From the NCBI GenBank assembly GCA_046483985.1, contig JAWOCD010000090.1:32001-96000 (forward strand): a stretch of DNA of 64,000 nt, given 5' to 3'. The position numbers were made by a program, and so were the translations under genes. Shown here one piece after another: positions 1 to 64,000 of the stretch. The first letter of the stretch is position 1. Each line of letters begins with the position of its first letter. This DNA is from Promethearchaeia archaeon. GTDB lineage: Archaea; Asgardarchaeota; Lokiarchaeia; Sigyniarchaeales; SOKP01. The notes under the pieces are model-generated. The model saw nothing but the letters and a program-made list of their open reading frames with translations, had not been told where the DNA came from and made no database searches.

Positions 1-1057
<1,057 letters not shown>

Positions 1058-1165
1058 TTAAATTTTTTTGAAATTTTTATATTTTTTTAGGATTTACTAA
1101 ACCTATAAAAAATACAGTAAAAATAAAGATCCTTTACATAAAAATTTTAAAAAAAGTAAATAAAA

Positions 1166-1538
1166 TTGATTTTCGGAGCCGCGGCACTGCACTATTATCT
1201 CTTTGACACCTTGATCCTTGCCTTTGTCGTTGGCGCGCTTATCCTCATCGGATTTACGCTCTGCTATCACGACCTTTTTTATCGGTTGGACCATTTCTTG
1301 ACCTTTGCATCCCGAGGGATAGATCACGTTGACCCTTTCCAGCAGATTCTCTTTTGGCAAGATTAGAAACGCTTGGACACGCTGTATTATCTGAACCCGG
1401 CCGGATGTAGCCGATAAGGTGCTCAGCGGGGCATTCAAGACCAATTTTCACCACTATCAGATTAACCGTCTTGAACACAACGAACTGGTGGGGGCGTTCA
1501 GCACGTTTGTCACGGCGCGGCAATTCGGGGATTCGTGA
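1166..1538 (+). pseudogene. GC-richer decayed gene fragment of unknown family
   Basis: Abrupt rise in GC. A hydrophobic frame (LHYYLFDTLILAFVVGALILIGFTL) is broken by TAG at 1364-1366 and appears to continue in another frame (DKVLSGAFKTNFHHYQINRL...FGDS*). Confidence 0.3.
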
Positions 1539-1637
1539 ACCTCGGCACACTGGACAGTTCGCACAATATATTAAAATTTTAGTGTTGGCATACGGTTCTA
1601 CGGTTCTATTTTTTCCTTTATAGATTCAATCTTATCA

Positions 1638-2606
1638 TTACTCTCTCTCATCAAAATCGCAGAATATGTAATTTTTAGGCGGTTTTATCGGATCGCCAGT
1701 TATAGAATCTGTCGAATAACTCGCTTCTAATTGATGTGCCGAAGAATAGTTGATCATTTCGTCAATATAATACAAAGATCTCATTTCGATTTTTCCGTCA
1801 GATCTTTTGGTTTTTAGTGTAAGAACAAAACCTTCGGCGTTGTTTATTGCATTGTTCAATAAATAATTGAATTTTATATACTCAGAATCTGGATTAAAAT
1901 CGCCTCGAGAGGAAGATTCAAAGGAATAACTCTTTCTGATATCGGGATTTTTTATATCTTTTAAATGAAACGACCATTTTTCAATTATGGAGTTATCGTA
2001 TTCAATTATAATAAGTATTTCGCTATTTTCATTGTAATTGGTTATTATTTTGATAATTTCGTTTCTTACATTCGACCGATCAATTTCGTGTAAATTTCCG
2101 CTAAATGAATGGCTTGTATACGCATCGCAGATGTTTACTTCCTTTATCTCATTAAATAATTTCCAATTATCAGCATCGAGTAGGTCGTAAATAGCATCCA
2201 TTTCTTCGTCAAAGTCTTCATCTCCGTATTTTTTTTGTAATAATGATATATAATACTTGGTATAAACCCAAGTAAAAAAGATCGGATAATCATCTTCAAT
2301 AATGTTAAGAATTGAATCGTGATGAAGTCCGTAACCACTTTGATGTGTCGGGCTATCATTTCCAGAATACTCTTCTAAGAAATCACCTATTGTATTGTAG
2401 AGACTTAAAAGAAAATGATCGGAAATTTTAACGAGACTACCAGAGTGGTCGTAAGGTGGATCGTGGTCGTGGGTTATAACATATTTTGGATTTTTTTCAA
2501 GCACTTCGCAAATTTTTTCCAAAATTTCCATTTTAAATTGATTATGAATGTCTTCCGTTATTTTATTTTCATCGATAAATTGTTGCAAATCTATGTCAGT
2601 GTCCAT
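1638..2606 (-). CDS. Hypothetical acidic protein
   Basis: 322-aa ORF, no recognisable motif. Confidence 0.7.
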   Translation of the reverse strand: MDTDIDLQQFIDENKITEDIHNQFKMEILEKICEVLEKNPKYVITHDHDPPYDHSGSLVKISDHFLLSLYNTIGDFLEEYSGNDSPTHQSGYGLHHDSILNIIEDDYPIFFTWVYTKYYISLLQKKYGDEDFDEEMDAIYDLLDADNWKLFNEIKEVNICDAYTSHSFSGNLHEIDRSNVRNEIIKIITNYNENSEILIIIEYDNSIIEKWSFHLKDIKNPDIRKSYSFESSSRGDFNPDSEYIKFNYLLNNAINNAEGFVLTLKTKRSDGKIEMRSLYYIDEMINYSSAHQLEASYSTDSITGDPIKPPKNYIFCDFDERE

Positions 2607-3006
2607 TTTTGTGACTCAAAAAATAATATTTTATTCGAAATCTTTCCTTAAATCTGTTGTTCTATACAAATTATGTCCCACTTCAATTGGTATAATCGAA
2701 CTCAGAATTATTTTTTCCTTAAATAAAATGCCGTTTTCTTTACCATTTTGGTAATTTTCTTATAAACTCTATAATTTCTTCTTTAAACTTAAAAGTCATA
2801 TCTTCTCATTATCTATATAATTTTTCTACCTTTTATAATTTCTTACCTAATCTTCAAGATGATCGAGGATAGGGGGATAATCAATTTCTGGAACGGATTC
2901 CACGACGATTCTTACTTATAATTCTGAGGAATTCTTTAAGATTTAGAATAGATCATTATCATTATAATTGCTATAGAATTGATTATTTTCTGCTGGGTAA
3001 TACCTC

Positions 3007-3029
3007 TTTAACGATCTGCGAAAGAAGTC
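3007..3029 (+). repeat. Dispersed 23-bp repeat (family A), truncated IS200/IS605-type end
   Basis: tttaacgatctgcgaaagaagtc; exact reverse complement at 51639-51661 and a 21/23 copy at 15975-15997. Confidence 0.7.
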
Positions 3030-3174
3030 TTCAATATCTTCTTTAGCTCATTTTTATTTCCTTTGAAGATTTGATTTTATTGCAGTTATTTTTGTTAAAA
3101 GTGAATGGCCATTCATTAGATTAATAAACGATTTTCCATTTTTCTATTATAAAAATATTAGCTCTCTCAAAATA

Positions 3175-3969
3175 ATGAGTGTAAAAAAGAATATTTCAGA
3201 GAAGTTGAATCGACTCTATAATTACCTAATTGATCCAAAAGTGACAAGGCGTAATATAATTTTTATATCAATATTTTTCCCAATAATGCTAATAATTGGT
3301 TATGTCGTAGCACTCTCCTTTGGAGGATCTGAAATACCTCCTGGAGCTTATAACATAATAGATAATTATATAAGCGACATGGGTTCTCATCGATATACCC
3401 CGATTCCCAAATTTCTTGATGATAGTGTCATGATAACAGCCATCTTATTAGTTCCACCATCCTTCTATATTAAGCATATCATTGATTTGAAATCAGAACA
3501 ATTAGAATCTTTAAACGTGCCAAAAAGTTATTCCACCATTGTATTAATAATGATGCTTATCGGATTGTTTGGTATTTTTAGTTCAGGTTTTATATCTGAA
3601 GATGTGGCAATTAGTTTATATCCGGTAACTACAAGTGCATTCGATTTACATGATATCCTTTCCACTGTCCAGTTTATTGGGCTTGCTAGTGCTGGTTTTT
3701 TTATTGGGATTATCTTAGTGCGTTATCCATCAGGGATTCTTGAATTAGGTGCTTACGAAAATAAGTCAAAAATAATCCCAATTTTACTGGGAATAATCAT
3801 GATTTTTCTCACACCAATACTTACTATCTTTTATTTGATAGAATTGCCCCCATCAGCCCCATTCTGGGAATGGATGTTGTTTTTCTCCCTTTTTGGATGG
3901 ATTTTAGCCATTGGAATAATAGTTCTCCATCAAATTAAAAAAGAAGAGCTAAAACAAGAGAAGAAGTAG
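3175..3969 (+). CDS. Multi-pass membrane protein, DUF998-like
   Basis: About 6 hydrophobic segments; YNIIDNYISDMG motif after TM1; conserved H and WEW near the later helices. Confidence 0.7.
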   Translation: MSVKKNISEKLNRLYNYLIDPKVTRRNIIFISIFFPIMLIIGYVVALSFGGSEIPPGAYNIIDNYISDMGSHRYTPIPKFLDDSVMITAILLVPPSFYIKHIIDLKSEQLESLNVPKSYSTIVLIMMLIGLFGIFSSGFISEDVAISLYPVTTSAFDLHDILSTVQFIGLASAGFFIGIILVRYPSGILELGAYENKSKIIPILLGIIMIFLTPILTIFYLIELPPSAPFWEWMLFFSLFGWILAIGIIVLHQIKKEELKQEKK

Positions 3970-4073
3970 TAAATCCAGATAGGCTTCTTATTATTATTGC
4001 GAAAATTTTTTATCTTACGTTTTCTTCTCTCATTTTTTTTTTTTTCATCTATAAAATTCAACAGAATTTGAAG

Positions 4074-4430
4074 TTAAGTATAGTAGGGGCTGAAATAAGT
4101 CAAGAAGAATTCAAGCCTTACATGCCAAAGGAAGATAGCGATGATCTGCTCCTTATGGCGCTGGTCCATGAAGACACACGACTTGTCCGTGAGGGTTCCC
4201 TCGAAATTTCCCACCAGATACTCGCTGTCTTTGACAAAATTCTTGACATCTTCGGAAACGCGCACGTCACGCCCCTTCAGTTCCATGATGTCGCCGAAAA
4301 ACGTGATGCGGCATATTTTCGAGGCGAGGGTGTTGAGCGTATGCGATTTGGGGAGAGGGCTGATGCGGCCGGGATTTTTCGCCGAGACCCCGTGTAGAAA
4401 CCGGTAATACCAGATAAGGACGCAGAATTT
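4074..4430 (-). pseudogene. N-terminal fragment of a CapA/PGA_cap-type metallophosphoesterase
   Basis: Minus frame reads RITFFGDIM...KDSEYLVGNFEGTLTD (GDIM and GNxE motifs), then ends early; GC-richer than its flanks. Confidence 0.55.
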
Positions 4431-4707
4431 TTATTCATTATCTTTTCCTCTCTTCCTTTAAATTTATTCAACATTTTTCTAATTATGAATCAATAATTTT
4501 TGGAAATTATCACAGAATCCTTGATTTCCTTTGAATACTTGTTCACGCGGATTCAAGGTTAAACTGAAAACGATAACTCCAAACTTTATTTTTCATTTTT
4601 AAAAGAGACATTCCAAATAACTAATGATTTTTATATTAGTATTTTCTTTTAAGACCTAGATATTTTCTTATTAATTACTTACTTAATCTGTCTCAGAATG
4701 TGAAATT

Positions 4708-5673
4708 ATGCCACTATTGAAAAAATCAACATTGATGGTTGATTTATCGCACAATGAAATGTTGGATTTTGAAGATGGCGAATTTTCAGAGTTCTATACA
4801 TTAATAAAAGGGTTAAACCTTCACATAAAAAAAAATGAATCATCCCCTCTTACAAGCGAGATTTTGAGCAAGGTCGATATTTTACTTATTGCAAATCCAA
4901 TAAATGAATATTTCTCGAAAAAAGAAGTAAAAACGATCATCGATTTTGTTAGAACAGGCGGCCGTTTATTCATTACCAGTGAATATGGTTCTGATTTTCT
5001 CCAAAAAACCAATCTCAATGATATCACTAAAAAGCATTTCGGAATCTATTTTGAGAAAAATCTTTTGAAAGAAAATAATAATGAAAATGAAAATTGTTCC
5101 AGTATTTTGAACATCCGTCAATTTGAAGAAAATGAGGTCACTAAGAACCTTAGGCAAATCCGATTTGGCGGAGTCTGCTCTCTGCTTTTGGACAAAAACG
5201 CAAAACCATTGATATATGCAAACGGTTCGACCTGGGCTGAATTCTATCGGGAAAGCATGGAAAAATGGGAAAAGGAAGAAGATAATTCGGAACCTTACGT
5301 AATTGCGGCTTATACGGAATACGGAAAGGGAAAAGTTATCACCTTGGGAGATATTGATATTTTAAGCGACATACCCAATATTGGCATCACCACCTTAGAT
5401 AATAAGACGCTTATTCAAAACATTTTTGCTTGGTTAATGGAACCAAACGATGATAAAGATGCAATTTTCTGGACCTTAAATCAGATGGGTGATATCCAAA
5501 ACCAGATGAAATTAATGAATCAAAAAATTCTAAATCTTATTGAATCCATTTCGTTTCTGGAAGATAGAGTGAGCCATTTAGAACAAAAATATGCTCTTTT
5601 AGCCGATAAGGTCTCTCGGCAAGAAAATAAAAAAGAAACAAAGCAAAACAAAAATTTTACCCTCGTAAAATAA
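4708..5673 (+). CDS. GldG/IFT52 (GIFT, GATase1-like) domain protein with C-terminal coiled coil
   Basis: DLSHNE...DILLIANP..FSKKEVKTIIDFVRTGGRLFI...GKGKVITLGDIDI; heptad-like C-terminus. Confidence 0.65.
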   Translation: MPLLKKSTLMVDLSHNEMLDFEDGEFSEFYTLIKGLNLHIKKNESSPLTSEILSKVDILLIANPINEYFSKKEVKTIIDFVRTGGRLFITSEYGSDFLQKTNLNDITKKHFGIYFEKNLLKENNNENENCSSILNIRQFEENEVTKNLRQIRFGGVCSLLLDKNAKPLIYANGSTWAEFYRESMEKWEKEEDNSEPYVIAAYTEYGKGKVITLGDIDILSDIPNIGITTLDNKTLIQNIFAWLMEPNDDKDAIFWTLNQMGDIQNQMKLMNQKILNLIESISFLEDRVSHLEQKYALLADKVSRQENKKETKQNKNFTLVK

Positions 5674-5745
5674 GATAGAAATCTATTGAATTAGTCATTC
5701 AGTGTCCAAAATTAAATAAAAGATAAATTTTGAATATAAATTAGG

Positions 5746-6975
5746 TTATATGAGGGGTTCTTGGTCTTCCTCTAGTTTTACTTCAACTAAGTTATAATCT
5801 CGTGAGCCTAATCCGATCTTTTCGGCAGCTTCTAATTGAAACTCCCATCTATTTGTAGATTTCCCATCTCGATTCAGGTCAATTTCTTTAGTTTCTGGAT
5901 CAACGCGGGGGATATAAGAAAACCAGTCATTTTTTTCGGTCTTAGATAGACCTTCAATTTCACCCAATATGGAATGCGGATTCATATAAGAGAGATGAGT
6001 TAAATCAATACATGCTTGATCCAGAGCAACTGGGTCTTTGGAAGTTAATACTCCGATATCCGATACAAAGGGAATATCGGAACCGCCCGAGCAATCGCAT
6101 TGATAGGTGATATCTATTGCGTAGTTTATATAAAAGATATTCTCGTTACCGAAGTATTCAACAACCCCCATAGCATTATCGACCATTTGCTCTATGAATT
6201 CTTTATAGGGAGATGTGTTAATCTTTATGGCATCATTATCACACACTGAAGCGCACATGTAGCAATACCCGCATTCTTTCTCATCTCTATGTATCTCTCC
6301 TGATTTATCCCTCTCAATTGCGCCAGTGGGACAAATCTCGATACATTTATTGCAATTGGGAACGCATTTTTTGAAATCAAAAATAAATTCTTTACCATTA
6401 TGAGCTTGGACTTTTCCGCCCTTTGAAACACAGCCGATACCCAAGTTTTTTATTGCTCCTCCGAAGCCCGCATTGGAATGCCCTTTAAAGTGAGATGCTA
6501 AGATCATCCCTTGAAATTCTCTTAACCTTCCTGCAACCAAGACCTCATCAAAATGCTTCCCGTCCACTGGTTGTATTTCGTAATCTATCCCATCTACTCC
6601 ATCTAACATAAATATATCCGCTTCCATAGTTTTTTTGGTAAACCCATGTTTTAATGCAACCTTTAGATATTCCTCTTCATTTGCCCTTCCTCCGTATTCA
6701 CCTTTGGCGCCGGGAACCCCCCAGCCGCATGATTCTGTAACTGCGGGGGTAGATTTTAACTCTTTTACGTAATCGCTTAAAAATCTTATATAACTTGGTC
6801 GTAAATAGCGGGTGTTCTCTTCCGCTCCGAAATGGGTCTTGATTACAACCTTGTCCGAGGGCCCTATTGCTTCTTCAATTCCAATCCTTTTCAAACCATA
6901 AAGCGCCTTAAATTTAGACATACTCTGGTTATGGGTGTATGTTCTTGATGGAAAATAATATACTTTTGGTTTCAT
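5746..6975 (-). CDS. DUF362 family Fe-S protein with inserted 2x[4Fe-4S] ferredoxin
   Basis: VIKTHFG, SHFKGH, GFGGAIKNLGIGC, two ferredoxin Cys motifs, CDC, DPVALDQAC. Confidence 0.9.
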   Translation of the reverse strand: MKPKVYYFPSRTYTHNQSMSKFKALYGLKRIGIEEAIGPSDKVVIKTHFGAEENTRYLRPSYIRFLSDYVKELKSTPAVTESCGWGVPGAKGEYGGRANEEEYLKVALKHGFTKKTMEADIFMLDGVDGIDYEIQPVDGKHFDEVLVAGRLREFQGMILASHFKGHSNAGFGGAIKNLGIGCVSKGGKVQAHNGKEFIFDFKKCVPNCNKCIEICPTGAIERDKSGEIHRDEKECGYCYMCASVCDNDAIKINTSPYKEFIEQMVDNAMGVVEYFGNENIFYINYAIDITYQCDCSGGSDIPFVSDIGVLTSKDPVALDQACIDLTHLSYMNPHSILGEIEGLSKTEKNDWFSYIPRVDPETKEIDLNRDGKSTNRWEFQLEAAEKIGLGSRDYNLVEVKLEEDQEPLI

Positions 6976-7162
6976 AGACTTGTATCTCGCATTTTATTTA
7001 ATCTTTTTTATAATTTAATCTTAAATAATTATGACAATTATTTAGAGATTATTTTTATAGAATCTAAATTTTTTTCTTAAATGGTAAATTGAACCGATTA
7101 TTCTTAAAATTTAAATAAAGTACACTACTCTTTATATTAAAGAAGTAATCATATGAAAAAAC

Positions 7163-7399
7163 GTGGTGAGTAAACTGGCGAGATGTCCAGAATGTGCGGG
7201 TAAAATGAAATATGAATCTAGTATCAAGCAGATGGTTTGTCAAAGTTGTGGTTTGAGTCTTTCCCGATATGAACTTGAACAATATTGGAAAAAAATTAAA
7301 AACCAAAACTTTGAAGACGAAAGCGAAAAAAAGAAAAAACGAAGAAAGGACTGGCTTGATTGGTATTCAAAAAGTAAGGAAGATAAGAAAAATATTTAA
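7163..7399 (+). CDS. Small zinc-ribbon protein
   Basis: CPECAG...CQSCG followed by a basic/Trp-rich tail. Confidence 0.75.
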   Translation: MVSKLARCPECAGKMKYESSIKQMVCQSCGLSLSRYELEQYWKKIKNQNFEDESEKKKKRRKDWLDWYSKSKEDKKNI

Positions 7400-7417
7400 T
7401 CTCTTTAAAATTTGTTA

Positions 7418-8605
7418 TTAGAATTTTCTTTCAAAAAGTTCTTGAAGATATTCCATTAATTTTTTGGCAGGGATATCCAATAATGTGATTTTTAGATGCC
7501 GTCCGCGTTTGTTTTCATCGATTCTTACTGTTTTTGTGGCAATAACTTTTAATTCTCTCAGTTGTCTCATATATTTTCTAAAACTCATTTTCACATGGGC
7601 TCTTTTCCCATAAGATTCACATATTGCCTGGTAATTTTCATAGGCATCGTCAACTAAGGTATATGGTTCTTCTTGATTAATAAATGACCGCGCAATGCCA
7701 GCTAAGGCAAAAAGTTCGTGATCCTTCAGTTGATCGATAATATCTCCCCGAAAGGTGGGATAAACTTCATTTGATGCTTCACGGACAATGTCTGCGTTTA
7801 TCCAGTTTAATCCCTCTTTATCCGCATACAACCCGCTTTTACGGAGGATCTCGATCCCATGCCGCATGTTCTTATGCTCGACAACGATCTGAGAGACCAT
7901 TTCGAGAATCTCTTCTGAAAACACGTCTTCTTTAAAGGCAACATCACTTCGATATTTTAAAATTTTAAAGGCTTGTTCAAAATTATATGGCTCTAATTTA
8001 ATCTTTTCATTAATGCGACTGAGAATTTTTTCATTCTCTATACGCATCCAATCTTGTCCTCTTGAGATGAGAATTATGGAGATTTTTGCATTTTGATGCC
8101 CGAAAGTTTCTGCGATATTTAATATAGCCAAAACATCATCTGGCTTTAACATATGAACTTCATCGATAATCAGCATCATATATCCGTTCTCACGATTGAG
8201 TTTTGCAAGAATTTGTTTTAAAGCCTCATCATCGGAAAATCCCCTCCCAGATCCATAATTGTGCTTGGCAAGTAATTCTCTAATGATTTTGCTCTTACTT
8301 CTAAAATTAATACAGTCAAAATATTCCACAAAGAAGTTTGGGTTATGTTCTATGGCAATATTTCTGAAATTCCTCCCAAAATACCTAACTGTAACGGTTT
8401 TTCCAGTACCTCCTCGTCCGAGGACCAATAAATTTATCGCTGGCTGTTCCTCTTCTTCCAAAATTCTTTTAAAATTAAATATCAATGTATTTAATTCTTC
8501 ATCGCGACAAAGTAATTTTTCTGGAACATAACTTAAATCTAATGAACTGGCTTTTCGAAAAACGGATTTGGTGTTAAAACGGGCTTTAAATTCGTCTTCA
8601 TCCAT
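7418..8605 (-). CDS. cdc6: Orc1/Cdc6 family replication initiator
   Basis: YVPEKLLCRDEE, Walker A GRGGTGKT, Walker B IIDEVH, C-terminal winged helix with RGR. Confidence 0.92.
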   Translation of the reverse strand: MDEDEFKARFNTKSVFRKASSLDLSYVPEKLLCRDEELNTLIFNFKRILEEEEQPAINLLVLGRGGTGKTVTVRYFGRNFRNIAIEHNPNFFVEYFDCINFRSKSKIIRELLAKHNYGSGRGFSDDEALKQILAKLNRENGYMMLIIDEVHMLKPDDVLAILNIAETFGHQNAKISIILISRGQDWMRIENEKILSRINEKIKLEPYNFEQAFKILKYRSDVAFKEDVFSEEILEMVSQIVVEHKNMRHGIEILRKSGLYADKEGLNWINADIVREASNEVYPTFRGDIIDQLKDHELFALAGIARSFINQEEPYTLVDDAYENYQAICESYGKRAHVKMSFRKYMRQLRELKVIATKTVRIDENKRGRHLKITLLDIPAKKLMEYLQELFERKF

Positions 8606-8720
8606 ATTTATTCTAAAGCTCTATATTGTAATTTTAAATAAATTAACCTCTATTAAAGATAATATGTTCTGAGTTAAATTTCTTTATATTCATCCTTATC
8701 TTGTGAAAAAATAATCTTGA

Positions 8721-9863
8721 TTAGATCTGGTAATTTCTAATTGCTTCAACCATGGCAAGGATGTTATCTGGTGGCTGGTCTAAAAGGAAATTGGTAGCAC
8801 CTGGAATATAACCGTGCGGTCCGAGAGCATCAAGGGATTCTGCGATGGATTCCTTGACTTCTTCTGGCGTCGCGTATTTCAGTAGGTTACTGTCGTCAAT
8901 CGTCCCAACCAGCGCGATATCTTCTCCATATTTACGTTTTAATGCTGGAAGATCATTATTAAAAGGCTTAAGTGATTCTATTCCGTCAATTCCAATTTCC
9001 ACAAATTCTCCGAATAATTCACCAACATTTCCACAAGAATGCAATAAGAATTTTGCCCCCGCTTCATGAGCGATTTGTACATGCTTTACCAATGTGGGTT
9101 TGACTAATTCACGCCACATTTCCATGCTCATTTGCAATCCCGAGTTATATCCATAATCATCCCCCACCATTATCACTTTCGGTTTGGCATATTTTACTAG
9201 TTTTTTCATTCCGTCAAGGGCAAAATTACTGTAAAAGTCTACAATCTCATGAAGAAACTCGCGGTCTTTTCGCCAAAACTTAGCAATGTTAGCATAACCA
9301 ATCCCGAAATGTAAATTCTCCCATGGCCCTGTGAGTCCCACTGAGACAACGAGGTTATATTTTTCTTCACAGACTTCAATGATTTTTCCATACCGTTTAA
9401 ATTCTTTTTTAGAATAGTGTATGTCCTTTTCCATGTACTCTTGAATCTGTTCTTTAGTGGTAAGTCCTGGCTTTAAATACCACCAATGGGGAATGGGCAT
9501 TTTTTCCTCCTCATTTGGAGGTGTATATGAGGAGAGCCGGTTGGCAACTTTAAATCTCCCTCCATGCATCTGACCCGGTTCGTTATAATCATCCAACCAA
9601 GTCATTTGTCCAAGACTGGTAATCCATGTAAGATCAATTCCCAGTTTCACGGAGAGGGGAATATTCACTGGGCATAACCAAGGGAGGTCGTCTTTTTTAT
9701 ATTGAGTAAACTCTTCGTAGGTAAAGCCGATTTCTGCATAAAATCGCTCCATAAAATCCCAATCTCCCCCAAGACAAAATGTAGGCACTTGTTCTGGGAT
9801 CTTGCATTCTAGTGCATCCTGGACAATATCCCATGCATCATAGTCTTTTGTTATATTGCACAT
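8721..9863 (-). CDS. Uroporphyrinogen decarboxylase / MtaA-CmuA methyltransferase family protein
   Basis: GDDYG, LHSCG, GIDGIESL, GTID motifs. Start moved to ATG 9863 (MCNITK), which overlaps the upstream gene by 13 nt instead of 94. Confidence 0.8.
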   Translation of the reverse strand: MCNITKDYDAWDIVQDALECKIPEQVPTFCLGGDWDFMERFYAEIGFTYEEFTQYKKDDLPWLCPVNIPLSVKLGIDLTWITSLGQMTWLDDYNEPGQMHGGRFKVANRLSSYTPPNEEEKMPIPHWWYLKPGLTTKEQIQEYMEKDIHYSKKEFKRYGKIIEVCEEKYNLVVSVGLTGPWENLHFGIGYANIAKFWRKDREFLHEIVDFYSNFALDGMKKLVKYAKPKVIMVGDDYGYNSGLQMSMEMWRELVKPTLVKHVQIAHEAGAKFLLHSCGNVGELFGEFVEIGIDGIESLKPFNNDLPALKRKYGEDIALVGTIDDSNLLKYATPEEVKESIAESLDALGPHGYIPGATNFLLDQPPDNILAMVEAIRNYQI

Positions 9864-10237
9864 TTCAGCAACACTCTCCCGAATTTTAGTAAGGACCATA
9901 ATCCCTTTAATTTTATCACCCTCTTTCTCGTGATGATATTCCATAAGGCACGAAGAATGGGATGTTTTGCATTGATTAAGTTAATTACATATTTTAAATC
10001 TCCAATAATTGCGCCATCATAGTCTAAATTCTCGTATTCAGTCACTGAAACGATTTCAAAGTCCCCTTTCAGTCCATCAAGAATTATTAAAGCGCCGGGC
10101 TCATAGTCATTAAAAAACATTAAAATCTTCAAGGAATCTATGTTTACCTCCTCTAAAATTCGCTCAAAAAAACCCATGGCTTTTGTTTGCCAGAGAACGG
10201 AATAGATTAAGGCGGGAATATTTTCGAGATCTTCCAT
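9851..10237 (-). CDS. SCP2-like (sterol carrier fold) small protein
   Basis: 128 aa; pattern YDGAIIGD...ALWNIITRKRVIKLKG resembles an SCP2 C-terminus. Confidence 0.5.
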   Translation of the reverse strand: MEDLENIPALIYSVLWQTKAMGFFERILEEVNIDSLKILMFFNDYEPGALIILDGLKGDFEIVSVTEYENLDYDGAIIGDLKYVINLINAKHPILRALWNIITRKRVIKLKGLWSLLKFGRVLLKCAI

Positions 10238-10242
10238 AATTA

Positions 10243-10256
10243 CACTAATATTAGTG
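10243..10256. promoter_or_regulatory. Perfect 14-bp palindrome, candidate operator
   Basis: cactaatattagtg, 5 nt upstream of the 10237 start codon. Confidence 0.35.
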
Positions 10257-10309
10257 CTTTGAATATAAAAAATTACCCATGAAATTGAATTTTTAAAAAG
10301 ATGAGATAA

Positions 10310-11245
10310 TTAATTTTCTGAGATTTTGAAAGAATTGAGGGGATGCAATTCCGTGTACGAGGCCTTTAATTGCGTAATATCATTCTTAGCATAAATTCTG
10401 GTGGTTGTAGGACTTGAATGTCCTAATATATCTTGAAGTTCGCTAATATCCATACCGGACCTTCGTAAATGCGTTGCCCCTGTATGCCGGAAAATATGCG
10501 GAGTAATGATTTTTGATTCTGAAAACCCGCATTTTTTCTTTATCGTTTTTATATCTTTCTGCACCACACGAGGGGTGAGTTGTTCATTCTGGGTATTGAC
10601 AATGAGATAATCCTCATCTTTGACAAACAGTCTATCTTCGAGATAATCCTTGATAACTTTAAGGGTGATTGTATCAACGGGGACAATTCGTTCTTTATTT
10701 CCCTTTCCGCGCAATCTTAGAGTGCCCTCCTCAAAGTTGACATCCTTGACCTTCAAGTTACATAATTCGCTGACTCGCGCCATGGATGCATACAACAATC
10801 TAACTATAACATAGTATCGTTTACGTTTTTTTGAGGAAAAATTAGTTTTATCTTGCGTGGTTTCAAAAATCTGTTTTATTTCAGAAATTTCCAGATATTT
10901 GGGGAGTTGTTCCTCTTCCCGAATGGTAGGTGTATGGATTGCTTTCATGGGATTTTTACTCGTTAGAAATTCGTTTACATTTAAAAAGTTGAAAAAGGAA
11001 CGAAGAGTTGCGATCTTTCGAGCAATCCCTTTTTTGGAATAACCCCGATCATTTAATTTTTTTAAAAATAAGCGGATTTTTCTTCGAATAAATGGCGATT
11101 CGAGGTTAATCTCGCCCACGGCCGAAAAAAACATATCTAAATCGTATTGGTAGGCTTGGATTGTAGATTTGGCGCATCCTTCTTCTACCTCCTTTGCGAT
11201 CAAGAAGTCATCCACAAACTCTGAAAACCTATAATCTCCCATCAT
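10310..11245 (-). CDS. xerA: XerA/XerC-like tyrosine recombinase
   Basis: SAM-like N-domain, ARVSEL, GKGNKER, TPHIFRHTGAT, LGHSSPTTTRIY. Confidence 0.88.
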   Translation of the reverse strand: MMGDYRFSEFVDDFLIAKEVEEGCAKSTIQAYQYDLDMFFSAVGEINLESPFIRRKIRLFLKKLNDRGYSKKGIARKIATLRSFFNFLNVNEFLTSKNPMKAIHTPTIREEEQLPKYLEISEIKQIFETTQDKTNFSSKKRKRYYVIVRLLYASMARVSELCNLKVKDVNFEEGTLRLRGKGNKERIVPVDTITLKVIKDYLEDRLFVKDEDYLIVNTQNEQLTPRVVQKDIKTIKKKCGFSESKIITPHIFRHTGATHLRRSGMDISELQDILGHSSPTTTRIYAKNDITQLKASYTELHPLNSFKISEN

Positions 11246-11327
11246 TAAGTATAATGATCGAAACCCTCATAAATAGAAAAAATATGCGGGTAATATGTGG
11301 TAATAGGTAAATAATAGGTGTTAAAAC

Positions 11328-12293
11328 TTACTTGTCTCCTTTTTCTTTCTGTTCCTTTTTTTTCTCACCAGAGCGTAAATACTTATTCACGTTGATACCC
11401 GCTCTCGCGCCTTCCGCTACTGCGAATACAACTTGGAATAATCCGCCAGTTACGTCTCCGGCGGCATACACTCCTTGAATATTGGTTTCTTGTTCTTTAT
11501 TCACTTTAATATTCTGATTTTCGTCCAATAAAATTCCTCCGTTTTTAAAAATCTTGTTAGACGGGACATGAGAAAAAATGAACAAGGCATCCAAATCAAC
11601 CTCATTTTTTTCTTCCGTATTTACATTTTTTGTAACAATTTTTTCGAGCGTATCCTCTTCATTAGAGACAGTCTCCACGATTTCAGTATTATCGATTATC
11701 GGAATGTTCTCTTCTATTAATTCTTCCTTCTTTTCAGGTAATTCCTCAACAGATTGTTGTGTTATAACATTTACATGGCATCCCATTTGGTTAAGAACTA
11801 GCGCATCTTCTAGGAGTTCGTTATCATCTCCGTATAAAAATACATCTTTCTCCTTGTACAAGGGTCCATCGCAGAGCGCACAGTAAGAAACGCCGTATCC
11901 CACTAAATTACTTTCTCCTTTTATTAGTTCCTTGCGTTGTCCCATACCCGTTGCGATAATTAATGCGTCCGCTGTAATATTGGTAGAGCGTGTGGAGACC
12001 ATATTCTTACCTAACCCCGTCATGAGGGAGATTACATCGCCTTCCATAATGTTTACAGAATCATAACTTTCAGCATGTGCTAAAAATTTATTCAGTAATA
12101 CCTCTCCCCCGATATCTGGTTCTCCGGGCCAATTGCTAATTTCTTTTGCTCGGACTAAGCTTGATTTTTGTTTTCCTTGTAATACAAGGGTATCTCGATT
12201 GGCTCGTCCGCAATAAATGGCAGCGGTTAAACCCGCTGGCCCTGCGCCGATGATTAGTACTTCACATTTATATTCTTCCATTTCAATAACCAT
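11328..12293 (-). CDS. trxB: Thioredoxin reductase family flavoprotein with atypical nicotinamide site
   Basis: IIGAGPAGLTAA, GVSYCALCDG, TNIQGVYAAGDVTG. Confidence 0.88.
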   Translation of the reverse strand: MVIEMEEYKCEVLIIGAGPAGLTAAIYCGRANRDTLVLQGKQKSSLVRAKEISNWPGEPDIGGEVLLNKFLAHAESYDSVNIMEGDVISLMTGLGKNMVSTRSTNITADALIIATGMGQRKELIKGESNLVGYGVSYCALCDGPLYKEKDVFLYGDDNELLEDALVLNQMGCHVNVITQQSVEELPEKKEELIEENIPIIDNTEIVETVSNEEDTLEKIVTKNVNTEEKNEVDLDALFIFSHVPSNKIFKNGGILLDENQNIKVNKEQETNIQGVYAAGDVTGGLFQVVFAVAEGARAGINVNKYLRSGEKKKEQKEKGDK

Positions 12294-12582
12294 AATTTTG
12301 AGTCTGTATTATTAATTCTTTTTTTCTCAGAAATTAAAAGAGTTACATGAATATGTGCTTTTTCTTGCATGAGTTAAAATTAACATTAGTCAAATTCCTA
12401 TGTTGAAATTATTCAATTATCCTATTTAGGTTTTTACAAATTAGAATAGATATTATCATCTTCAAAAAATCGTACAACATATTATATGTTTCGGATAATA
12501 GAAGATTATATTATCTTTTACAAAATATCGAAATAGATAACATCTGCGTAATATAACTTAACTTGCTACGGAAAGAAAATAA

Positions 12583-12782
12583 TTGAAGCCTCCCCCAAAG
12601 GAAGGGGATTCCTCAGTCCACTAACCTCTCGCTGATGGCTACATCTTAGGCCTGTGTGTCGTGAAAAACTCTCTCCAGCTATCCAGAAAGGATCCCTCTT
12701 TCAAAGAGAGTTGATGCGAGAAACCAGCAGACGTAAGAAACTTGACCAAGATGTTAACGGCTGAATTCAAGTCCCGGACTTC
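12583..12782 (-). mobile_element. 3' remnant of a tnpB element (RuvC-III fragment, omegaRNA region, right end)
   Basis: Minus frame EVRDLNSAVNILVKFL (12747-12776) matches the TnpB DRDxNAAxNI motif; ends in a decayed hairpin gaatccccttcctttgggggaggct followed by TCAA. Confidence 0.75.
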
Positions 12783-12845
12783 CTTCGCTCTAAATTAAAA
12801 AAAGAAAAAGTTCATTAGTGTTCCTTCTGGAAAGCTAAACTGATC

Positions 12846-14048
12846 TTAGACCAAGTGGTTTGTCGTTTTTTTCCGTGTTGTCAGCAAGATCGCGGAGATA
12901 ACAAGTATTGAGCTATGTATCATCAAAATATTATAACCAGAAATTTCGAAGCCGTTTTCTCCATTCTCATCTTCCTCTTTTTTTTCACAGACATTATCGT
13001 CAATATCATTTCCTTCGCATAAATCTTCTTCAATACATCCGTCTTCATTGTATCTTAAAGTATTCCCAGTAACTGTATTGTAATTACTATACAGCGTCAA
13101 AGATATCCCGTATCCCGTATTCTCGTTTGCGGTATTATCCGTAATTGTATTGTCGCTACTATTTCCCAATAAGATCCCGTCTCCTTCATTCTTATTCACG
13201 GTATTATCCGTAATTGTATTGTTGTCACACTCTCCCAAGAAGATCCCATCTGCTGTATTCTCATTCGCGGTATTCTTATTTAAGTTATTATTATGGGATT
13301 CGGCAAATATAAATCCATTAGTATTGTTATTAGCAGTATTCTCCGTTAACTCATTATTCTCGGATTTCGAAAGGGAAAAACCCCATTCACCATTATTCGT
13401 TGCTGTATTGTCATCTAATACATTATCGGTCGATTTTTCGATGCTGAACCCTACACCCTCATTATCGCTAAGGAACTCATTATTATCATCAGCGATATTA
13501 CTCCTCAAGGTATTATTCGTGGAATTCGTAACCATAAAACCGCCAGCGTTTTCCTCAGCGAAGTTACCCGTTAAATTGTTGTTCTCGGAATCCTCAACCC
13601 GGAATCCAAAACCATTCTCATTGGCATTATTGTTTCTCAATTCTCCGTTTGTTACATTATCTAAATGAAATCCACTAACCTCCGATGAAACCACAGAGGT
13701 CACGGTCACATTTTCGATCACGAAATAGTCGTCCGTGTGCTCTATTTTAATTCCGTAGTCTCCAGATGACGCATTAATTCTTAAATCGCTAATAAAATAG
13801 GGATCACCAGCAGTCCCACTTCCATTCGTCCACTCGCTAAAATTACCCTTGATATGAATTGGGTCGTCATTAAAATCCTCTGCTGCCGTCATTAAATCTC
13901 CGTTTGTAACGGTTCTGGTATCCGCCCTCGTTTTCAAATTATCGGAGCTGTTGGACACATTCAAAAGTAATAAGGATCCTCCAAATAACAGGCATATTAC
14001 CAACGCGGCTAATGTTAAAGTAGAGAGAAACGTTCTCTTCTTATTCAT
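12846..14048 (-). CDS. Surface parallel beta-helix (NosD/CASH-like) protein with Loki-CTERM-type anchor
   Basis: Signal/TM N-terminus, GSGTAGDPY, many GFxLxxSxNNxLxxNTANxN repeats, C-terminal ISGYN + TM + RKK. Confidence 0.85.
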   Translation of the reverse strand: MNKKRTFLSTLTLAALVICLLFGGSLLLLNVSNSSDNLKTRADTRTVTNGDLMTAAEDFNDDPIHIKGNFSEWTNGSGTAGDPYFISDLRINASSGDYGIKIEHTDDYFVIENVTVTSVVSSEVSGFHLDNVTNGELRNNNANENGFGFRVEDSENNNLTGNFAEENAGGFMVTNSTNNTLRSNIADDNNEFLSDNEGVGFSIEKSTDNVLDDNTATNNGEWGFSLSKSENNELTENTANNNTNGFIFAESHNNNLNKNTANENTADGIFLGECDNNTITDNTVNKNEGDGILLGNSSDNTITDNTANENTGYGISLTLYSNYNTVTGNTLRYNEDGCIEEDLCEGNDIDDNVCEKKEEDENGENGFEISGYNILMIHSSILVISAILLTTRKKTTNHLV

Positions 14049-14389
14049 TTTTTTACATATTGTTAAATTTTTAAATTGTTATTAGATAAATTTGTCTACT
14101 ATAATTTTTGTTATCCCTTAAACTTTTCAAATCATATAATCTGTTGATCTTCATATTTGAGCATATTTAATTACCCTAAAGGCTTCTTATAATAAAGATC
14201 CTTTAGAGAGGTCTATGATTGAACAGAGAATTTTTAAAAAATTTTTGTGATCTAGAAACGTCTAATCGATTCCTTGCCTTGAGACATCAAAAAATATTCT
14301 TTGTCTTTTTTCTCTCTAACCAAAACATTTTTCAATTAAGAATGCGAATAGGCTCTTTCTTAACCCATAAAATGGTAAAGATAATTAGC

Positions 14390-14467
14390 ATGGATTAGCC
14401 ATCGGTGGTAGTAATTGCGTAGCAGTTGCGAATGAGAAGCCACTGCTTTTAAGCGGCGGTAGTTTAC
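14390..14467 (+). mobile_element. Orphan IS200/IS605 (TnpB) right-end remnant
   Basis: gaagccactgcttttaagcggcggtagtttac resembles the GAAGCC-hairpin-GTAGTTCAC right end. The 5' boundary is approximate. Confidence 0.6.
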
Positions 14468-14742
14468 TGTTCTTTTGATTTCTCAGAATCAAAAAACAAG
14501 CATTTTTTCATGTTAAATTCGATATCTCTTAATTTTCGCTTTATCTCTGTAGGGTTGTAATCCTTTTCAAGGAGATCTATGATCCCGTCTTTTAATCCTT
14601 CCAAATTATCCAAAGCGCATTTATACATGATATCTTCTTCCTCGAATTTCATAGTAAGGATTTCGTAAATCCCGTTTAAACCATCTCTGATGCGCTCATA
14701 ATACTCCCAAGCCTTTTCCATATCTTCAGACATTATTTCCAT
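14464..14742 (-). CDS. Hypothetical helical protein
   Basis: 92-aa ORF with host-like composition. Confidence 0.7.
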   Translation of the reverse strand: MEIMSEDMEKAWEYYERIRDGLNGIYEILTMKFEEEDIMYKCALDNLEGLKDGIIDLLEKDYNPTEIKRKLRDIEFNMKKCLFFDSEKSKEQ

Positions 14743-15100
14743 TTAAATAAAGCCGATAATAATATTTATTTATTTCCATAATGACTCATTAATATTTTTG
14801 AGTTTTTCCTTATGAAATTCGATTTAAAACAATATTTTTTACGAATTTTTGGAAATTTTTTATGATATGATATTATCCTCATATATAGAAACCTTCGTAA
14901 AACATAGATTTCACGATCTTTCGTATATTCTACGATAATACCCGCATCTTATATATTCTTCCTGACTATACATCAATGGAAAAAATATGATATTCCAAGA
15001 TCCACGTTCTCTTAGATATATATAAGGTAAAAGTATGATGATATAAGGAAAAAACTGAGAGTAAATCTGGTTTGTAATTAAAAAACAAAAAGAAGAGCGT

Positions 15101-15427
15101 TCAGTGATTAAAATATTTTTTAGACTTCTCAATTTCTGCAAGGATCTCTTCTTTTGGTTGGTCCGGAGGATGAATATTTTCTTTTTGAACATATTCCATC
15201 ATTTCGTATAATGATACTTTTGCTTGTGAAGCTGCTTCTTGTAAGCTTACCACTCCCTTTTTGTATAATTTGGCCATCTGTTTTATATCGTACTCTTTCA
15301 ATTTCTGTAAAATAAATTTTCTTACAAGCGCAGCCCGATCAAGACTTTCTTTTTCTGCTATCTTTTCTAATTTTTCTGCATCTGCCTCATCTAATCTTGT
15401 ACTTATTGTTTTACCCATTTTTATCAC
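15101..15427 (-). CDS. Antitoxin, RHH + UPF0175-like
   Basis: TISTRL...LEKIAEKESLDRAALVR (RHH), then LYKKGVVSLQEAASQAKVSLYEM. Confidence 0.8.
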   Translation of the reverse strand: MIKMGKTISTRLDEADAEKLEKIAEKESLDRAALVRKFILQKLKEYDIKQMAKLYKKGVVSLQEAASQAKVSLYEMMEYVQKENIHPPDQPKEEILAEIEKSKKYFNH

Positions 15428-15917
15428 TTCTTTTTGAAATTAATTCTAAAAAGACCGAGATTCTATTAGCTGAAGTACCATTAACTTGCTTTAATTCATC
15501 TAAGATGCGAATGAATCTTTTCTTCTTAATATTGTTCAGTAAAAATTGGTTATAAAAAAACGTATCCAATTCCATGAAGGCAATATTTTGATTTTCAAAT
15601 TTTCTATTTGCTCTTACATCTGAACTAATACACATTCCTTCCTTTTTTGCCAATATATAACAGCTTGTTTCACCGGGATCTCTAAACTTATCTAAACTTG
15701 ATGTTATATCTATGGGGATTATCGGTATTTGATTGTTTTCAATTAAAGTCTTGGCAGTATAAGCATCGGGATAATTATTTTCAATACCGTCCTCAACAAC
15801 TTCTTTGTATACATTATTATCAATAACTACATCTTGATTTATTAGTTCCATAAAAAGTGGGAATATGTCCGTTTTTACCAAGTAAATAAGAGCATTTGCA
15901 TCTAATATGAATCTCAT
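15411..15917 (-). CDS. PIN-domain (VapC/DUF3368-like) toxin
   Basis: FILDANALIYL, VYKEVV, DPGETSC, ISSD; overlaps the antitoxin start. Confidence 0.82.
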   Translation of the reverse strand: MRFILDANALIYLVKTDIFPLFMELINQDVVIDNNVYKEVVEDGIENNYPDAYTAKTLIENNQIPIIPIDITSSLDKFRDPGETSCYILAKKEGMCISSDVRANRKFENQNIAFMELDTFFYNQFLLNNIKKKRFIRILDELKQVNGTSANRISVFLELISKRSDKNG

Positions 15918-15924
15918 CTAATGG

Positions 15925-15965
15925 TTATATACAAATGATCTTTTATAAATTTAACTTGTATACAA
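15925..15965. promoter_or_regulatory. Two TTRTATACAA boxes, candidate TA operator
   Basis: ttatatacaa at 15925-15934 and the perfect palindrome ttgtatacaa at 15956-15965, just upstream of the PIN gene. Confidence 0.45.
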
Positions 15966-15974
15966 ATAAAAGTT

Positions 15975-16028
15975 TTTAACGATCTGCCAAAGAATTCCCC
16001 ATCCCTTTAGGTTGGGGTGAATTTCGTA
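15975..16028 (+). mobile_element. IS200/IS605-type end hairpin (family A, fullest copy)
   Basis: tttaacgatctgccaaagaatt + imperfect hairpin ccccatcc-cttta-ggttgggg + tgaatttcgta. Confidence 0.6.
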
Positions 16029-16133
16029 TATTATACAAACATTTTTATATTTGGGTCGCTCATTTTTAAATTCTTAACCATTTATAATTATGTAAAATAT
16101 GTAAAATAAGAAAAAAAAAGGAGTATTAACAGA

Positions 16134-17180
16134 ATGAGCCAATATACCAATAAAATAATGGACATAAAGGATGCGGTCAAGAAATTTGTGAAAGCCGGCG
16201 AAATGCTGGTCACATGTAATTTCTTACACGGAAATCCTTATGCTATAGTCCATGAAATTATTCGACGGGGTGTAAAAGACCTTACGGTAACTTCTTGTTC
16301 TTCCATTGAGGAAATGGACTTACTACTTTCGGGGGGTTGTCTCTCCAAGATCATTACCTCCTACTATCATCGCGCGGGAGGGAGAAGATATAAGCGGGAA
16401 TTAGATAGAACTCTTTATGAGGATGAAATTGAAATTGAAGACTATTCCAACTTTACTATGGTTTCGATGTTTATGGCGGGAGCGTTGGGCTACGATTTCA
16501 TGCCAGTGATGAAATCTGTCAAACATTCAGATATTTATAAAGTAAGGACCTTCCGTAACGAGAAGAAAATGAAGACGATTAAAAGTCCATTCACCGGAGA
16601 AGAAACAGTGGTGGTTCCGGCCTTAAATCCGGACGTGGCAATTGTCCATGTACAAAGGGCAGATAAATACGGGAATGCCCAATACTGGGGGAGCGAAGGG
16701 ACGTTAAAATGGTCAGCACTTTCTGCTAAGAAGATCATTGTGTCATGCGAAGAGATCGTTTCCCACGAAAAGATCAAACGATCTCCCTTTCTCACGGTAA
16801 TTCCGGCTTTTAGAACCAGTGCGGTCTGTGAAATTCCGTGGGGTGGGCATCCGAGTCCCATGGCGGGTTATTATAACACAGACATCACATTTCGCTCACT
16901 CTATTTTGGACAAGCCCTGTCGGGCATTGCAAATGAGAAGTGGCTCGAGGAATGGGTTTATGAACGCGAAGATAGAGAAGATTACATTGATCATTATATC
17001 CAGCGATTCGGCAAAGAACCGCTTAATGTCCTAAAAGTTAATGAATTTATGTCAGATCAAATCAATATGGGCTATAAGAAAAAATATTGGCAAGACGGGT
17101 TCTGTCATAAAATCGGACAGACCAGAGAATCCTATAAAGAGAAAACAGAAGAAAAGGGGGAGTTGGAAATACCAGAATGA
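16134..17180 (+). CDS. Family I CoA-transferase subunit A (glutaconate CoA-transferase-like)
   Basis: EIIRRGVKDLT, SPFTGEETVVVPALNPDVAIVHVQRADKYGNAQ, PWGGHPS. Confidence 0.9.
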   Translation: MSQYTNKIMDIKDAVKKFVKAGEMLVTCNFLHGNPYAIVHEIIRRGVKDLTVTSCSSIEEMDLLLSGGCLSKIITSYYHRAGGRRYKRELDRTLYEDEIEIEDYSNFTMVSMFMAGALGYDFMPVMKSVKHSDIYKVRTFRNEKKMKTIKSPFTGEETVVVPALNPDVAIVHVQRADKYGNAQYWGSEGTLKWSALSAKKIIVSCEEIVSHEKIKRSPFLTVIPAFRTSAVCEIPWGGHPSPMAGYYNTDITFRSLYFGQALSGIANEKWLEEWVYEREDREDYIDHYIQRFGKEPLNVLKVNEFMSDQINMGYKKKYWQDGFCHKIGQTRESYKEKTEEKGELEIPE

Positions 17181-18019
17181 AGTATAGAAGAGTAGAGCTT
17201 TTAGCGCTCACGGCAAGTAAAGAAATTAAGGATGAGGAAATTTGTATCATCGGACAAGGAATCCCGATGGCGGCGGGTGCCCTTGCAAAGAAGTACCATG
17301 CCCCGAATGCCACCATATTAACGGAAGCGGGGATGGTAGACATCGATATCTTTCAAAATTTAGAAGATATTGCCGATCCAGGCAGTACCAAGGGGTTTTC
17401 CTACAGTATAGACTTGTTTGAGGTATTTACCACTATTGTAAACAGAGGGTTTGCTGACGTCTGCATGTTGGGCGCCGCTCAACTGGATAAATACGGAAAT
17501 ATTAACAGTACAGTGGTGGGAGATTACAATATTACCTCCCGGCGAGATATTCGTCTTGCGGGTTCTGGCGGTGCCAATGAGTTTGCTGGTCATTGTAACC
17601 GTACCGTGATTACGAAAGTGGGAGGAAAATTTGTGGAGGAATTGGATTATATGACCTCTCCAGGCTGGTTAACGGGCGGCAATGCTCGAGGAGAGGCCGG
17701 ACTACCAGGGGGGCCATCGTCAGTGATTACAAAGCAAGGCGTCTTCCGGTTTGAAGATGATTCCAAAGAGATGTATTTGGATGCCCTTTATCCGGATACG
17801 AGCGTCGTTGATGTTAAAAAAAAGGTTCCGTGGGAGCTAAAGACGGCAGAGGATCTTGGAAAGGAGATTCAAAAGATACCTCATCCTAAAAAGGACGATC
17901 TTCAATTTATTAGGGAGTTTGAACCGTTCCTTGGGATTGGCGGTCATAATGGTCGGCTATATCAAGCACAAGTCCTTCCGGTCTATTATGAACGCGGTGA
18001 ATCGGTAGACCACTCTTAA
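17177..18019 (+). CDS. Family I CoA-transferase subunit B
   Basis: GQGIP, TEAG (catalytic Glu position), GAAQLDKYGNINST, RLAGSGGAN; ATGA overlap with subunit A. Confidence 0.9.
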   Translation: MKYRRVELLALTASKEIKDEEICIIGQGIPMAAGALAKKYHAPNATILTEAGMVDIDIFQNLEDIADPGSTKGFSYSIDLFEVFTTIVNRGFADVCMLGAAQLDKYGNINSTVVGDYNITSRRDIRLAGSGGANEFAGHCNRTVITKVGGKFVEELDYMTSPGWLTGGNARGEAGLPGGPSSVITKQGVFRFEDDSKEMYLDALYPDTSVVDVKKKVPWELKTAEDLGKEIQKIPHPKKDDLQFIREFEPFLGIGGHNGRLYQAQVLPVYYERGESVDHS

Positions 18020-18054
18020 TAACATCAATTTTTTCTCTTTTCTTTTAATTTTAC

Positions 18055-18148
18055 CACTAGAGTGCGAGAAAGCACCGTCCTTTAGGATGTTAGGTCAGCA
18101 ATTCTCGATGAATTACGAATCTCACGCCTTTAGGCTTGAGTAGTTCAA
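18055..18148 (+). mobile_element. Miniature non-autonomous IS200/IS605 derivative (left end + right end, about 94 bp)
   Basis: Follows TTAC; first 32 nt match 29424-29455 at 31/32; ends gaatctcacgcctttaggcttgagtagtTCAA. Confidence 0.7.
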
Positions 18149-18197
18149 AAGCACAAACTATATTTTTTTTATCAAATTTTTCTATATGTGAGAATTA

Positions 18198-18356
18198 ATG
18201 GTTAAGAAGGCTCAAAAAGAAAATGATCAAGAAAAAGAAGAGGATGATGTTGAGCAGAAATTGGATGTTTTATGGGAAAACTGGACATCTCGGAGGCGTT
18301 GCGAAAGAACTCACATTCCAGAATTCGTAAGAAATAAGAATAAAGAAAACAAATAA
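18198..18356 (+). CDS. Possible 52-aa protein
   Basis: MVKKAQKENDQEKEEDDVEQKLDVLWENWTSRRRCERTHIPEFVRNKNKENK; host-like codon usage, below the ORF-track cutoff. Confidence 0.4.
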   Translation: MVKKAQKENDQEKEEDDVEQKLDVLWENWTSRRRCERTHIPEFVRNKNKENK

Positions 18357-18629
18357 AGAAAACTACTCCGTGACTTGAGATATTAATTTGTCGGACTTTT
18401 GATTTTAAAAAAATGTATCTTATGATCTTCGGTTTTTGAAAATACATATTATTCTTTTCAATTTTTAGAAAGTCATAATATATCGTTTAATTTGTGGAAT
18501 GATATATTATCTTGAGAGAATCACGTTCTAATTTAAGAAAAATATGTTATGTTATTCTATTGTTCGAAAAAGTCAGTATAAAAGAAATAAAAATATTTTT
18601 TTTAAAAATAAGAGCCTATTTTTCATATA

Positions 18630-18870
18630 AAATGAACTGAAGTTGCCTTGAACGTCAGTTAGACTTCTGTTCCAACTTCTATACTCAAGATCAGAAAGAG
18701 ATGCTTCTGTAATTGTTGCAACCACATCTTCTCCTGTATCTAGGACTTTTAAATTAACCGTTGCTCCCCGGTGAAAGATTTCTTCTATCTCTCCGTGCAT
18801 CGTATTTCTTCCGCTTGATTTTAAGGGTTCTTTTGACACGATAATATCTGTCTCAGATTTATCGAAAGCC
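18630..18870 (-). pseudogene. TOBE-domain remnant of a molybdate/tungstate ABC ATPase or ModE-like gene
   Basis: DIIVSKEPLKSSGRNTMHGEIEEI...VATITEASLSDL, then a frameshift to EVGTEV*LTFKATS. Confidence 0.7.
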
Positions 18871-19148
18871 GTAATATGATCTTCGAATAATCTTAAGCCG
18901 TATCATTCTCTTCTATTTTTCAAAAAAGATATTATAAAGATTCAGGAAGGAAATCCACATTAACCTTAATATTTTAGTCCCTCTCTTAAAGTTTATTCGG
19001 AAATAACCGTAAGTAAGGATTCTTATTCGGTTTTACCCTGTATTTTCGAATGATTTTTGCTTTTTCCTAAAAAAGGCATAAATTCTCTTAAAATTTCTTA
19101 AAAATAAGTAGGAGGATGCGATGATTCTAATAAATCTTCAATATCTTT

Positions 19149-19164
19149 TGTAGGATTTCCTACA
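19149..19164. promoter_or_regulatory. 7-2-7 inverted repeat upstream of hppA
   Basis: tgtagga-tt-tcctaca, about 105 nt before the ATG. Confidence 0.35.
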
Positions 19165-19269
19165 TGCGCTTTTATTAGTCTTTTTCTAAATAAATCAATA
19201 AGCTTTAAAAGAATTAGGAAATAATAAAAAATGTAATTATAATTTAATTTAAAAAAAGAGATTTTAAAA

Positions 19270-21423
19270 ATGTTTGAAAACTTAATGTTATTATTTCCAC
19301 TGGGTGCTGGTATACTTTCAATTGCATTAGCACTCTACTTCGCAAAAATCGTAATGGATGAGGACCCTGGAAATGAGAAAATGCAAGAGATAAGTGGCTA
19401 CATTGAATCTGGTTCTAAAACCTTTATTAAAGTTCAATATAAAGTTCTTACTCTTTTTGTTATAGGGCTTTCTATTGTAGTTTTATTATTATTTGAACCC
19501 GGGAAATTAAGTATCGCGCCTATGCTTTCATACCTTTTTGGATGTGCAGGCTCTATGTTAGCAGGATGGTTAGGAATGCTTGTTGGTGTCAAAGCCAATA
19601 CGAGAGCAGCTCAAGGATGCACGGTAAGTGCTAAAAAAGGCTTCGACATATCGTTTTTTGGAGGTTCCGTGATGGGACTTTCTGTAACGGGAGTTGCATT
19701 AATCGGTGTATCTCTGATTTATTGGGTTCTAGAACCGCAAGTAGGGTATTTAGACGCCACTAAAGCAGTATTGGGATTTAGTTTTGGCGCTAGTTCTATT
19801 GCTCTATTTATGAAATGCGGTGGGGGAATTTACACAAAGACAGCTGATGTAGGTGCTGATTTAGTAGGGAAAGCAGAGTATGATCTACCCGAAGATGACC
19901 CACGAAATCCTGCAGCCATTGCAGATAACGTTGGGGATAATGTTGGCGATATTGCCGGCATGGGCAGCGATTTATTTGATAGTTATGTTGCCGCAATTCT
20001 GGGATCAATGCTGTTAGCTGCAGTAGGAGGGTTCTTAGCTAATATCCTTCATCCTGGAACTGATGTACGGTTTTTTGTAATACTGCCTGTTTTATTGAAT
20101 GCATTTGGCTTATTTTCATCTGTATTAGGGATTTTCTTTATTAAACAATGGAAAACCGGCGATCCAAGTAAATTACTAAACTTTGGAACGTATTTTGCAA
20201 CCTTTTGCTTTGCTGGGCTTGCGGCTCTTTGTGTTCTTATTATGTCTCTCTTTATCAATCCAGCGGATATGCCGCTATTGTGGTCACTTTGGTTATGTGC
20301 CGTTATTGGATTACTAAGCGGTATAATCATCGGGTTAACTTCAGATTATTATACGCGTGAAGATAAAAAGCCAACACAGAATATAGCACATGCGGCTGAA
20401 GAAGGTGATGCAGTAGTTATCTTAAGCGGGTTTTCATATGGTTTAATTAGTGTGTTACCTCCGGCGATCGGGATTGTCGTAGCTACGGCTATTGCTTATA
20501 TTTTACCTTATCTTATCGCAGGGGGATCATTTATTGCTGGTGTATATGGTGTATCAATTGCAGGAACGGGGATGTTGGCGATTGTGGGTACCATTGTTTC
20601 TAATGATGCATATGGTCCAATTTGCGATAATGCTCGGGGTATAGCAGAACAAGGAGGATTGGATGAAGAGATTATTAGAATTGCTGACAGTCTTGATATG
20701 GCTGGAAATACGGCAAAAGCGATTACTAAAGGTTATGCCATCGGTGCAGCAAATCTTACTGTGTTAGCTTTGCTTTTTTCATTCTCCCAAGATGCTGGAA
20801 ATGCTCTTGATTTTATTGGCCTAGTTCCTAATGTTAACTTATTGACAATTAGTGTATTAATTGGTGCATTTTTAGGAGTAGTAGCTCCGGCATTATTCTC
20901 AGCAGTATTAATACTTGCAGTACAGAGAAATGCTGCTAAAATGGTCGATGAGATCAGGAGACAATTTGAGGAGGAACCAGGTATTCTCAAAGGAGAGGTG
21001 GCTGCAGACTTTAATAAGTGTATCGACATTGCAACAAAGGGATCCCTAAAGGAACTCATTATTCCGAGTATTATATCGATCGTAATGCCATTCTTAGTTG
21101 GAATTATTCTTGGTGTTGCAGCGCTTGCATCGTTTTTAGCGGGAGCAATTCTCTCTGGATTTGTATTTGGCATAATGATGAGTAATTCGGGCGGTGCATG
21201 GGATAATGCTAAAAAATGGATTGAAGATGGAAATTTAGGAGGGAAGGGTACACCAGCTCATAAAGCATCCATTACCGGAGATACAGTCGGAGATCCCTTT
21301 AAAGACACAGCGGGCCCATCCATTAACACACTTTTGGTGGTTATGTCCTTGACGGCATCGATATTCATTGCATTTTTCCTTGGAATTAATGGCGGAGCAG
21401 GTTTAATTGGCGCCCTATTATAA
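19270..21423 (+). CDS. hppA: Membrane-integral pyrophosphatase, K+-independent signature
   Basis: GGGIYTKTADVGADLVGK, DNVGDNVGD, GNTAKAITKG, GGAWDNAKK, GDTVGDPFKDTAGPS. Confidence 0.97.
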   Translation: MFENLMLLFPLGAGILSIALALYFAKIVMDEDPGNEKMQEISGYIESGSKTFIKVQYKVLTLFVIGLSIVVLLLFEPGKLSIAPMLSYLFGCAGSMLAGWLGMLVGVKANTRAAQGCTVSAKKGFDISFFGGSVMGLSVTGVALIGVSLIYWVLEPQVGYLDATKAVLGFSFGASSIALFMKCGGGIYTKTADVGADLVGKAEYDLPEDDPRNPAAIADNVGDNVGDIAGMGSDLFDSYVAAILGSMLLAAVGGFLANILHPGTDVRFFVILPVLLNAFGLFSSVLGIFFIKQWKTGDPSKLLNFGTYFATFCFAGLAALCVLIMSLFINPADMPLLWSLWLCAVIGLLSGIIIGLTSDYYTREDKKPTQNIAHAAEEGDAVVILSGFSYGLISVLPPAIGIVVATAIAYILPYLIAGGSFIAGVYGVSIAGTGMLAIVGTIVSNDAYGPICDNARGIAEQGGLDEEIIRIADSLDMAGNTAKAITKGYAIGAANLTVLALLFSFSQDAGNALDFIGLVPNVNLLTISVLIGAFLGVVAPALFSAVLILAVQRNAAKMVDEIRRQFEEEPGILKGEVAADFNKCIDIATKGSLKELIIPSIISIVMPFLVGIILGVAALASFLAGAILSGFVFGIMMSNSGGAWDNAKKWIEDGNLGGKGTPAHKASITGDTVGDPFKDTAGPSINTLLVVMSLTASIFIAFFLGINGGAGLIGALL

Positions 21424-21545
21424 ATAATTGAAAATAGTTCAAATTTTACAAAACGTAATAAACTTTTTTTTATTTTTTTATAACATTTTGTTACATTCCC
21501 GATATAGAATCTGAAAGTAATTATATTATAAAAGAATATGACGGT

Positions 21546-21861
21546 TGAGATTTATACCCGCCCTTCTGTCTTACTTACGTCACCATAAGCAAGTGGAGCA
21601 TCCAACTAAGCGGCCTACCTAAAGCTCGTTCCAAGTTCTCATAGCTTTCATTTGGCCTTGCACCAAGGTCTCAATTCGTTCCAACCATTCCTTCTTGCGA
21701 TTTCCTTGGCTTATTTCCAAATCATTAATTTCTGCAAAAAGGCGGTGCCGTTTCTATTATTGAGACATGGTTCTCACCATAGTAACTTCCGTTACTTCTT
21801 GCTTGGAAATTGTGGGGCGAGGTTCCTCAGCGAAATTTTTCGCCGTTGGCTCCAAATCTCA
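21546..21861 (-). ncRNA. rnpB: Archaeal RNase P RNA
   Basis: Minus strand: P1 gagattt/aaatctc; CR-I gaggaacctcgccccac pairs with CR-V acagaagggcgggta; internal agaaacggcac, ggtgcaaggccaaat, ggtaggccgcttag. Confidence 0.92.
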
Positions 21862-21931
21862 CACGTCAATAATTTAAAGGAAATTGCACTATTTAAACTC
21901 TTGGGTTAGAAACTCTAAGGGTTTAAACAGT

Positions 21932-22138
21932 TTAACTTCCTTGGACTAAATCAGCAAAATAGGAAAAACTTCTATTATAAGTTGCTTCAGCATCTTCGCT
22001 TATCTTTGCAAACGCACACCCTGGAAGTTCATTTCTTCCCAGATGGTATTCTATACATTCGCAACACTTTCCGCGTCTGCTGCATGAGTACGTACACGAA
22101 CATCCATCCTTTCTTTCATCTTGATTACATTCGGCCAT
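21932..22138 (-). CDS. Small Cys-rich protein (DUF6485-like)
   Basis: CSCTYSCSRRGKCCECIEYH...ELPGCAF...TYNRSF. Confidence 0.8.
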   Translation of the reverse strand: MAECNQDERKDGCSCTYSCSRRGKCCECIEYHLGRNELPGCAFAKISEDAEATYNRSFSYFADLVQGS

Positions 22139-22234
22139 ATTTGATCAATTTAGTTTATTATTTCTATTTTACTAAATAAAATCTTTTATACCTAAAAAAG
22201 GCTTCAAGGCTAAAGATCTTTATTTGCCAACAAA

Positions 22235-23356
22235 TTACATCAAAAGTTGTAAGAACGATTTATTCCCGATTTTATGTCTTTCCTTGAAATCTTTATTTCC
22301 CACTTTTTCCAGTTTAATGGCGTTATTAGGGCAATTTGCTGCACATATGCCGCACCCAATGCAAAATTCTTCTTTTATATACATATGTTCGTCGGATTTA
22401 TCCTCTTTTTCGGGCCAGTGATGATAAATTGCGTGCATTGGACATTTATTTAGACAAATCTTGCAGTTGGTGCAGAGATCATCGTTAAATTGCGGTTTGA
22501 AATTACTCGGAACGGTCGCCGTTGTCTTATGCTCTTTCCCGGAAATTAACGTTCCGCAATGGCAACTACAACAATTGCAAATGATTAGAGAAGATTCAAG
22601 ACTAGAATCTGCAACACAATTATGTACCAATCCCGCTTCCTCTGTTTTCTTGATAAACTCAATTGCCTCATCCTTAGTCATACTTTTTCCGCCTGCATCA
22701 ATTATGGATTTGGCAACAATCCCCGTTAGAAAACATCCTAATTCTGACGAAGCCACTTCGCAAGGATCTCCGGTGAGTTCTCCGATTAGCCGACACTGGC
22801 AAGGGACCGTTGTGAAATATTCGTTTTCTTCGATAATCTCTTCAATTAGTTCATAGGACAATACATGATTTTCCACATCTAATGTTTCATCCACCTTTAT
22901 TAATTTTTCTTTTGCATCGAGCGGTAACCGCGGTCGGAATAATTTAAAGTCAGTCTCAATATAAAAGCTAGGCAGAAAATTTTGAAAGAGAAAGCGGTAG
23001 ATTTCCGCAACTTTTTTAAGATTCTCTTCCGTGTCATTCCGTCGGATAAAATATTGTTCAAAAATACCGGGAACTAAGGGGAGAAGCGTATATTTTGAAC
23101 CGATTTTTGTGATGGTCTTCTTTCGCAGCGGTTTTTTGAGCACTTTTTTGAGTTTATCTCTTTCCAATCCCGTTCTCTTCATTAATTCCTTTAAACTGGT
23201 TGGTTTATCACAACTATTGAATTGGGAGAGGACGTTTGCCTCCTCTTCATTCCAAAAGAGTTTCAGTAATTGAAAGACTTTTGGATGTTTTGGGGCATAT
23301 AGTTTTCCTAACTTAAGTTTTTGACGAATTTGTTCATAATAATCTGTTTCTACCAT
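22235..23356 (-). CDS. 4Fe-4S dicluster protein with N-terminal HTH-like region
   Basis: PCQCR, GLVH, ICNCCSCHC and two CxxCxxCxxxCP motifs; start moved to ATG 23356 (MVETDYY). Confidence 0.85.
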   Translation of the reverse strand: MVETDYYEQIRQKLKLGKLYAPKHPKVFQLLKLFWNEEEANVLSQFNSCDKPTSLKELMKRTGLERDKLKKVLKKPLRKKTITKIGSKYTLLPLVPGIFEQYFIRRNDTEENLKKVAEIYRFLFQNFLPSFYIETDFKLFRPRLPLDAKEKLIKVDETLDVENHVLSYELIEEIIEENEYFTTVPCQCRLIGELTGDPCEVASSELGCFLTGIVAKSIIDAGGKSMTKDEAIEFIKKTEEAGLVHNCVADSSLESSLIICNCCSCHCGTLISGKEHKTTATVPSNFKPQFNDDLCTNCKICLNKCPMHAIYHHWPEKEDKSDEHMYIKEEFCIGCGICAANCPNNAIKLEKVGNKDFKERHKIGNKSFLQLLM

Positions 23357-23500
23357 GAATGAAGAGAAAAGCGCGTGATTTAAATAATTTTTGATCGGTG
23401 GACCATTGCATAATTGCAATTATTTTTGATGATTCTTTATTATATTTATGGTAGGTTACAAACTTAGTTTAAGTTTGTAAAATAATAAAGAAAATAATAT

Positions 23501-24538
23501 TTGAGAGAGATAAACTTGCAAAAAGAAATCATTAAAAAATCAAAGTTATTGGACAAAGAGGGAAAATTAAAACAGAAAGGATGGGCAAGGGAATTACTAT
23601 TAGATTATAATCGAGAGGAGATTGCGGCAAGTTGGTTACGTATCAAAGAATGGGATTATTATGCTGTGCTGAGTCCTAATTACGGAATTACTTTTACGGT
23701 CACTGATTTAGGCTATATTGGGTTGATCACGGTGGTTTGGTTAGATTTTCAAGAAAAGGATTATATTCAAGAGGAGGAGATGGTCTTTTTGCCCCGCGGC
23801 AATTTTGATCTCCCCGAATCTTCGAAAGTGGGAAATATTGAACTTCATAAGAAAGGGATTGACTTGGAATTTATCAGAGAACGGGAAAAGCGTGTGCTTA
23901 AAGTTGATTTTCCCGCCTTCAAGGATGAAAAAGGTCTAAAAGCGGAATTGGAACTTGAACAGGATCCACGTGCGGATTCAATGGTTATTGTTTCTGATTG
24001 GAAAGAAAAACCGACCCGATTTTATTACAATCAAAAGATTAATTGTATGCCATGTCTCGGAAAGGTGCAGATTGGGGATAATTCATATGAATTTGAGAAA
24101 GACTCGAGTTTTGGCGTCTTGGATTGGGGGAGGGGCGTGTGGACCTATAAAAATACTTGGTATTGGGGATCTGCGTCTACAAAGATTAACGATACGCTCA
24201 TAGGTTGGAATTTAGGTTATGGATTTAGTGATAGAAGTAAGGCTACGGAAAATGCCATTTTTTATAATGGGAAAGCACATAAATTAGATAAGGTTACCTT
24301 TCGTTTTGATGAGAACGCCTTGCTAAAACCGTGGGAAATTACAAGCAACGATGACAGATTTGGAATGGAATTTACCCCTCTTTTTGACCGGAATTCTCAG
24401 TTCAATCTACTAATCTTAAAAAGCATTCAGCATCAAGTTTTTGGATACTATTCGGGTTATTTTGTGCTTGATAATGGAGAGAAGGTAGAGGTAGACAACA
24501 TTTTGGGGTTTGCCGAGAAAGTATATAATAAATGGTGA
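23501..24538 (+). CDS. DUF2804 family protein
   Basis: RIKEWDYY, FYYNQKINC, LDWGRGVW, NLGYGF, HQVFG. Confidence 0.85.
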   Translation: MREINLQKEIIKKSKLLDKEGKLKQKGWARELLLDYNREEIAASWLRIKEWDYYAVLSPNYGITFTVTDLGYIGLITVVWLDFQEKDYIQEEEMVFLPRGNFDLPESSKVGNIELHKKGIDLEFIREREKRVLKVDFPAFKDEKGLKAELELEQDPRADSMVIVSDWKEKPTRFYYNQKINCMPCLGKVQIGDNSYEFEKDSSFGVLDWGRGVWTYKNTWYWGSASTKINDTLIGWNLGYGFSDRSKATENAIFYNGKAHKLDKVTFRFDENALLKPWEITSNDDRFGMEFTPLFDRNSQFNLLILKSIQHQVFGYYSGYFVLDNGEKVEVDNILGFAEKVYNKW

Positions 24539-24583
24539 AGCAAAAATAAGCATTTTGGAAAAATTAAGGAAGAAATTTTATGA

Positions 24584-24700
24584 CTATTCAACGATAGTGA
24601 ATGTTCCATCGGTCGCCCCACATTCTGGACATTCCATCCCCTCTTCTGGGAGTCCGTCATATTCGAATATAGCTTCGCATTTATCACATTTTAATTTCAT
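24584..24700 (-). CDS. 38-aa zinc-ribbon/rubredoxin-like microprotein
   Basis: MKLKCDKCEAIFEYDGLPEEGMECPECGATDGTFTIVE*; two CxxC knuckles; missed by the ORF track. Confidence 0.8.
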   Translation of the reverse strand: MKLKCDKCEAIFEYDGLPEEGMECPECGATDGTFTIVE

Positions 24701-24925
24701 TTTACTATCCAACTCTTTTTAAAATATTCAATATCCCTTTAAGACAAATAACAATAAACAAGATAAAAATTAAAATTTTTGGAATACCTTAATCATCCTA
24801 CCCATATTTAAATAGGTATTCATAAATAAAGAAAAGTAAAAGAGATATGGGAATAACTATACCTCATTGCTTTTAAACCAAATTTTGTATATATTAATTA
24901 CAATATTTAAGAGGTAAAAAAAAGT

Positions 24926-25606
24926 ATGAAGAAATTGTCAAAAGTACTCTTTGCGGGATTGGTGATTCTTTCGTTCTTCATGATGTTCGGCAATTCATTT
25001 GTAGTGGCTGCAGAGGATACTCAGGATGTCAATGGTGATAATGTTCAGAAAAATATTCAAGCAAATGAGTCCGTTCAATTTCGATTTCGCGAGAGAACAC
25101 AGATTCGAATAAGAACGAATGCCACTATGTCCGCTAATATTGATTGTGATGCACGACAAATTGGAAATAAAGACTTCGAGATAGATGTTGATTCGGAGAA
25201 GGATCTCGAGATGAACATGACTGCTAGAGAAGAGCAAGAAGAACTTGGGTTACAAAAAGGAAATTCCTACCAGATGAGAAATCGGAATCGATATCAATAT
25301 CAAGAAGGATTTGCCGTAAATATTTCAACGAACAGTACTGACGGGCTCAACGCAAAATTGAAACTCGAAAAAACGGAAGAGAATCAAAACTCAAAGTGGG
25401 CATACTATGATGAATCCGAACAAGAATGGGTAACGGTGGACACAACCGAAGAAGATGGATACTTGGTTGCAGAAACAGATCATTTCTCAACGTGGACTTT
25501 GCTTACTCCAGAAGATAATACATTGATCTATATCGGGATTGGGATTGGAGCCGCAGCCGCCGTGATCTTAGGCATTACGTATGTCATCATGAAGAGAAGG
25601 AAATAA
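24926..25606 (+). CDS. Secreted, C-terminally anchored protein with GPS-like HFS motif
   Basis: Signal peptide, beta-rich domain ending YLVAETDHFSTWTLL, TM helix, KRRK. Confidence 0.85.
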   Translation: MKKLSKVLFAGLVILSFFMMFGNSFVVAAEDTQDVNGDNVQKNIQANESVQFRFRERTQIRIRTNATMSANIDCDARQIGNKDFEIDVDSEKDLEMNMTAREEQEELGLQKGNSYQMRNRNRYQYQEGFAVNISTNSTDGLNAKLKLEKTEENQNSKWAYYDESEQEWVTVDTTEEDGYLVAETDHFSTWTLLTPEDNTLIYIGIGIGAAAAVILGITYVIMKRRK

Positions 25607-25687
25607 TTATTTTTTTTTAATAACCAAGTTTTTATTTTTTTATTTTATTTAACACTTACATTATCGATCTGTTATACTTAATTTGCT

Positions 25688-26950
25688 ATGGAAAAAACCA
25701 TCTCAGAACTTCGGAAAAGAAACATCATTTGTATTTTTACTATCTTATTACTTATTTTTGAATTTACTTTTTTGATGAGCCTTGTATTGGCAAGGGAAGA
25801 AGAAGTATCTGGCTATTCCAAAGAAGATACGATTCATTCTAATGAGAATGTCTTATATCGATTCTCCAATGATATCAACTTAGGAATGACTTCAGATGTA
25901 CATACAGAAGTAGATATCACGTATGAAAAGTCTATCCAAAATCGTCATGCCTCGATAATGATTCGAAATAATGAAACCGGCTCGAGTAATGATTCTCTCG
26001 CTTTAGATATTGACAATCGGGAATCAATGAAAGAAGGTTATGGATTTTCTAAGGCTCCTGACGCTCCTAAAAACAATAGAAAGCAATTTAGATACAGATA
26101 TAACTCCATTTTTCGCCTTACTTCAAACAGTTCTATTAATAAATTTACCTTCCGCTTCGAAAAAAATAGTCAATACGGCTTAGAGGCGGATAAAGGATAC
26201 ACTATAGCCGTATTTACAGAGGGGGGGGATTCATGGGAATCAATCTCAACGGAAGAGATTTCTGAGAATTCTACTACCTATTTGGAAGCCAGCTTTACAG
26301 ATATATCTTCAGACACCCAATATTATTTTACCGTATACGAAGAGGAGCAAGGAATATTTGGGTGGATATGGCCCCTTATTATTATTGGCATCATTGGATT
26401 GGTGGGATTGGTATTAATTCTTTCCAAAAAGGAATATATCCAAATTTTGAAACGTCGAACTACTCCAGTAGATAAGGGGTCACATAGATTATCGTTGGAA
26501 GAAGTGTTAGAAAATGAAAACCGCAGCACGATTATTGATTTAATTTTGGAAAATCCGGGAGTACATTTTAACGAACTCCTCAGAGAAACCGAACTTTCGC
26601 CGGGCAATTTAGTGTGGCATTTAGATATTCTAGAGAAATATGAAATCATTGGAAAAAAACATATCTCGAATTACGTAGTCTATTTTCCCTATTACCAGAA
26701 GAACCCTATTTCTAATTTGGATTTGAAATTGAGGAAAAGTGAATTAACCCTAAAAGTGTTGGAATTAATTGAAGAAAAACCAGGTCTATGGAATAATAAA
26801 ATGGCCGATATCTTCGATGTAGATCATAAGACCACGAAATACCACCTTGATAAACTCATGGAACTTAACTTAATTTTTGCGGAAAAAGATGGCCGAAAGA
26901 AAAAATATTATCCCAATTTGGAAAACGAATATTTCAATAATTCGGATTAA
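25688..26950 (+). CDS. Membrane-anchored transcription factor: extracellular domain + TM + tandem winged HTH
   Basis: Signal, ectodomain similar to the upstream gene, TM, then ENENRSTIIDLILENPGVHFNEL...WHLDILE and a second wHTH (KYHLDKL). Confidence 0.85.
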   Translation: MEKTISELRKRNIICIFTILLLIFEFTFLMSLVLAREEEVSGYSKEDTIHSNENVLYRFSNDINLGMTSDVHTEVDITYEKSIQNRHASIMIRNNETGSSNDSLALDIDNRESMKEGYGFSKAPDAPKNNRKQFRYRYNSIFRLTSNSSINKFTFRFEKNSQYGLEADKGYTIAVFTEGGDSWESISTEEISENSTTYLEASFTDISSDTQYYFTVYEEEQGIFGWIWPLIIIGIIGLVGLVLILSKKEYIQILKRRTTPVDKGSHRLSLEEVLENENRSTIIDLILENPGVHFNELLRETELSPGNLVWHLDILEKYEIIGKKHISNYVVYFPYYQKNPISNLDLKLRKSELTLKVLELIEEKPGLWNNKMADIFDVDHKTTKYHLDKLMELNLIFAEKDGRKKKYYPNLENEYFNNSD

Positions 26951-27803
26951 GGATCTTAATCTCAGGAGCTTCATCTTCATATAAAAGTTCAATATCTTCT
27001 CGACTTAATTTTATATCAGCTGCCTCTGCATTGTCCTTAACGTGATTTAAATGAAAAGCTTTAGGGATAGTAATGACGTTTTCATGATTAATAAGCCATG
27101 CGATTGCGATTTGTTGGATGGTGGCATTATATTTGGATGCTAATGTATCAAGTTTTTTCCTTAACTCTTCGCTTAAGTCAGTATATCCGCTATGCCCCAG
27201 AGGACTGTAGGCGGTCATAGTGATATTGTGTTCTTGATAATAGGGAAGTGATTTATACATATGTTTTTGCTTGGTAAAGCTCGCATTGAGTTGATTGTTG
27301 ACTAGTTCCTCCTTTTTTAGAGCAGATTGGGCTTTTTTGAATTTTTTTATAGAAAAATTACTGACGCCGATATATCTCGTTTTTCCCTCATTAACTAATT
27401 CTTCTAATACCTTCATCTGTTTCGTGATGGAAACTAAAAAGTTGGGCCAATGAATCAAATATAAGTCGAAATATTTTATCCCCAATCGTTCGAGACTCTT
27501 TTCTGCGGCTTTTTTCATACCATGGTGAAAAATATGCATGGGAAATAATTTACTCGTTATAAATAGATTCTCTCTTCCATATTCTTCGATAATCTCGCCT
27601 ACTACCTTTTCAGCTTTTCCTAACCCATACATTTCTGCCGTGTCAATATGAGTCATTCCCAATTCAATCCCCTTCCGCAAGGAATCTTTCCATTGCTCGT
27701 AATATTCGTTATCCTTAAAAAATCGCTTTATCCCCCATGTTCCTTGTCCAAGAATGGGAATCTTCTCTCCCGTTTTTCCTAATTCCACATTTTTTATTGT
27801 CAT
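26934..27803 (-). CDS. Aldo/keto reductase
   Basis: LGQGTW, IDTAEMYG, DLYLIHWP, IGVSNF, AYSPLG, IPKA. Confidence 0.95.
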   Translation of the reverse strand: MTIKNVELGKTGEKIPILGQGTWGIKRFFKDNEYYEQWKDSLRKGIELGMTHIDTAEMYGLGKAEKVVGEIIEEYGRENLFITSKLFPMHIFHHGMKKAAEKSLERLGIKYFDLYLIHWPNFLVSITKQMKVLEELVNEGKTRYIGVSNFSIKKFKKAQSALKKEELVNNQLNASFTKQKHMYKSLPYYQEHNITMTAYSPLGHSGYTDLSEELRKKLDTLASKYNATIQQIAIAWLINHENVITIPKAFHLNHVKDNAEAADIKLSREDIELLYEDEAPEIKILNPNY

Positions 27804-27989
27804 ATTACTATTTGATTTATTTACGCTTTTAAGTATTCTTTTTAGATATTATTAATAATTTTCTTTCATGAAGTTTTAAACCTAAAGACTTCAATTTGAG
27901 CCATAGCAAGGAAATTATCTTGGTTATTATTTTGCGATAATTTTTTTCGATCTAAGTAACCCCAATCTTCCCGAATATTAGGGAAATTA

Positions 27990-29288
27990 TTATCCCATGA
28001 AAAAGATAAGAACAAACAAAAATCCTATTATGCAAAGCATATTTATTAGTGTCATTAAAAACCCGACAACCAACAACCTTCGATAATTTAAATTTTTTAC
28101 ATGTGATTTTTCAGCAATTTCAAGCGTTGCCATATGAGCAATTGCCCCTTGCGGAATCAAGTTCCCTCCTATATGAATTCCAAAAAGAAATATAAAGAAA
28201 AGCGGATTTGCTGGCAGTCCCTCCGATATTAACGTATCTATAATCGGCAGAAAAATTAAGGTAGTTGGTGTGTTTGAAACAAAGGCAGACATTATGCTTA
28301 TGATGAAGAATAAAAGGATATACAACAAAATAGGTTCTAGCTTTCCAAAAGCGAACTGTTGGAATATATCTTTAAACCCCGCCTCTAAAAGACAGCCGAT
28401 TATAATATATAATGATATAAGGAAAAATAATATTTCCCAATCTACATCTTTTAACATATCACTCAAAGATTCTCCTGTATATCTCTTGTTTAAATATACG
28501 AGGACTAACGATCCAATTCCCGCCGTCAGATATAACAAGGGCAGAAATAAGAATAGGATGATGATAATCAAGATTGCAACAGTATTTAAGTAAAACATTT
28601 TTTTATTTTTTATCAAGACCTCGGAATCTATTAAATCTAACATAAATTCTTTCTGTTGAGGTTCTATGCTCGGTTCTTTACTAAGCAAAAATTTATCTAA
28701 TAAAAACATCATTAAAAAAAGTAGGATAAAAGAAAAAATCCAAAGATATTTGATAAAAAATGAAGTATCCAATCCGTAATAAGTTGAGATGATAATATTT
28801 TCACTACTTCCAAACGGAGTTAGTATAGACCCAATTTTAACCCCTAGTGTCATTCCAATTAAATATGTGCCCGCATTTACTTTTAAGTGACGACAAAGAC
28901 GAATAATGACTGGTGCTAATATAAGAATTACCACCACATCACTTACAATTCCTGCTAATAAGGCGGTTAAGAGCATTAACAAAAAAAAGAAATATCTGAC
29001 TTTTCCCCTAACGATTTGGAATAATCTTACCGCCAGAAATTCTAAGATATTGGACTCGACTGCGATTTCTGTTATTAAACTCATACTTAATATGATTATG
29101 ATTGCTTGCCATTCGACATGACCAATAAACACGTCTAGATCTATCCCAAGAACCAAGCCAGTGATGGTCGCAGCAATAAACGCACCTAATAAGGAGATTA
29201 AAACAAAATCTACTCCTTCCATTGCGTAAGAGGCTAAAATAATCCCAAAAATAATAAATATGATAATTATAAGGGGGATATTCATCAT
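27990..29288 (-). CDS. ArsB/NhaD/SLC13-type permease
   Basis: About 12 TMs; GSILTPFGSSENI, VDWEILFF, SAFVSNTP, GGNLIPQG. Confidence 0.88.
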   Translation of the reverse strand: MMNIPLIIIIFIIFGIILASYAMEGVDFVLISLLGAFIAATITGLVLGIDLDVFIGHVEWQAIIIILSMSLITEIAVESNILEFLAVRLFQIVRGKVRYFFFLLMLLTALLAGIVSDVVVILILAPVIIRLCRHLKVNAGTYLIGMTLGVKIGSILTPFGSSENIIISTYYGLDTSFFIKYLWIFSFILLFLMMFLLDKFLLSKEPSIEPQQKEFMLDLIDSEVLIKNKKMFYLNTVAILIIIILFLFLPLLYLTAGIGSLVLVYLNKRYTGESLSDMLKDVDWEILFFLISLYIIIGCLLEAGFKDIFQQFAFGKLEPILLYILLFFIISIMSAFVSNTPTTLIFLPIIDTLISEGLPANPLFFIFLFGIHIGGNLIPQGAIAHMATLEIAEKSHVKNLNYRRLLVVGFLMTLINMLCIIGFLFVLIFFMG

Positions 29289-29423
29289 AGTTCGGCAAGG
29301 AATTGACTGTTTTAAGTATCTTTTATTAAAAATTATTAATAATTTTTTTTAAACAAATTTCTTGATATTCAAGGGTTGATAAATTTTCTTCGTTAAATTT
29401 TCCTCGCCTATGGAATTTTTTAC

Positions 29424-29472
29424 CACTAGAGTGCGAGAAAGTACCGTCCTTTAGGGCGGTGATGAGTCGCAC
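29424..29472 (+). mobile_element. Solo IS200/IS605-type left end (family B)
   Basis: After TTAC: cactaga-gtgcga-gaaagt-accgtcc-ttta-gggcggt-gatgag-tcgcac nested hairpin. Confidence 0.65.
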
Positions 29473-29583
29473 ATATCTTTATGAATAATAGTGACTATTA
29501 TTTAGGTATTAAACAAGGACATTATCATTATTAAATTATCTTGATTCAATTAAACAAAAATTCCCATAGGATATCTAAAACAA

Positions 29584-30123
29584 TTAGTCAAAATAAGAGG
29601 AGATCTCTTGAAAAATATTATCGAAATGATCTCTATTTAATTTATAATATTTTAGGTGAGAAAGAGCAAGCAGATCATCCTTAACTGGATGATTTAATGT
29701 TTTTCCGATAGTGGCAATAATTTTCTGATTGGTGCGGAAACTAGTTTTTATAAAATCTTGAAAGAGCTTAGAATATAGTTCCATCTTTCCGATTTCATCT
29801 ATAACGAGTAGGAACTTCTCACTATTTTCTTTTTCTTCTTTGAGCTGTGGGAATAAATTCTCTTTGAGATATTCATTAAAGTTTTCTACATATACATTAT
29901 AACTTCCCAATTTAAACTCACTTTGGGGGCCTTTTTTATGTGCTAATAGGATCCTTTCTTGGGTTTTAAGATCCTTAACATCAAAACCCTCTCGTTTCCC
30001 ATTCATTCTTATCTCTGGTGTTAAAAAGCCCCTTAGTATATATTCTTTTTGCAAGTCCTCAATTAGTTTGCTTATTAAAGTAGATTTTCCAGAACGAGGG
30101 GGGCCTGTGATTAAAATTTTCAT
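29584..30123 (-). CDS. Nucleoside-triphosphatase, THEP1 family
   Basis: ITGPPRSGKST, GFLTPEIR, VIDEIGKME. Confidence 0.92.
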   Translation of the reverse strand: MKILITGPPRSGKSTLISKLIEDLQKEYILRGFLTPEIRMNGKREGFDVKDLKTQERILLAHKKGPQSEFKLGSYNVYVENFNEYLKENLFPQLKEEKENSEKFLLVIDEIGKMELYSKLFQDFIKTSFRTNQKIIATIGKTLNHPVKDDLLALSHLKYYKLNRDHFDNIFQEISSYFD

Positions 30124-30223
30124 GATAAATCTCGTTTAAATATAGACATTTAAATTTGATGAATTCTCATTATTCAATATATATTAAATATAATAATATT
30201 AAAATTATTTGAGTTGATAATGT

Positions 30224-31063
30224 ATGAGTCGTACTCATTCTGAAGGAGAATTTGAAGGAGAAAAAGGGTTAGACATTTATTATCAATTTTGGCTCCCAGA
30301 GAGTCCGAAAGCAATAGTGCAAATTGTCCACGGATTTGGGGAGCATTCTGCTCGCTATGAAAATGTCATCGAAAAATTACTTCCCAGAGGATTCGCCATA
30401 TATGCAGACGATCATCGCGGCCATGGGAAGTCCGAAGGAGTGACAAACTATGTAGATTCATTTGATCTATATGTGGAGGATGAAAGAATACTTTACGGGA
30501 TTATCCGAGAAAATCATCCGGATCTTCCGATATTTATGTTGGGCCATTCTATGGGATCGGGGATTGCTATGTATTTTACAAAAAGGTATGAAGATCTCCT
30601 AAAAGGGTTAATCCTTTCGGGAACTGGAACGTCAACCGGAGGGGAAGTAAGCGGGTTTCTGAAGTTTATGTCGAAAATACTCTCAGTACTTGCAAAGAAA
30701 TTAACCATAGATCCAAAATTGGATCCCGAGACTTTAAGCCATGATCCAAATGTAGTAAAAGCCTATAAAGAAGACCCTCTGGTTCATCATGATGTAATCA
30801 CCGCAAGGTTAGGGTATGAGATGATAAAATATTTTGGTAAGGCTCCCGAGGTCGTGAAAGATTTGAAACTCCCCATTCTTGTGCAGCGAGGAACCGCTGA
30901 TGAGGCTATGGGGGGCTTTAATGCCTTAAAACAAGCCTTCACCACCAATGACTTAACAATCCACGAATATGAAGGCCTCTATCACGAAATATATAATGAA
31001 GTGAAAGAGGATCGAGAAAAAGTTATTAATGATTTGTTAGAATGGATAGAAAACCATGTCTAA
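30224..31063 (+). CDS. Lysophospholipase/monoacylglycerol lipase (alpha/beta hydrolase)
   Basis: HGFGEH, DHRGHGKS, GHSMG, YEGLYHEIYNE. Confidence 0.93.
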   Translation: MSRTHSEGEFEGEKGLDIYYQFWLPESPKAIVQIVHGFGEHSARYENVIEKLLPRGFAIYADDHRGHGKSEGVTNYVDSFDLYVEDERILYGIIRENHPDLPIFMLGHSMGSGIAMYFTKRYEDLLKGLILSGTGTSTGGEVSGFLKFMSKILSVLAKKLTIDPKLDPETLSHDPNVVKAYKEDPLVHHDVITARLGYEMIKYFGKAPEVVKDLKLPILVQRGTADEAMGGFNALKQAFTTNDLTIHEYEGLYHEIYNEVKEDREKVINDLLEWIENHV

Positions 31064-31130
31064 CATCTAATTTATATTATATTAAATTTTTTTCTTTATT
31101 TTTAGAAACATAACAATTCTCTTAGACGGT

Positions 31131-31544
31131 TTATATCTGTGCCATTAAATCTTTGATTGAAAACGGTTTTTCGAGGAATGAATTAGCGCCCTTTTTCATT
31201 GCATCCTTTTTTGATTTATACTCCCCACTAATATAGATGACTTTATCCTTATATCCTATACGCCTTAACTCGATTAAGGTTTCTAATCCATCTTTAAAAG
31301 GCATCCTGTGATCTATAATGATAACCGATGGTTTCTCTCCAATCTTTTTGTATTGGTTAATCGCTTCTATTCCGTTCTTTGCCGTGGCTGTAACTCTAAA
31401 ATTTCGCATTTTTAAGATTTTTTCATATAATCTTACCAGTTCTTCATCATCTTCTACAATCATAACTGTTTTATTTCTATGGTCTGGAGAGCGATCAACG
31501 GGGGATGGCTGATGGTTAACATCCGAATGATTTAATTTGTTCAT
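31131..31544 (-). CDS. Single-domain response regulator
   Basis: IVEDD, IIDHRMP, DG, ISG, FLEKPF. Confidence 0.9.
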   Translation of the reverse strand: MNKLNHSDVNHQPSPVDRSPDHRNKTVMIVEDDEELVRLYEKILKMRNFRVTATAKNGIEAINQYKKIGEKPSVIIIDHRMPFKDGLETLIELRRIGYKDKVIYISGEYKSKKDAMKKGANSFLEKPFSIKDLMAQI

Positions 31545-31670
31545 TTTTTACTAATCAGATACTTGCGATTTTTAAAGCTAAAATATTGTTCTCAACAGAT
31601 AGAAAGGATTGTGGATATATAAGAAAGATGATTTTGTAAATTTTTATATCGTCTATCACGAACAAAATAA

Positions 31671-31700
31671 AAAACCGTCTTGCCATAGCAAGGCAGTTTT
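31671..31700 (-). terminator. Hairpin followed by a U-tract on the minus strand
   Basis: aaaac-c-gtcttgc-cata-gcaaggc-a-gtttt, about 100 nt downstream of 31800..32213. Confidence 0.35.
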
Positions 31701-31799
31701 CAGACGCCAAACCATGAATTTCACATTCGGAGTCAAGAAAGTGGAAAAGATTTTAAACGATGAAAAAATAACCGGACTAATTTTGTAAGATTCAACAAT

Positions 31800-32213
31800 T
31801 TACTCTTCGGGGTTCACGATTTGAACCTTAAGCGGTTCATTATTTAGTTTTTTTATATAGGTGGTCAAATTGTTCAAGAGCGGTTTTAATTCGGTCAATA
31901 ATTCCGACCAATATGCTCTTTCCACCATTTCTTCCTCGACTATCACCTTCTTTTTTCGAGCTCTCGTTGTTTCCGTGGTATGTGATCTCTGTTCTGTACC
32001 TTCTGGGGTAGTCTTTTGATTTTCGGGATTCTGATTGCAATAGGGGAGATGACTGGCAACGCGTTTAAATTTTTTGCCGCAATAGGGACATGGCTCCCCT
32101 TTTTTCTTTTTCTTGGCTTCAGATTTTCCCTCTTTTTGAGCAGTTGTCTCCCTGCTGAATAAATTTTTTAAAAAATTGATCTTTTCTTCTGGTAGATCTT
32201 TTTTTTCTTCCAT
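31800..32213 (-). CDS. Hypothetical protein with C2HC zinc finger
   Basis: CPYCGKKFKRVASHLPYC. Confidence 0.8.
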   Translation of the reverse strand: MEEKKDLPEEKINFLKNLFSRETTAQKEGKSEAKKKKKGEPCPYCGKKFKRVASHLPYCNQNPENQKTTPEGTEQRSHTTETTRARKKKVIVEEEMVERAYWSELLTELKPLLNNLTTYIKKLNNEPLKVQIVNPEE

Positions 32214-32216
32214 CTT

Positions 32217-32729
32217 TTATCCTCCTAATATTTCTTTGGCTAATTCTTTTGTAATCTTCTTCTTTTTTACGGCATTTTGAATAGCCGTTTTCTTTTGCTC
32301 TGGGCTGATATTTTCTTGGAAGAAATATATTAATGCGGTTTTAATTAAGTCCATAAAATCAGAATATTCACCATCACTCACTTCAGGCACTTCTTGAAGT
32401 ATTGTCCCGACTTTTTTGTCTAAGCGGACAGGAAAAATCATGGTGCTCTCATCTTCAATTTCAATAACCTCAGGTTCAACTTCAAATTCTTTATGCCAGA
32501 CAAAGGTCTTAAATTTATCAATCTTTTTTCTGGTATGGATTGTATCCCGTTTTTTGAGCCGTTTAAGAGCAGATTGGGCCTTACCCGATGTAAAATTTAG
32601 ACTCTTATATAAATCGTAAAAACTAATTTCCGTCTCCTGCTTTTTGAGAAATTCTAAAATTTCGTTTTCCGTTTTTATTGCGGCAATTTCGCGATCGGAG
32701 AGATCCAACTGTTTTTTATACTTTGACAT
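32217..32729 (-). CDS. Winged-HTH DNA-binding protein with RHH-like C-terminal part
   Basis: ILEFLKK...ISFYDLYKSLNFTSGKAQSALKRL; then IFPVRLD...YSDFMDLIKTAL. Confidence 0.7.
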   Translation of the reverse strand: MSKYKKQLDLSDREIAAIKTENEILEFLKKQETEISFYDLYKSLNFTSGKAQSALKRLKKRDTIHTRKKIDKFKTFVWHKEFEVEPEVIEIEDESTMIFPVRLDKKVGTILQEVPEVSDGEYSDFMDLIKTALIYFFQENISPEQKKTAIQNAVKKKKITKELAKEILGG

Positions 32730-32747
32730 ATCTTATTCAAAACCTAA

Positions 32748-32842
32748 ATAGTACTATCTAAATATAGATTTATTTCCTATTTAAGTCTTATCAATCTCAA
32801 AATAATCTGTTCTAATTAATTAGATAGTACTATCCAAATCTA
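32748..32842. promoter_or_regulatory. Two palindromic ATAGTACTAT operator-like boxes
   Basis: atagtactatctaaatata (32748-32766) and atagtactatccaaatcta (32824-32842), 76 nt apart. Confidence 0.55.
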
Positions 32843-33023
32843 AATATAATTCTCACTTTTCTCTCCTAATGATTAAACTTCCTTAATATATTGAGAAAGA
32901 TTTGATTTATATAAAAAAAGATACTATGTACGTATTTTTCGCATATTATTCAAAAATAATCTCAGATATACAAAAATCATATCTTTATTGTCTTATTTAT
33001 AAAAAGAAGCGATAGAAGGATTA

Positions 33024-34148
33024 TTATGCTTTATTACTTAATTCTTGGAATTTTAATAATAATTCTTTCTGTTTTTGATTTACTTCGCTGGGGATCTCTA
33101 TTTGGACAACTACATATTGATCTCCCCTTGTTTTCCGTCTTATATAAGGTATACCACGCTTCCGAATGCGAAATTCCGTCCCATGCTCGGTTCCCGGGGG
33201 GATGTCCAATTCTTTTTCGGCGATGGATTCATTTTTAAAATCTGGAGTCGGTACGGTAATCTCCCCCCCCAAGATTGCGGTTACCACATCTATCGAGGCT
33301 TTTGTATAGATATCATGGTTTTTTCTGGTAAAACGAGGATCGGACCCTATATCAACCAGAATAAAAAGATCTCCTGGAATAGCATCGTTCGTGGGGACAT
33401 GACCTGCGCCTCGTATTTTTAATAATACTCCATCTTCTACTCCTGGCGGGATCTCTGCCCCTTTAATGGTCTTTGTCTCTTTTATAACTTTTTTCCCGTT
33501 ACAAACTTTGCATTTTTTACCGATAATCTTCCCCGTTCCGTCACATTTATGACATTCACCTTCTCGGATGATGGTCCCAAAACCTGAGCGAGACATCTTT
33601 CTTACCCGTCCAGTACCTTTACAATTGGGGCATGGCTCTATACTGCTGGGATCCTCTGCACCTGTACCTTCACATTCATCGCAAGGGACATAACGTTTTA
33701 CTTTTATATCCTTTTTGGTTCCGAACAGCGCATCTTCAAAGCTAATTTTTACGCGTTTTTTAATATCTTCACCAACTTGCCTTCGTGGCCGTGAGCGCTT
33801 CCTAGATTTTCCTCCTCCAAATCCACCGAACCCAAAATCCCCGAACCCTCCGAAAATCGAATTGAAAATTTCCTCGATCCCAGGAATTCCACCGGAAAAA
33901 ACATCTCCGATATCCCCTTCCACGCCCCGAAATCCATACTGGTCGTATCTTCGCCTCTTTTCTGGGTCACCTAGTACTTCATAGGCTTCTTGTACTTCCT
34001 TGAATTTGGTTTCTGCTTCGGCGTTATCCTTATTTAAATCGGGATGATATTTTTTTGCTAATCGCCGATATTTTAATTTAATCTCTGATTCTGATGCGTC
34101 CTTATCTACTCCCAAAACGTCATAATAATCTCGTTTATTAGAACTCAT
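33024..34148 (-). CDS. dnaJ: Chaperone DnaJ
   Basis: [14 protein letters not shown] region, four CxxCxGxG-type repeats; start moved to ATG 34148 (MSSNKRD). Confidence 0.97.
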
Positions 34149-34521
34149 AGTCTCAATTACTGGTTTGATTGTTTTATTTTTATAACTCAATATATAAAGT
34201 ATATTGTGAAATATATTTTTTTTTACTAAACTAAAATGAGGGGGAGATTTAAGGGAGATATTCACGAAAATAAGTACTTAATTGAAATACCCTTCCGAGA
34301 AATTTATAGTTTTTATCAAAAAAGTAAAATAAAACTCAAATGCTCCTTTTCTTTCCCTCTTTAAGTTTCGGGGAATAATTTATGCCTAAAAACTTCTCCT
34401 TTCTCAAAATTAAAGAGGCGATTTCAAGTTAAGAGTATTTTAAAAAAATAGAAAAAAATAAAGAAAGTTCGAATAAAACTGATTGTAGAAAAAAGAAATA
34501 TTAGAAAAGATTTGTTAAAAC

Positions 34522-36573
34522 TTATTCCTCCTCGTCCCAATCCACGTCAACGACGTTTTTACCTTCTTCCTCCTCCTTTTCTTCCTCCTTCTTTTTCTTA
34601 CCATAAGATGCGCCGCCCGTGCCTGTTGCTCCACCCATACCACCAGGGGGTACTCCACCGCCCATACCACCCATACCACCAGGGCCAGGACCACCTTGTG
34701 CGGCTCTCTGAGCTTGCTGGGCAGCTTGCTGATATGCTTGTTGTTGGCCTTGTCCTTGATAAATTCTTTGTGAAAATTTATGTAAAGTTTTTTGCAAATT
34801 TTCTGTTCCCATTTTTATCCTTTGGATGTCATCGCTTTTAATATCTTCTCGTAGGGATTCAATTGCATTATTAATTTCTTGTTTCTCATCATCCTTGAGT
34901 TTATCTTTGTTATCTTCAACTAATTTCTCCACTTGATGAATCATCGATTCCGCGTTATTTTTGGCTTTAATCTTCTCCTTTAGCTTTTTATCTTCTTCCT
35001 CGTATTTCTCAGCTTCTTCGATCTTTTTCTCAATTTCACTTTCTGAAAGTCCTTTTGCCCCCGTAACTGTGATCCCTGTCTCTTTACCGGTTCCTAAATC
35101 TTTTGCTGTCACGTGTACAATTCCATCCGCATCAATTGAAAACTTAACTTCAATTTGGGGGACACCACGTGGTGCTGGTGGAATTCCAGTGAGGTTAAAT
35201 TCTCCTAAAGAAATGTTATCCTTCGCCATTGCCCGTTCTCCTTGAAGTACATTAATGGTTACTGCGGGTTGGTTGTCGGTCGCAGTACTGAAAATTTTCT
35301 TTTTCTCAGTAGGAATTGTCGTGTTACGTTCGATCAGTTTCGTAAAAACTCCGCCTAAGGTTTCAACACCCAAGGATAATGGAGTCACATCGAGAAGTAA
35401 GAGGTCTTCTACATCTCCAGCGATTACACCCGCTTGGATTGCCGCTCCACGAGCGACACACTCCATTGGATCGATGGAATGTTCTGGTTCTTTTCCAAAA
35501 AACTTCTTGAATCTTTCTTGTACGCAAGGCATTCTGGTAGGACCGCCCACGAGGATTACCTTATCGATATCATTAACAGATAATTTGGCATCCGAAATTG
35601 CACGTCGCATTATTGGGTCTAATCGTTTTAATACAGGTTCTACAAGAGATTCTAATTTAGCTCGGGTAAGTTCCATCTCCAAATGAACGGGATCTCCCTC
35701 TTTCTGACTAATGTAAGGGAGATTAATCGATGTTGATAATGTGGTGGATAATTCAATTTTTGCTTTTTCCGCAGCATCATTGATTCGAATCATTGCTTTT
35801 CTGTCATTGCTTAAATCAATCCCTTCTTTCTTTTTAAATTCCGAAACTATCCAATCTTCTATTTTTTCATCCATGTCTCGCCCACCAAGCTGGGTATCTC
35901 CCGCCGTGGACAGAACCTCTACTACTCCTTCTCCGTATTCCATTACTGTTACGTCGAATGTTCCTCCGCCGAGGTCAAGCACACAGATTTTTAATAACTC
36001 GTCGGACACCTTATCCAATCCATATGCCAAACATGCAGCCGTAGGTTCATTGATCATTCGTTTTACTTCAAACCCAGCGATTCGACCAGCATTTTTGGTA
36101 GCTGTTCTTTGGGCATCATTAAAGTACGCAGGGACTGTAATCACCGCTTTTTCAATCTCCTCACCTAAGTACGCCTCAGCATCGTTTTTTATCTTTTTAA
36201 GGATCATTCCGCTGATTTCCTCGGGTGTAAATTCCTTTTCCTCCTCACCGACTTGCACTTTTGCCTTATAGTTTGTTCCCATTTTTCGCTTAATTCCTGT
36301 AATCGTTCCTTCGGGGTTGCTTACTGCTTGTCTTCGTGCTGGTTCACCGACCAACTTTCGGCCATCCTCATCAAAGGCAACATATGATGGAAAGGCTTTT
36401 CCGCCTAAGGTTCGTCCCTCAGCGGCAGGAATAATCTCCGTTTTACCAGAAACAGGGTTCATATATGCACATGCACTATTTGAAGTGCCTAAGTCGATTC
36501 CAATAATCTTTTCTTTTTTCTTCGCTTTTTTTTTCGCTTTTTTTTTCGCTTTTTTTTTCTTCTGTTCGCTCAT
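34522..36573 (-). CDS. dnaK: Chaperone DnaK (Hsp70)
   Basis: [45 protein letters not shown]. Confidence 0.98.
36523..36558 (-). repeat. 12-nt tandem repeat x3 encoding KKKA in the DnaK N-terminus
   Basis: (cgcttttttttt)x3 on the plus strand. Confidence 0.85.
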
Positions 36574-36981
36574 TATATTGCTCCTCTATATAAATTGGTT
36601 ATTTGTAGTGTTTAAATATTACTTTTTTGTTTGATCGTGAATTTTTTTTTTTCTTTATAATGATCTCTAAATCATTAAGTTAAATAACATATTCTAAAAT
36701 TAAAAGATTTTGTATTCAGATTATAAATGCTCATATTATTGATGAAGTTTTATATATAGGAACCCGATCTATTCATATTAACTTAAGGATATTTAAAAGT
36801 CTTTTAATTTATTTTGAAATTGATCTCCTTAAAAAGGGGAAGGATATCGCAATTTGAATTAAAATTATTGGAAATGGTCTTTTTGGCACTAAAAATTAAT
36901 CTCAATAGAAATAAAAAAATTTAGAAATAAAAAATCATTCTTAAAAATCATAAGACTTAATATTTTAGGAGAAGCATTGGT

Positions 36982-37941
36982 ATGAATTCAAGTAAAAGTA
37001 ATGGTAAAGATAAGGATGAGAAAAACTCGTTTCAAAATATAGAGCATGAAGAAAAGAATGACGGAAAAACCTCCACAGAAACAATCAGTGAAACGCAAGA
37101 AAACCAAACAAAGGAAATACAACAAAAACATAAGAAGTTGAAAGAAGAAGGAATCTCAGAGCAAAAAAAGGCAGCGAAACCATCCGAAGAAGAGGAGGAG
37201 AAAGAAGAGGATGAAGAGGAGGAGAAAGAAGAAGAAGAGGAGAAAAAAAGCCGAGAAGAACTTTTATCAGAACTGAAGGAAAAAAACATAGAAGTCGATA
37301 AATTAAGGGATAAGGTTAAAAAATTAGAAGAGGAAAGCACTAAATGGAAGGAAAAATTTATGCATCTCCAAGCAGATTATGAAAATGCCCAAAAAAGATG
37401 GGAAAGAAGCAGAGGAGAACAAAAAAAGCAGCATATTGCAGCGGTTTTAAAGGATTTTTTACCCCTTTACGACTCGTTTGAAAAAGCTCAAGAAAACATC
37501 ACCGAGGAAAATGAAGAAGAATATGAGCACGTGATGCAATTCTTCAAGCAATACCTTAATATACTCAAGTCTTACGGCGCTAAACCTATGAAAGTTCAAA
37601 AGAATGATAAATTTGATTATAATTTTCACGAGGCACTCACAACTATAGAAAACCCTGATCTTCCCCGAAATACTATTGTTGATGTCATACAAGATGGATG
37701 GATTTGGAAAGATAAAGTTCTTCGCTATGCAAAAGTGGTTATTTCAACCAAGCCGAAACCGAAACCAAAACCGCCAGAGGAAAAAGAGGAGGAAGAAGGG
37801 AAAGATAAGGAGGAAGGGGAAGAGAAGGAAGATAAGGAAGAAGGGAAAGAGGAGAAAAAACAAAAGACGGACAATAAAACAGCTGACGAGACTCATGAGG
37901 AGAATGTTAAGTTGGAAGAAAACAGAGAATCAAAAGATTAA
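36982..37941 (+). CDS. grpE: Nucleotide exchange factor GrpE with long charged tails
   Basis: LQADYENAQKR, FLPLYDSFE, FDYNFHEAL, VIQDGWIWKDKVLRYAKVVI. Confidence 0.92.
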   Translation: MNSSKSNGKDKDEKNSFQNIEHEEKNDGKTSTETISETQENQTKEIQQKHKKLKEEGISEQKKAAKPSEEEEEKEEDEEEEKEEEEEKKSREELLSELKEKNIEVDKLRDKVKKLEEESTKWKEKFMHLQADYENAQKRWERSRGEQKKQHIAAVLKDFLPLYDSFEKAQENITEENEEEYEHVMQFFKQYLNILKSYGAKPMKVQKNDKFDYNFHEALTTIENPDLPRNTIVDVIQDGWIWKDKVLRYAKVVISTKPKPKPKPPEEKEEEEGKDKEEGEEKEDKEEGKEEKKQKTDNKTADETHEENVKLEENRESKD

Positions 37942-38137
37942 ACCCTTTCAATGTAAATAAATTTTTAACCTATAGCGAAAGAGGTTCAACGAAACTTATC
38001 CGAGACCGTGGTCACAAGATGGATCTTCAATTAATTTTAAAAGTAAACCATAAAAATTATGTTACAGAATAAATACTATATAAGTAAGGAAATTATATTT
38101 TCAAAACATAATACAAGATATAGGAGGCCAAATATAT

Positions 38138-38413
38138 TTGAGTGAAGAACCACAATTACCCCCCATACCTGACATAGGAAAAGTATTAGATCGGAAAGAT
38201 CGCTTCATAAATAAAGTATATTCTGTGATTAAATGTGCTGCTTGCCAAGATACATTTACCCGAGATTTCAAAGAAGGGGACTATACATTTAAAAGACTCA
38301 AGGATGAAGAATGTAATTCTTGTAATTCTTCGGAGTCTTTACAAATCATTGAGATATATTCAAAATGGATTGACCCGAAAAAGCAAAAGAACGAAAAAGA
38401 AACAGAAGAATGA
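38138..38413 (+). CDS. Small zinc-ribbon protein
   Basis: CAAC...RDFKEGDYTFK...CNSC...IIEIY. Confidence 0.75.
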   Translation: MSEEPQLPPIPDIGKVLDRKDRFINKVYSVIKCAACQDTFTRDFKEGDYTFKRLKDEECNSCNSSESLQIIEIYSKWIDPKKQKNEKETEE

Positions 38414-38859
38414 TTTCTCAAGAATTAGAAAATTTGATTGATCAAGCGGTATCAAGAGATTTTATTATCCATCCCATTACCGAGAAGGACAAGAAAAACG
38501 ACTCCTATAAAGCGATTTCCTTTACTCTCTCTTTTAATAATATAAATATTGAATATGCCAGAAAGGTGGAAAGTGAAAAATATCCCGTCATCCCCCGATA
38601 CCAGTATTTATTTGGGTTTTATCCTAAAGACGGGCTATGCCTTTACGTGAATAAAAAAGAACATAAAAAGGTTCTCTGCGATGGTCCATTAGAGAAAATT
38701 AGTAACTCATGTTCCTTAATTAATTCGTTAATTTATTTATTAGTTCCCTTAGATAGTTTTAAGGTCTATTCCTATCTTCCCGCTTGTTGCGAAATAAATT
38801 GTCCGAACAGTCCCAAACAATTCAATTTACGCCTTGATTTATTTGATGGGGAAAATTAA
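38410..38859 (+). CDS. Hypothetical protein
   Basis: 149 aa, ATGA overlap with the upstream gene, Cys-rich end. Confidence 0.65.
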   Translation: MISQELENLIDQAVSRDFIIHPITEKDKKNDSYKAISFTLSFNNINIEYARKVESEKYPVIPRYQYLFGFYPKDGLCLYVNKKEHKKVLCDGPLEKISNSCSLINSLIYLLVPLDSFKVYSYLPACCEINCPNSPKQFNLRLDLFDGEN

Positions 38860-38860
38860 T

Positions 38861-39637
38861 CTAACTCGTTTTTTTATAAAAATTAATAACCCCGTGACAA
38901 TTACAGGAAGTTGCAATGAGTAATTTAAAGTTCTTTTGTTTCATCCATCTAAAATTTTGTTCCAATTTGGTCAGAATGGACTGGACAACAGACCCTGGAA
39001 TACCCCCTAAGCCTCCCCTTAATTGTGTACTTTCTACTATAATCTTAATCTCTCTTTTCTGTTTTTGCAGATCAAAGCCCTTTTGAGCATTAAAAAACTT
39101 CAATAAATAATTCGTAATCGTGTTTGGTTTTTCCCTTTTTAAATGGGGACAATAATCGGGAGGTGCACTACAATTATCGGGACATACTTCATCTTTTTTT
39201 GCATAAGAAAGATATACCACACCTTTCGAATCCACAGAGTCTAAAAGAATGTCGGGTTTAATGTCTTGAATAATTTGAGTAACTCGTTTGCCATCGGAAT
39301 TAACATCTATGGACTCTCGGGCGAGATAATCAAGAATTAACTCCGCCAAAAAATGAACTGGGGCAACTGGAATAATGTATTCGGGATTAAGTGAATTTAA
39401 AATAGCCATATTTTCGGTCACATTCCCTTGAAAAAAAAGAATTTTTCCTTTTTCCAGTTTAGGGATATTTTGCTCCAAGCCGTGAATATCTTTTATAATT
39501 AACTCGGCAAATTGTACAGCATAACAGTTCGGATCTTTGTCAATGATGATAATATTGTAATTTTCTTGTTTGGCAAATTGTACGGCTTTCTTACCAAACT
39601 TTCCCCCGCCGACAATAAATATTGTGTTTTGAACCAA
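38861..39637 (-). CDS. Rossmann (TrkA-N-like) NAD-binding protein with Cys cluster
   Basis: IVGGGKFG, IIIIDKDP, CPDNCSAPPDYCP, ATSCNCHG. Confidence 0.75.
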   Translation of the reverse strand: MVQNTIFIVGGGKFGKKAVQFAKQENYNIIIIDKDPNCYAVQFAELIIKDIHGLEQNIPKLEKGKILFFQGNVTENMAILNSLNPEYIIPVAPVHFLAELILDYLARESIDVNSDGKRVTQIIQDIKPDILLDSVDSKGVVYLSYAKKDEVCPDNCSAPPDYCPHLKREKPNTITNYLLKFFNAQKGFDLQKQKREIKIIVESTQLRGGLGGIPGSVVQSILTKLEQNFRWMKQKNFKLLIATSCNCHGVINFYKKTS

Positions 39638-39709
39638 AAAAATCCCGTCTATTACTTTTAAGTTTCTTAACTTATTTTTAGTAATTAATAAGAGTGTAAA
39701 ATAATATTT

Positions 39710-40702
39710 TTATATCTCCTTAAACTTTTTCAATAGAGAATCCGCCATTTGATAAGGGTCTAACTCTCTGTCTCCAACTTTTTCCACTAACTCGTTGACT
39801 TCCTTATCAGTTTCCATAAGATTTTCAATTTTTTTTTCAATTTTAAATTTTAAAATCTGGAGAATTTCGTTTTTAATTTTGTCTTTAAGAAGAATCTCGT
39901 TGAATCCCGATTCTTCTAAAAATTTCTGGTGTTTATCCAAGATCTCCAGAAGATCATCAAAATTTTCACCAGTAAGTGAATTTACTTGAAGTATTTTTGG
40001 AGCCCATAATTCCCTTTTTTCATATTCTTGCATTAACTCATCGTTTTGATATTTAAACGTTTCATTTAATTCTAACATTTGCCGGATTTCGGCTTCCTTT
40101 TTATCGGCTCCTGGTATATCCATTTTATTAACTATGAAGATATCGGTTATTTCCATTAGACCGGCTTTGATTGCTTGAATGTCGTCTCCCAATCCAGGGA
40201 CGACTAATACCAGAACTGTTTGGGCTGATTTAAAGATATCCACCTCTGATTGTCCCACGCCTACGGTTTCTACGATAATTACATCACATCCGTACACATC
40301 TAAGATTTTTATTGCGTCATCGGTCGCCCGAGCTAATCCACCGAGTTGCCCCCGATTGGCCATACTACGTATAAACACGTTTTTCAAGGAAAAGTTTTCT
40401 TTCATTCTTATTCTATCTCCCAACAAAGCGCCACCAGTTAAGGGAGAAGTTGGATCAACACAAATAATACCCACGTTCTTTCCTTGTTTGATAAAGATCT
40501 TTGTAAGGTTTGAAATAAAAGTGGACTTTCCACTCCCGGGAGCCCCAGTAATTCCCAAGATATATGCATTTCCGGTTTTATCGTAAATGGAATTAATGAT
40601 CTTTTCCGCTGCTTGAATATCGTTCTCAACGAGAGTAATTAATCGTGCAGCGGCCCGAGTATCATGATCGGTAAGCCGTTGAATTAAGTCTTGATAAACC
40701 AT
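39710..40702 (-). CDS. meaB: MeaB/ArgK mutase-associated GTPase
   Basis: GITGAPGSGKST, VDPTSPLTGGALLGDRIRM, ETVGVGQSE, NKMD. Confidence 0.95.
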   Translation of the reverse strand: MVYQDLIQRLTDHDTRAAARLITLVENDIQAAEKIINSIYDKTGNAYILGITGAPGSGKSTFISNLTKIFIKQGKNVGIICVDPTSPLTGGALLGDRIRMKENFSLKNVFIRSMANRGQLGGLARATDDAIKILDVYGCDVIIVETVGVGQSEVDIFKSAQTVLVLVVPGLGDDIQAIKAGLMEITDIFIVNKMDIPGADKKEAEIRQMLELNETFKYQNDELMQEYEKRELWAPKILQVNSLTGENFDDLLEILDKHQKFLEESGFNEILLKDKIKNEILQILKFKIEKKIENLMETDKEVNELVEKVGDRELDPYQMADSLLKKFKEI

Positions 40703-40713
40703 CAGAACCCAAT

Positions 40714-41115
40714 TTATCTTTTTAAATTATTTTTTACAAACTCAACAATCTCTTTCAATTCCGTGCCAGGACCATGAAATCCTTTCAATCCGCATTCTTT
40801 GAGATAGGGGATATCTTCATCCGGGATGATCCCTCCCACGCTCACAAGCACATCATTGATATTATGTTCTTCTAATTTTTCCATGAGGGCAGGACATAAA
40901 GCATTATGCGCTCCGCTTAGAATACTGAGTAATACGGCATCGGGATCCTCTTGAATAATGGTATTTAAAATATCATCGGGCGTCTGATGCAGCCCGGTAT
41001 AAATTACTTCCATCCCAGCGTCTCTTAACGCTCTTGCAATTACTTTTGCCCCCCGGTCATGACCGTCTAAGCCAGGTTTACAAACGAGCACTTTTATCTT
41101 TCTATCGTTTGACAA
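40714..41115 (-). CDS. Acyl-CoA mutase cobalamin-binding small subunit
   Basis: KPGLDGHDRGAK, SILSGAH, GGIIP. Confidence 0.95.
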   Translation of the reverse strand: MSNDRKIKVLVCKPGLDGHDRGAKVIARALRDAGMEVIYTGLHQTPDDILNTIIQEDPDAVLLSILSGAHNALCPALMEKLEEHNINDVLVSVGGIIPDEDIPYLKECGLKGFHGPGTELKEIVEFVKNNLKR

Positions 41116-41128
41116 TTACTCTCCTCTC

Positions 41129-42760
41129 CTAAAAAATAGAATCTTCTTTATATGTTCCAAACACTTCTTTAAGCACACCTACAATTTCTCCCACTGAAGC
41201 ATATTCTTTAACACAATCTATGATATAAGGCATTAGATTTTCAGTGCCCTCAGCGGCCCGTTTCAGCTCGAGCAACGCTTCTTTTGTTGCCCCTTCATTT
41301 CGTTCCTTTTTCACTGACTTGAGCTTTGCTTTTTGCTCTTCTGCAACTTTTTCATCTACCTTTAAAATTTCGGTGGATTCCTGCTTCTTCGATTTATATT
41401 TATTTACTCCAACGATAATCCTCTCGTTATTCTCAACTTCTTTCTGATATTTATAGGAGGCATTAGCAATTTCTTTCTGGAAGAAATTCTTTTTTATTGC
41501 TGGAATTACCCCTCCCAGTTCTTCAATTCTGTCAAAATATGCATTTGCCTCTTCTTCCATTTTATTTGTTAACCATTCGACATAATACGAGCCCGCTAAA
41601 GGATCGACAGTGTCTGTAACGCCCGATTCATGGGCGATAATTTGTTGGGTTCTTAAGGAGATGCGAACCGCTTTTTCTGTTGGTAGACATAATGCCTCAT
41701 CAAACGAATTGGTATGCAATGATTGCGTTCCTCCCAATACCGAGGCGAGGGCTTGGAGAGTAACCCGTACTATGTTATTTTCTGGTTCTTGGGCAGTAAG
41801 TGAAACGCCCGCAGTTTGTGTATGAAATCTAAGTCGCATTGATGTGGGTTTTTCTGCACCTAATTCTTTCATTTTCTTTGCCCATATTCGCCGTGCAGCC
41901 CGATATTTACAAATCTCCTCGAAAAAGTTATTATGGGCATTAAAGAAAAAGGAAAGTCGATGGGCAAAATCATCAATATCTAATCCTCTTTCCATCGCCC
42001 ATTTTACATATTCAAAACCATCTGCTAAGGTAAATGCTAATTCTTGCACCGCAGTAGATCCAGCCTCTCGTATATGATATCCACTAATACTAATGGTATA
42101 CCATTGCGGAACATGCTTGGTACAATATTCTATTGTATCAACAATTAATCGCATTGAAGGTTCTGGAGGGAAGATCCATGACTTTTGGGCAATATATTCC
42201 TTTAAAATGTCATTTTGAATCGTCCCACGTAATTCTTCTGATGGAACTCCTTGTTTTTCTCCCACCACGATATACATTGCTAATAAAATAGAGGCAGGTG
42301 CATTAATTGTCATGGAAGTAGAAATTTTAGATAAATCAATTCCGTCAAACAAGATTTCCATATCTTTTAACGTATCTATCGCCACACCTTCCTTTCCTAC
42401 TTCTCCGAGTGCCATTGGATCAGTTGATTCATATCCGTATATGGTCGGTAGGTGAAAGGCAACGGAAAGACCAGTTTGGCCATGCTCTATTAGATATTTA
42501 AATCGTTTATTCGTCTGTTCTGCAGTTCCGAATCCGGCAAATTGCCGCATTGTCCATAATCTTCCACGATACATATTTTTATATGCGCCGCGTGTAAAGG
42601 GATATTTCCCTGGTTCGCCTAAATCTGCCGCATAGTTTACGTCTTCAATATCTTCGGGTTTATATAATCTTTTTATATCAATATTTGAAAGATTTTTAAA
42701 ATGATCTTTCCGTTTTTTTGGTAACGGCTTTCCCTTATCTTTTTTGCTACTTTCAGTCAT
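41129..42760 (-). CDS. Acyl-CoA mutase large subunit, isobutyryl-CoA-mutase-type residues
   Basis: PGKYPFTRG, WTMRQFAGFG, QNDILKEYIAQK, SGYHIREAG, GGTQSLHTN. Confidence 0.93.
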   Translation of the reverse strand: MTESSKKDKGKPLPKKRKDHFKNLSNIDIKRLYKPEDIEDVNYAADLGEPGKYPFTRGAYKNMYRGRLWTMRQFAGFGTAEQTNKRFKYLIEHGQTGLSVAFHLPTIYGYESTDPMALGEVGKEGVAIDTLKDMEILFDGIDLSKISTSMTINAPASILLAMYIVVGEKQGVPSEELRGTIQNDILKEYIAQKSWIFPPEPSMRLIVDTIEYCTKHVPQWYTISISGYHIREAGSTAVQELAFTLADGFEYVKWAMERGLDIDDFAHRLSFFFNAHNNFFEEICKYRAARRIWAKKMKELGAEKPTSMRLRFHTQTAGVSLTAQEPENNIVRVTLQALASVLGGTQSLHTNSFDEALCLPTEKAVRISLRTQQIIAHESGVTDTVDPLAGSYYVEWLTNKMEEEANAYFDRIEELGGVIPAIKKNFFQKEIANASYKYQKEVENNERIIVGVNKYKSKKQESTEILKVDEKVAEEQKAKLKSVKKERNEGATKEALLELKRAAEGTENLMPYIIDCVKEYASVGEIVGVLKEVFGTYKEDSIF

Positions 42761-42889
42761 AATAATTCAGTATAAAAATATTATCTTATCATATGTGCTT
42801 AAATTTGATAAGTAATTACAATTACTTATAATTTTAGAAAACTTAAAATTTTGAATATTAAATTCTTAGGCTTAGAATTTACTAATGTG

Positions 42890-43450
42890 TTAAAATTCGA
42901 TCCCCGGTCTCGCTTTAAACCCATCGTAGTATGGATGCCGAACTAGTTCAAAATGAGTAACGTAATCGGCAATGTCGCATAAATTTTTATTGTACGTCGT
43001 CCCCGTTAATATGACTTCCACATGATCTGGTTTGGCTTGGACAATTTTAATAATTTCTTTTGTATTTACCAAATCAAACCGGATTGCTTCGCCTATCTCA
43101 TCTAAAACTACTAAATCATAATCTCCTGAGGAAATCACGGATTTAGCGTATTCCACACCTCTCTGGGCTTTTCGTACTACTTTTTGTGGAGGTTTTTCGT
43201 CCGGATAGATAAATTCGTAGCTTCCAAATTGCTTTATCGGGATTAGGTCTTTTAAGAAATGAACCTCCCCGATAAAATAGCCTTGGTGTTTTTTCTCTTC
43301 GTCATGAAGCTTGAGAAATTGAATTAATACCGGCTTAAATCCGTGTCCTAAAGCTCGAATGATTGTGCCCATGGATGTTGATGTTTTCCCCCTTCCTTCC
43401 CCGTAATAATAATGCACTAACCCATATTCTAAATGTGGATGATTCGTCAA
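42890..43450 (-). CDS. cobO: Cob(I)alamin adenosyltransferase (CobO/BtuR type)
   Basis: YYGEGRGKTSTSMG, IQFLK, DLVVLDE, EVILTG, HPY...ARPGIEF. Confidence 0.9.
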   Translation of the reverse strand: MTNHPHLEYGLVHYYYGEGRGKTSTSMGTIIRALGHGFKPVLIQFLKLHDEEKKHQGYFIGEVHFLKDLIPIKQFGSYEFIYPDEKPPQKVVRKAQRGVEYAKSVISSGDYDLVVLDEIGEAIRFDLVNTKEIIKIVQAKPDHVEVILTGTTYNKNLCDIADYVTHFELVRHPYYDGFKARPGIEF

Positions 43451-43715
43451 AAAGTGTCGACCACTCAGTTGTTTTGAAATGTTTTGAATAAGAATTTAAT
43501 AAATTATCATTGTTAATAAATAAAAGCAATAAAAATTTTTTATTTACATTTAATTTGGAGCAAAAGAAGTCCCTCTCCTTCTTAAGTTATCCATCTTTAG
43601 CTGAAATTAAAAATTATCCTAAATTTTAATAAATTAAAGCTTAATACTATATATACATATAGGAAGTAAGATCCATTACAATAAACTGATACTTGTATAA
43701 TTTTGAATGTGATAG

Positions 43716-44279
43716 ATGATGAATGTTGTCGATCGTTATAAAATGAAACTCACCGTGTTAGGAGATCCGAGTGTGGGAAAGACCTCACTGATTCATCATT
43801 TTTGTGAGGGTTATTTTAGAGATTCTTATCTTTCCACTATCGGAGTAGAATTTCTGACGAAAGAAGTTGATGTCTCGATAGATGGGGAAGAAAAGAATGC
43901 AATCCTGCAGATTTGGGATGTAGGCGGCCAAGACCTTTTCTCAAAACTGAGGTCGAGCTATTTAAAAGGAGCCCAAGGTGCGCTCATTCTATTCGATGTA
44001 ACTAATAAATCTACCTTATTACACATCGATTCATGGATAGAGGAAGTGTTACGCTCTTTAGACTTAAGCTCTGTGACAGATCTTCCGTTTATTGTAATTG
44101 GAAACAAAATCGATTTGGATTTTGATCAGAGACTAAAAAAAAAAGCAGATAATTTTATGAAAAATCAGTTTGAATCACAAATACCCATCCATTATACCAG
44201 CGCAAAAACTGGAACTGGGATGAATGAGGTATTTGAAAAAATTACAAAACTTATGATTAAAGAATTAGACGAGAGATGA
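43716..44279 (+). CDS. Rab-like small GTPase
   Basis: GDPSVGKTS, YLSTIGVEF, LQIWDVGGQ, GNKID, TSAKTG; no C-terminal Cys. Confidence 0.93.
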   Translation: MMNVVDRYKMKLTVLGDPSVGKTSLIHHFCEGYFRDSYLSTIGVEFLTKEVDVSIDGEEKNAILQIWDVGGQDLFSKLRSSYLKGAQGALILFDVTNKSTLLHIDSWIEEVLRSLDLSSVTDLPFIVIGNKIDLDFDQRLKKKADNFMKNQFESQIPIHYTSAKTGTGMNEVFEKITKLMIKELDER

Positions 44280-44286
44280 AAATGAA

Positions 44287-45645
44287 ATGGGAATGGAAGA
44301 ATTTCAAGAAGAATTGGGAAAAGAAGAGATTTTAACTCAAAAAGCGAAGAAAAATAAGCTTTCTTCTGGGATTAGAGAGTTTGATGAAATGATCGGAGGA
44401 GGGTTTACTGGAGCAAGTATAAATTTAATTCAAGAAAGTTTAGGATGCGGGGGTGAGATCCTCTGCTATTGTATTGCCCGTGCAAACTTAAAGCTATCAA
44501 ATAAAGTCCTTATCATTTATTCCGATCCCCTCTCCGAGTATTTAGTTAAGAGGTTAAAAACATTTGACAGTCCCGTGCCAGAAGACCAAAAAGAACAAGA
44601 CGCTTTCATTGGGAAAGGAAAGGAACATGGAAAAAATTTATATATTTTAAATTTAGTGGAATTAGCGGAAGCAGATATTTCATTAATGGAGGATAAGCAT
44701 GAATTACAGATCCAGATTTCTTCTGCGATTAGGGATATGTTGGCTAATATTCAAAAGGCAGGGGATGATTATTCTGAGAGATTTATCTTTTACCTTTCCT
44801 TGAATCCATTTTTAATCAAATTAGGAGAATCTACATTAGATTTAATTTATAATAATCTCATTAATGCCAAAAAAGAAAATTATGTGCAAGTCGCCTTGTT
44901 ACAAAAAGACTTGATTTCGCATGAGGTGATCGCCCGAATTCAGAGTTTATGTCATTTAATCTGCGATTTGTCTGCTTATGATATTGGAGGTTTAACGGAC
45001 AATCGAATTAAAATCTTGAAACATGCTGGAACCGTCCACGATATTAAAGCTGAGCCATATGTATTAGAGTATAACCGTGAAATGGACAAGTATAACTTCT
45101 TAATCCGAGGAGCTTTTCTTACTACCTTTGAAACCATGAGAAACTTACTGAAGTATCAACATGGAAACGTTTATCTTGCCAATATTCCGTATCTAATTGC
45201 ACCGGTAAACTATTTTAATTCATTGTTGGATATGCCGCTCAATATAGAGATAGATGCTGGAAAGAGGGAGATTAGAGAAAAAAGCCAGGGAATCGGACGA
45301 AAACTAACTTCCGGTACTGAAACCACCTATTATCTTGAAGGGTTAGAGTTATTGAAAGCGACCCTCCGAAGTCTTTCTTTGTTTGGATTTGGTAATTTTG
45401 AATTGAAGACATACGAAGAAAAAGAAGCATTATTAGAGATTTCAACAAGTTTCAACAAAGAATTTCATGAAAAATCCTACAAGTTATTTATAAAAGGTAT
45501 GATCGAGGGTATCATACGCCGATCCATCAATAAAGATATACGCTCATTTCGCATCATTAAAATCAGTGGTGTAAATGCCGGTAATTATCCAAATGAACAT
45601 GAGTATAAACTCAGTATCCGATTAGAAGTTGCTGGCGAGAGCTAA
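44287..45645 (+). CDS. KaiC/RecA-like domain with degenerate Walker A fused to a V4R-like domain
   Basis: LSSGIREFDEMIGGGF...RIKILKHAG; C-terminal GNVYLANIPYLIAP...GIGRK...FGFGNF...FIKGMIEGII. Confidence 0.7.
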   Translation: MGMEEFQEELGKEEILTQKAKKNKLSSGIREFDEMIGGGFTGASINLIQESLGCGGEILCYCIARANLKLSNKVLIIYSDPLSEYLVKRLKTFDSPVPEDQKEQDAFIGKGKEHGKNLYILNLVELAEADISLMEDKHELQIQISSAIRDMLANIQKAGDDYSERFIFYLSLNPFLIKLGESTLDLIYNNLINAKKENYVQVALLQKDLISHEVIARIQSLCHLICDLSAYDIGGLTDNRIKILKHAGTVHDIKAEPYVLEYNREMDKYNFLIRGAFLTTFETMRNLLKYQHGNVYLANIPYLIAPVNYFNSLLDMPLNIEIDAGKREIREKSQGIGRKLTSGTETTYYLEGLELLKATLRSLSLFGFGNFELKTYEEKEALLEISTSFNKEFHEKSYKLFIKGMIEGIIRRSINKDIRSFRIIKISGVNAGNYPNEHEYKLSIRLEVAGES

Positions 45646-45661
45646 ATTTGGCTCACTTGTT

Positions 45662-46816
45662 CTATGGGTTAACTGCTTCGTACGCTTCACTTATCGCTGA
45701 ACATCCTCCGCATCTTACGCAGCCCGCCTTATGGATGAGGGGATTCACCCCATATTTTTTCATTAATTTTGCAGCAAGATTATAAATTTCTAATAACATA
45801 TTATGGCTTGTCTGGGGTAATTCTTTCTTAGAGTTTGGAATTGGTCTGACAGGGGTAATAAAGGGAACAACACCGATAGATACGAGTTCTTCCAATCGCT
45901 CCCGAAAATCCTTGGGAGACTCTCCAAATCCAGTGAGTATAAAGCTTTCCACTTGGCTTCTCCCGAAAACATCAACTGCATACTCCCAACTTTTTTTAAA
46001 TTGTTTGTAGGGGATTTTCGCTTTTCCTGGTGTTATTACTTCCCGTACAACGTCATTTAAGATTTCAATATGGATGCCGATAGTATCGGCTCCCGCATCG
46101 TGCAACTTAGAATAGAGATTCATATCTTCTATGGGTTCAATCTGAATATGGAGGGGGATCTCTGGATGGTCGTTTTTTAACTGTTCCAAAATCCTTATAT
46201 ATCTATTGACGCCTTTATTTTTCTCGGCAGTTGTCCCGCTTGTCAAGGTCATATGAGCGCATCTTCCCTCTTTTTTGGCTTGTATTACCACCTCTGACAA
46301 TTGTTCTGGGGTTTTGTCCAAAATGGTAGACCCATATTTTAAACTGAGTTCTACCCCACAAAATTTGCAAGCTTCACCGCATTTCCAATATTTACACTTT
46401 TGAAATACCGTACTTGCAAGACAATCCACGCCATGAACTAAGGCAATTTTTTTCATTTCAACGCCGTCCGAGGTTTTATAACTTGGGTCATAATATTCTG
46501 GTTCTGGGACTAACTTAAGTGTGCAAAAACTCTCCTTATCTGCAAGATCATATACCTCGAATTTATCATCTTTTTGGTGTTTTAGCTTTAGACTGGTTTT
46601 TTGTCTGGTGTCCCACATTGCAACGTTTGCTAAAGTTTTACCATCTTCAAATAAAAAATATCTTCCCCCTAAAGGGCCGGCCCCCCCTTTTCGACCGTAT
46701 TTCAGATCGATGCCGTGTGCTTTATAGGTAGATTTCAAGTTCTTGTCTAAATAGATGCCTTGACATAGCAGTTGGGTCTTCTTTTGAAGAATCTTTTTTT
46801 TAAGAATTTCCGTCAT
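45662..46816 (-). CDS. Radical SAM protein (MSMEG_0568-like)
   Basis: GRKGGAGP, LASTVFQKC...CKFC, LTSGT, AGCVRCGGCSA. Confidence 0.88.
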   Translation of the reverse strand: MTEILKKKILQKKTQLLCQGIYLDKNLKSTYKAHGIDLKYGRKGGAGPLGGRYFLFEDGKTLANVAMWDTRQKTSLKLKHQKDDKFEVYDLADKESFCTLKLVPEPEYYDPSYKTSDGVEMKKIALVHGVDCLASTVFQKCKYWKCGEACKFCGVELSLKYGSTILDKTPEQLSEVVIQAKKEGRCAHMTLTSGTTAEKNKGVNRYIRILEQLKNDHPEIPLHIQIEPIEDMNLYSKLHDAGADTIGIHIEILNDVVREVITPGKAKIPYKQFKKSWEYAVDVFGRSQVESFILTGFGESPKDFRERLEELVSIGVVPFITPVRPIPNSKKELPQTSHNMLLEIYNLAAKLMKKYGVNPLIHKAGCVRCGGCSAISEAYEAVNP

Positions 46817-47086
46817 TCTTTCTTTCCCGTATCTTTTATTTTATTCCTTTCCTTCACGTTACAAAACTTATGGAATTATTTAATGTTATTTATTATGGTC
46901 CATATCTTAATTTTATTTAAATCATATATCAGCTAAAAAAGTGCCCTAAAATCCGACAAAACTAAGGTTTCTAAGGGCAAAATGATAAATTTTATAATTT
47001 ATATTTCGTTTTAAAATCTACCTTATAGGATTTTGTTAATTACATCCTTAATTATTTAAAATAAAATTTTAGAAGAAGTGTAAAAA

Positions 47087-47728
47087 ATGCCTGATAGAAG
47101 ACCGTGGCGTTGCTACCGAAAATGGAATCGACGTCCGTTTCAACATAAACGAAGTGAAAATCACAGATTAGAATATGCACGAGGAGGAAGCGAATCCAAA
47201 ATCCAACGCTTTTGGGGAGGTAATAAATTTGTTAAATGGAAAGATTGGGATCTTGTTATCGGTTTAAAAGTGGAAGAAAAGATACAAATTTCCAGTAATG
47301 CCTTAGAAGCCGTAAGAGTCTCCATTGGTAATATGGCGAATAAACGAATAGGAAGAATGAATTACCGATTACGAATCAGACCGAAACCGTGGCAAAAGTT
47401 CAGAGAGAATCGTATGTTGGCATTTGCGGGCGCGGATCGTGTTCAATCTGGCATGAGAAATTCATTCGGACGACCGTCTGGGGTTTGTGCTCGTATGAGA
47501 GCGGGACAGATTCTTGCGGAAGTGGGGCTGAAAATGGAACATCTCGATTTTTTCAAGAACAGGTTCAGAATCGCAAAAATGAAAGTGCCAAGTACATGCC
47601 AAATAGTTGTGCTTAAATACGAGACTTTAGATAAGCTAAAACAAGCGGGCTTACCGCTATACGATGCCGAAAAAAGACAAGAGATTGACTTTTATCAAAT
47701 CATGCCCCAACAAGCGGAAGAAGTGTAA
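47087..47728 (+). CDS. rpl10e: 50S ribosomal protein uL16 (L10e)
   Basis: RPWRCYR, QISSNALEAVR, RENRMLAFAGADRVQSGMRNSFGRP. Confidence 0.95.
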   Translation: MPDRRPWRCYRKWNRRPFQHKRSENHRLEYARGGSESKIQRFWGGNKFVKWKDWDLVIGLKVEEKIQISSNALEAVRVSIGNMANKRIGRMNYRLRIRPKPWQKFRENRMLAFAGADRVQSGMRNSFGRPSGVCARMRAGQILAEVGLKMEHLDFFKNRFRIAKMKVPSTCQIVVLKYETLDKLKQAGLPLYDAEKRQEIDFYQIMPQQAEEV

Positions 47729-47816
47729 AACCCTTTTGTAGAAACCTTTTTTTAACACTTATTTTTGTCAAAGTACCAATTTAATAATCATTGAATATTT
47801 TTAATTATGAGTAAAT

Positions 47817-49166
47817 GTGAAAGATTTAGAGAAATTTTTCAACCCCAAGAGTATCTTAATCATTGGCGTGTCCCGCAAGGAATATACTTTTAATTACACA
47901 ATCTTGAAAAATCTATTGGAGATATTCTATCAAGGAAAGATTTATATCGTAAATCCTAATGCGGACGAAATCCTTGGCGTAAAGTCATATCATTCCTTAG
48001 AGGAATTACCCGAAGTACCAGAATTGGCCGTGATTATGTTGGGCCAAGATATTTTAAACATTGTAGAACAGCTAGGCAAATTTGGCGTAAAACAAATCTG
48101 CATTCAGTCTGAATTGAAAACCGGGATAAAATATGAGGAACTCATTCTTAAATTAAACACTCTCTGTAATAAATATGAGATGGCTTACTTGGGCCCCTCT
48201 ATGATCGGGATTCTAAATTTTTTGGACAATTTTACTACATCGATTATTCCCGTCCGTCAATATATTGTCCGCAAAAATAAATCTGCAGATTCTGGATTGA
48301 GTTATTTGGCCCAATCTGGTGGGCTGGCTGGGGCGATGGGGTGGTGGAGACCTCCTCAAGATACTCCCATCTCAAAGGTTATCCATCTTGGAAAGAGTTC
48401 CTATATGGCCGAGGCTGATGTGATCCACTACTTTCTTTCAGATAACTCAACAAAAGTAATTTCGCTCTTTTTACGGGATATCACCCCTGATTTAGTAGAT
48501 GCCGTTGAAAAAGTCGCTCCCCACAAACCTATTCTGTTTTTCTATGTGGGGAAGGATAAATCTATGGAAAGCAAATTGGAAAAGGCGGGAGGCATTCCGG
48601 TAGAAAATTATATCGAATTGTTTGAAATTGCGAAAATCTTTCTCTGGTGTCCCGAACCGAACGGTCGCCGTTTAGGGATTATCGGTCCCTCCTCTGGAGC
48701 TATCTATTTGATTGTAAATGAAATGAGAAAACAGAATCTTTCATTAGCAAGACCTGATAAAGAATCCCAGAAAATCCTTTTGGATGAAATTGGAGGGAGT
48801 ACGTGCGCATTTGGGAATCCCGTGGATTATTGGCCTCCTGACAGGTTCATCGGCACTAAAATCTGTGAAATATATAATACTTCTTCTCAAACCCTCTTAA
48901 ACGATGATAATGTTGACGCGTTGATTTTAGCTTTAGAGTTTTTCATCGAAATTGAATTCGATTTCAATATATTTGAAAGAGTTAAACAAGAGTTCAAAGA
49001 AAAACCCATAATTACTATCTTAATCCAAGCCGAACAGGAAGGGGCTAAACGTGTCATTAATACCGCCTCTAAGTTAAAAATTCCCGTGTTTGAAAACGAG
49101 ATAGAACGAGCTGTGAGAGGATATAGGTATCTCTTGGATTATGCTAAAAAAATAAAGAAAAAATAA
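47817..49166 (+). CDS. ADP-forming acyl-CoA synthetase alpha-like protein lacking the phospho-His loop
   Basis: FFNPKSILIIGVS, VNP, LGPS, AQSGG, GNPVD; SHTG motif absent. Confidence 0.8.
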   Translation: MKDLEKFFNPKSILIIGVSRKEYTFNYTILKNLLEIFYQGKIYIVNPNADEILGVKSYHSLEELPEVPELAVIMLGQDILNIVEQLGKFGVKQICIQSELKTGIKYEELILKLNTLCNKYEMAYLGPSMIGILNFLDNFTTSIIPVRQYIVRKNKSADSGLSYLAQSGGLAGAMGWWRPPQDTPISKVIHLGKSSYMAEADVIHYFLSDNSTKVISLFLRDITPDLVDAVEKVAPHKPILFFYVGKDKSMESKLEKAGGIPVENYIELFEIAKIFLWCPEPNGRRLGIIGPSSGAIYLIVNEMRKQNLSLARPDKESQKILLDEIGGSTCAFGNPVDYWPPDRFIGTKICEIYNTSSQTLLNDDNVDALILALEFFIEIEFDFNIFERVKQEFKEKPIITILIQAEQEGAKRVINTASKLKIPVFENEIERAVRGYRYLLDYAKKIKKK

Positions 49167-49176
49167 AATTAGTGTT

Positions 49177-50418
49177 CTAAAAAATTTCGGATAATTCTTG
49201 CGGTATCTTTGCCCTCTCATCCATCAGACTAAGAGCATAGACTTGTTCTCCACACCCACAAGGTTTGCCAACGAATAAGTAGTATTTGAACTCCTTCTTC
49301 CACGTACAGACTTTGATATCCTCGATCTCTGCGACTTCCCCACAGACACAATATATCTTATCTTTTTGGGGATAGTTGGGGATGACATCGTCAATGTCTT
49401 TTGACGTTACTTCAAAATCGCTCTCATCCAACATCTTATTAATTTCGTCTGCTTTATTCTCTTTCAGAGTGGGTACAAAATTTTTAATTTTTCCATCCTC
49501 TGTGCGAATTTTGGTCAACACAATAAAATTGGTTTCTCCGCCTTCACTAATTTCTTGGGAGATCCCCATCTCTGCCTCCTCTTTCAATTGTTCTGGAATA
49601 GGAAATGGTTCTACATCATCGGGATAGTCAAACGTAAACACATATTGATACTTTCCTCTCGTTTTGCGTTGATTAATTAATTTTAAATTCTCATAATCTG
49701 AGCTATGTAAGACAAATTTAATCAATTGAAGCGGTACTTCCCAATCAAGTAATTTAGTTCTCACATTAGCAAGTACATCGTTTACAAATCCTTTAATAAT
49801 CAGGATATCGTCTCTATTCTTGGTATAAAATTCGTCACTGTGGGATCCTTTAAATTTATTCCATTTTTTTACCACATAGCTCCGGAGAAGGTTTGGAACC
49901 ATACAGAACAGACAAACAAATGGTAATATGAAGATAGGATCGAGAAAGAACATCAGTATCGTTAATAGGCCAATCACAGGAAGAATTACAATTATGCTCA
50001 GTCTTTTCATTTTTGTATCGACTGGTTTATCCACACCATGCTCAGCTGCTAAATCCTCTGCATTTTTTTTTAAATTCTCAACGGTGGAGAGAATTCGTTT
50101 TTCTTCGAATCCCTTTTGTAATAGTTTATCTTCTTCGTTGCCCTTTCCGAACTTTTCTACAAGATCTTTAATCTCCTCTTGATATTCCGAAATTTTATCA
50201 TCTTTATAGATAAAGTCAAATGACTCTTCTGAAAAATAATCAAGAAATCTGGAGATAAATAACTTTTTCTCAATTTCTTCAATTTGCTCTTGGGTGAGTC
50301 CTAATGCGTCTTGAATCATTGCCGCTTGTGATTCGTTTTTAGAACTTTTTTTTTCCGTTTCTTCGTTTATTTCTGTTTTTTCCTTTTTTATTTCATCTTC
50401 TTTCTTCGTATTTTTCAT
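49177..50418 (-). CDS. Two-TM membrane protein with C-terminal zinc-ribbon-like motif
   Basis: Hydrophobic hairpin mid-protein; CVCG...CGCG. Confidence 0.75.
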   Translation of the reverse strand: MKNTKKEDEIKKEKTEINEETEKKSSKNESQAAMIQDALGLTQEQIEEIEKKLFISRFLDYFSEESFDFIYKDDKISEYQEEIKDLVEKFGKGNEEDKLLQKGFEEKRILSTVENLKKNAEDLAAEHGVDKPVDTKMKRLSIIVILPVIGLLTILMFFLDPIFILPFVCLFCMVPNLLRSYVVKKWNKFKGSHSDEFYTKNRDDILIIKGFVNDVLANVRTKLLDWEVPLQLIKFVLHSSDYENLKLINQRKTRGKYQYVFTFDYPDDVEPFPIPEQLKEEAEMGISQEISEGGETNFIVLTKIRTEDGKIKNFVPTLKENKADEINKMLDESDFEVTSKDIDDVIPNYPQKDKIYCVCGEVAEIEDIKVCTWKKEFKYYLFVGKPCGCGEQVYALSLMDERAKIPQELSEIF

Positions 50419-50819
50419 GAGCAGTTATTAACCTTTAAAATATTTTCTATTATTTTTATTAAATTCAACTGCAATAAAGAAGTTTTTTATTATTATTGTT
50501 GAAAAAGGATGCAAAGCATCATCATAGAAATTGTAATAGTAATTTTTCAAAAAACCACAATTTGCTTTATTCTTTTAAAAAATAATGATTTTTGGAGAAT
50601 GAGTAAAAAAAATTATTTAGAGCTCATATTTTAATCAAATAAGTTAATCAAATGAGTTAAAAAATGAGTATAATTAAACATTTTAAAGGATAGAGTTTTC
50701 TTTTGCTATTTTGAAAAATTTTCTAATTTTCAATAAGAAACGATTAGAAAAAATTGGAAACATTAGAATTGAAAGAAAGTCAATTAAATAAGGGAGATCG
50801 GATTAGGTAAAGGAGCTTA

Positions 50820-51056
50820 CTATACCGATTGAACTTCTTTAACACCATCAACATATTTTTTCAATGCTCGCTCAATTCCTAACTTTAGGGTTTGTTGAGC
50901 ATGGATACAGCCAGCACAATGTCCTTGCAGTTGCACTTTCACGGTCCCATCATCTTCAATTCCCATGAGCTGCACATCTCCACCATCACGTTGTAGATCC
51001 GGCCTAATCTTATCCAAGACCTCTTTTACTTTTTTTTTATCAACCATAATTCTCAC
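50820..51056 (-). CDS. NifU-C/Nfu family Fe-S carrier
   Basis: IRPDLQRDGGDV...LQGHCAGC...TLKLGIE. Confidence 0.92.
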   Translation of the reverse strand: MRIMVDKKKVKEVLDKIRPDLQRDGGDVQLMGIEDDGTVKVQLQGHCAGCIHAQQTLKLGIERALKKYVDGVKEVQSV

Positions 51057-51256
51057 TTTATTTTGTTTGATTTTATTTCTATTTACTGTTATATTATAAT
51101 TAAAGCAATTATTAAAGCATTCTTTTTATGTTTTACAAATAATTATTCAAGAGGGTTACATTTTTGAATTAACTCACTGAAATTTATTATAATTTAAAAA
51201 CTCTAAATAATTTTTCAAAATAATTACAATTATCTTAAATATTCAAATATAAAAAA

Positions 51257-51640
51257 ATGAGAACTAAAAATTTTGCAGAGGATTTATCTAAAGCACAAGA
51301 CTATTTACAAGAAGAGGAATTCCAAAAAGCACTTAAAGTGCTTTATCGTCTGAGAGAAATAGAGCAAAAGGGAGATTTTGATAATTCGCTTACGCATAAG
51401 TTATATCAACTGATCTCCAATGCTGAATCGATGCATAACCAGAAAATAATTATATCCTTCTTAGAGGACTTGAAAAAAGAACAAGACAAAGTAAATCTTG
51501 ACGAACTTCAGGAGGTTGTGAATGCTAGAGAGGATATTCATATTAAAGAGGGGATCTTGGGCAGAGAGATTGAGCTCCTAATCCTTAGAGGGGTTCTCTC
51601 TGCCAAAATTCAAGGAAATGAATTAATTTTTAAAAAATGA
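51257..51640 (+). CDS. Small helical + PCI-like winged-helix protein
   Basis: VNLDELQEVV...REIELLILRGVLSAKIQGNELIF. Confidence 0.6.
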   Translation: MRTKNFAEDLSKAQDYLQEEEFQKALKVLYRLREIEQKGDFDNSLTHKLYQLISNAESMHNQKIIISFLEDLKKEQDKVNLDELQEVVNAREDIHIKEGILGREIELLILRGVLSAKIQGNELIFKK

Positions 51641-51661
51641 CTTCTTTCGCAGATCGTTAAA
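51639..51661 (-). repeat. Family A 23-bp repeat copy
   Basis: Exact reverse complement of 3007-3029; overlaps the TGA of 51257..51640. Confidence 0.7.
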
Positions 51662-51697
51662 AATAACGCACAGAAGAAGTAAAAGTAGTTTGTTGTA

Positions 51698-52537
51698 TTA
51701 AACTCTGAGGGTTATCGGTTCTATCCCTGTTTGCTTTCCGAATGAGGGGATAATCCACATATACATACAATACTTAGTATCTTTGTAAAAGGGACGGGCA
51801 AAATTACTATGCCCTAAACTGCCAGGGAAAAATAAACCTTCTCCATCACTTAAGTCACGGCATACGGACTCTCCATCAACATTTATCATATATTGGGAGA
51901 CGGAATAATTAGGATCATCAATGCACATGATATAGACTTCTGGAAATCCAGGATGGATATGCGGATAGACCTCGGTTCTTCCACTTTCATTTTCCTCTAA
52001 GTTGACACTCGTAATGACCCCTTGTTGTAATGATTTGGGGGGAATATTTGTAAATCCTGCCATGTAATACTCATTTTTAATCGCTGTCCATACCGTTCGA
52101 AAGGTAGCCATTTTTTCTTCGTTCCCATGTTCCCCTCTGTCGATAAACTTCTCGGCACCGTAATGCGCAACTTGAAAATCGCTTGAACCCAATTTATCTA
52201 TTGAAGAATGTACTAAACAGATTTTATGGATTTGATTGGGTCCAAGACGTCTGGTTAGTTCTAATTCGGTATCTGGGGGAAGGAAAAAGAAGTCAAAACG
52301 TTCTAACTCATATTCCATCATCTTATAGACGATGGTTGCTTCCCCCGACAGTAAACAGCCGCACACTCCCTCTTTTTCCTTCGCTGAAATTTGTAAATCA
52401 TCCTCCACATAGAAATATTCCATGTTAATCCCATTCAAAGTTCTCTGAATCTTTTCTTCCGTAGGATCATTTAAATAGTAGGAATTCATCCGATCTCGTG
52501 AGAGGGGCTCAATTTTTTCTGAATTTGCTTTACTCAT
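51698..52537 (-). CDS. Bicupin, IolB/KduI-like isomerase
   Basis: LLSGEATI...DFFFLPP; YPHIHPGFPEVY...GH. Confidence 0.6.
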   Translation of the reverse strand: MSKANSEKIEPLSRDRMNSYYLNDPTEEKIQRTLNGINMEYFYVEDDLQISAKEKEGVCGCLLSGEATIVYKMMEYELERFDFFFLPPDTELELTRRLGPNQIHKICLVHSSIDKLGSSDFQVAHYGAEKFIDRGEHGNEEKMATFRTVWTAIKNEYYMAGFTNIPPKSLQQGVITSVNLEENESGRTEVYPHIHPGFPEVYIMCIDDPNYSVSQYMINVDGESVCRDLSDGEGLFFPGSLGHSNFARPFYKDTKYCMYMWIIPSFGKQTGIEPITLRV

Positions 52538-52732
52538 TTATATTTTTCTCCTTTTAGCAATGAATAAAAATGTAATTTAAATCCTGAAACTTATATTTGT
52601 CAATAATCAATGCCAATTTAAAATATTTGTATCTATAGGATATTGAGAAAGAGCCTTTTTACGTTTTTCTCTTCAGAAGAATCAAAATCGGGGTGAAAAT
52701 GTAAAGAGGCTTATTTTTAATTTATAAAGATC

Positions 52733-53920
52733 TTAAGAGATTTTGTTTTGTATTCTCACTTTCTTTTGTGAATTATCTTCAAAAATGCTCACTATAGCAT
52801 TAATCCCTTTTTGTTTTAACTTCAATTCAATTTCTTTTTCCTCGTTTTGTCTCCATTCATTATATCCGGTAAGGATTGGCTCTGTTTCAAATAGTCCTCG
52901 TTGGAGCCCAGTTAATTTTACGGTTACCCCCTCGAGATTTTCATTTGACATATTTTTTATCGAGAGGATATATTTATTCTCTTTAGCATCAATGGAGGTA
53001 ACACTAAATCGCTTTTCAAATTGCGAATTTGCACCCTCAAATAATCCTGGGGTTTGTGCTTTCCGAGCTGCGAATAAATCCAATTCTTCTTCCTTTATCT
53101 CTTTCATCTTGGCGATGGTTATGGGCACTTCTAACTCTATGGGTTTACCCCTTCTTCGCGGTCTGCCTAGAATTTTTAACGACCATCGGGAATAATCGCC
53201 ATAGCGAAATCCCCATTCTTCTTTTTCCGAAGAGGACCAGAGATAATCATGGCTCGGCTCAGCAATTTCAGGAACTTTAATCAATAAATATCCTTTCTCC
53301 GTATTATCGGTTTTTGCTTTACCTGCAATAGCAGGAGGGAGTTTTTGAACTTGACTGCAATTTTTTCCATATGCTTGACAATGACAGATTAAGTTGGCAC
53401 TTTGAAGCAATCTTATTTCAATCTCTCTTAATTCTTCAGAAGTATAATTGATCTTTATCGTTTCGCCGGGTTTAAACACGTCCTTCTTGAGATTTATTTC
53501 AAGTCCAGAAATGGATAAGGACACTGGATGCGGTTTTTTTTTCTCTTCGGAGGGTTTTGGGAGTATCGCTATTTCGTGTGCTTTTTTTATGGTAATTGCT
53601 TCGTCCGGGTTAATCGGGCTTATTTGTCGTAAAACTAAATGAACCTTATATTCCAAATCCCTTTTCTTAATGGTTGGAACTACATTTGATTTAATTAGCA
53701 TCGGACGGGTTCTAATGTAAGTTCCCGCTTCAAAATGTCCCTTGGGAAAGACTTCTTGTTTGTTAATTTGAAGCTCTTTGTCACAAGGAGGTTGTGTGAT
53801 TAAACGGATACCACTCCATAATATGTCTTTGTCCTCCTCAAACTCATATTCCGCTTTAATGCCGAGTTTGTCCCCCACAAACACAGATCCGTTGTTTAAA
53901 TCACTTAATTTCAGATTCAT
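52733..53920 (-). CDS. Arrestin-fold protein with extra C-terminal Ig-like domain
   Basis: VFVGDKL...FEAGTY...VVPT...LEYKV (arrestin-N); LKKDVFKPGETIKI...IKVPEIAEPS...LEVPITI (arrestin-C). Confidence 0.65.
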   Translation of the reverse strand: MNLKLSDLNNGSVFVGDKLGIKAEYEFEEDKDILWSGIRLITQPPCDKELQINKQEVFPKGHFEAGTYIRTRPMLIKSNVVPTIKKRDLEYKVHLVLRQISPINPDEAITIKKAHEIAILPKPSEEKKKPHPVSLSISGLEINLKKDVFKPGETIKINYTSEELREIEIRLLQSANLICHCQAYGKNCSQVQKLPPAIAGKAKTDNTEKGYLLIKVPEIAEPSHDYLWSSSEKEEWGFRYGDYSRWSLKILGRPRRRGKPIELEVPITIAKMKEIKEEELDLFAARKAQTPGLFEGANSQFEKRFSVTSIDAKENKYILSIKNMSNENLEGVTVKLTGLQRGLFETEPILTGYNEWRQNEEKEIELKLKQKGINAIVSIFEDNSQKKVRIQNKIS

Positions 53921-54084
53921 TTCTCATTAATCCTATGAAAATAGATATTTGATATTGTATAATCTATGATTGATATTATATTTTAGTAATAGTAATGATA
54001 ATAATAATAATTTTTTTTCTTATTTCAATAATTATGAGGGAGAATGAAGAAATAATTAAAAAGAATAATAAATTTAAAAAAAAT

Positions 54085-54993
54085 TTATTCTGAATGTGCT
54101 GAGATAACCACGTCGGCAAATAATTTCATGTCGTTAAGTAGCGTGTTAAGCTTTTCTTGGGAATCCATATCAAACTCGCCGGACTTCATGACAAGCACGG
54201 AAATAATATATTTAAAGATATGCAATTCGATTTCTTGCCCGTCATCGTTCCGACCCTTGAAATCGGCAGAGTCCGACATAAAGATGTTCTCTCGCACAGT
54301 ATTACATGCATTAATAAAGTCTCGCAAATCTCCTCTGAGGGTGAGTCCCGAACTAACTCCCTTTACGTTATGAACAATCACATTCCCGGAAATATCTGAG
54401 ATGATAATCTTGGCGTCTATGTCCTCTAACTTTTCCTCAGCTTTTTCTACATGTTCTTTTAGTTCTGAATAGGAGCTAATAAGAATATCTCGGAAAATTG
54501 TTGCCAGCTTGTCTTGGTTGTAAATTGAGGTCAGATAATACTCAAATTCATAGTCCTTAAACATATCTAAGAATTTTTCTTTTGCCTTTTTCACATTTGT
54601 ATCTAACATTTCTTTCTCATAATCCTTAGTGTCGTACTTATGAAGAAACAGAAAAATCTTGGGTTTCTCATTGATTTTCCTGTGAGTTTTTAAAATTCCC
54701 TCAAAATATTCTTTGGCTTGCTCAAACGAGCTGGGATCATGTAAGTCAACAATAGGTATCAGAATGTCATCTCCTCTGAACAAGTCAGGCTTTTCAAGAT
54801 ATTCCTGTCTGTACTGTTTTTGACCTCCAAAATCGAAGATTCCGACTTGCAACCCCAGAAATGGATGCCGTCTCGTCTCATATAAAATTGTAGGACTCAA
54901 GTCCTTCGTATCTGTAGGACTTTTGCCAGCAAACGCTACAGAATAAAGAGAAGTCTTTCCACAGCCCGAAAGTCCCACTAGACTAATTTTCAT
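54085..54993 (-). CDS. Rag/Gtr-like GTPase with C-terminal roadblock-like domain
   Basis: GLSGCGKTS, SPT, DFGGQ, HKYD, LTSIY, followed by an alpha/beta tail of about 120 aa. Confidence 0.85.
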   Translation of the reverse strand: MKISLVGLSGCGKTSLYSVAFAGKSPTDTKDLSPTILYETRRHPFLGLQVGIFDFGGQKQYRQEYLEKPDLFRGDDILIPIVDLHDPSSFEQAKEYFEGILKTHRKINEKPKIFLFLHKYDTKDYEKEMLDTNVKKAKEKFLDMFKDYEFEYYLTSIYNQDKLATIFRDILISSYSELKEHVEKAEEKLEDIDAKIIISDISGNVIVHNVKGVSSGLTLRGDLRDFINACNTVRENIFMSDSADFKGRNDDGQEIELHIFKYIISVLVMKSGEFDMDSQEKLNTLLNDMKLFADVVISAHSE

Positions 54994-55085
54994 TTTTAGT
55001 TTGATTTCCTCTTTATATTTTAATATCTATAATAATGTATTTCATTTATATTTTAAATTAATTTTAAATTAAAAAAATTTGATTT

Positions 55086-56555
55086 TTATTTTGGTCCAAA
55101 TGATCGTGTCTTACTATAAATCTTACCGTATTCGTCGGAGACCGCTTCCAGCAATACATCGCCTTCTGAATCTTCTGCTTGATAATCAATTTCGATTGTT
55201 TCATACGGAAAGAGTTCCTTTATATTCGTAACCCACGGATTCTTTTCAAACATGTCCTCCAAGGTGACCACTCTGATTTTAACATTCTCTAGGATAAATC
55301 CCACCGTATTTTGGATGGTAAAATGAATAATATTATCCTCCTCGTCGAATTTCTTACGTACACTTAAGGCCCTTCGTGACTCCAGTATATGTTTTGTCTT
55401 TGTATCCTCCGGTTTTGTTTCCATTCGCTCTTCTTCTTCTTCTTCTTCCATATCCCGTACGATAAAAACCTTTCTCTTTTGGATATTGTATTGAGAAACT
55501 TTTTTTAATTTTGCCAAAAAGAGCACCGAATTGAGGTTAATCTCATTGTAGGGTTTAATAGTCAGATATTCTTTTTCAGCGGCATCTTCGATAATTTCCG
55601 TTCCAATGCCCGAGCGGGCAAACACGGTGTTTTTTTTTGCTTCGCTCCCGACCGACCCAACGGAAATATCAGCATTTTCGCAGGCCAAATCGGTACAAAA
55701 ATTGCAGCTGGAGGATTTATATTTATGTAGGGATTTAATTGAATAGGATTTGACGGGATCATCATCCTCATCGTAATAAACATGGAATTTTCCCTTATTA
55801 ATGTCCATTTTCTCGACCTTTTCCAAATCGACCCCATCTTTTTCAAACATGGGATATAGGGACTCCGGAGAAAATGAATCCATACAGAAAAGCCCTATTT
55901 TGAGCACATGTGCCCTCATAAAATAGCGAAGCATCCCCGCGGGGGAATTCATCATTTTATCAACAGCGTTGATATTGCACGGCGTTCCCACGAAGGCAAT
56001 AGAACGGTAATCTTCCCGAATCGCTTCCATTAGCGCCTCAACCGTTTGCGAATGGCAGTAAATCGAACCCGCAGCTTTTATGGCATCGTCCTTGTTGGTT
56101 ACGATTTGAGCCACGGGATACCATGGATTATCGGGATCTTTCATGGTGACAACGGCCGCATCGATCAATTTTTCATCAAATAGGTAACATAATAAGCTTG
56201 TCACGGTTCCTCCATCTTGGTAACCGAGTACCTCGGGTATATCCGTATTAGCGACGTAACCGGTATCAAATTCTCCGATCAATTGAACCGGGTCCGTTAT
56301 AGTTCTGGGGCATTGATTATAACAAATTCCGCATCCGGTACATTTGCCGACCAACCGTGGTTGTCCTTTAACATGGTCCCATTCTAAGACAGGACAAACG
56401 GCGGCACACGTTCCGCATTCAGTACAGATCCCCGTTCTGATGACTTCTTTCATAAGTTTTCCATATGAATCTTTTTTACCCTCGAGCTTCTTTTGAATGT
56501 AGTCAAAAGAGTATTCGTATTTTGTTTCGTCTTCTTTTACTTCATTTTCCGTCAT
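55086..56555 (-). CDS. FrhB/FdhB-family (F420-binding) protein with N-terminal ferredoxin and C-terminal Ig-like extension
   Basis: CTECGTCAAVCP, QDGGTVT, VGTPC, GLFCMDSF, CNFCTD, DISVGSVG. Confidence 0.9.
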   Translation of the reverse strand: MTENEVKEDETKYEYSFDYIQKKLEGKKDSYGKLMKEVIRTGICTECGTCAAVCPVLEWDHVKGQPRLVGKCTGCGICYNQCPRTITDPVQLIGEFDTGYVANTDIPEVLGYQDGGTVTSLLCYLFDEKLIDAAVVTMKDPDNPWYPVAQIVTNKDDAIKAAGSIYCHSQTVEALMEAIREDYRSIAFVGTPCNINAVDKMMNSPAGMLRYFMRAHVLKIGLFCMDSFSPESLYPMFEKDGVDLEKVEKMDINKGKFHVYYDEDDDPVKSYSIKSLHKYKSSSCNFCTDLACENADISVGSVGSEAKKNTVFARSGIGTEIIEDAAEKEYLTIKPYNEINLNSVLFLAKLKKVSQYNIQKRKVFIVRDMEEEEEEERMETKPEDTKTKHILESRRALSVRKKFDEEDNIIHFTIQNTVGFILENVKIRVVTLEDMFEKNPWVTNIKELFPYETIEIDYQAEDSEGDVLLEAVSDEYGKIYSKTRSFGPK

Positions 56556-56783
56556 AATATTTTCTGATTCAATATTTGTTAGATAAATTAAAATTAATAA
56601 TTGATTACTTAATGTAATAAAATCCTCTAAAAAAATCTTTTTCTTTCATCATTATTGAGGGGGATTTTTAAGCATCCGATTCATTTTGTTCTATTTCCCT
56701 ATAATTAACCCCAAAATCCACATATAAGTACAAAAGAAATCCCAATTCGCGAAGAAAAATTAAATTACCTTTCAAAAAAATTG

Positions 56784-58409
56784 TTAAGGAGATTTTTGTT
56801 GCTCTTCCATTTTCTCTAATCTCATCTGAATGGATTCAATTGCTTTAGTAGCATTAATGTGGACAAGCCGATGAAAGTCCTTCTGTTGTCTTTTTAAAGT
56901 ATCCAAGACGAGTTTATCGCCGAATTTCCCGAGAAAGTTAATGATACTCATTTTTACCTTAAAACATTCTTTAGGATTTACATCTAAATAATCGGCAAGT
57001 AATTGTTTGGCTCTGAGAAAGGTTCTTTTATCTCCCTCATCGAGATTTAAATTAAGGCTTTCTTCCCAGTTTTGTTTAAAAATATTATAAATCGCATCCA
57101 CTGCGACCTTTTTCAATAACCAATAAGTAGATTTACCTTGAATTATCTGAATAAGGGGCTCTATGGTGTTTTTACTGCCAATTTTACCCAAAGCGATAAT
57201 TGCATTTTTTCTGACTTCTAAATTCCGTTCTTTAATTAATTTTAGGAGAGGGTTGATAAATTGTTTCTTGCCTATCTCACCCATCAAATAGGCAACGCTT
57301 TCTTCTAATAAATAATTCCGAGAATTAATGACTTCATGAAAATATGCAAAAGAAGCATCAGAACAATTAAGATATATCTTTTTTACAGCATCCAAAATAT
57401 TCCATTTGAAATCTAAATCAATATATTCATAGGTTTCGTCTTCGATGTTAAGCGCATTCAACAGCCGGGGAACACAAGACTCATCGCCTATTTTTCCTAA
57501 TACCCTAATCGCCTCTCGACTAACCTCATTGTAGAGATCATCTATAAGGAAAAAGAGTTCTCTGATAATATCTTCATCTTTTATTTTAAGCTTTCCGATT
57601 AAATTGATTGCATTTTTTTTAACCAGAAATTCTCCGTCTTTTAAAATACCCACCAGTTCCTCCTTCAAATCTTCCTCAAAAGTATCAAACACTAAGAGAC
57701 ATTTATCGTTAAACTCCACATCTTTCTTTTCTAAACAGGTACCGATAAATTTACATAATTCATCTCGCTTGGATAAGAGTTCGGATAAAACTTCCGAATC
57801 TTCTAATACTTGTTCATTTTCATCCTTTAATGTAGGGGGGAGATCAGCCAATAGGGAGCCGATTAGTTCAATGATCGAAATTTTATGGTCCGAGCTAAAA
57901 GATTTATCTCGGATAGAATTCAGTAAAAAGGCAATACATTTTTGTGGATTCAAATCCAAAATACAATTTTTAATAAATTCTTGTATGGCTTTTGATTTGA
58001 ATTGTAATTGTTGGATCAGTAATTCCAGTTCCTCTTCCTTCGGATGGATTTTTAATACAGCCTTTAAAGCATCTAACCTGACTTCCAGGTCAATTTCCCC
58101 ATTTTCCAATATCCATTTTAGCGGTTCTAAGGCTTTCTCAGTTTTGAGATTTCCCAATGATTTTGCTGCTTCACGTTTTACATCTTGATTTTTTTCGGTA
58201 ATTACTATATCTTCTAAAACATCAAAGCATCTATTTTTTAGTTGGTCTGAGTTGCTGGATAGAAGTCCCAAATATTTAACTGACTTCCTCCTTAAACTAA
58301 TATCCCGCTCTTTATCGATAATCTCAACTAATAAATAAACTGTATTATCTAAACCCAGTTTATCTCGTTTTTTATAAATCTCTTCGGGCAATAATTTAGT
58401 TTTTATCAT
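56784..58409 (-). CDS. HEAT/PBS-lyase repeat protein
   Basis: Repeats such as VKREAAKSLGNL, VRKNAIIALGKIG, VSREAIRVLGKIG. Confidence 0.88.
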   Translation of the reverse strand: MIKTKLLPEEIYKKRDKLGLDNTVYLLVEIIDKERDISLRRKSVKYLGLLSSNSDQLKNRCFDVLEDIVITEKNQDVKREAAKSLGNLKTEKALEPLKWILENGEIDLEVRLDALKAVLKIHPKEEELELLIQQLQFKSKAIQEFIKNCILDLNPQKCIAFLLNSIRDKSFSSDHKISIIELIGSLLADLPPTLKDENEQVLEDSEVLSELLSKRDELCKFIGTCLEKKDVEFNDKCLLVFDTFEEDLKEELVGILKDGEFLVKKNAINLIGKLKIKDEDIIRELFFLIDDLYNEVSREAIRVLGKIGDESCVPRLLNALNIEDETYEYIDLDFKWNILDAVKKIYLNCSDASFAYFHEVINSRNYLLEESVAYLMGEIGKKQFINPLLKLIKERNLEVRKNAIIALGKIGSKNTIEPLIQIIQGKSTYWLLKKVAVDAIYNIFKQNWEESLNLNLDEGDKRTFLRAKQLLADYLDVNPKECFKVKMSIINFLGKFGDKLVLDTLKRQQKDFHRLVHINATKAIESIQMRLEKMEEQQKSP

Positions 58410-58470
58410 GAAAGGCGGGGTATTTTTTTCTATTCAATTTTTTTTAGTTTAAACTCATTAGACTATTAAC

Positions 58471-58940
58471 AAATAAGATCAATTAGTCTTAAAAATATTA
58501 TCAAAAACCCAAAAAATCAAATGAGAGATGATCAAGATCACCAATAAATGAAGATTCTATTTGTATTTTTATCAGAAAGATTATTAATAATGATATACAT
58601 GATTAAAATTTGGAGAAATCAAAAAATTAGAGTAAATGCATTACGATGAGGGGTATGCCAAAAAGACGAATCTTCCGAACTGTATCGCGCACGGAATGTT
58701 AATGATGTCCATGGTAGGTGTTTACATTGAGGAATGGGGAGGCTCAAGAAATGGTGAGAATCTCGGTCAAATCTCGGTCAAATCGGAAACTCAAGAGGGG
58801 CGCCTCACTACTCAAGGAACCGCTTTACTTTCTATTTAATTTTTCTTAAATTATTCTTCTTCTATTTTAGAAATAAGATCAATTTATCCTAACAAAATTA
58901 TCAAAAAGTAAAAAAGTTAAGCGAAAGTTGATCAATATCC
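58471..58940 (+). repeat. Imperfect 70-bp direct repeats (58471-58540, 58871-58940)
   Basis: Ungapped manual alignment 54/70 identical, 400 nt apart. Confidence 0.65.
58636..58839 (+). pseudogene. MaoC-like dehydratase fragment
   Basis: HYDEGYAK...IAHGML; N-terminus and middle missing; internal 12-nt duplication aatctcggtcaa. Confidence 0.7.
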
Positions 58941-59175
58941 TCCATATTTCTTTTTTTATATAAAGGTTAAAACTATGCTACTTTTTTCGATAAATAATAA
59001 TAAATATATATAGGAAACACATAAATATCTTAATATGTAATAATAGAATCTCAAAAAATTAAGGATTCTGATACCTACTTTAGTTAAAATATCTGAACTC
59101 CTTAAACAAAATTAAAAAAATATGGAAAAAGCGATATTTATAAATCTATTAAAAGAGGTGGATGTGTTAAAAAAA

Positions 59176-61113
59176 ATGCAAAATGTAACAAATCATCGGA
59201 TTGGAGTCTACTGTTGTCAATGAGGAATAAACATTAAAGGCAAAATTGACACCGCAGAATTAGCAGAATATGGGAAATCTTTTGATGAAGTCGTTATATC
59301 CAAGACGCACCCGTTCTTATGCACTGAAAGCGGTCAAAACGAAATAATAGAAGATATTGAGGAGAAAAATCTCACCGCAATTGTTGCAACGGCTTGAACC
59401 CCACGAACCCATGAACCAATTTACAGAGACACAATTTCAAAAACGAATATTAGTCCTTATCATTTTGAATTGGTTAATGTCCGAGAACATTGTAGTTGGG
59501 TCACAGAATCAAGGGAAGAAGCGATGGAAAAGGCAAAAGGATTATTACGAGGCGGTATCGAACGCGTCAAACTTCTAGACATTGTGCCCATAAGAACGGT
59601 GCCTATTGAAAGATCCACATTGGTGGTGGGTGGTGGAATTGCCGGAATGAATGCTGCCTTAGATCTTGCAAATCAAGGAATCAAAGTCTATCTGGTGGAA
59701 AGAAAAACAACAATTGGGGGCCGTATGGCTCAGCTGGACCGCACATTTCCCACGGATGATTGCAGTATCTGAATTTGCGGGCCGAAAATGTTGGAAGTCA
59801 ACAGGCATGAAAACATCGAAATTATAAGTTATGCAGAAGTTAAGGAAGTAAGCGGATATGTGGGTAATTACGAAGTTACCGTTGAAAAAAAGCCGAGATA
59901 TGTGACAGACGATTGTAATGGATGCGGAGCTTGTGCAGATGTCTGTCCCATCTACACGGAAAACTATTTTGATGAACATTTAGGAGTACGCAAAACCATT
60001 GATATTGCCTTCGGGCAAGCTGTTCCTTTTCTCTATGATATTCATCGGGACTCATGTGTTGAATGTTTTAGTTGTGTGGATGAATGCGAACTGGATGCGA
60101 TAGATTTCTCCCAAAAAGCTGAGGATATCCACATAAAGGTGGGATCAATTATTATTGCGACGGGATGGGACATCTATGAACCTTATGGCGAATATGGTTA
60201 TGGCGAATATGAAAATGTGGTTCATCAAGCCCAATTAGAACGAATGTTAGCCCCAAACGGACCACTAGGAGGTCATGTACATCGGGTTTCGGACGAGAAG
60301 ACGTTGGAGGAAATTGTGTTTATTCAATGTGTGGGAAGTCGGCAAAAAGGAAGGACCTATTGTAGCGGAATCTGTTGCATGTTGGCATTAAAGAATGCAA
60401 AATTACTAAAAGAAGAATTTCCTGAGGCAAATATCACTATTTGCTATATTGATGTGAGAACAAATGAGAAGGGTTTTGAAGAATACTATCAGCGTGCAAA
60501 AGAATCGGGTATTCGTATGATAAGAGGAAAAGTGGGAGATATAAAAGAGGATCCGGAAACAAAGTGCGTAGATATTAGAGTGTACTCATCTTTAACAGAC
60601 GAGATCATCCATATTGATGCAGATTTGCTCATTCTTTCTTCGGCCGTCTTACCTTCTAATGGCACCGAACAAATTGCTTCAGTATTAAATTTGGATGTCG
60701 ATACGAACGGATTTTTAACCGAATCGCACTTTGGTTTAATGCCCCAAGAAACTAAAACAAAAGGGATATTTATTGCAGGGTTTGCTCAAGGCCCAAAAAA
60801 TATTGCTTATTCGGTTTCCCAAGCACGAGCTGCTGCAAGTAAAGTGGCTGAATTAACGTCTCCAGGAGAAATTGATTTAGAACTTATTATCGCAGAAATA
60901 GATGAGGAACATTGTATTGGGTGTGGCAGATGCGAGCGGGAATGCCCGAATAGTGCAATCAGTATTGAGGTTGATAGCGCAATAGTTGATGAAATAAACT
61001 GTGAGGGGTGCGGTATCTGTGCTACATGTTGTCCAACTGAAGCTATTGATATTCGCTACTTTAGAGATGAGCAATTATATGCGCAAATTGAAGGAATAAT
61101 TGGAGGGGTTTAA
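59176..61113 (+). CDS. hdrA: Heterodisulfide reductase subunit A, selenoprotein with 3 in-frame UGA (codons 16, 74, 199)
   Basis: One frame: RIGVYCCQ-U-G (59221), VATA-U-TPRTHE (59395), NVREHCSW, GGGIAG, TFPTDDCSI-U-I (59770), then ORF 59788..61113. Alternative starts at 59122 and 59164. Confidence 0.93.
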
Positions 61114-61117
61114 AACT

Positions 61118-61573
61118 ATGGACAATAATTACCAAATATTGTGTTTTGCTTGCTTGAAATGAGGTTATTCAGCTGCAGATTTAGCAGGCGTATCCAGAAT
61201 GAAATATCCCTCTGCCGTGAAGATAGTGAAGGTTCTCTGTACAGGAAGAGTGGATGCGAAATATATACTTTATGCGATCAAAGCTGGTGCCGACGGTGTA
61301 ATGGTGGTGGGATGAAGACCTCACGAGTGCCAATTTAAAAAAGGGAACTTCACAGCCCAAAAACACGTGGATTTTGTTAACCGTATTCTGGAAAGAAGAG
61401 GATTTGGAAGCCATAGGGTTAATATGTACTGGCTGAGCTCTGCGGAAGCTGAGAAGCTGGTTCAAAGCGTTGAGGATGCTTACGAAAAAGTGAAAATGGC
61501 TGGTATCAATCCGATAAAAGCTAAAAAACGGAATCAAGAAAAAGAAAAAGAAACGGCTCCCTTTGTAGGATGA
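61118..61573 (+). CDS. mvhD: MvhD/VhuD [2Fe-2S] subunit, selenoprotein with 2 in-frame UGA (codons 15, 66)
   Basis: FACLK-U-GYSAADLAG (61160), LCTGRVD, GADGVMVVG-U-RPHECQF (61313), WLSSAE. Confidence 0.93.
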
Positions 61574-61620
61574 AGCTTATAAAAAAATAGTAGTTATAAG
61601 CGGACCAACCTTGCAATGGG
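61559..61620 (+). promoter_or_regulatory. Eukaryote-like SECIS element
   Basis: AUGAA (61570-74), helix gcuuauaa/uuauaagc around an A-rich 11-nt loop, GGAC (61602-05), lower helix ccc-uuuguagg/ccuugcaa-uggg. Confidence 0.8.
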
Positions 61621-61687
61621 TGGGAGTGTAAAAATTTACATTTAAAATAATGGATTTATCAAGACAAAGGAAATAAGGAAAAGATAT

Positions 61688-63187
61688 ATGGTTCAAAAAA
61701 TAGAAAAAGACGTATTTTCGGATTTTTCTTCAAAAGAATTAATGGATGCAACTTATTGGGCTGCCCAAAACTTCCAAATTAGGGGTTTTTATGAAGCAAA
61801 GGAAGACATTCTTAAATGCGGCAAGTTTTCTGAAGAGCAATTCTTTGAGATTTTTGATACAATGGTTGATGCCGAAACTGAGCGGAAGATCATCTTGGCA
61901 CGATTGCGGAAATTTAATGATTTACTTTCTCTGAACCAGATTGTTGATCGGTTTCCGGAATTTCCACGGGAACAAGTGATTCGCAATGTGATCTATCTAA
62001 AAGAACAAGGATTTATAGAAGAGATTGAAGAAATCAAAACCAAAAAGATTATGAAAAAAGTAAAAGGTGAGGAGAAGGAAATAGAGTCAAAGCAATACTT
62101 CTATAAATATCAACCAAAAAGTCTTTCCGACGATCATTACGAGCATTACTTTACCCCCGTTTCACTGATATATGAAGCCGGCGTCTGCTCTAATTGTGGC
62201 TGGTGTTCTTCTATTTGTCCGGTCGATGCCGTTAAGATGGATCCTGAGACTCTAGAGATAGATGATGATTTATGCATTAAATGCGGCTTGTGTTATTCAG
62301 TCTGTCCCCGATCCTTTTCTATCGACCGAGTGTATGAGAATATAGCACATTTGGATTCAGCCATCACATTTTCGGAAAAAGTCGGAGCCTATTTAAATAT
62401 GTATTCTGGAACCACATCTAAAAAGCAAATTAAAGAGGTTCGACAGGACGGCGGGATTGTTACCTCGCTATTTGCATATTTATTGGAGGAAGACTTAGTA
62501 GATGCCATTATTGCGGTTCAGCACTCAAATGATCCTTGGCGACCCGAACCCGTTATCGTGGAGACTATCTCAAATCTCTATAAAACAGCAGGCACGAAAT
62601 ATGCAAACGCGCCAGTATTAAGCATTATTGATGCAGCTCAAGAGTATGAAAGGATTGCTATAGTGGGTGTTCCGTGTATGGTAAAAGCTCTCTATAAAGG
62701 TGCGCTTTACCCCATGGGATCACCCTTTTTTAAGAACATAAAATATATCATCGGGCTCTTTTGTATGGAATCCTTTTCCTATGCAGCGATTGTTGATTTA
62801 ATACAAGAAAAATTCGACCAAGACATCAGCCAACTGACGAAGATGAATATCGATAAGGGAAAATTCATAATAAATTTACAATCTGGAGAGCAAATGACAG
62901 TTCCCTTAAAAGAAATCAATTCTTATGCACGGGACCAATGTCATTTCTGCGAGGATCTTACTTCCGAATACGCCGACATCTCAGTAGGCTCAATCGGATC
63001 TCCGGGGGGAAGATCGACGGTAATTACCAGAACCGAGAATGGAGAAGACATCTATCAAGGTGCCATAAGCAAGGGATACATTGATTCAAAACCAATAGAT
63101 AAGGTTAAACCTGGTCAATTTCTTGTAGAAAAAATCGCGGGTATAAAACGAAAGAAATGTAAAACGATTAATTTAACAAAAAACTAG
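61688..63187 (+). CDS. FrhB-family protein with N-terminal helical/wHTH domain and 2x[4Fe-4S]
   Basis: CSNCGWCSSICP, QDGGIVT, AGTKY, VGVPC, GLFCMESF, DISVGSIGS. Confidence 0.9.
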   Translation: MVQKIEKDVFSDFSSKELMDATYWAAQNFQIRGFYEAKEDILKCGKFSEEQFFEIFDTMVDAETERKIILARLRKFNDLLSLNQIVDRFPEFPREQVIRNVIYLKEQGFIEEIEEIKTKKIMKKVKGEEKEIESKQYFYKYQPKSLSDDHYEHYFTPVSLIYEAGVCSNCGWCSSICPVDAVKMDPETLEIDDDLCIKCGLCYSVCPRSFSIDRVYENIAHLDSAITFSEKVGAYLNMYSGTTSKKQIKEVRQDGGIVTSLFAYLLEEDLVDAIIAVQHSNDPWRPEPVIVETISNLYKTAGTKYANAPVLSIIDAAQEYERIAIVGVPCMVKALYKGALYPMGSPFFKNIKYIIGLFCMESFSYAAIVDLIQEKFDQDISQLTKMNIDKGKFIINLQSGEQMTVPLKEINSYARDQCHFCEDLTSEYADISVGSIGSPGGRSTVITRTENGEDIYQGAISKGYIDSKPIDKVKPGQFLVEKIAGIKRKKCKTINLTKN

Positions 63188-63201
63188 AAAGGGTTTTGAA
63201 T

Positions 63202-64000
63202 ATGGTTAAAACTTTTGAGGATCTAATCCATGAGGTTCATGAAAAAAATATTTGTCAACAATGTGGAGGCTGTGTAAGTTTCTGCAGCTCGGCAGAATTT
63301 GATGTTATCGGTTTCAAAGACCCATTTGAGCCCCCAGAATATATAAATGAAGATCAATGCCTTGAATGCGGGATATGTTATTATATCTGCCCTCAAACCC
63401 ACGTATTGGATTCCGAATTAAATCAAGCATTTAATTTCTCTGGCTATGATTCCATGCTAATCGGTTCCTATAAAGATGTATATTCATGTCAAGCAACAGA
63501 TAAAAAATTCCTTAGTCATGGAACAGATGGGGGGGTGGTAAATTCCGTCATAAATTACTTGATTGAAAAGAAGAATATAGATGGAGCTATTGTTTCCAAA
63601 ACAAAATCTCCGTTTTCACGAGAAGCAACTTTTGCCTCTTCTAAAGAAACCTTACTTAATGCCTCGGGTGCTCAATTTAACATTTCTCCTCATTTAAATG
63701 AGATTCAAAAATTCAGTACATATCCTCATACTATTCCCGAATTAAACCATTATAAGTTTAAAAAATTAGCAGTGGTAGGCACACCGTGCCAGTTATATAC
63801 CATTAGATGTATGCAAGAATTAGGCGTAACCCCTTCAGAAAATATTGGAATCTGTTTGGGGTTATTTTGTTACGAAAATTTTTGTTTTGATAAGTCCCAG
63901 ATTGAAAAATTTGAGAGAGATTTCAATATCGAGTATGAGGATATTGAAAAAATTAATATCAAGAAAGATGTTGTGTTTAAACTTAAAGATGAGGGACAAG
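63202..64000 (+). CDS. Second FrhB-family protein (3' end runs off window)
   Basis: Manual translation: MVKTFEDL...CQQCGGCVSFC...CLECGICYYICP...GTDGGVV...VGTPC...GLFCYENF. Confidence 0.9.
   Translation, partial: MVKTFEDLIHEVHEKNICQQCGGCVSFCSSAEFDVIGFKDPFEPPEYINEDQCLECGICYYICPQTHVLDSELNQAFNFSGYDSMLIGSYKDVYSCQATDKKFLSHGTDGGVVNSVINYLIEKKNIDGAIVSKTKSPFSREATFASSKETLLNASGAQFNISPHLNEIQKFSTYPHTIPELNHYKFKKLAVVGTPCQLYTIRCMQELGVTPSENIGICLGLFCYENFCFDKSQIEKFERDFNIEYEDIEKINIKKDVVFKLKDEGQ

Follow-up and report, generated by a model that had tools for sequence, protein, structure and literature searches.

A conserved gene pair in a Lokiarchaeial genome encodes a Rab-like GTPase and a predicted inactive KaiC-like protein carrying a Cys-less V4R-type domain

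Introduction

In prokaryotic operons such as MglA-MglB and the actinobacterial conservon CvnA-D, a Ras-superfamily GTPase is co-inherited with a dedicated non-enzymatic partner of the Roadblock/LC7 fold, and in MglA-MglB type operons this co-encoded partner is a regulator of the small GTPase. The TRAPP complex is a GEF for Rab1 and Rab11, and its subunits Bet3/TRAPPC3, Trs31 and Trs33 display a V4R-derived fold. V4R is indeed the presumed source of the Bet3 subunits (PMC2253512), and TRAPP subunits have no Zn-Cys site (PMC10933270). The same type of domain is found in MJ1460 and in DmpR, PoxR and MopR (XylR_N + V4R), being phenol-binding and holding a structural Zn via Cys; DmpR, PoxR and MopR sensors are joined to AAA+ transcription activators. 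Inactivated KaiC proteins (iKaiC, with DUF835 or MEDS) and the Elp4/5/6 rings share the RecA/KaiC fold, have lost the ATPase motifs, and are used in signalling or as scaffolds (PMC5847659). Both domain types are united in the Jord/Freyarchaeial iKaiC-V4R proteins (P0041 family; P0041 is 423 aa long), which consist of a GKT-less KaiC-like N-domain and a V4R-type C-domain and are encoded beside a small GTPase; database entries name this family "V4R domain-containing protein" or "4-vinyl reductase".

Asgard genomes hold dozens of small GTPases, almost none of them with an assigned partner. According to a structural study of Rab, Roadblock and TRAPPC3 proteins from Asgards, the GTPase genes of MK-D1 generally lie outside operons with regulators of this kind, and the matching of GTPases to regulators is therefore hard (PMC10933270).

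Here, we describe a two-gene locus of a Lokiarchaeial genome, located in a window of 64,000 nucleotides (contig JAWOCD010000090.1, positions 32,001 to 96,000), in which a GTPase gene (gene A) directly precedes a gene for a KaiC-like protein with a V4R-type domain (gene B). As in MglA-MglB and CvnA-D, a GTPase is co-inherited with a predicted non-enzymatic partner, but this partner is KaiC-like plus V4R instead of Roadblock/LC7, and the GTPase is Rab-like with a catalytic Gln. Its C-domain resembles the TRAPP subunits in fold, in the linkage to a Rab-type GTPase and in lacking a Zn-Cys site, but differs in having no longin genes nearby, no Pfam Bet3 match, and a fused RecA-like pseudo-ATPase. 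The DmpR, PoxR, MopR and MJ1460 domains are the best structural matches across the whole C-domain; however, the latter has no Cys, bears Tyr398 at the first ligand position, and is joined to a predicted dead KaiC domain beside a GTPase. Unlike iKaiC proteins, gene B has no DUF835 or MEDS match, and its order is KaiC-like then V4R. Finally, the P0041 family shares the overall architecture, but its V4R domain is Pfam-positive with cysteines, its genes occur as four tandem paralogues, and its neighbour is a Rag/Gtr1-type GTPase belonging to a FrhB-Rag-390aa trio, whereas a Rab-like GTPase lies directly upstream of gene B. No publication on this architecture or linkage was found in our literature search, outside whose scope lay Makarova et al. 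(2017, mBio).

Results

Organization of the gene pair

The features of the locus are as follows.

43451..43715, + strand: AT-rich upstream intergenic region between gene A and a divergent cobA-type gene
43716..44279, + strand: gene A, Rab-like small GTPase of 187 aa (Pfam Ras, motifs, PDB sequence matches)
44280..44286, + strand: 7-nt spacer between gene A and gene B, aaatgaa (sequence reading)
44287..45645, + strand: gene B, 452 aa, a predicted inactive KaiC-like domain followed by a Cys-less V4R-type domain
44359..45105, + strand: predicted inactive KaiC/RecA-like domain of gene B, about residues 25-273 (Foldseek, family profile)
44434..44457, + strand: degenerate Walker A of gene B, ESLGCGGE, residues 50-57 (alignment with active KaiC domains)
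45139..45630, + strand: predicted V4R/Bet3-fold domain of gene B, XylR_N+V4R sensor type, about residues 285-448 (model, Foldseek, VIA-align, hhalign)
45478-45480, + strand: Tyr398 of gene B, where canonical V4R has its first Zn-ligand Cys (hhalign)

Gene A ends in a TGA stop codon at 44277-44279, and gene B starts with the ATG at 44287. The junction is similarly short in homologous loci, with a 1-nt gap in one (L001) and a 4-nt overlap in two others (L003 and L004). Upstream of gene A, the region 43451-43715 is the presumed promoter region of the two-gene unit, and a TATA-like run, tactatatatacatata, can be read at about 43646-43662. PADLOC returned no defence-system match for the proteins of either gene.

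Gene A encodes a Rab-like GTPase

The gene A protein matched Pfam Ras at 8.5e-40, and its G1 GDPSVGKT (16-23), switch-I T41, G3 WDVGGQ (67-72), G4 NKID (130-133) and G5 SAK (162-164) motifs identify it, at the level of sequence, as a small GTPase of the Ras superfamily. The label "Rab-like" derives from comparison with PDB sequences, where the best 60 matches were all Rab/Ypt, including Ypt7 (8e-34), a Thorarchaeota Rab (2e-30) and Rab7. None of the G motifs is lost in 12 partner orthologues, the catalytic Gln being retained as well, and the GTPase looks fully competent for GTP binding and hydrolysis. A Rab-type C-terminal Cys prenylation motif is absent from gene A, which ends in ...KELDER, and from every orthologue examined. 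This genome contains 65 Ras-family matches, the best in-genome paralogue of gene A scoring 120 bits vs 408 for gene A itself.

The N-terminal domain of gene B is a degenerate KaiC

Searches with the full-length gene B model in Foldseek retrieved KaiC (2.3e-12), FlaH (1.2e-11) and PH0284 (7e-11), with Sso2452 within about 1e-11 to 1e-10, and the pLDDT of the model is mostly 80-93 over the KaiC-like domain. When the family profile was compared with PDB sequences, KaiC (CII) was matched at 1.7e-10, and only KaiC/RadA matches, restricted to the N-terminus, were obtained. Likewise, Pfam/NCBIfam searches gave weak KaiC, FlaH, RadA and PAXNEB matches at the N-terminus only, weak PAXNEB/Elp4 matches being present in 30 of the 32 family members aligned for motif counts, and none of these 32 matched Pfam DUF835 (PF05763) or MEDS. 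The genome, which is 97% complete, likewise lacks a DUF835 match at E <= 0.01, and neither of two DUF835 loci from unrelated euryarchaea has a GTPase as its neighbour. The KaiC N-terminal motif G-I-x-x-L-D-x-x-L-G-G-G is present in gene B as SSGIREFDEMIGGGF, and the N-terminal SSGIRELDEMIGGGF motif of the family is retained. The domain is therefore a member of the KaiC/RecA superfamily with the KaiC/FlaH fold.

Both nucleotide-binding motifs have degenerated. Gene B has QESLGCGGEI at residues 49-58, the place of GxxGxGKT in active KaiC domains, with Gly and Glu instead of the Lys and Thr of GKT; K-T at the Walker A position occurs in 0/32 family members, G53 being invariant and G56 nearly so. 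In the alignment with active KaiC domains, the column of the Walker B Asp is filled by L/S, and the gene B motif is SLNP. With Walker A and Walker B both lost, gene B is predicted not to be an active KaiC-type ATPase.

The C-terminal domain of gene B has a predicted V4R fold without cysteines

The full-length Foldseek search returned only KaiC-type matches because the N-domain fills the list, and the C-domain was modelled alone for structure comparison (pLDDT 87.3, pTM 0.82). In Foldseek, this model matched PoxR best (3.4e-7), then MopR and DmpR, while TRAPP subunits ranged from 4.5e-5 to 7e-4, with TRAPPC3 (6aq3) at 4.5e-5 and 3cue_B at 9.7e-5. In VIA-align, the V4R sensors DmpR (Z 12.8, 163 residues aligned), PoxR (Z 11.8) and the MJ1460 V4R (Z 11.0) were recovered together with BcsD (Z 12.2), and with the TRAPP chains 7b6d_F (Z 11.2), 7e2c_B (9.4), 3cue_B (9.3) and 2cfh_A (9.2); the Thorarchaeota TRAPPC3 reached Z 7.1. 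The model accordingly displays the two-layer alpha/beta V4R fold with its alpha-alpha-beta-beta-alpha-beta-beta core, which is also the Bet3-type fold, but is predicted to be no closer to TRAPP subunits than to V4R sensors.

At the sequence level, Pfam/NCBIfam searches found nothing for the gene B C-domain, and across the 32 family members Pfam V4R (PF02830) had no match at E <= 1 and TRAPP_Bet3 no match. The link to V4R comes through the P0041 family, which is itself matched by Pfam V4R at 1.6e-12 and has the cysteines: hhalign of both C-domains gave 96.1% and E 3.6e-9 over 125 columns, and this profile link to a Pfam-positive family establishes homology to V4R by sequence comparison. The two families were also connected by phmmer (4.2e-8, 1.8 billion proteins) and by BLASTP (1e-13 over residues 167-369); P0041-like proteins were not found full-length in five euryarchaeal genomes. 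In the hhalign alignment, the first V4R Cys corresponds to Tyr398; the translation contains no Cys in residues 270-452, and there is none among the listed invariant or nearly invariant C-domain columns of the family, whose C-terminal tail is variable.

Much of the initial annotation, which was made from the sequence alone, is borne out by these results. It had described a 7-nt gap between the genes, a P-loop ESLGCGGE without GKT, and a C-terminus that follows the V4R pattern without its Cys ligands; the spacer reads as described, the absence of K-T extends to the 32 family members, and fold and translation agree on the Cys-less V4R-type domain, which withstood structural comparison with V4R and Bet3. 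The loss of both Walker motifs also supports the inactivity of what had been called an inactive RecA/KaiC scaffold.

The pairing is conserved and the two genes diversify in parallel

The gene B family comprises 34 clusters, and all 34 homologues are 418-460 aa long in a search that covered 248-791 aa. No fusion with the GTPase partner was found, as proteins of ~640 aa were absent from the near-length search and nothing matched among proteins of 792-2260 aa. Full-length copies occur in 4 of the 301 sampled genomes of the phylum; with such a rare and patchy distribution, the family does not represent a core function.

In 14 further distinct loci, drawn from genomes and metagenomes, the gene B homologue is immediately preceded by a GTPase gene of the same strand, so that the pairing, whose absence from related genomes would have counted against the two-gene module put forward by the initial annotation, is in fact present there. 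Among the loci examined for GTPase pairing, one (L072) has no GTPase within 4 kb, and one was not assessable. The pairing is kept in loci with differing flanking genes, and in 12 compared loci the neighbours that recurred were limited to uL16 and a radical SAM gene; longin and Roadblock genes were not found near the pair. In a tree from a quick IQ-TREE search, the partner GTPases group together in a single clade, with an SH-aLRT support of 100, that excludes 39 paralogues from this genome. Their sub-clades mirror those of gene B, revealing the co-diversification of both genes.

V4R genes are recurrently linked to GTPases

Linkage extends beyond this family. Each of the three genes with a Pfam V4R match in this genome is clustered, on one strand, with GTPase genes of the Ras or Arf type, and one of these clusters also holds a Roadblock gene. 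Across the class, 22 of 32 V4R loci, which come from related genomes and are not independent samples, are in GTPase clusters, vs 3.2% of random windows of this genome. In Jord/Freyarchaeial genomes, a Rag-type GTPase gene is followed by a tandem array of four iKaiC-V4R genes, and another Lokiarchaeial family has a gene for a KaiC-V4R-V4R protein ahead of one for a Ras-family GTPase; iKaiC-V4R relatives in two genomes of another family (L149, L151) have no GTPase within 5 kb. A Rag-GTPase trio lies 7 kb away in the window and was considered for an ancestral link to iKaiC-V4R; in another genome (G165), the 20 kb around the pair do not include the trio, so this ancestral linkage is not claimed.

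Discussion

Because of the conserved pairing, the single clade of partner GTPases and the recurrent V4R-GTPase linkage, genes A and B very probably encode a working pair. We propose, with a probability of roughly 0.55, that they constitute a dedicated small-GTPase switch module in which the gene B protein is the cognate partner acting on the nucleotide state of the GTPase. The two co-inherited genes would be co-transcribed, and the gene B protein would bind the gene A GTPase. As gene B is predicted to be unable to hydrolyse ATP, its KaiC-like domain would most likely be an oligomerising scaffold; the relatives KaiC, FlaH and Elp4-6 form rings. Its V4R-type domain would most likely provide a sensing or docking surface, relatives of this type being known to dimerise and to bind hydrophobic ligands or partner proteins. 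Gene B would most likely act as a regulator of the GEF, GAP or GDI type, and its V4R-type domain would read the cue to which this regulation responds. The initial annotation had gone further, envisaging a scaffold that presents a Bet3-like domain to regulate the adjacent Rab-like protein. Its two-gene module agrees with the conserved pairing and the V4R/Bet3-like domain, but the step from a Bet3 fold to TRAPP-like Rab regulation is unsupported, as the C-domain is at least as near to V4R sensors and no longin or Roadblock gene was found beside the pair in the 12 compared loci.

A stronger version, in which the C-domain on its dead-KaiC scaffold is itself a GEF that opens the nucleotide pocket, so that the module would be a TRAPP-Rab forerunner or analogue in archaea, would draw on the matches to TRAPP subunits (6aq3 4.5e-5, 3cue_B 9.7e-5, 7b6d_F Z 11.2, Bet3 Z 9.2), on the conserved pairing with a Rab-like GTPase, and on the loss of the Zn-Cys site, as in eukaryotic TRAPPC3 (PMC10933270). 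We consider it improbable, since DmpR (12.8), BcsD (12.2), PoxR (11.8) and MJ1460 (11.0) all score above the Thorarchaeota TRAPPC3, at only Z 7.1, neither Pfam TRAPP_Bet3 nor V4R matches any of the 32 members, and the 12 compared loci lack longin and Roadblock genes. Moreover, the Bet3 tail that enters the nucleotide pocket corresponds to the variable tail of the gene B family. In the TRAPP structure attributed to Cai et al. in 2008 (PDB 3cue), the exchange site is reportedly formed mainly by the longin subunits Bet5 and Trs23, Bet3 adding only its C-terminus.

The linkage evidence applies equally if gene B is an effector, whose dead-KaiC/V4R oligomer would be recruited or re-arranged by the GTP-bound GTPase and would leave the nucleotide state unchanged. 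The C-domain is without the Zn site that typifies ligand-sensing V4R domains, the match to BcsD (Z 12.2) points to a scaffold or filament subunit, and inactive RecA-like rings are known as scaffolds, with which the weak Elp4/PAXNEB matches in 30/32 members are consistent. The oligomer would then be a scaffold like BcsD and Bet3, both of them V4R-fold proteins without Cys. However, the co-encoded partner is a regulator in characterised prokaryotic small-GTPase operons such as MglA-MglB, and an effector role seems unlikely to us, if less so than a TRAPP-like GEF. Least probable of all is that the genes are co-transcribed with no direct partnership, gene B being a stand-alone sensor of a KaiC network kept in place by shared regulation or genomic inertia. 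Such an arrangement would be compatible with the family member without an adjacent GTPase (L072), with the L149 and L151 relatives, and with the frequency of inactivated KaiC domains as archaeal signalling modules (PMC5847659), but the adjacency outlasts the change of both flanks, the two genes meet at very short junctions, the partner GTPases are one orthologous clade diverging in parallel with gene B, and gene families unrelated to this one repeatedly place V4R beside GTPases.

One Rab-like GTPase lineage now has a fixed, co-inherited partner whose C-domain is of the presumed Bet3-ancestral fold, in a class whose V4R genes are generally GTPase-linked. The locus and its homologues offer defined pairs of proteins whose binding, nucleotide exchange and hydrolysis can be assayed and whose structures can be studied, which would make pre-eukaryotic GTPase control by V4R/Bet3-fold proteins directly testable. 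If a multicopy Cys-less V4R/Bet3-fold domain on a dead-KaiC ring proved to be a genuine exchange factor for the Rab-like GTPase, which we regard as a long shot, Asgard archaea would possess a working longin-free TRAPP precursor or analogue, and the widespread Lokiarchaeial V4R-GTPase linkage would mark an ancestral, V4R-based way of controlling GTPases that gave rise, by recruitment, to eukaryotic TRAPP.

Occurrence of the locus in sequencing data

The sole RNA contig, from one salt lake metatranscriptome, covers 45580-45800, where the 3' part of gene B meets the convergent radical SAM gene. One DNA sequencing run also contained small parts of the locus.

Organization and conservation of the gene pair

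Two plus-strand open reading frames were found at the exact coordinates of the initial annotation, in a window on contig C85 of a 97% complete, 4.06-Mb Asgard genome (G000), and the 7-nt gap it had reported between them was confirmed, with the gene A stop codon at 44277-44279, the spacer aaatgaa and the gene B start at 44287.

Features of the locus (window coordinates, strand)
39710-43450, -: methylmalonyl-CoA mutase cluster, upstream of the pair
43716-44279, +: gene A, Rab-like small GTPase (187 aa)
44287-45645, +: gene B, inactivated KaiC and V4R-type domains (452 aa)
45662-46816, -: radical SAM gene, convergent to the pair (TIGR04043 MSMEG_0568-like, 271 bits, under the cut-off of 303.7)
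47087-47728, +: ribosomal protein uL16 gene, recurring near the pair elsewhere
Flanking the pair, divergent: cobA-type adenosyltransferase gene

The mutase cluster is of ordinary type, and comprises a 330-aa P-loop protein (putative MeaB/ArgK-type GTPase), a 133-aa ORF that looks like a B12-binding subunit, a putative mutase large subunit, whose orthologous ORF is present at locus L001, and a CobA/CobO adenosyltransferase (Pfam, 7e-48).

The pairing is real: among the loci collected from genomes and metagenomes, the neighbourhood analysis identified a same-strand GTPase directly upstream of the gene B homologue in 14 distinct loci besides the window, a further locus (L069) being truncated by a contig edge. 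At L001, L003 and L004 the two genes are separated by 1 nt or overlap by 4 nt, and at the latter two loci both flanking neighbourhoods are unlike those of the window. The sole family member lacking an adjacent GTPase is L072 (Ga0123519_10011279, 3944-5326), where purD lies upstream across a 346-nt gap and no GTPase occurs within 4 kb. The partner GTPases share 45-63% identity with gene A (37% over half the protein at L035, which is cut by a contig end), while the best gene A paralogue in G000 scores 120 bits against 408 for the self-match. In a quick maximum-likelihood tree, the partners formed one clade apart from 39 paralogues (SH-aLRT 100, stem length 0.92), with four sub-clades corresponding to gene B identity groups. 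These data show that both genes are strictly co-inherited, with the exception of L072.

The gene B family is small and was found solely in Lokiarchaeia-type Asgard archaea, comprising 34 clusters at 90% identity and, at the 50% level, six representatives below 1e-30; the homologues of both genes carry Promethearchaeota/Lokiarchaeia source labels. Full-length gene B copies occur in 4 of the 301 sampled genomes of the phylum, the carriers being G000 itself, a second genus of the family to which G000 belongs, and one genus in a second family of the order. When the neighbourhoods of 12 loci were clustered, no third gene accompanied the pair, and genes of the Roadblock or longin type were absent. 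Two neighbours do recur, the radical SAM gene (7/12 loci) and uL16 (5/12); this appears to reflect conservation of the chromosomal position and not a functional tie, and suggests that the pair was lost from most relatives.

Gene A encodes a predicted Rab-like GTPase

Gene A matched Pfam Ras at 8.5e-40, and its best 60 matches among solved structures were all Rab/Ypt proteins, including Ypt7 (8e-34), Rab7 (about 1e-30) and a Thorarchaeota Rab (2e-30). All G motifs, including the catalytic Gln of WDxGGQ, are intact in gene A and eleven orthologues, and the motifs show it to be a predicted competent GTPase. None of these twelve proteins has a C-terminal Cys, so that a prenylation-type signal is absent; therefore, "Rab-like" is a fair label on sequence grounds, and assignment to the Rab family proper would go beyond the evidence.

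Gene B combines an inactivated KaiC domain with a V4R fold

Single-sequence matches of gene B were weak (KaiC, 0.011; KaiC/FlaH/RadA, 1e-6 to 4e-3; Pfam and NCBIfam), and a profile of 32 homologues retrieved KaiC CII from the PDB at 1.7e-10. The AlphaFold model, with pLDDT 80-93 across residues 25-273, matched KaiC, FlaH, PH0284 and Sso2452 at 2e-12 to 1e-10. As the initial annotation had observed, the P-loop lacks GKT, the GxxGxGKT of active KaiC domains being replaced by (Q)ESLGCGGE, and in an alignment with such domains the Walker A Lys-Thr is absent from all family members. Its description as a Walker-A-dead KaiC holds for this motif and is otherwise too narrow: the Walker B Asp column is Leu/Ser within an invariant SLNP motif, and the catalytic Glu-Glu pair is an invariant Asp-Pro. 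The N-terminal domain is thus an inactivated KaiC domain beyond the Walker A loss, and these substitutions show that the product is predicted to be incapable of ATPase activity. A stand-alone dead KaiC-like domain of the same kind, without a V4R-type domain, was found in P0044 (236 aa; motifs KEDIGAGSNV, VVDPT and SLNP).

Residues 276-320 were poorly predicted in the full-length model; residues 270-452, modelled separately against 36 homologues, reached pLDDT 87.3 and pTM 0.82. The PoxR, MopR and DmpR phenol-sensor domains headed the Foldseek ranking (3.4e-7 to 5e-5, TM about 0.6), followed by TRAPPC3/Bet3, Trs31/33-type subunits, BcsD/AxCeSD and H-NOX. A second, independent structural aligner returned the same set: DmpR (Z 12.8, 163 residues), BcsD (12.2), PoxR (11.8), a Drosophila TRAPP core subunit (11.2), the V4R protein MJ1460 (11.0), Bet3 (9.2-9.4), H-NOX (about 8) and Thorarchaeota TRAPPC3 (7.1), with unrelated folds setting in below about Z 7. 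The V4R/Bet3-like character originally proposed for this domain is consequently borne out by fold, with V4R sensors and TRAPP subunits among its matches, and by a profile link to V4R; its lack of cysteines is also correct, as it contains none.

Pfam V4R matched none of 32 family members, so that by this criterion the domain falls outside the V4R family. Homology to V4R despite the absent match is supported by P0041, a 423-aa Jord/Freyarchaeial protein retrieved at 4.2e-8 in an exhaustive search of 1.8 billion representatives. It has the layout of gene B, a KaiC-like N-terminal domain without GKT followed by a V4R domain, the latter Pfam-positive (1.6e-12) and cysteine-containing. BLASTP aligned it to residues 167-369 of gene B (1e-13), and hhalign joined the C-terminal domains of both families at 96.1% (E 3.6e-9, 125 columns), the nearly invariant Tyr398 aligning to the first Zn-ligand Cys. 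In the ESM Atlas, the three clusters nearest to gene B are KaiC+V4R proteins (0.93).

Possible function of the pair

KaiC, FlaH and Elp4-6 oligomerise, and by analogy the dead KaiC domain of gene B may do so; the two gene products would bind each other, and the V4R-type domain would supply a sensing or docking surface. BcsD presumably lacks the Zn-Cys site, as gene B does. This site was lost in Bet3 too (PMC10933270). Because its loss is common to these scaffold-type members of the fold, scaffolding or docking is mildly favoured over small-molecule sensing. By analogy with MglA-MglB-type operons, we favour gene B as a probable regulator over a pure effector, the same data fitting both. V4R is the established ancestor of Bet3 (PMC2253512). 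A TRAPP-like GEF activity of this domain on the gene A GTPase is possible; its probability is low, however, because the domain resembles Bet3 no more closely than it does V4R sensors, the loci lack longin partners, and the C-terminal tail varies within the family.

V4R-GTPase linkage beyond the pair

Inactivated KaiC domains have been described as archaeal signalling modules (PMC5847659), and Asgard TRAPPC3/V4R structures have been solved (PMC10933270). Our literature search, of incomplete coverage, found neither a published iKaiC-V4R (inactivated KaiC plus V4R) partner of an Asgard GTPase nor a published V4R-GTPase gene linkage. G000 contains three Pfam-V4R and 65 Ras-family matches, and each of the three V4R genes is clustered with small-GTPase genes on the same strand, a same-strand GTPase frame being present in 3.2% of random 3.1-kb windows of this genome.

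Same-strand V4R-GTPase clusters in G000
L031, C6:2518-5652: Roadblock, XylR_N/V4R, unknown (168 aa), Ras-type GTPase
L032, C66:92002-95121: Arf-type GTPase, V4R/MetOD1-like
L033, C51:31325-34459: Ras-type GTPase, thioredoxin/KaiB-like, V4R, zinc-ribbon membrane protein, Ras-type GTPase

In 80 other genomes of the class, 22 of the 32 V4R loci analysed lie within 1.5 kb of a same-strand GTPase; since these genomes share ancestry and their loci represent a few orthologous types, the count amounts to a handful of events. These canonical V4R genes lend independent support to the V4R-GTPase tie, and the clusters seem to depart from the published statement that GTPase genes of MK-D1 are, as a rule, outside operons with TRAPPC3/V4R proteins (PMC10933270).

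Sister architectures show a similar association. Five Jord/Freyarchaeial genomes of one genus carry four tandem iKaiC-V4R paralogues (423-434 aa) right after a same-strand trio that encodes an FrhB-like protein, a 390-aa protein and, between them, a Rag/Gtr1-type GTPase (L148, G038:C1:1244000-1263000, 7569-16786; also L154-L157); this set may specify a hetero-oligomeric assembly of dead-KaiC/V4R subunits coupled to a Rag-type switch. Genomes G017 and G006 encode a related iKaiC-V4R protein with no GTPase within 5 kb. An orthologous trio lies in the window on the minus strand (52736-56645), 7 kb from the pair and opposite to it; this proximity may be coincidental, because G165 has no trio at 20 kb or less from the pair. 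A further Lokiarchaeial family encodes a 589-aa protein of KaiC, V4R and DUF5943/V4R domains, after which come a Ras-family GTPase (301 aa) and a TackOD1/zinc-ribbon protein (L150, G302:C1:194000-205000, 4069-7501). Slightly larger proteins (about 605-614 aa) that match V4R twice were also observed in several further genomes of this class.

Follow-up and report, generated by a model that had tools for sequence, protein, structure and literature searches.

The selenoprotein genes hdrA and vhuD (mvhD) share one lokiSECIS, a type I, eukaryote-like SECIS element of the Asgard archaea, and the UGA at which vhuD ends is at the same time the UGA of that element's core. The reading that we favor, with a probability of roughly 85%, is that this element, common to the bicistron, directs Sec insertion at the five UGA codons upstream of it, that the core UGA most likely terminates translation of vhuD, and that the coincidence of stop and core is the tolerated result of packing a SECIS against the end of a gene, not a required device. 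The overlap is regarded as merely tolerated because it has been lost repeatedly among orthologs and is nearly absent from paralogs.

The gene pair and its SECIS element

The window (the whole 64,000-nt stretch of DNA that was analyzed) contains the two genes in tandem, vhuD starting four bases past hdrA; the coordinates of all features are collected in Table 1. Translated with TGA read as Sec, vhuD has in-frame UGA at codons 15 (61160-62) and 66 (61313-15), the two Sec sites already known in VhuD, and meets its first stop of any kind at TGA 61571-73. Two in-frame TGA codons are also found in the vhuD orthologs of 60 of 61 related genomes, and the genome has a tRNA-Sec with anticodon TCA. The same translation gives hdrA three Sec-UGA codons (codons 16, 74 and 199, at 59221-23, 59395-97 and 59770-72) and a TAA stop at 61111-13, that is, a non-UGA stop, which agrees with the text of Mariotti 2016 (PMC4989117): there, hdrA stops are UAA or UAG, while those of vhuD vary, UGA included, and coding sequence and element overlap at the gene end. 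The five upstream UGA codons (three in hdrA, two in vhuD) lie 256 to about 2350 nt from the element, whose predicted function is to direct Sec insertion at them.

Table 1. Features of the hdrA-vhuD locus and its SECIS element, with one further RNA gene of the window
Feature	Position	Strand	Basis
Archaeal RNase P RNA	21542-21865	-	Rfam RF00373, 141 bits, E 1.2e-39
hdrA selenoprotein gene	59176..61113	+	translation with TGA=U
vhuD/mvhD selenoprotein gene	61118..61573	+	sequence, translation with TGA=U
Whole SECIS, three arms P1 + P2 + P3	61556..61627	+	covariance model match, covariation
P1 5' strand GCUCCC (vhuD Ala-Pro codons); partner 61622-61627	61556..61561	+	model alignment
Linker UUUGUAGG (codons Phe-Val-G of Gly)	61562..61569	+	alignments
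AUGA core; U-G-A 61571-73 is the vhuD stop codon	61570..61573	+	invariant in 18/18 aligned orthologs; in frame
P2 5' arm GCUUAUAA; final three bases are the in-frame UAA 61580-82	61575..61582	+	sequence, alignment
Apical loop AAAAAUAGUAG, 11 nt, AAAAA first, AG last	61583..61593	+	sequence; fits lokiSECIS definition
P2 3' arm UUAUAAGC	61594..61601	+	alignment, covariation
3' core half G-GA-C; G 61603 faces A 61573, A 61604 faces G 61572	61602..61605	+	alignment
P3 side hairpin AACC/GGGU, one A.G mismatch, loop UUGCAAU	61607..61621	+	model alignment
P1 3' strand GGGAGU	61622..61627	+	model alignment, covariation

The initial annotation had put the terminal TGA of vhuD in AUGAA (61570-74), followed by an 8-bp helix, an AAAAA-led loop and GGAC, and had proposed a eukaryote-like SECIS in which one triplet is both stop codon and structural core. 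All of these components are where it placed them: the U-G-A of AUGA is in frame and is the first stop, and P2 is a perfect 8-bp helix (61575-82 with 61594-601). The lokiSECIS is defined, in the text of Mariotti 2016 (PMC4989117), as AUGA, a stem of nine positions, a loop of 11 nt (the first five A-rich, the last a G preceded by A), and then GA. The window's element fits this definition feature by feature. Counted as a nine-position stem, P2 comprises eight Watson-Crick pairs and a basal A.G (61574/61602), a first position that is non-canonical in most elements of the genome; GA (or AA) followed by C is conserved 3' of the stem across the aligned orthologs and is here GA 61603-04 and then C.

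How the stop codon would contribute to the core can be read from the same layout. Of its bases, G 61572 and A 61573 would enter the two sheared G.A pairs. The near-invariant G 61568 and C 61605 flank a 3-nt bulge, G69 A70 U71, together with the G.A/A.G pair, and G 61568 could pair with C 61605 below the bulge. The sequence thus laid out (G68, then G69 A70 U71, then G72 A73, opposite C05, then A04 G03; last two digits of positions 615xx and 616xx) is compatible with a K-turn, in which the stop would supply the last base of the bulge as well as both bulged-strand bases of the sheared pairs. The bases of this putative K-turn core are without covariation because they are near-invariant.

Directly 3' of the SECIS lies a small A/U-rich hairpin (61628-61650; GUGUAAA...UUUACAU in folds), and after it, about 40 nt before the start of an frhB-like gene at 61688, the stretch TTTAAAATAA, which may be the promoter of the frhB-like gene itself.

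Conservation of the fold

A covariance model (R1) trained on 18 orthologous vhuD 3' ends, the window's own sequence included, finds one element in the 64-kb window (61541-61635, 78.6 bits; the runner-up scores 11.6 bits), while 36 metagenome and genome loci outside the training set score 73-94 bits with the same model. A better SECIS elsewhere on the hdrA-vhuD transcript was thus sought with this model throughout the window, and none was found; as the single element within 64 kb, the one behind vhuD must therefore also serve the three UGA codons of hdrA.

Scoring with a SECIS covariance model, one of the checks proposed in the initial annotation, has accordingly had a divided outcome, since the Rfam library gave no SECIS match. 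Searched at gathering scores over the whole window, Rfam returns no SECIS family, and a search of 61100-61750 at E values up to 10 yields no SECIS and only chance matches to snoRNA and lncRNA families; the curated Rfam model for the eukaryotic SECIS (SECIS_1) thus gives no match to the element. These null results are not counted against the element because Rfam is without a model for an element of this kind. SECISearch3 also fails on Asgard elements, according to the text of Huang 2024 (PMC11227280).

Alignment of the vhuD 3' ends across relatives, the other check proposed at the outset, does reveal the compensatory changes that were looked for. On a plain MAFFT alignment, 99% of P2 is paired and 6 of its 8 pairs show compensatory changes; taking P1, P2 and P3 together, 84.5% of cells are paired, a figure that drops to 42-52% if the partners are shifted by 1-3 columns, and 12 of the 18 pairs show double changes. 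In the model-aligned set of 58 distinct sequences, which leans towards the structure because it was fitted to the model's structure, the corresponding figures are 88.7% paired and double changes in 17 of the 18 pairs. Compensatory changes occur in all six pairs of P1 among these 58 sequences; the inner two pairs of P3 are C-G in 54-58 of the 58, and its outer pairs covary. (A technical note: RNAalifold, run on the plain MAFFT alignment, recovers P2 alone; indels in the linker shift the MAFFT columns, so that P1 and P3 emerge only with an explicit structure.)

The single-sequence minimum free energy (MFE) fold is modestly better than that of shuffles (z = -1.78). It contains a lower helix, UUGUAGG/CC-UGCAA, in which the U-G of the stop is paired to C-A, and this pairing was rejected: relatives keep P1 and a separate P3 instead. 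The initial annotation's proposal of a lower helix built partly from the last vhuD codons therefore holds with one correction. The Ala-Pro codons do form the closing strand, and the conserved helix to which they contribute is P1, GCUCCC (61556-61) with GGGAGU (61622-27).

A third arm

The element is three-armed, not two-armed. P3 (61607-10 paired with 61618-21) stands directly past GAC, and a hairpin occupies its position in all 13 elements of the genome, which lie behind several unrelated genes; in these 13 the P3 loop holds a GC dinucleotide and a closing helix encloses the whole. (Besides the window, 61607-61621, the contigs concerned are C8, C18, C24, C32, C37, C42, C95, C97, C101 and C107.) The GC of the loop is conserved: 82 of the 97 distinct elements in the collected loci have a P3-type hairpin whose loop contains GC, as do 2.6% of shuffled flanks. 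In the three-way type of K-turn, the k-junction, a third helix departs from the non-bulged strand immediately past the G.A pairs, and the window's element, with P3 following its G.A pairs, is likened to it from sequence layout alone.

Published texts describe a two-helix model for the element (PMC4989117, PMC11227280). Neither P3 nor a three-way junction is mentioned in the main texts of Mariotti 2016 (PMC4989117), Huang 2024 (PMC11227280) and a 2026 review.

Stop codon and SECIS core

Is the coincidence of stop and core a rule for vhuD genes? Let d be the distance in nt from the first base of the vhuD stop codon to the core UGA, positive when the stop lies upstream, so that d = 0 denotes exact overlap. 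Within the ortholog group (identity of at least 59%, from related genomes and metagenomes), d = 0 at 41 of 58 loci, or in 31 of 47 distinct proteins, and the stop otherwise lies 4-19 nt upstream, with d = 4 (UGA-AUGA), 5 (UAG-N-AUGA), 7, 17, 18 and 19. On a maximum-likelihood tree the d = 0 state has changed at least 7 times, 4 of these changes being forced by strongly supported branches. The nearest relative of the window's vhuD has d = 4 (UGA-AUGA); the deepest branches of the ortholog tree have d = 14, 18 and 19. Paralogous Sec-vhuD genes are at d = 0 in only 1 of 53 cases and at d = 5 (UAG-N-AUGA) in 18 of 53; in the window's own genome, none of three Sec-vhuD paralogs has the overlap, and the window's element is the sole d = 0 case among the 13 elements. 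The survey of the 53 paralogs rules out the overlap as a general rule for vhuD. What is general is the closeness of the stop to the core, not exact overlap: in every vhuD group the stop is within -4 to +30 nt of the core, and terminating ribosomes therefore always disturb at least P1.

The special status that the initial annotation had accorded to the overlap is not supported by this comparison. Overlap is common but optional, and not needed for the element, because it has been lost at least 4-7 times among the orthologs and is found in just one of the 53 paralogs. Its retention at 71% could reflect some selection for the overlap, or equally no more than descent with the same reading frame, or selective pressure on the protein's C-terminal tail.

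Two kinds of variant can be recorded here. Four of the 53 paralogs stop past the core, at a UAA in the P2 arm that lies 4 nt downstream of the core UGA: at these loci (L100, L107, L109 and L111, paralogous Sec-vhuD genes of related genomes) the frame crosses AUGA as AAU-GAA and ends at the UAA in the 5' arm of the stem, and translation past the core is therefore tolerated. In the orthologous vhuD loci of one related genus (L021-L024) the upper part of the element is longer and type II-like, with a ministem and a bulge rich in A; their stop is a UGA directly before AUGA (d = 4), and P1 and P3 are retained.

What happens at the core UGA

Why should this UGA be read as a stop when five others upstream would be read as Sec? 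The proposed answer is one of geometry. The frame of vhuD runs into the 5' half of the element, Ala-Pro forming the P1 strand and Phe-Val-Gly the linker and bulge. With the core UGA in the A site, P1 would already be unwound and most of the 5' arm of P2 would be inside the mRNA channel, if footprint dimensions taken from bacterial and eukaryotic ribosomes are applied. No folded SECIS would then be left to recruit the Sec machinery at the core UGA, which would be read as stop, and the element would refold after each terminating ribosome. We infer such a cycle of melting, termination at the core UGA and refolding. The initial annotation had argued that this UGA is read as a stop because the ribosome melts the element, and that recoding is lost for a short time at each termination; on this geometry, that is plausible.

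One can combine these elements into a more ambitious scheme, in which the three-way SECIS (P1, the K-turn stem P2, and P3) has its 5' closing strand routinely translated, the terminating ribosome acts as a reset switch for the operon's sole recoding signal, P3 is a docking site for an archaeal SECIS-binding factor, and the stop/core coincidence is one setting of a tunable coupling between ribosome and SECIS. According to the literature, in the texts covered here, no SBP2 is known in Asgard archaea. As a whole, this combined scheme is an unlikely one.

Still a little less credible is the proposal that exact overlap is a selected regulatory device: termination of vhuD would unfold the sole SECIS and so gate or meter Sec insertion at the five UGA codons, and could space ribosomes or couple the output of HdrA and VhuD. 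It can point to the persistence of d = 0 at 41 of 58 ortholog loci despite variation in sequence and length of the Lys/Glu-rich tail just upstream, and to the fact that P1 is disturbed wherever vhuD stops within the -4 to +30 nt range, that is, in every group. But the related loci are non-independent samples, and the element would be unfolded just as well by a stop anywhere up to about 15 nt upstream; coincidence of the triplets therefore adds nothing specific. A selected role for the exact coincidence is also unlikely because of the repeated losses, at least 4-7 in the ortholog clade, the closest relative included, and because, among paralogs of the same genomes, the overlap is present in just 1 of 53 and in none of the three of the window's genome.

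That the core UGA is itself decoded as Sec, with VhuD ending at UAA 61580-82 and a C-terminus Sec-Ser-Leu, is very improbable. The in-frame UAA recurs 9 nt past the core UGA in 39 of the 41 d = 0 orthologs, and the organism has the Sec machinery, as such a reading would demand; but the UAA, at stem positions 7-9, is part of the stem consensus (CUUAUAA / UUAUAAG), and it is kept in 12 of the 13 orthologs that have a type I stem and a stop upstream of the core, out of frame in all but one (d = 18). Relatives that stop upstream are without a tail of this kind, no second SECIS is present in the 64-kb window, and the element that would be needed would be unwound with the codon in the A site. The "back-up" stop that the initial annotation saw in this UAA is discarded: the triplet belongs to the stem consensus regardless of frame.

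There is a negligible probability that we are dealing with no SECIS at all, but with a hairpin that arose by chance or terminates transcription: set against the absence of a matching Rfam family even at E values up to 10 and a single-sequence z of only -1.78 are the invariant AUGA...GA and A-rich loop motif, strong covariation in three helices, a constant association with UGA-containing genes, the fit to the published lokiSECIS definition, and the lack of a T run downstream.

The reading given at the outset thus stands, with a shared lokiSECIS, a core UGA that most likely terminates, and an overlap that is tolerated.

Other elements in the genome

A simple pattern scan identifies 12 other elements of the same shape in the genome, each behind an ORF with an in-frame UGA, and seven SECIS-linked ORFs other than vhuD were put through a Pfam scan in which no family was found. 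Three paralogous ORFs, each about 150 aa long and with a lokiSECIS behind it, have adjacent in-frame UGAs (C18:75230(-), C95:49135(+) and C101:87265(+); motifs D-U-U, G-C-U-U and S-U-G-U-U; loci L119:136-591:-, L117:337-828:+ and L118:434-861:+). These tandem-UGA ORFs, which have no Pfam family, may represent a tandem-Sec selenoprotein family outside the seven Asgard selenoprotein families named in the text of Huang 2024 (PMC11227280). Two further ORFs, about 310 aa in length and carrying a membrane anchor at the C-terminus, have an in-frame UGA and a lokiSECIS at the gene end (C37:48133(-) and C97:43833(+); loci L120:101-1066:- and L121:507-1424:+) and give no significant match in Pfam. The reading frame of the C37 copy appears to continue across AUGA and to end at a UAA where the P2 arm meets the apical loop.

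A lokiSECIS also lies behind small ORFs with in-frame UGA at C8:27198(+), C107:2040(+) and C24:25180(+) (loci L123, L122 and L124). The small lokiSECIS-linked ORFs comprise one of 96 aa, membrane-anchored, with G-G-U, and one of 131 aa with T-T-U-T, and neither belongs to a Pfam family. Upstream of the element at C24:25180 there is no convincing selenoprotein ORF, and a PrxL gene with a SECIS of its own lies about 600 nt further on.

Relation to known SECIS elements

The closest counterpart is the lokiSECIS of the HdrA-VhuD tandems of Lokiarchaeota, where, in the text of Mariotti 2016 (PMC4989117), one element 3' of vhuD serves both genes. The window's element is the same in motif, stem, loop, sharing and overlap with the coding sequence, and nothing essential differs; its P1 and P3 are undescribed in that paper's main text. 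The overlap itself, whose novelty the initial annotation had implied, is likewise on record: AUGA serving as stop in Lokiarchaeota was published in 2016, together with the argument that proximity keeps such a UGA a stop (PMC4989117), and Huang 2024 (PMC11227280) describes in its text the same coincidence of stop codon and SECIS core, with a proximity argument for the non-recoded UGA, for vhuU instead of vhuD.

With the eukaryotic type I SECIS, the element has in common the AUGA...GA quartet layout and an apical loop with unpaired A's; like that SECIS, it would serve several UGA codons from a distance, and a minimum spacing between UGA and SECIS is presumed. It differs in its shorter upper stem, in its extra side hairpin and in that the Rfam models are blind to it; and where eukaryotic SECIS elements reside in long 3' UTRs, this one abuts or overlaps coding sequence. 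In being translated, and presumably unfolded by each ribosome and refolded for reuse, it resembles the bacterial SECIS, which is inside the coding sequence directly after the Sec-UGA. The bacterial element, however, acts on the UGA immediately upstream, whereas the window's element most likely leaves its neighboring UGA unrecoded and has its targets 0.26-2.35 kb upstream. Among the archaea, the VhuD SECIS of Methanococcales and Methanopyrus resembles it in that AUGA/GAC flanks the main stem (text of Mariotti 2016, PMC4989117); unlike the window's element, the euryarchaeal SECIS keeps the GAA_A bulge and GC-rich stems.

Implications

The overlap of stop and core at vhuD is a clean example of a published principle, not a new one, and its value is therefore modest. 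It nonetheless provides a well-conserved natural case, in the lineage closest to the eukaryotes, of one triplet that is both the stop codon and the G.A core of a recoding signal. What is added here is that the overlap is the majority state within one group of vhuD orthologs (41 of 58) and is yet labile and dispensable. The natural variants, with stops 4, 5, 7 or 17-19 nt upstream or 4 nt downstream, are ready-made test constructs, and the conserved third arm may aid the search for the missing archaeal SECIS-binding protein.
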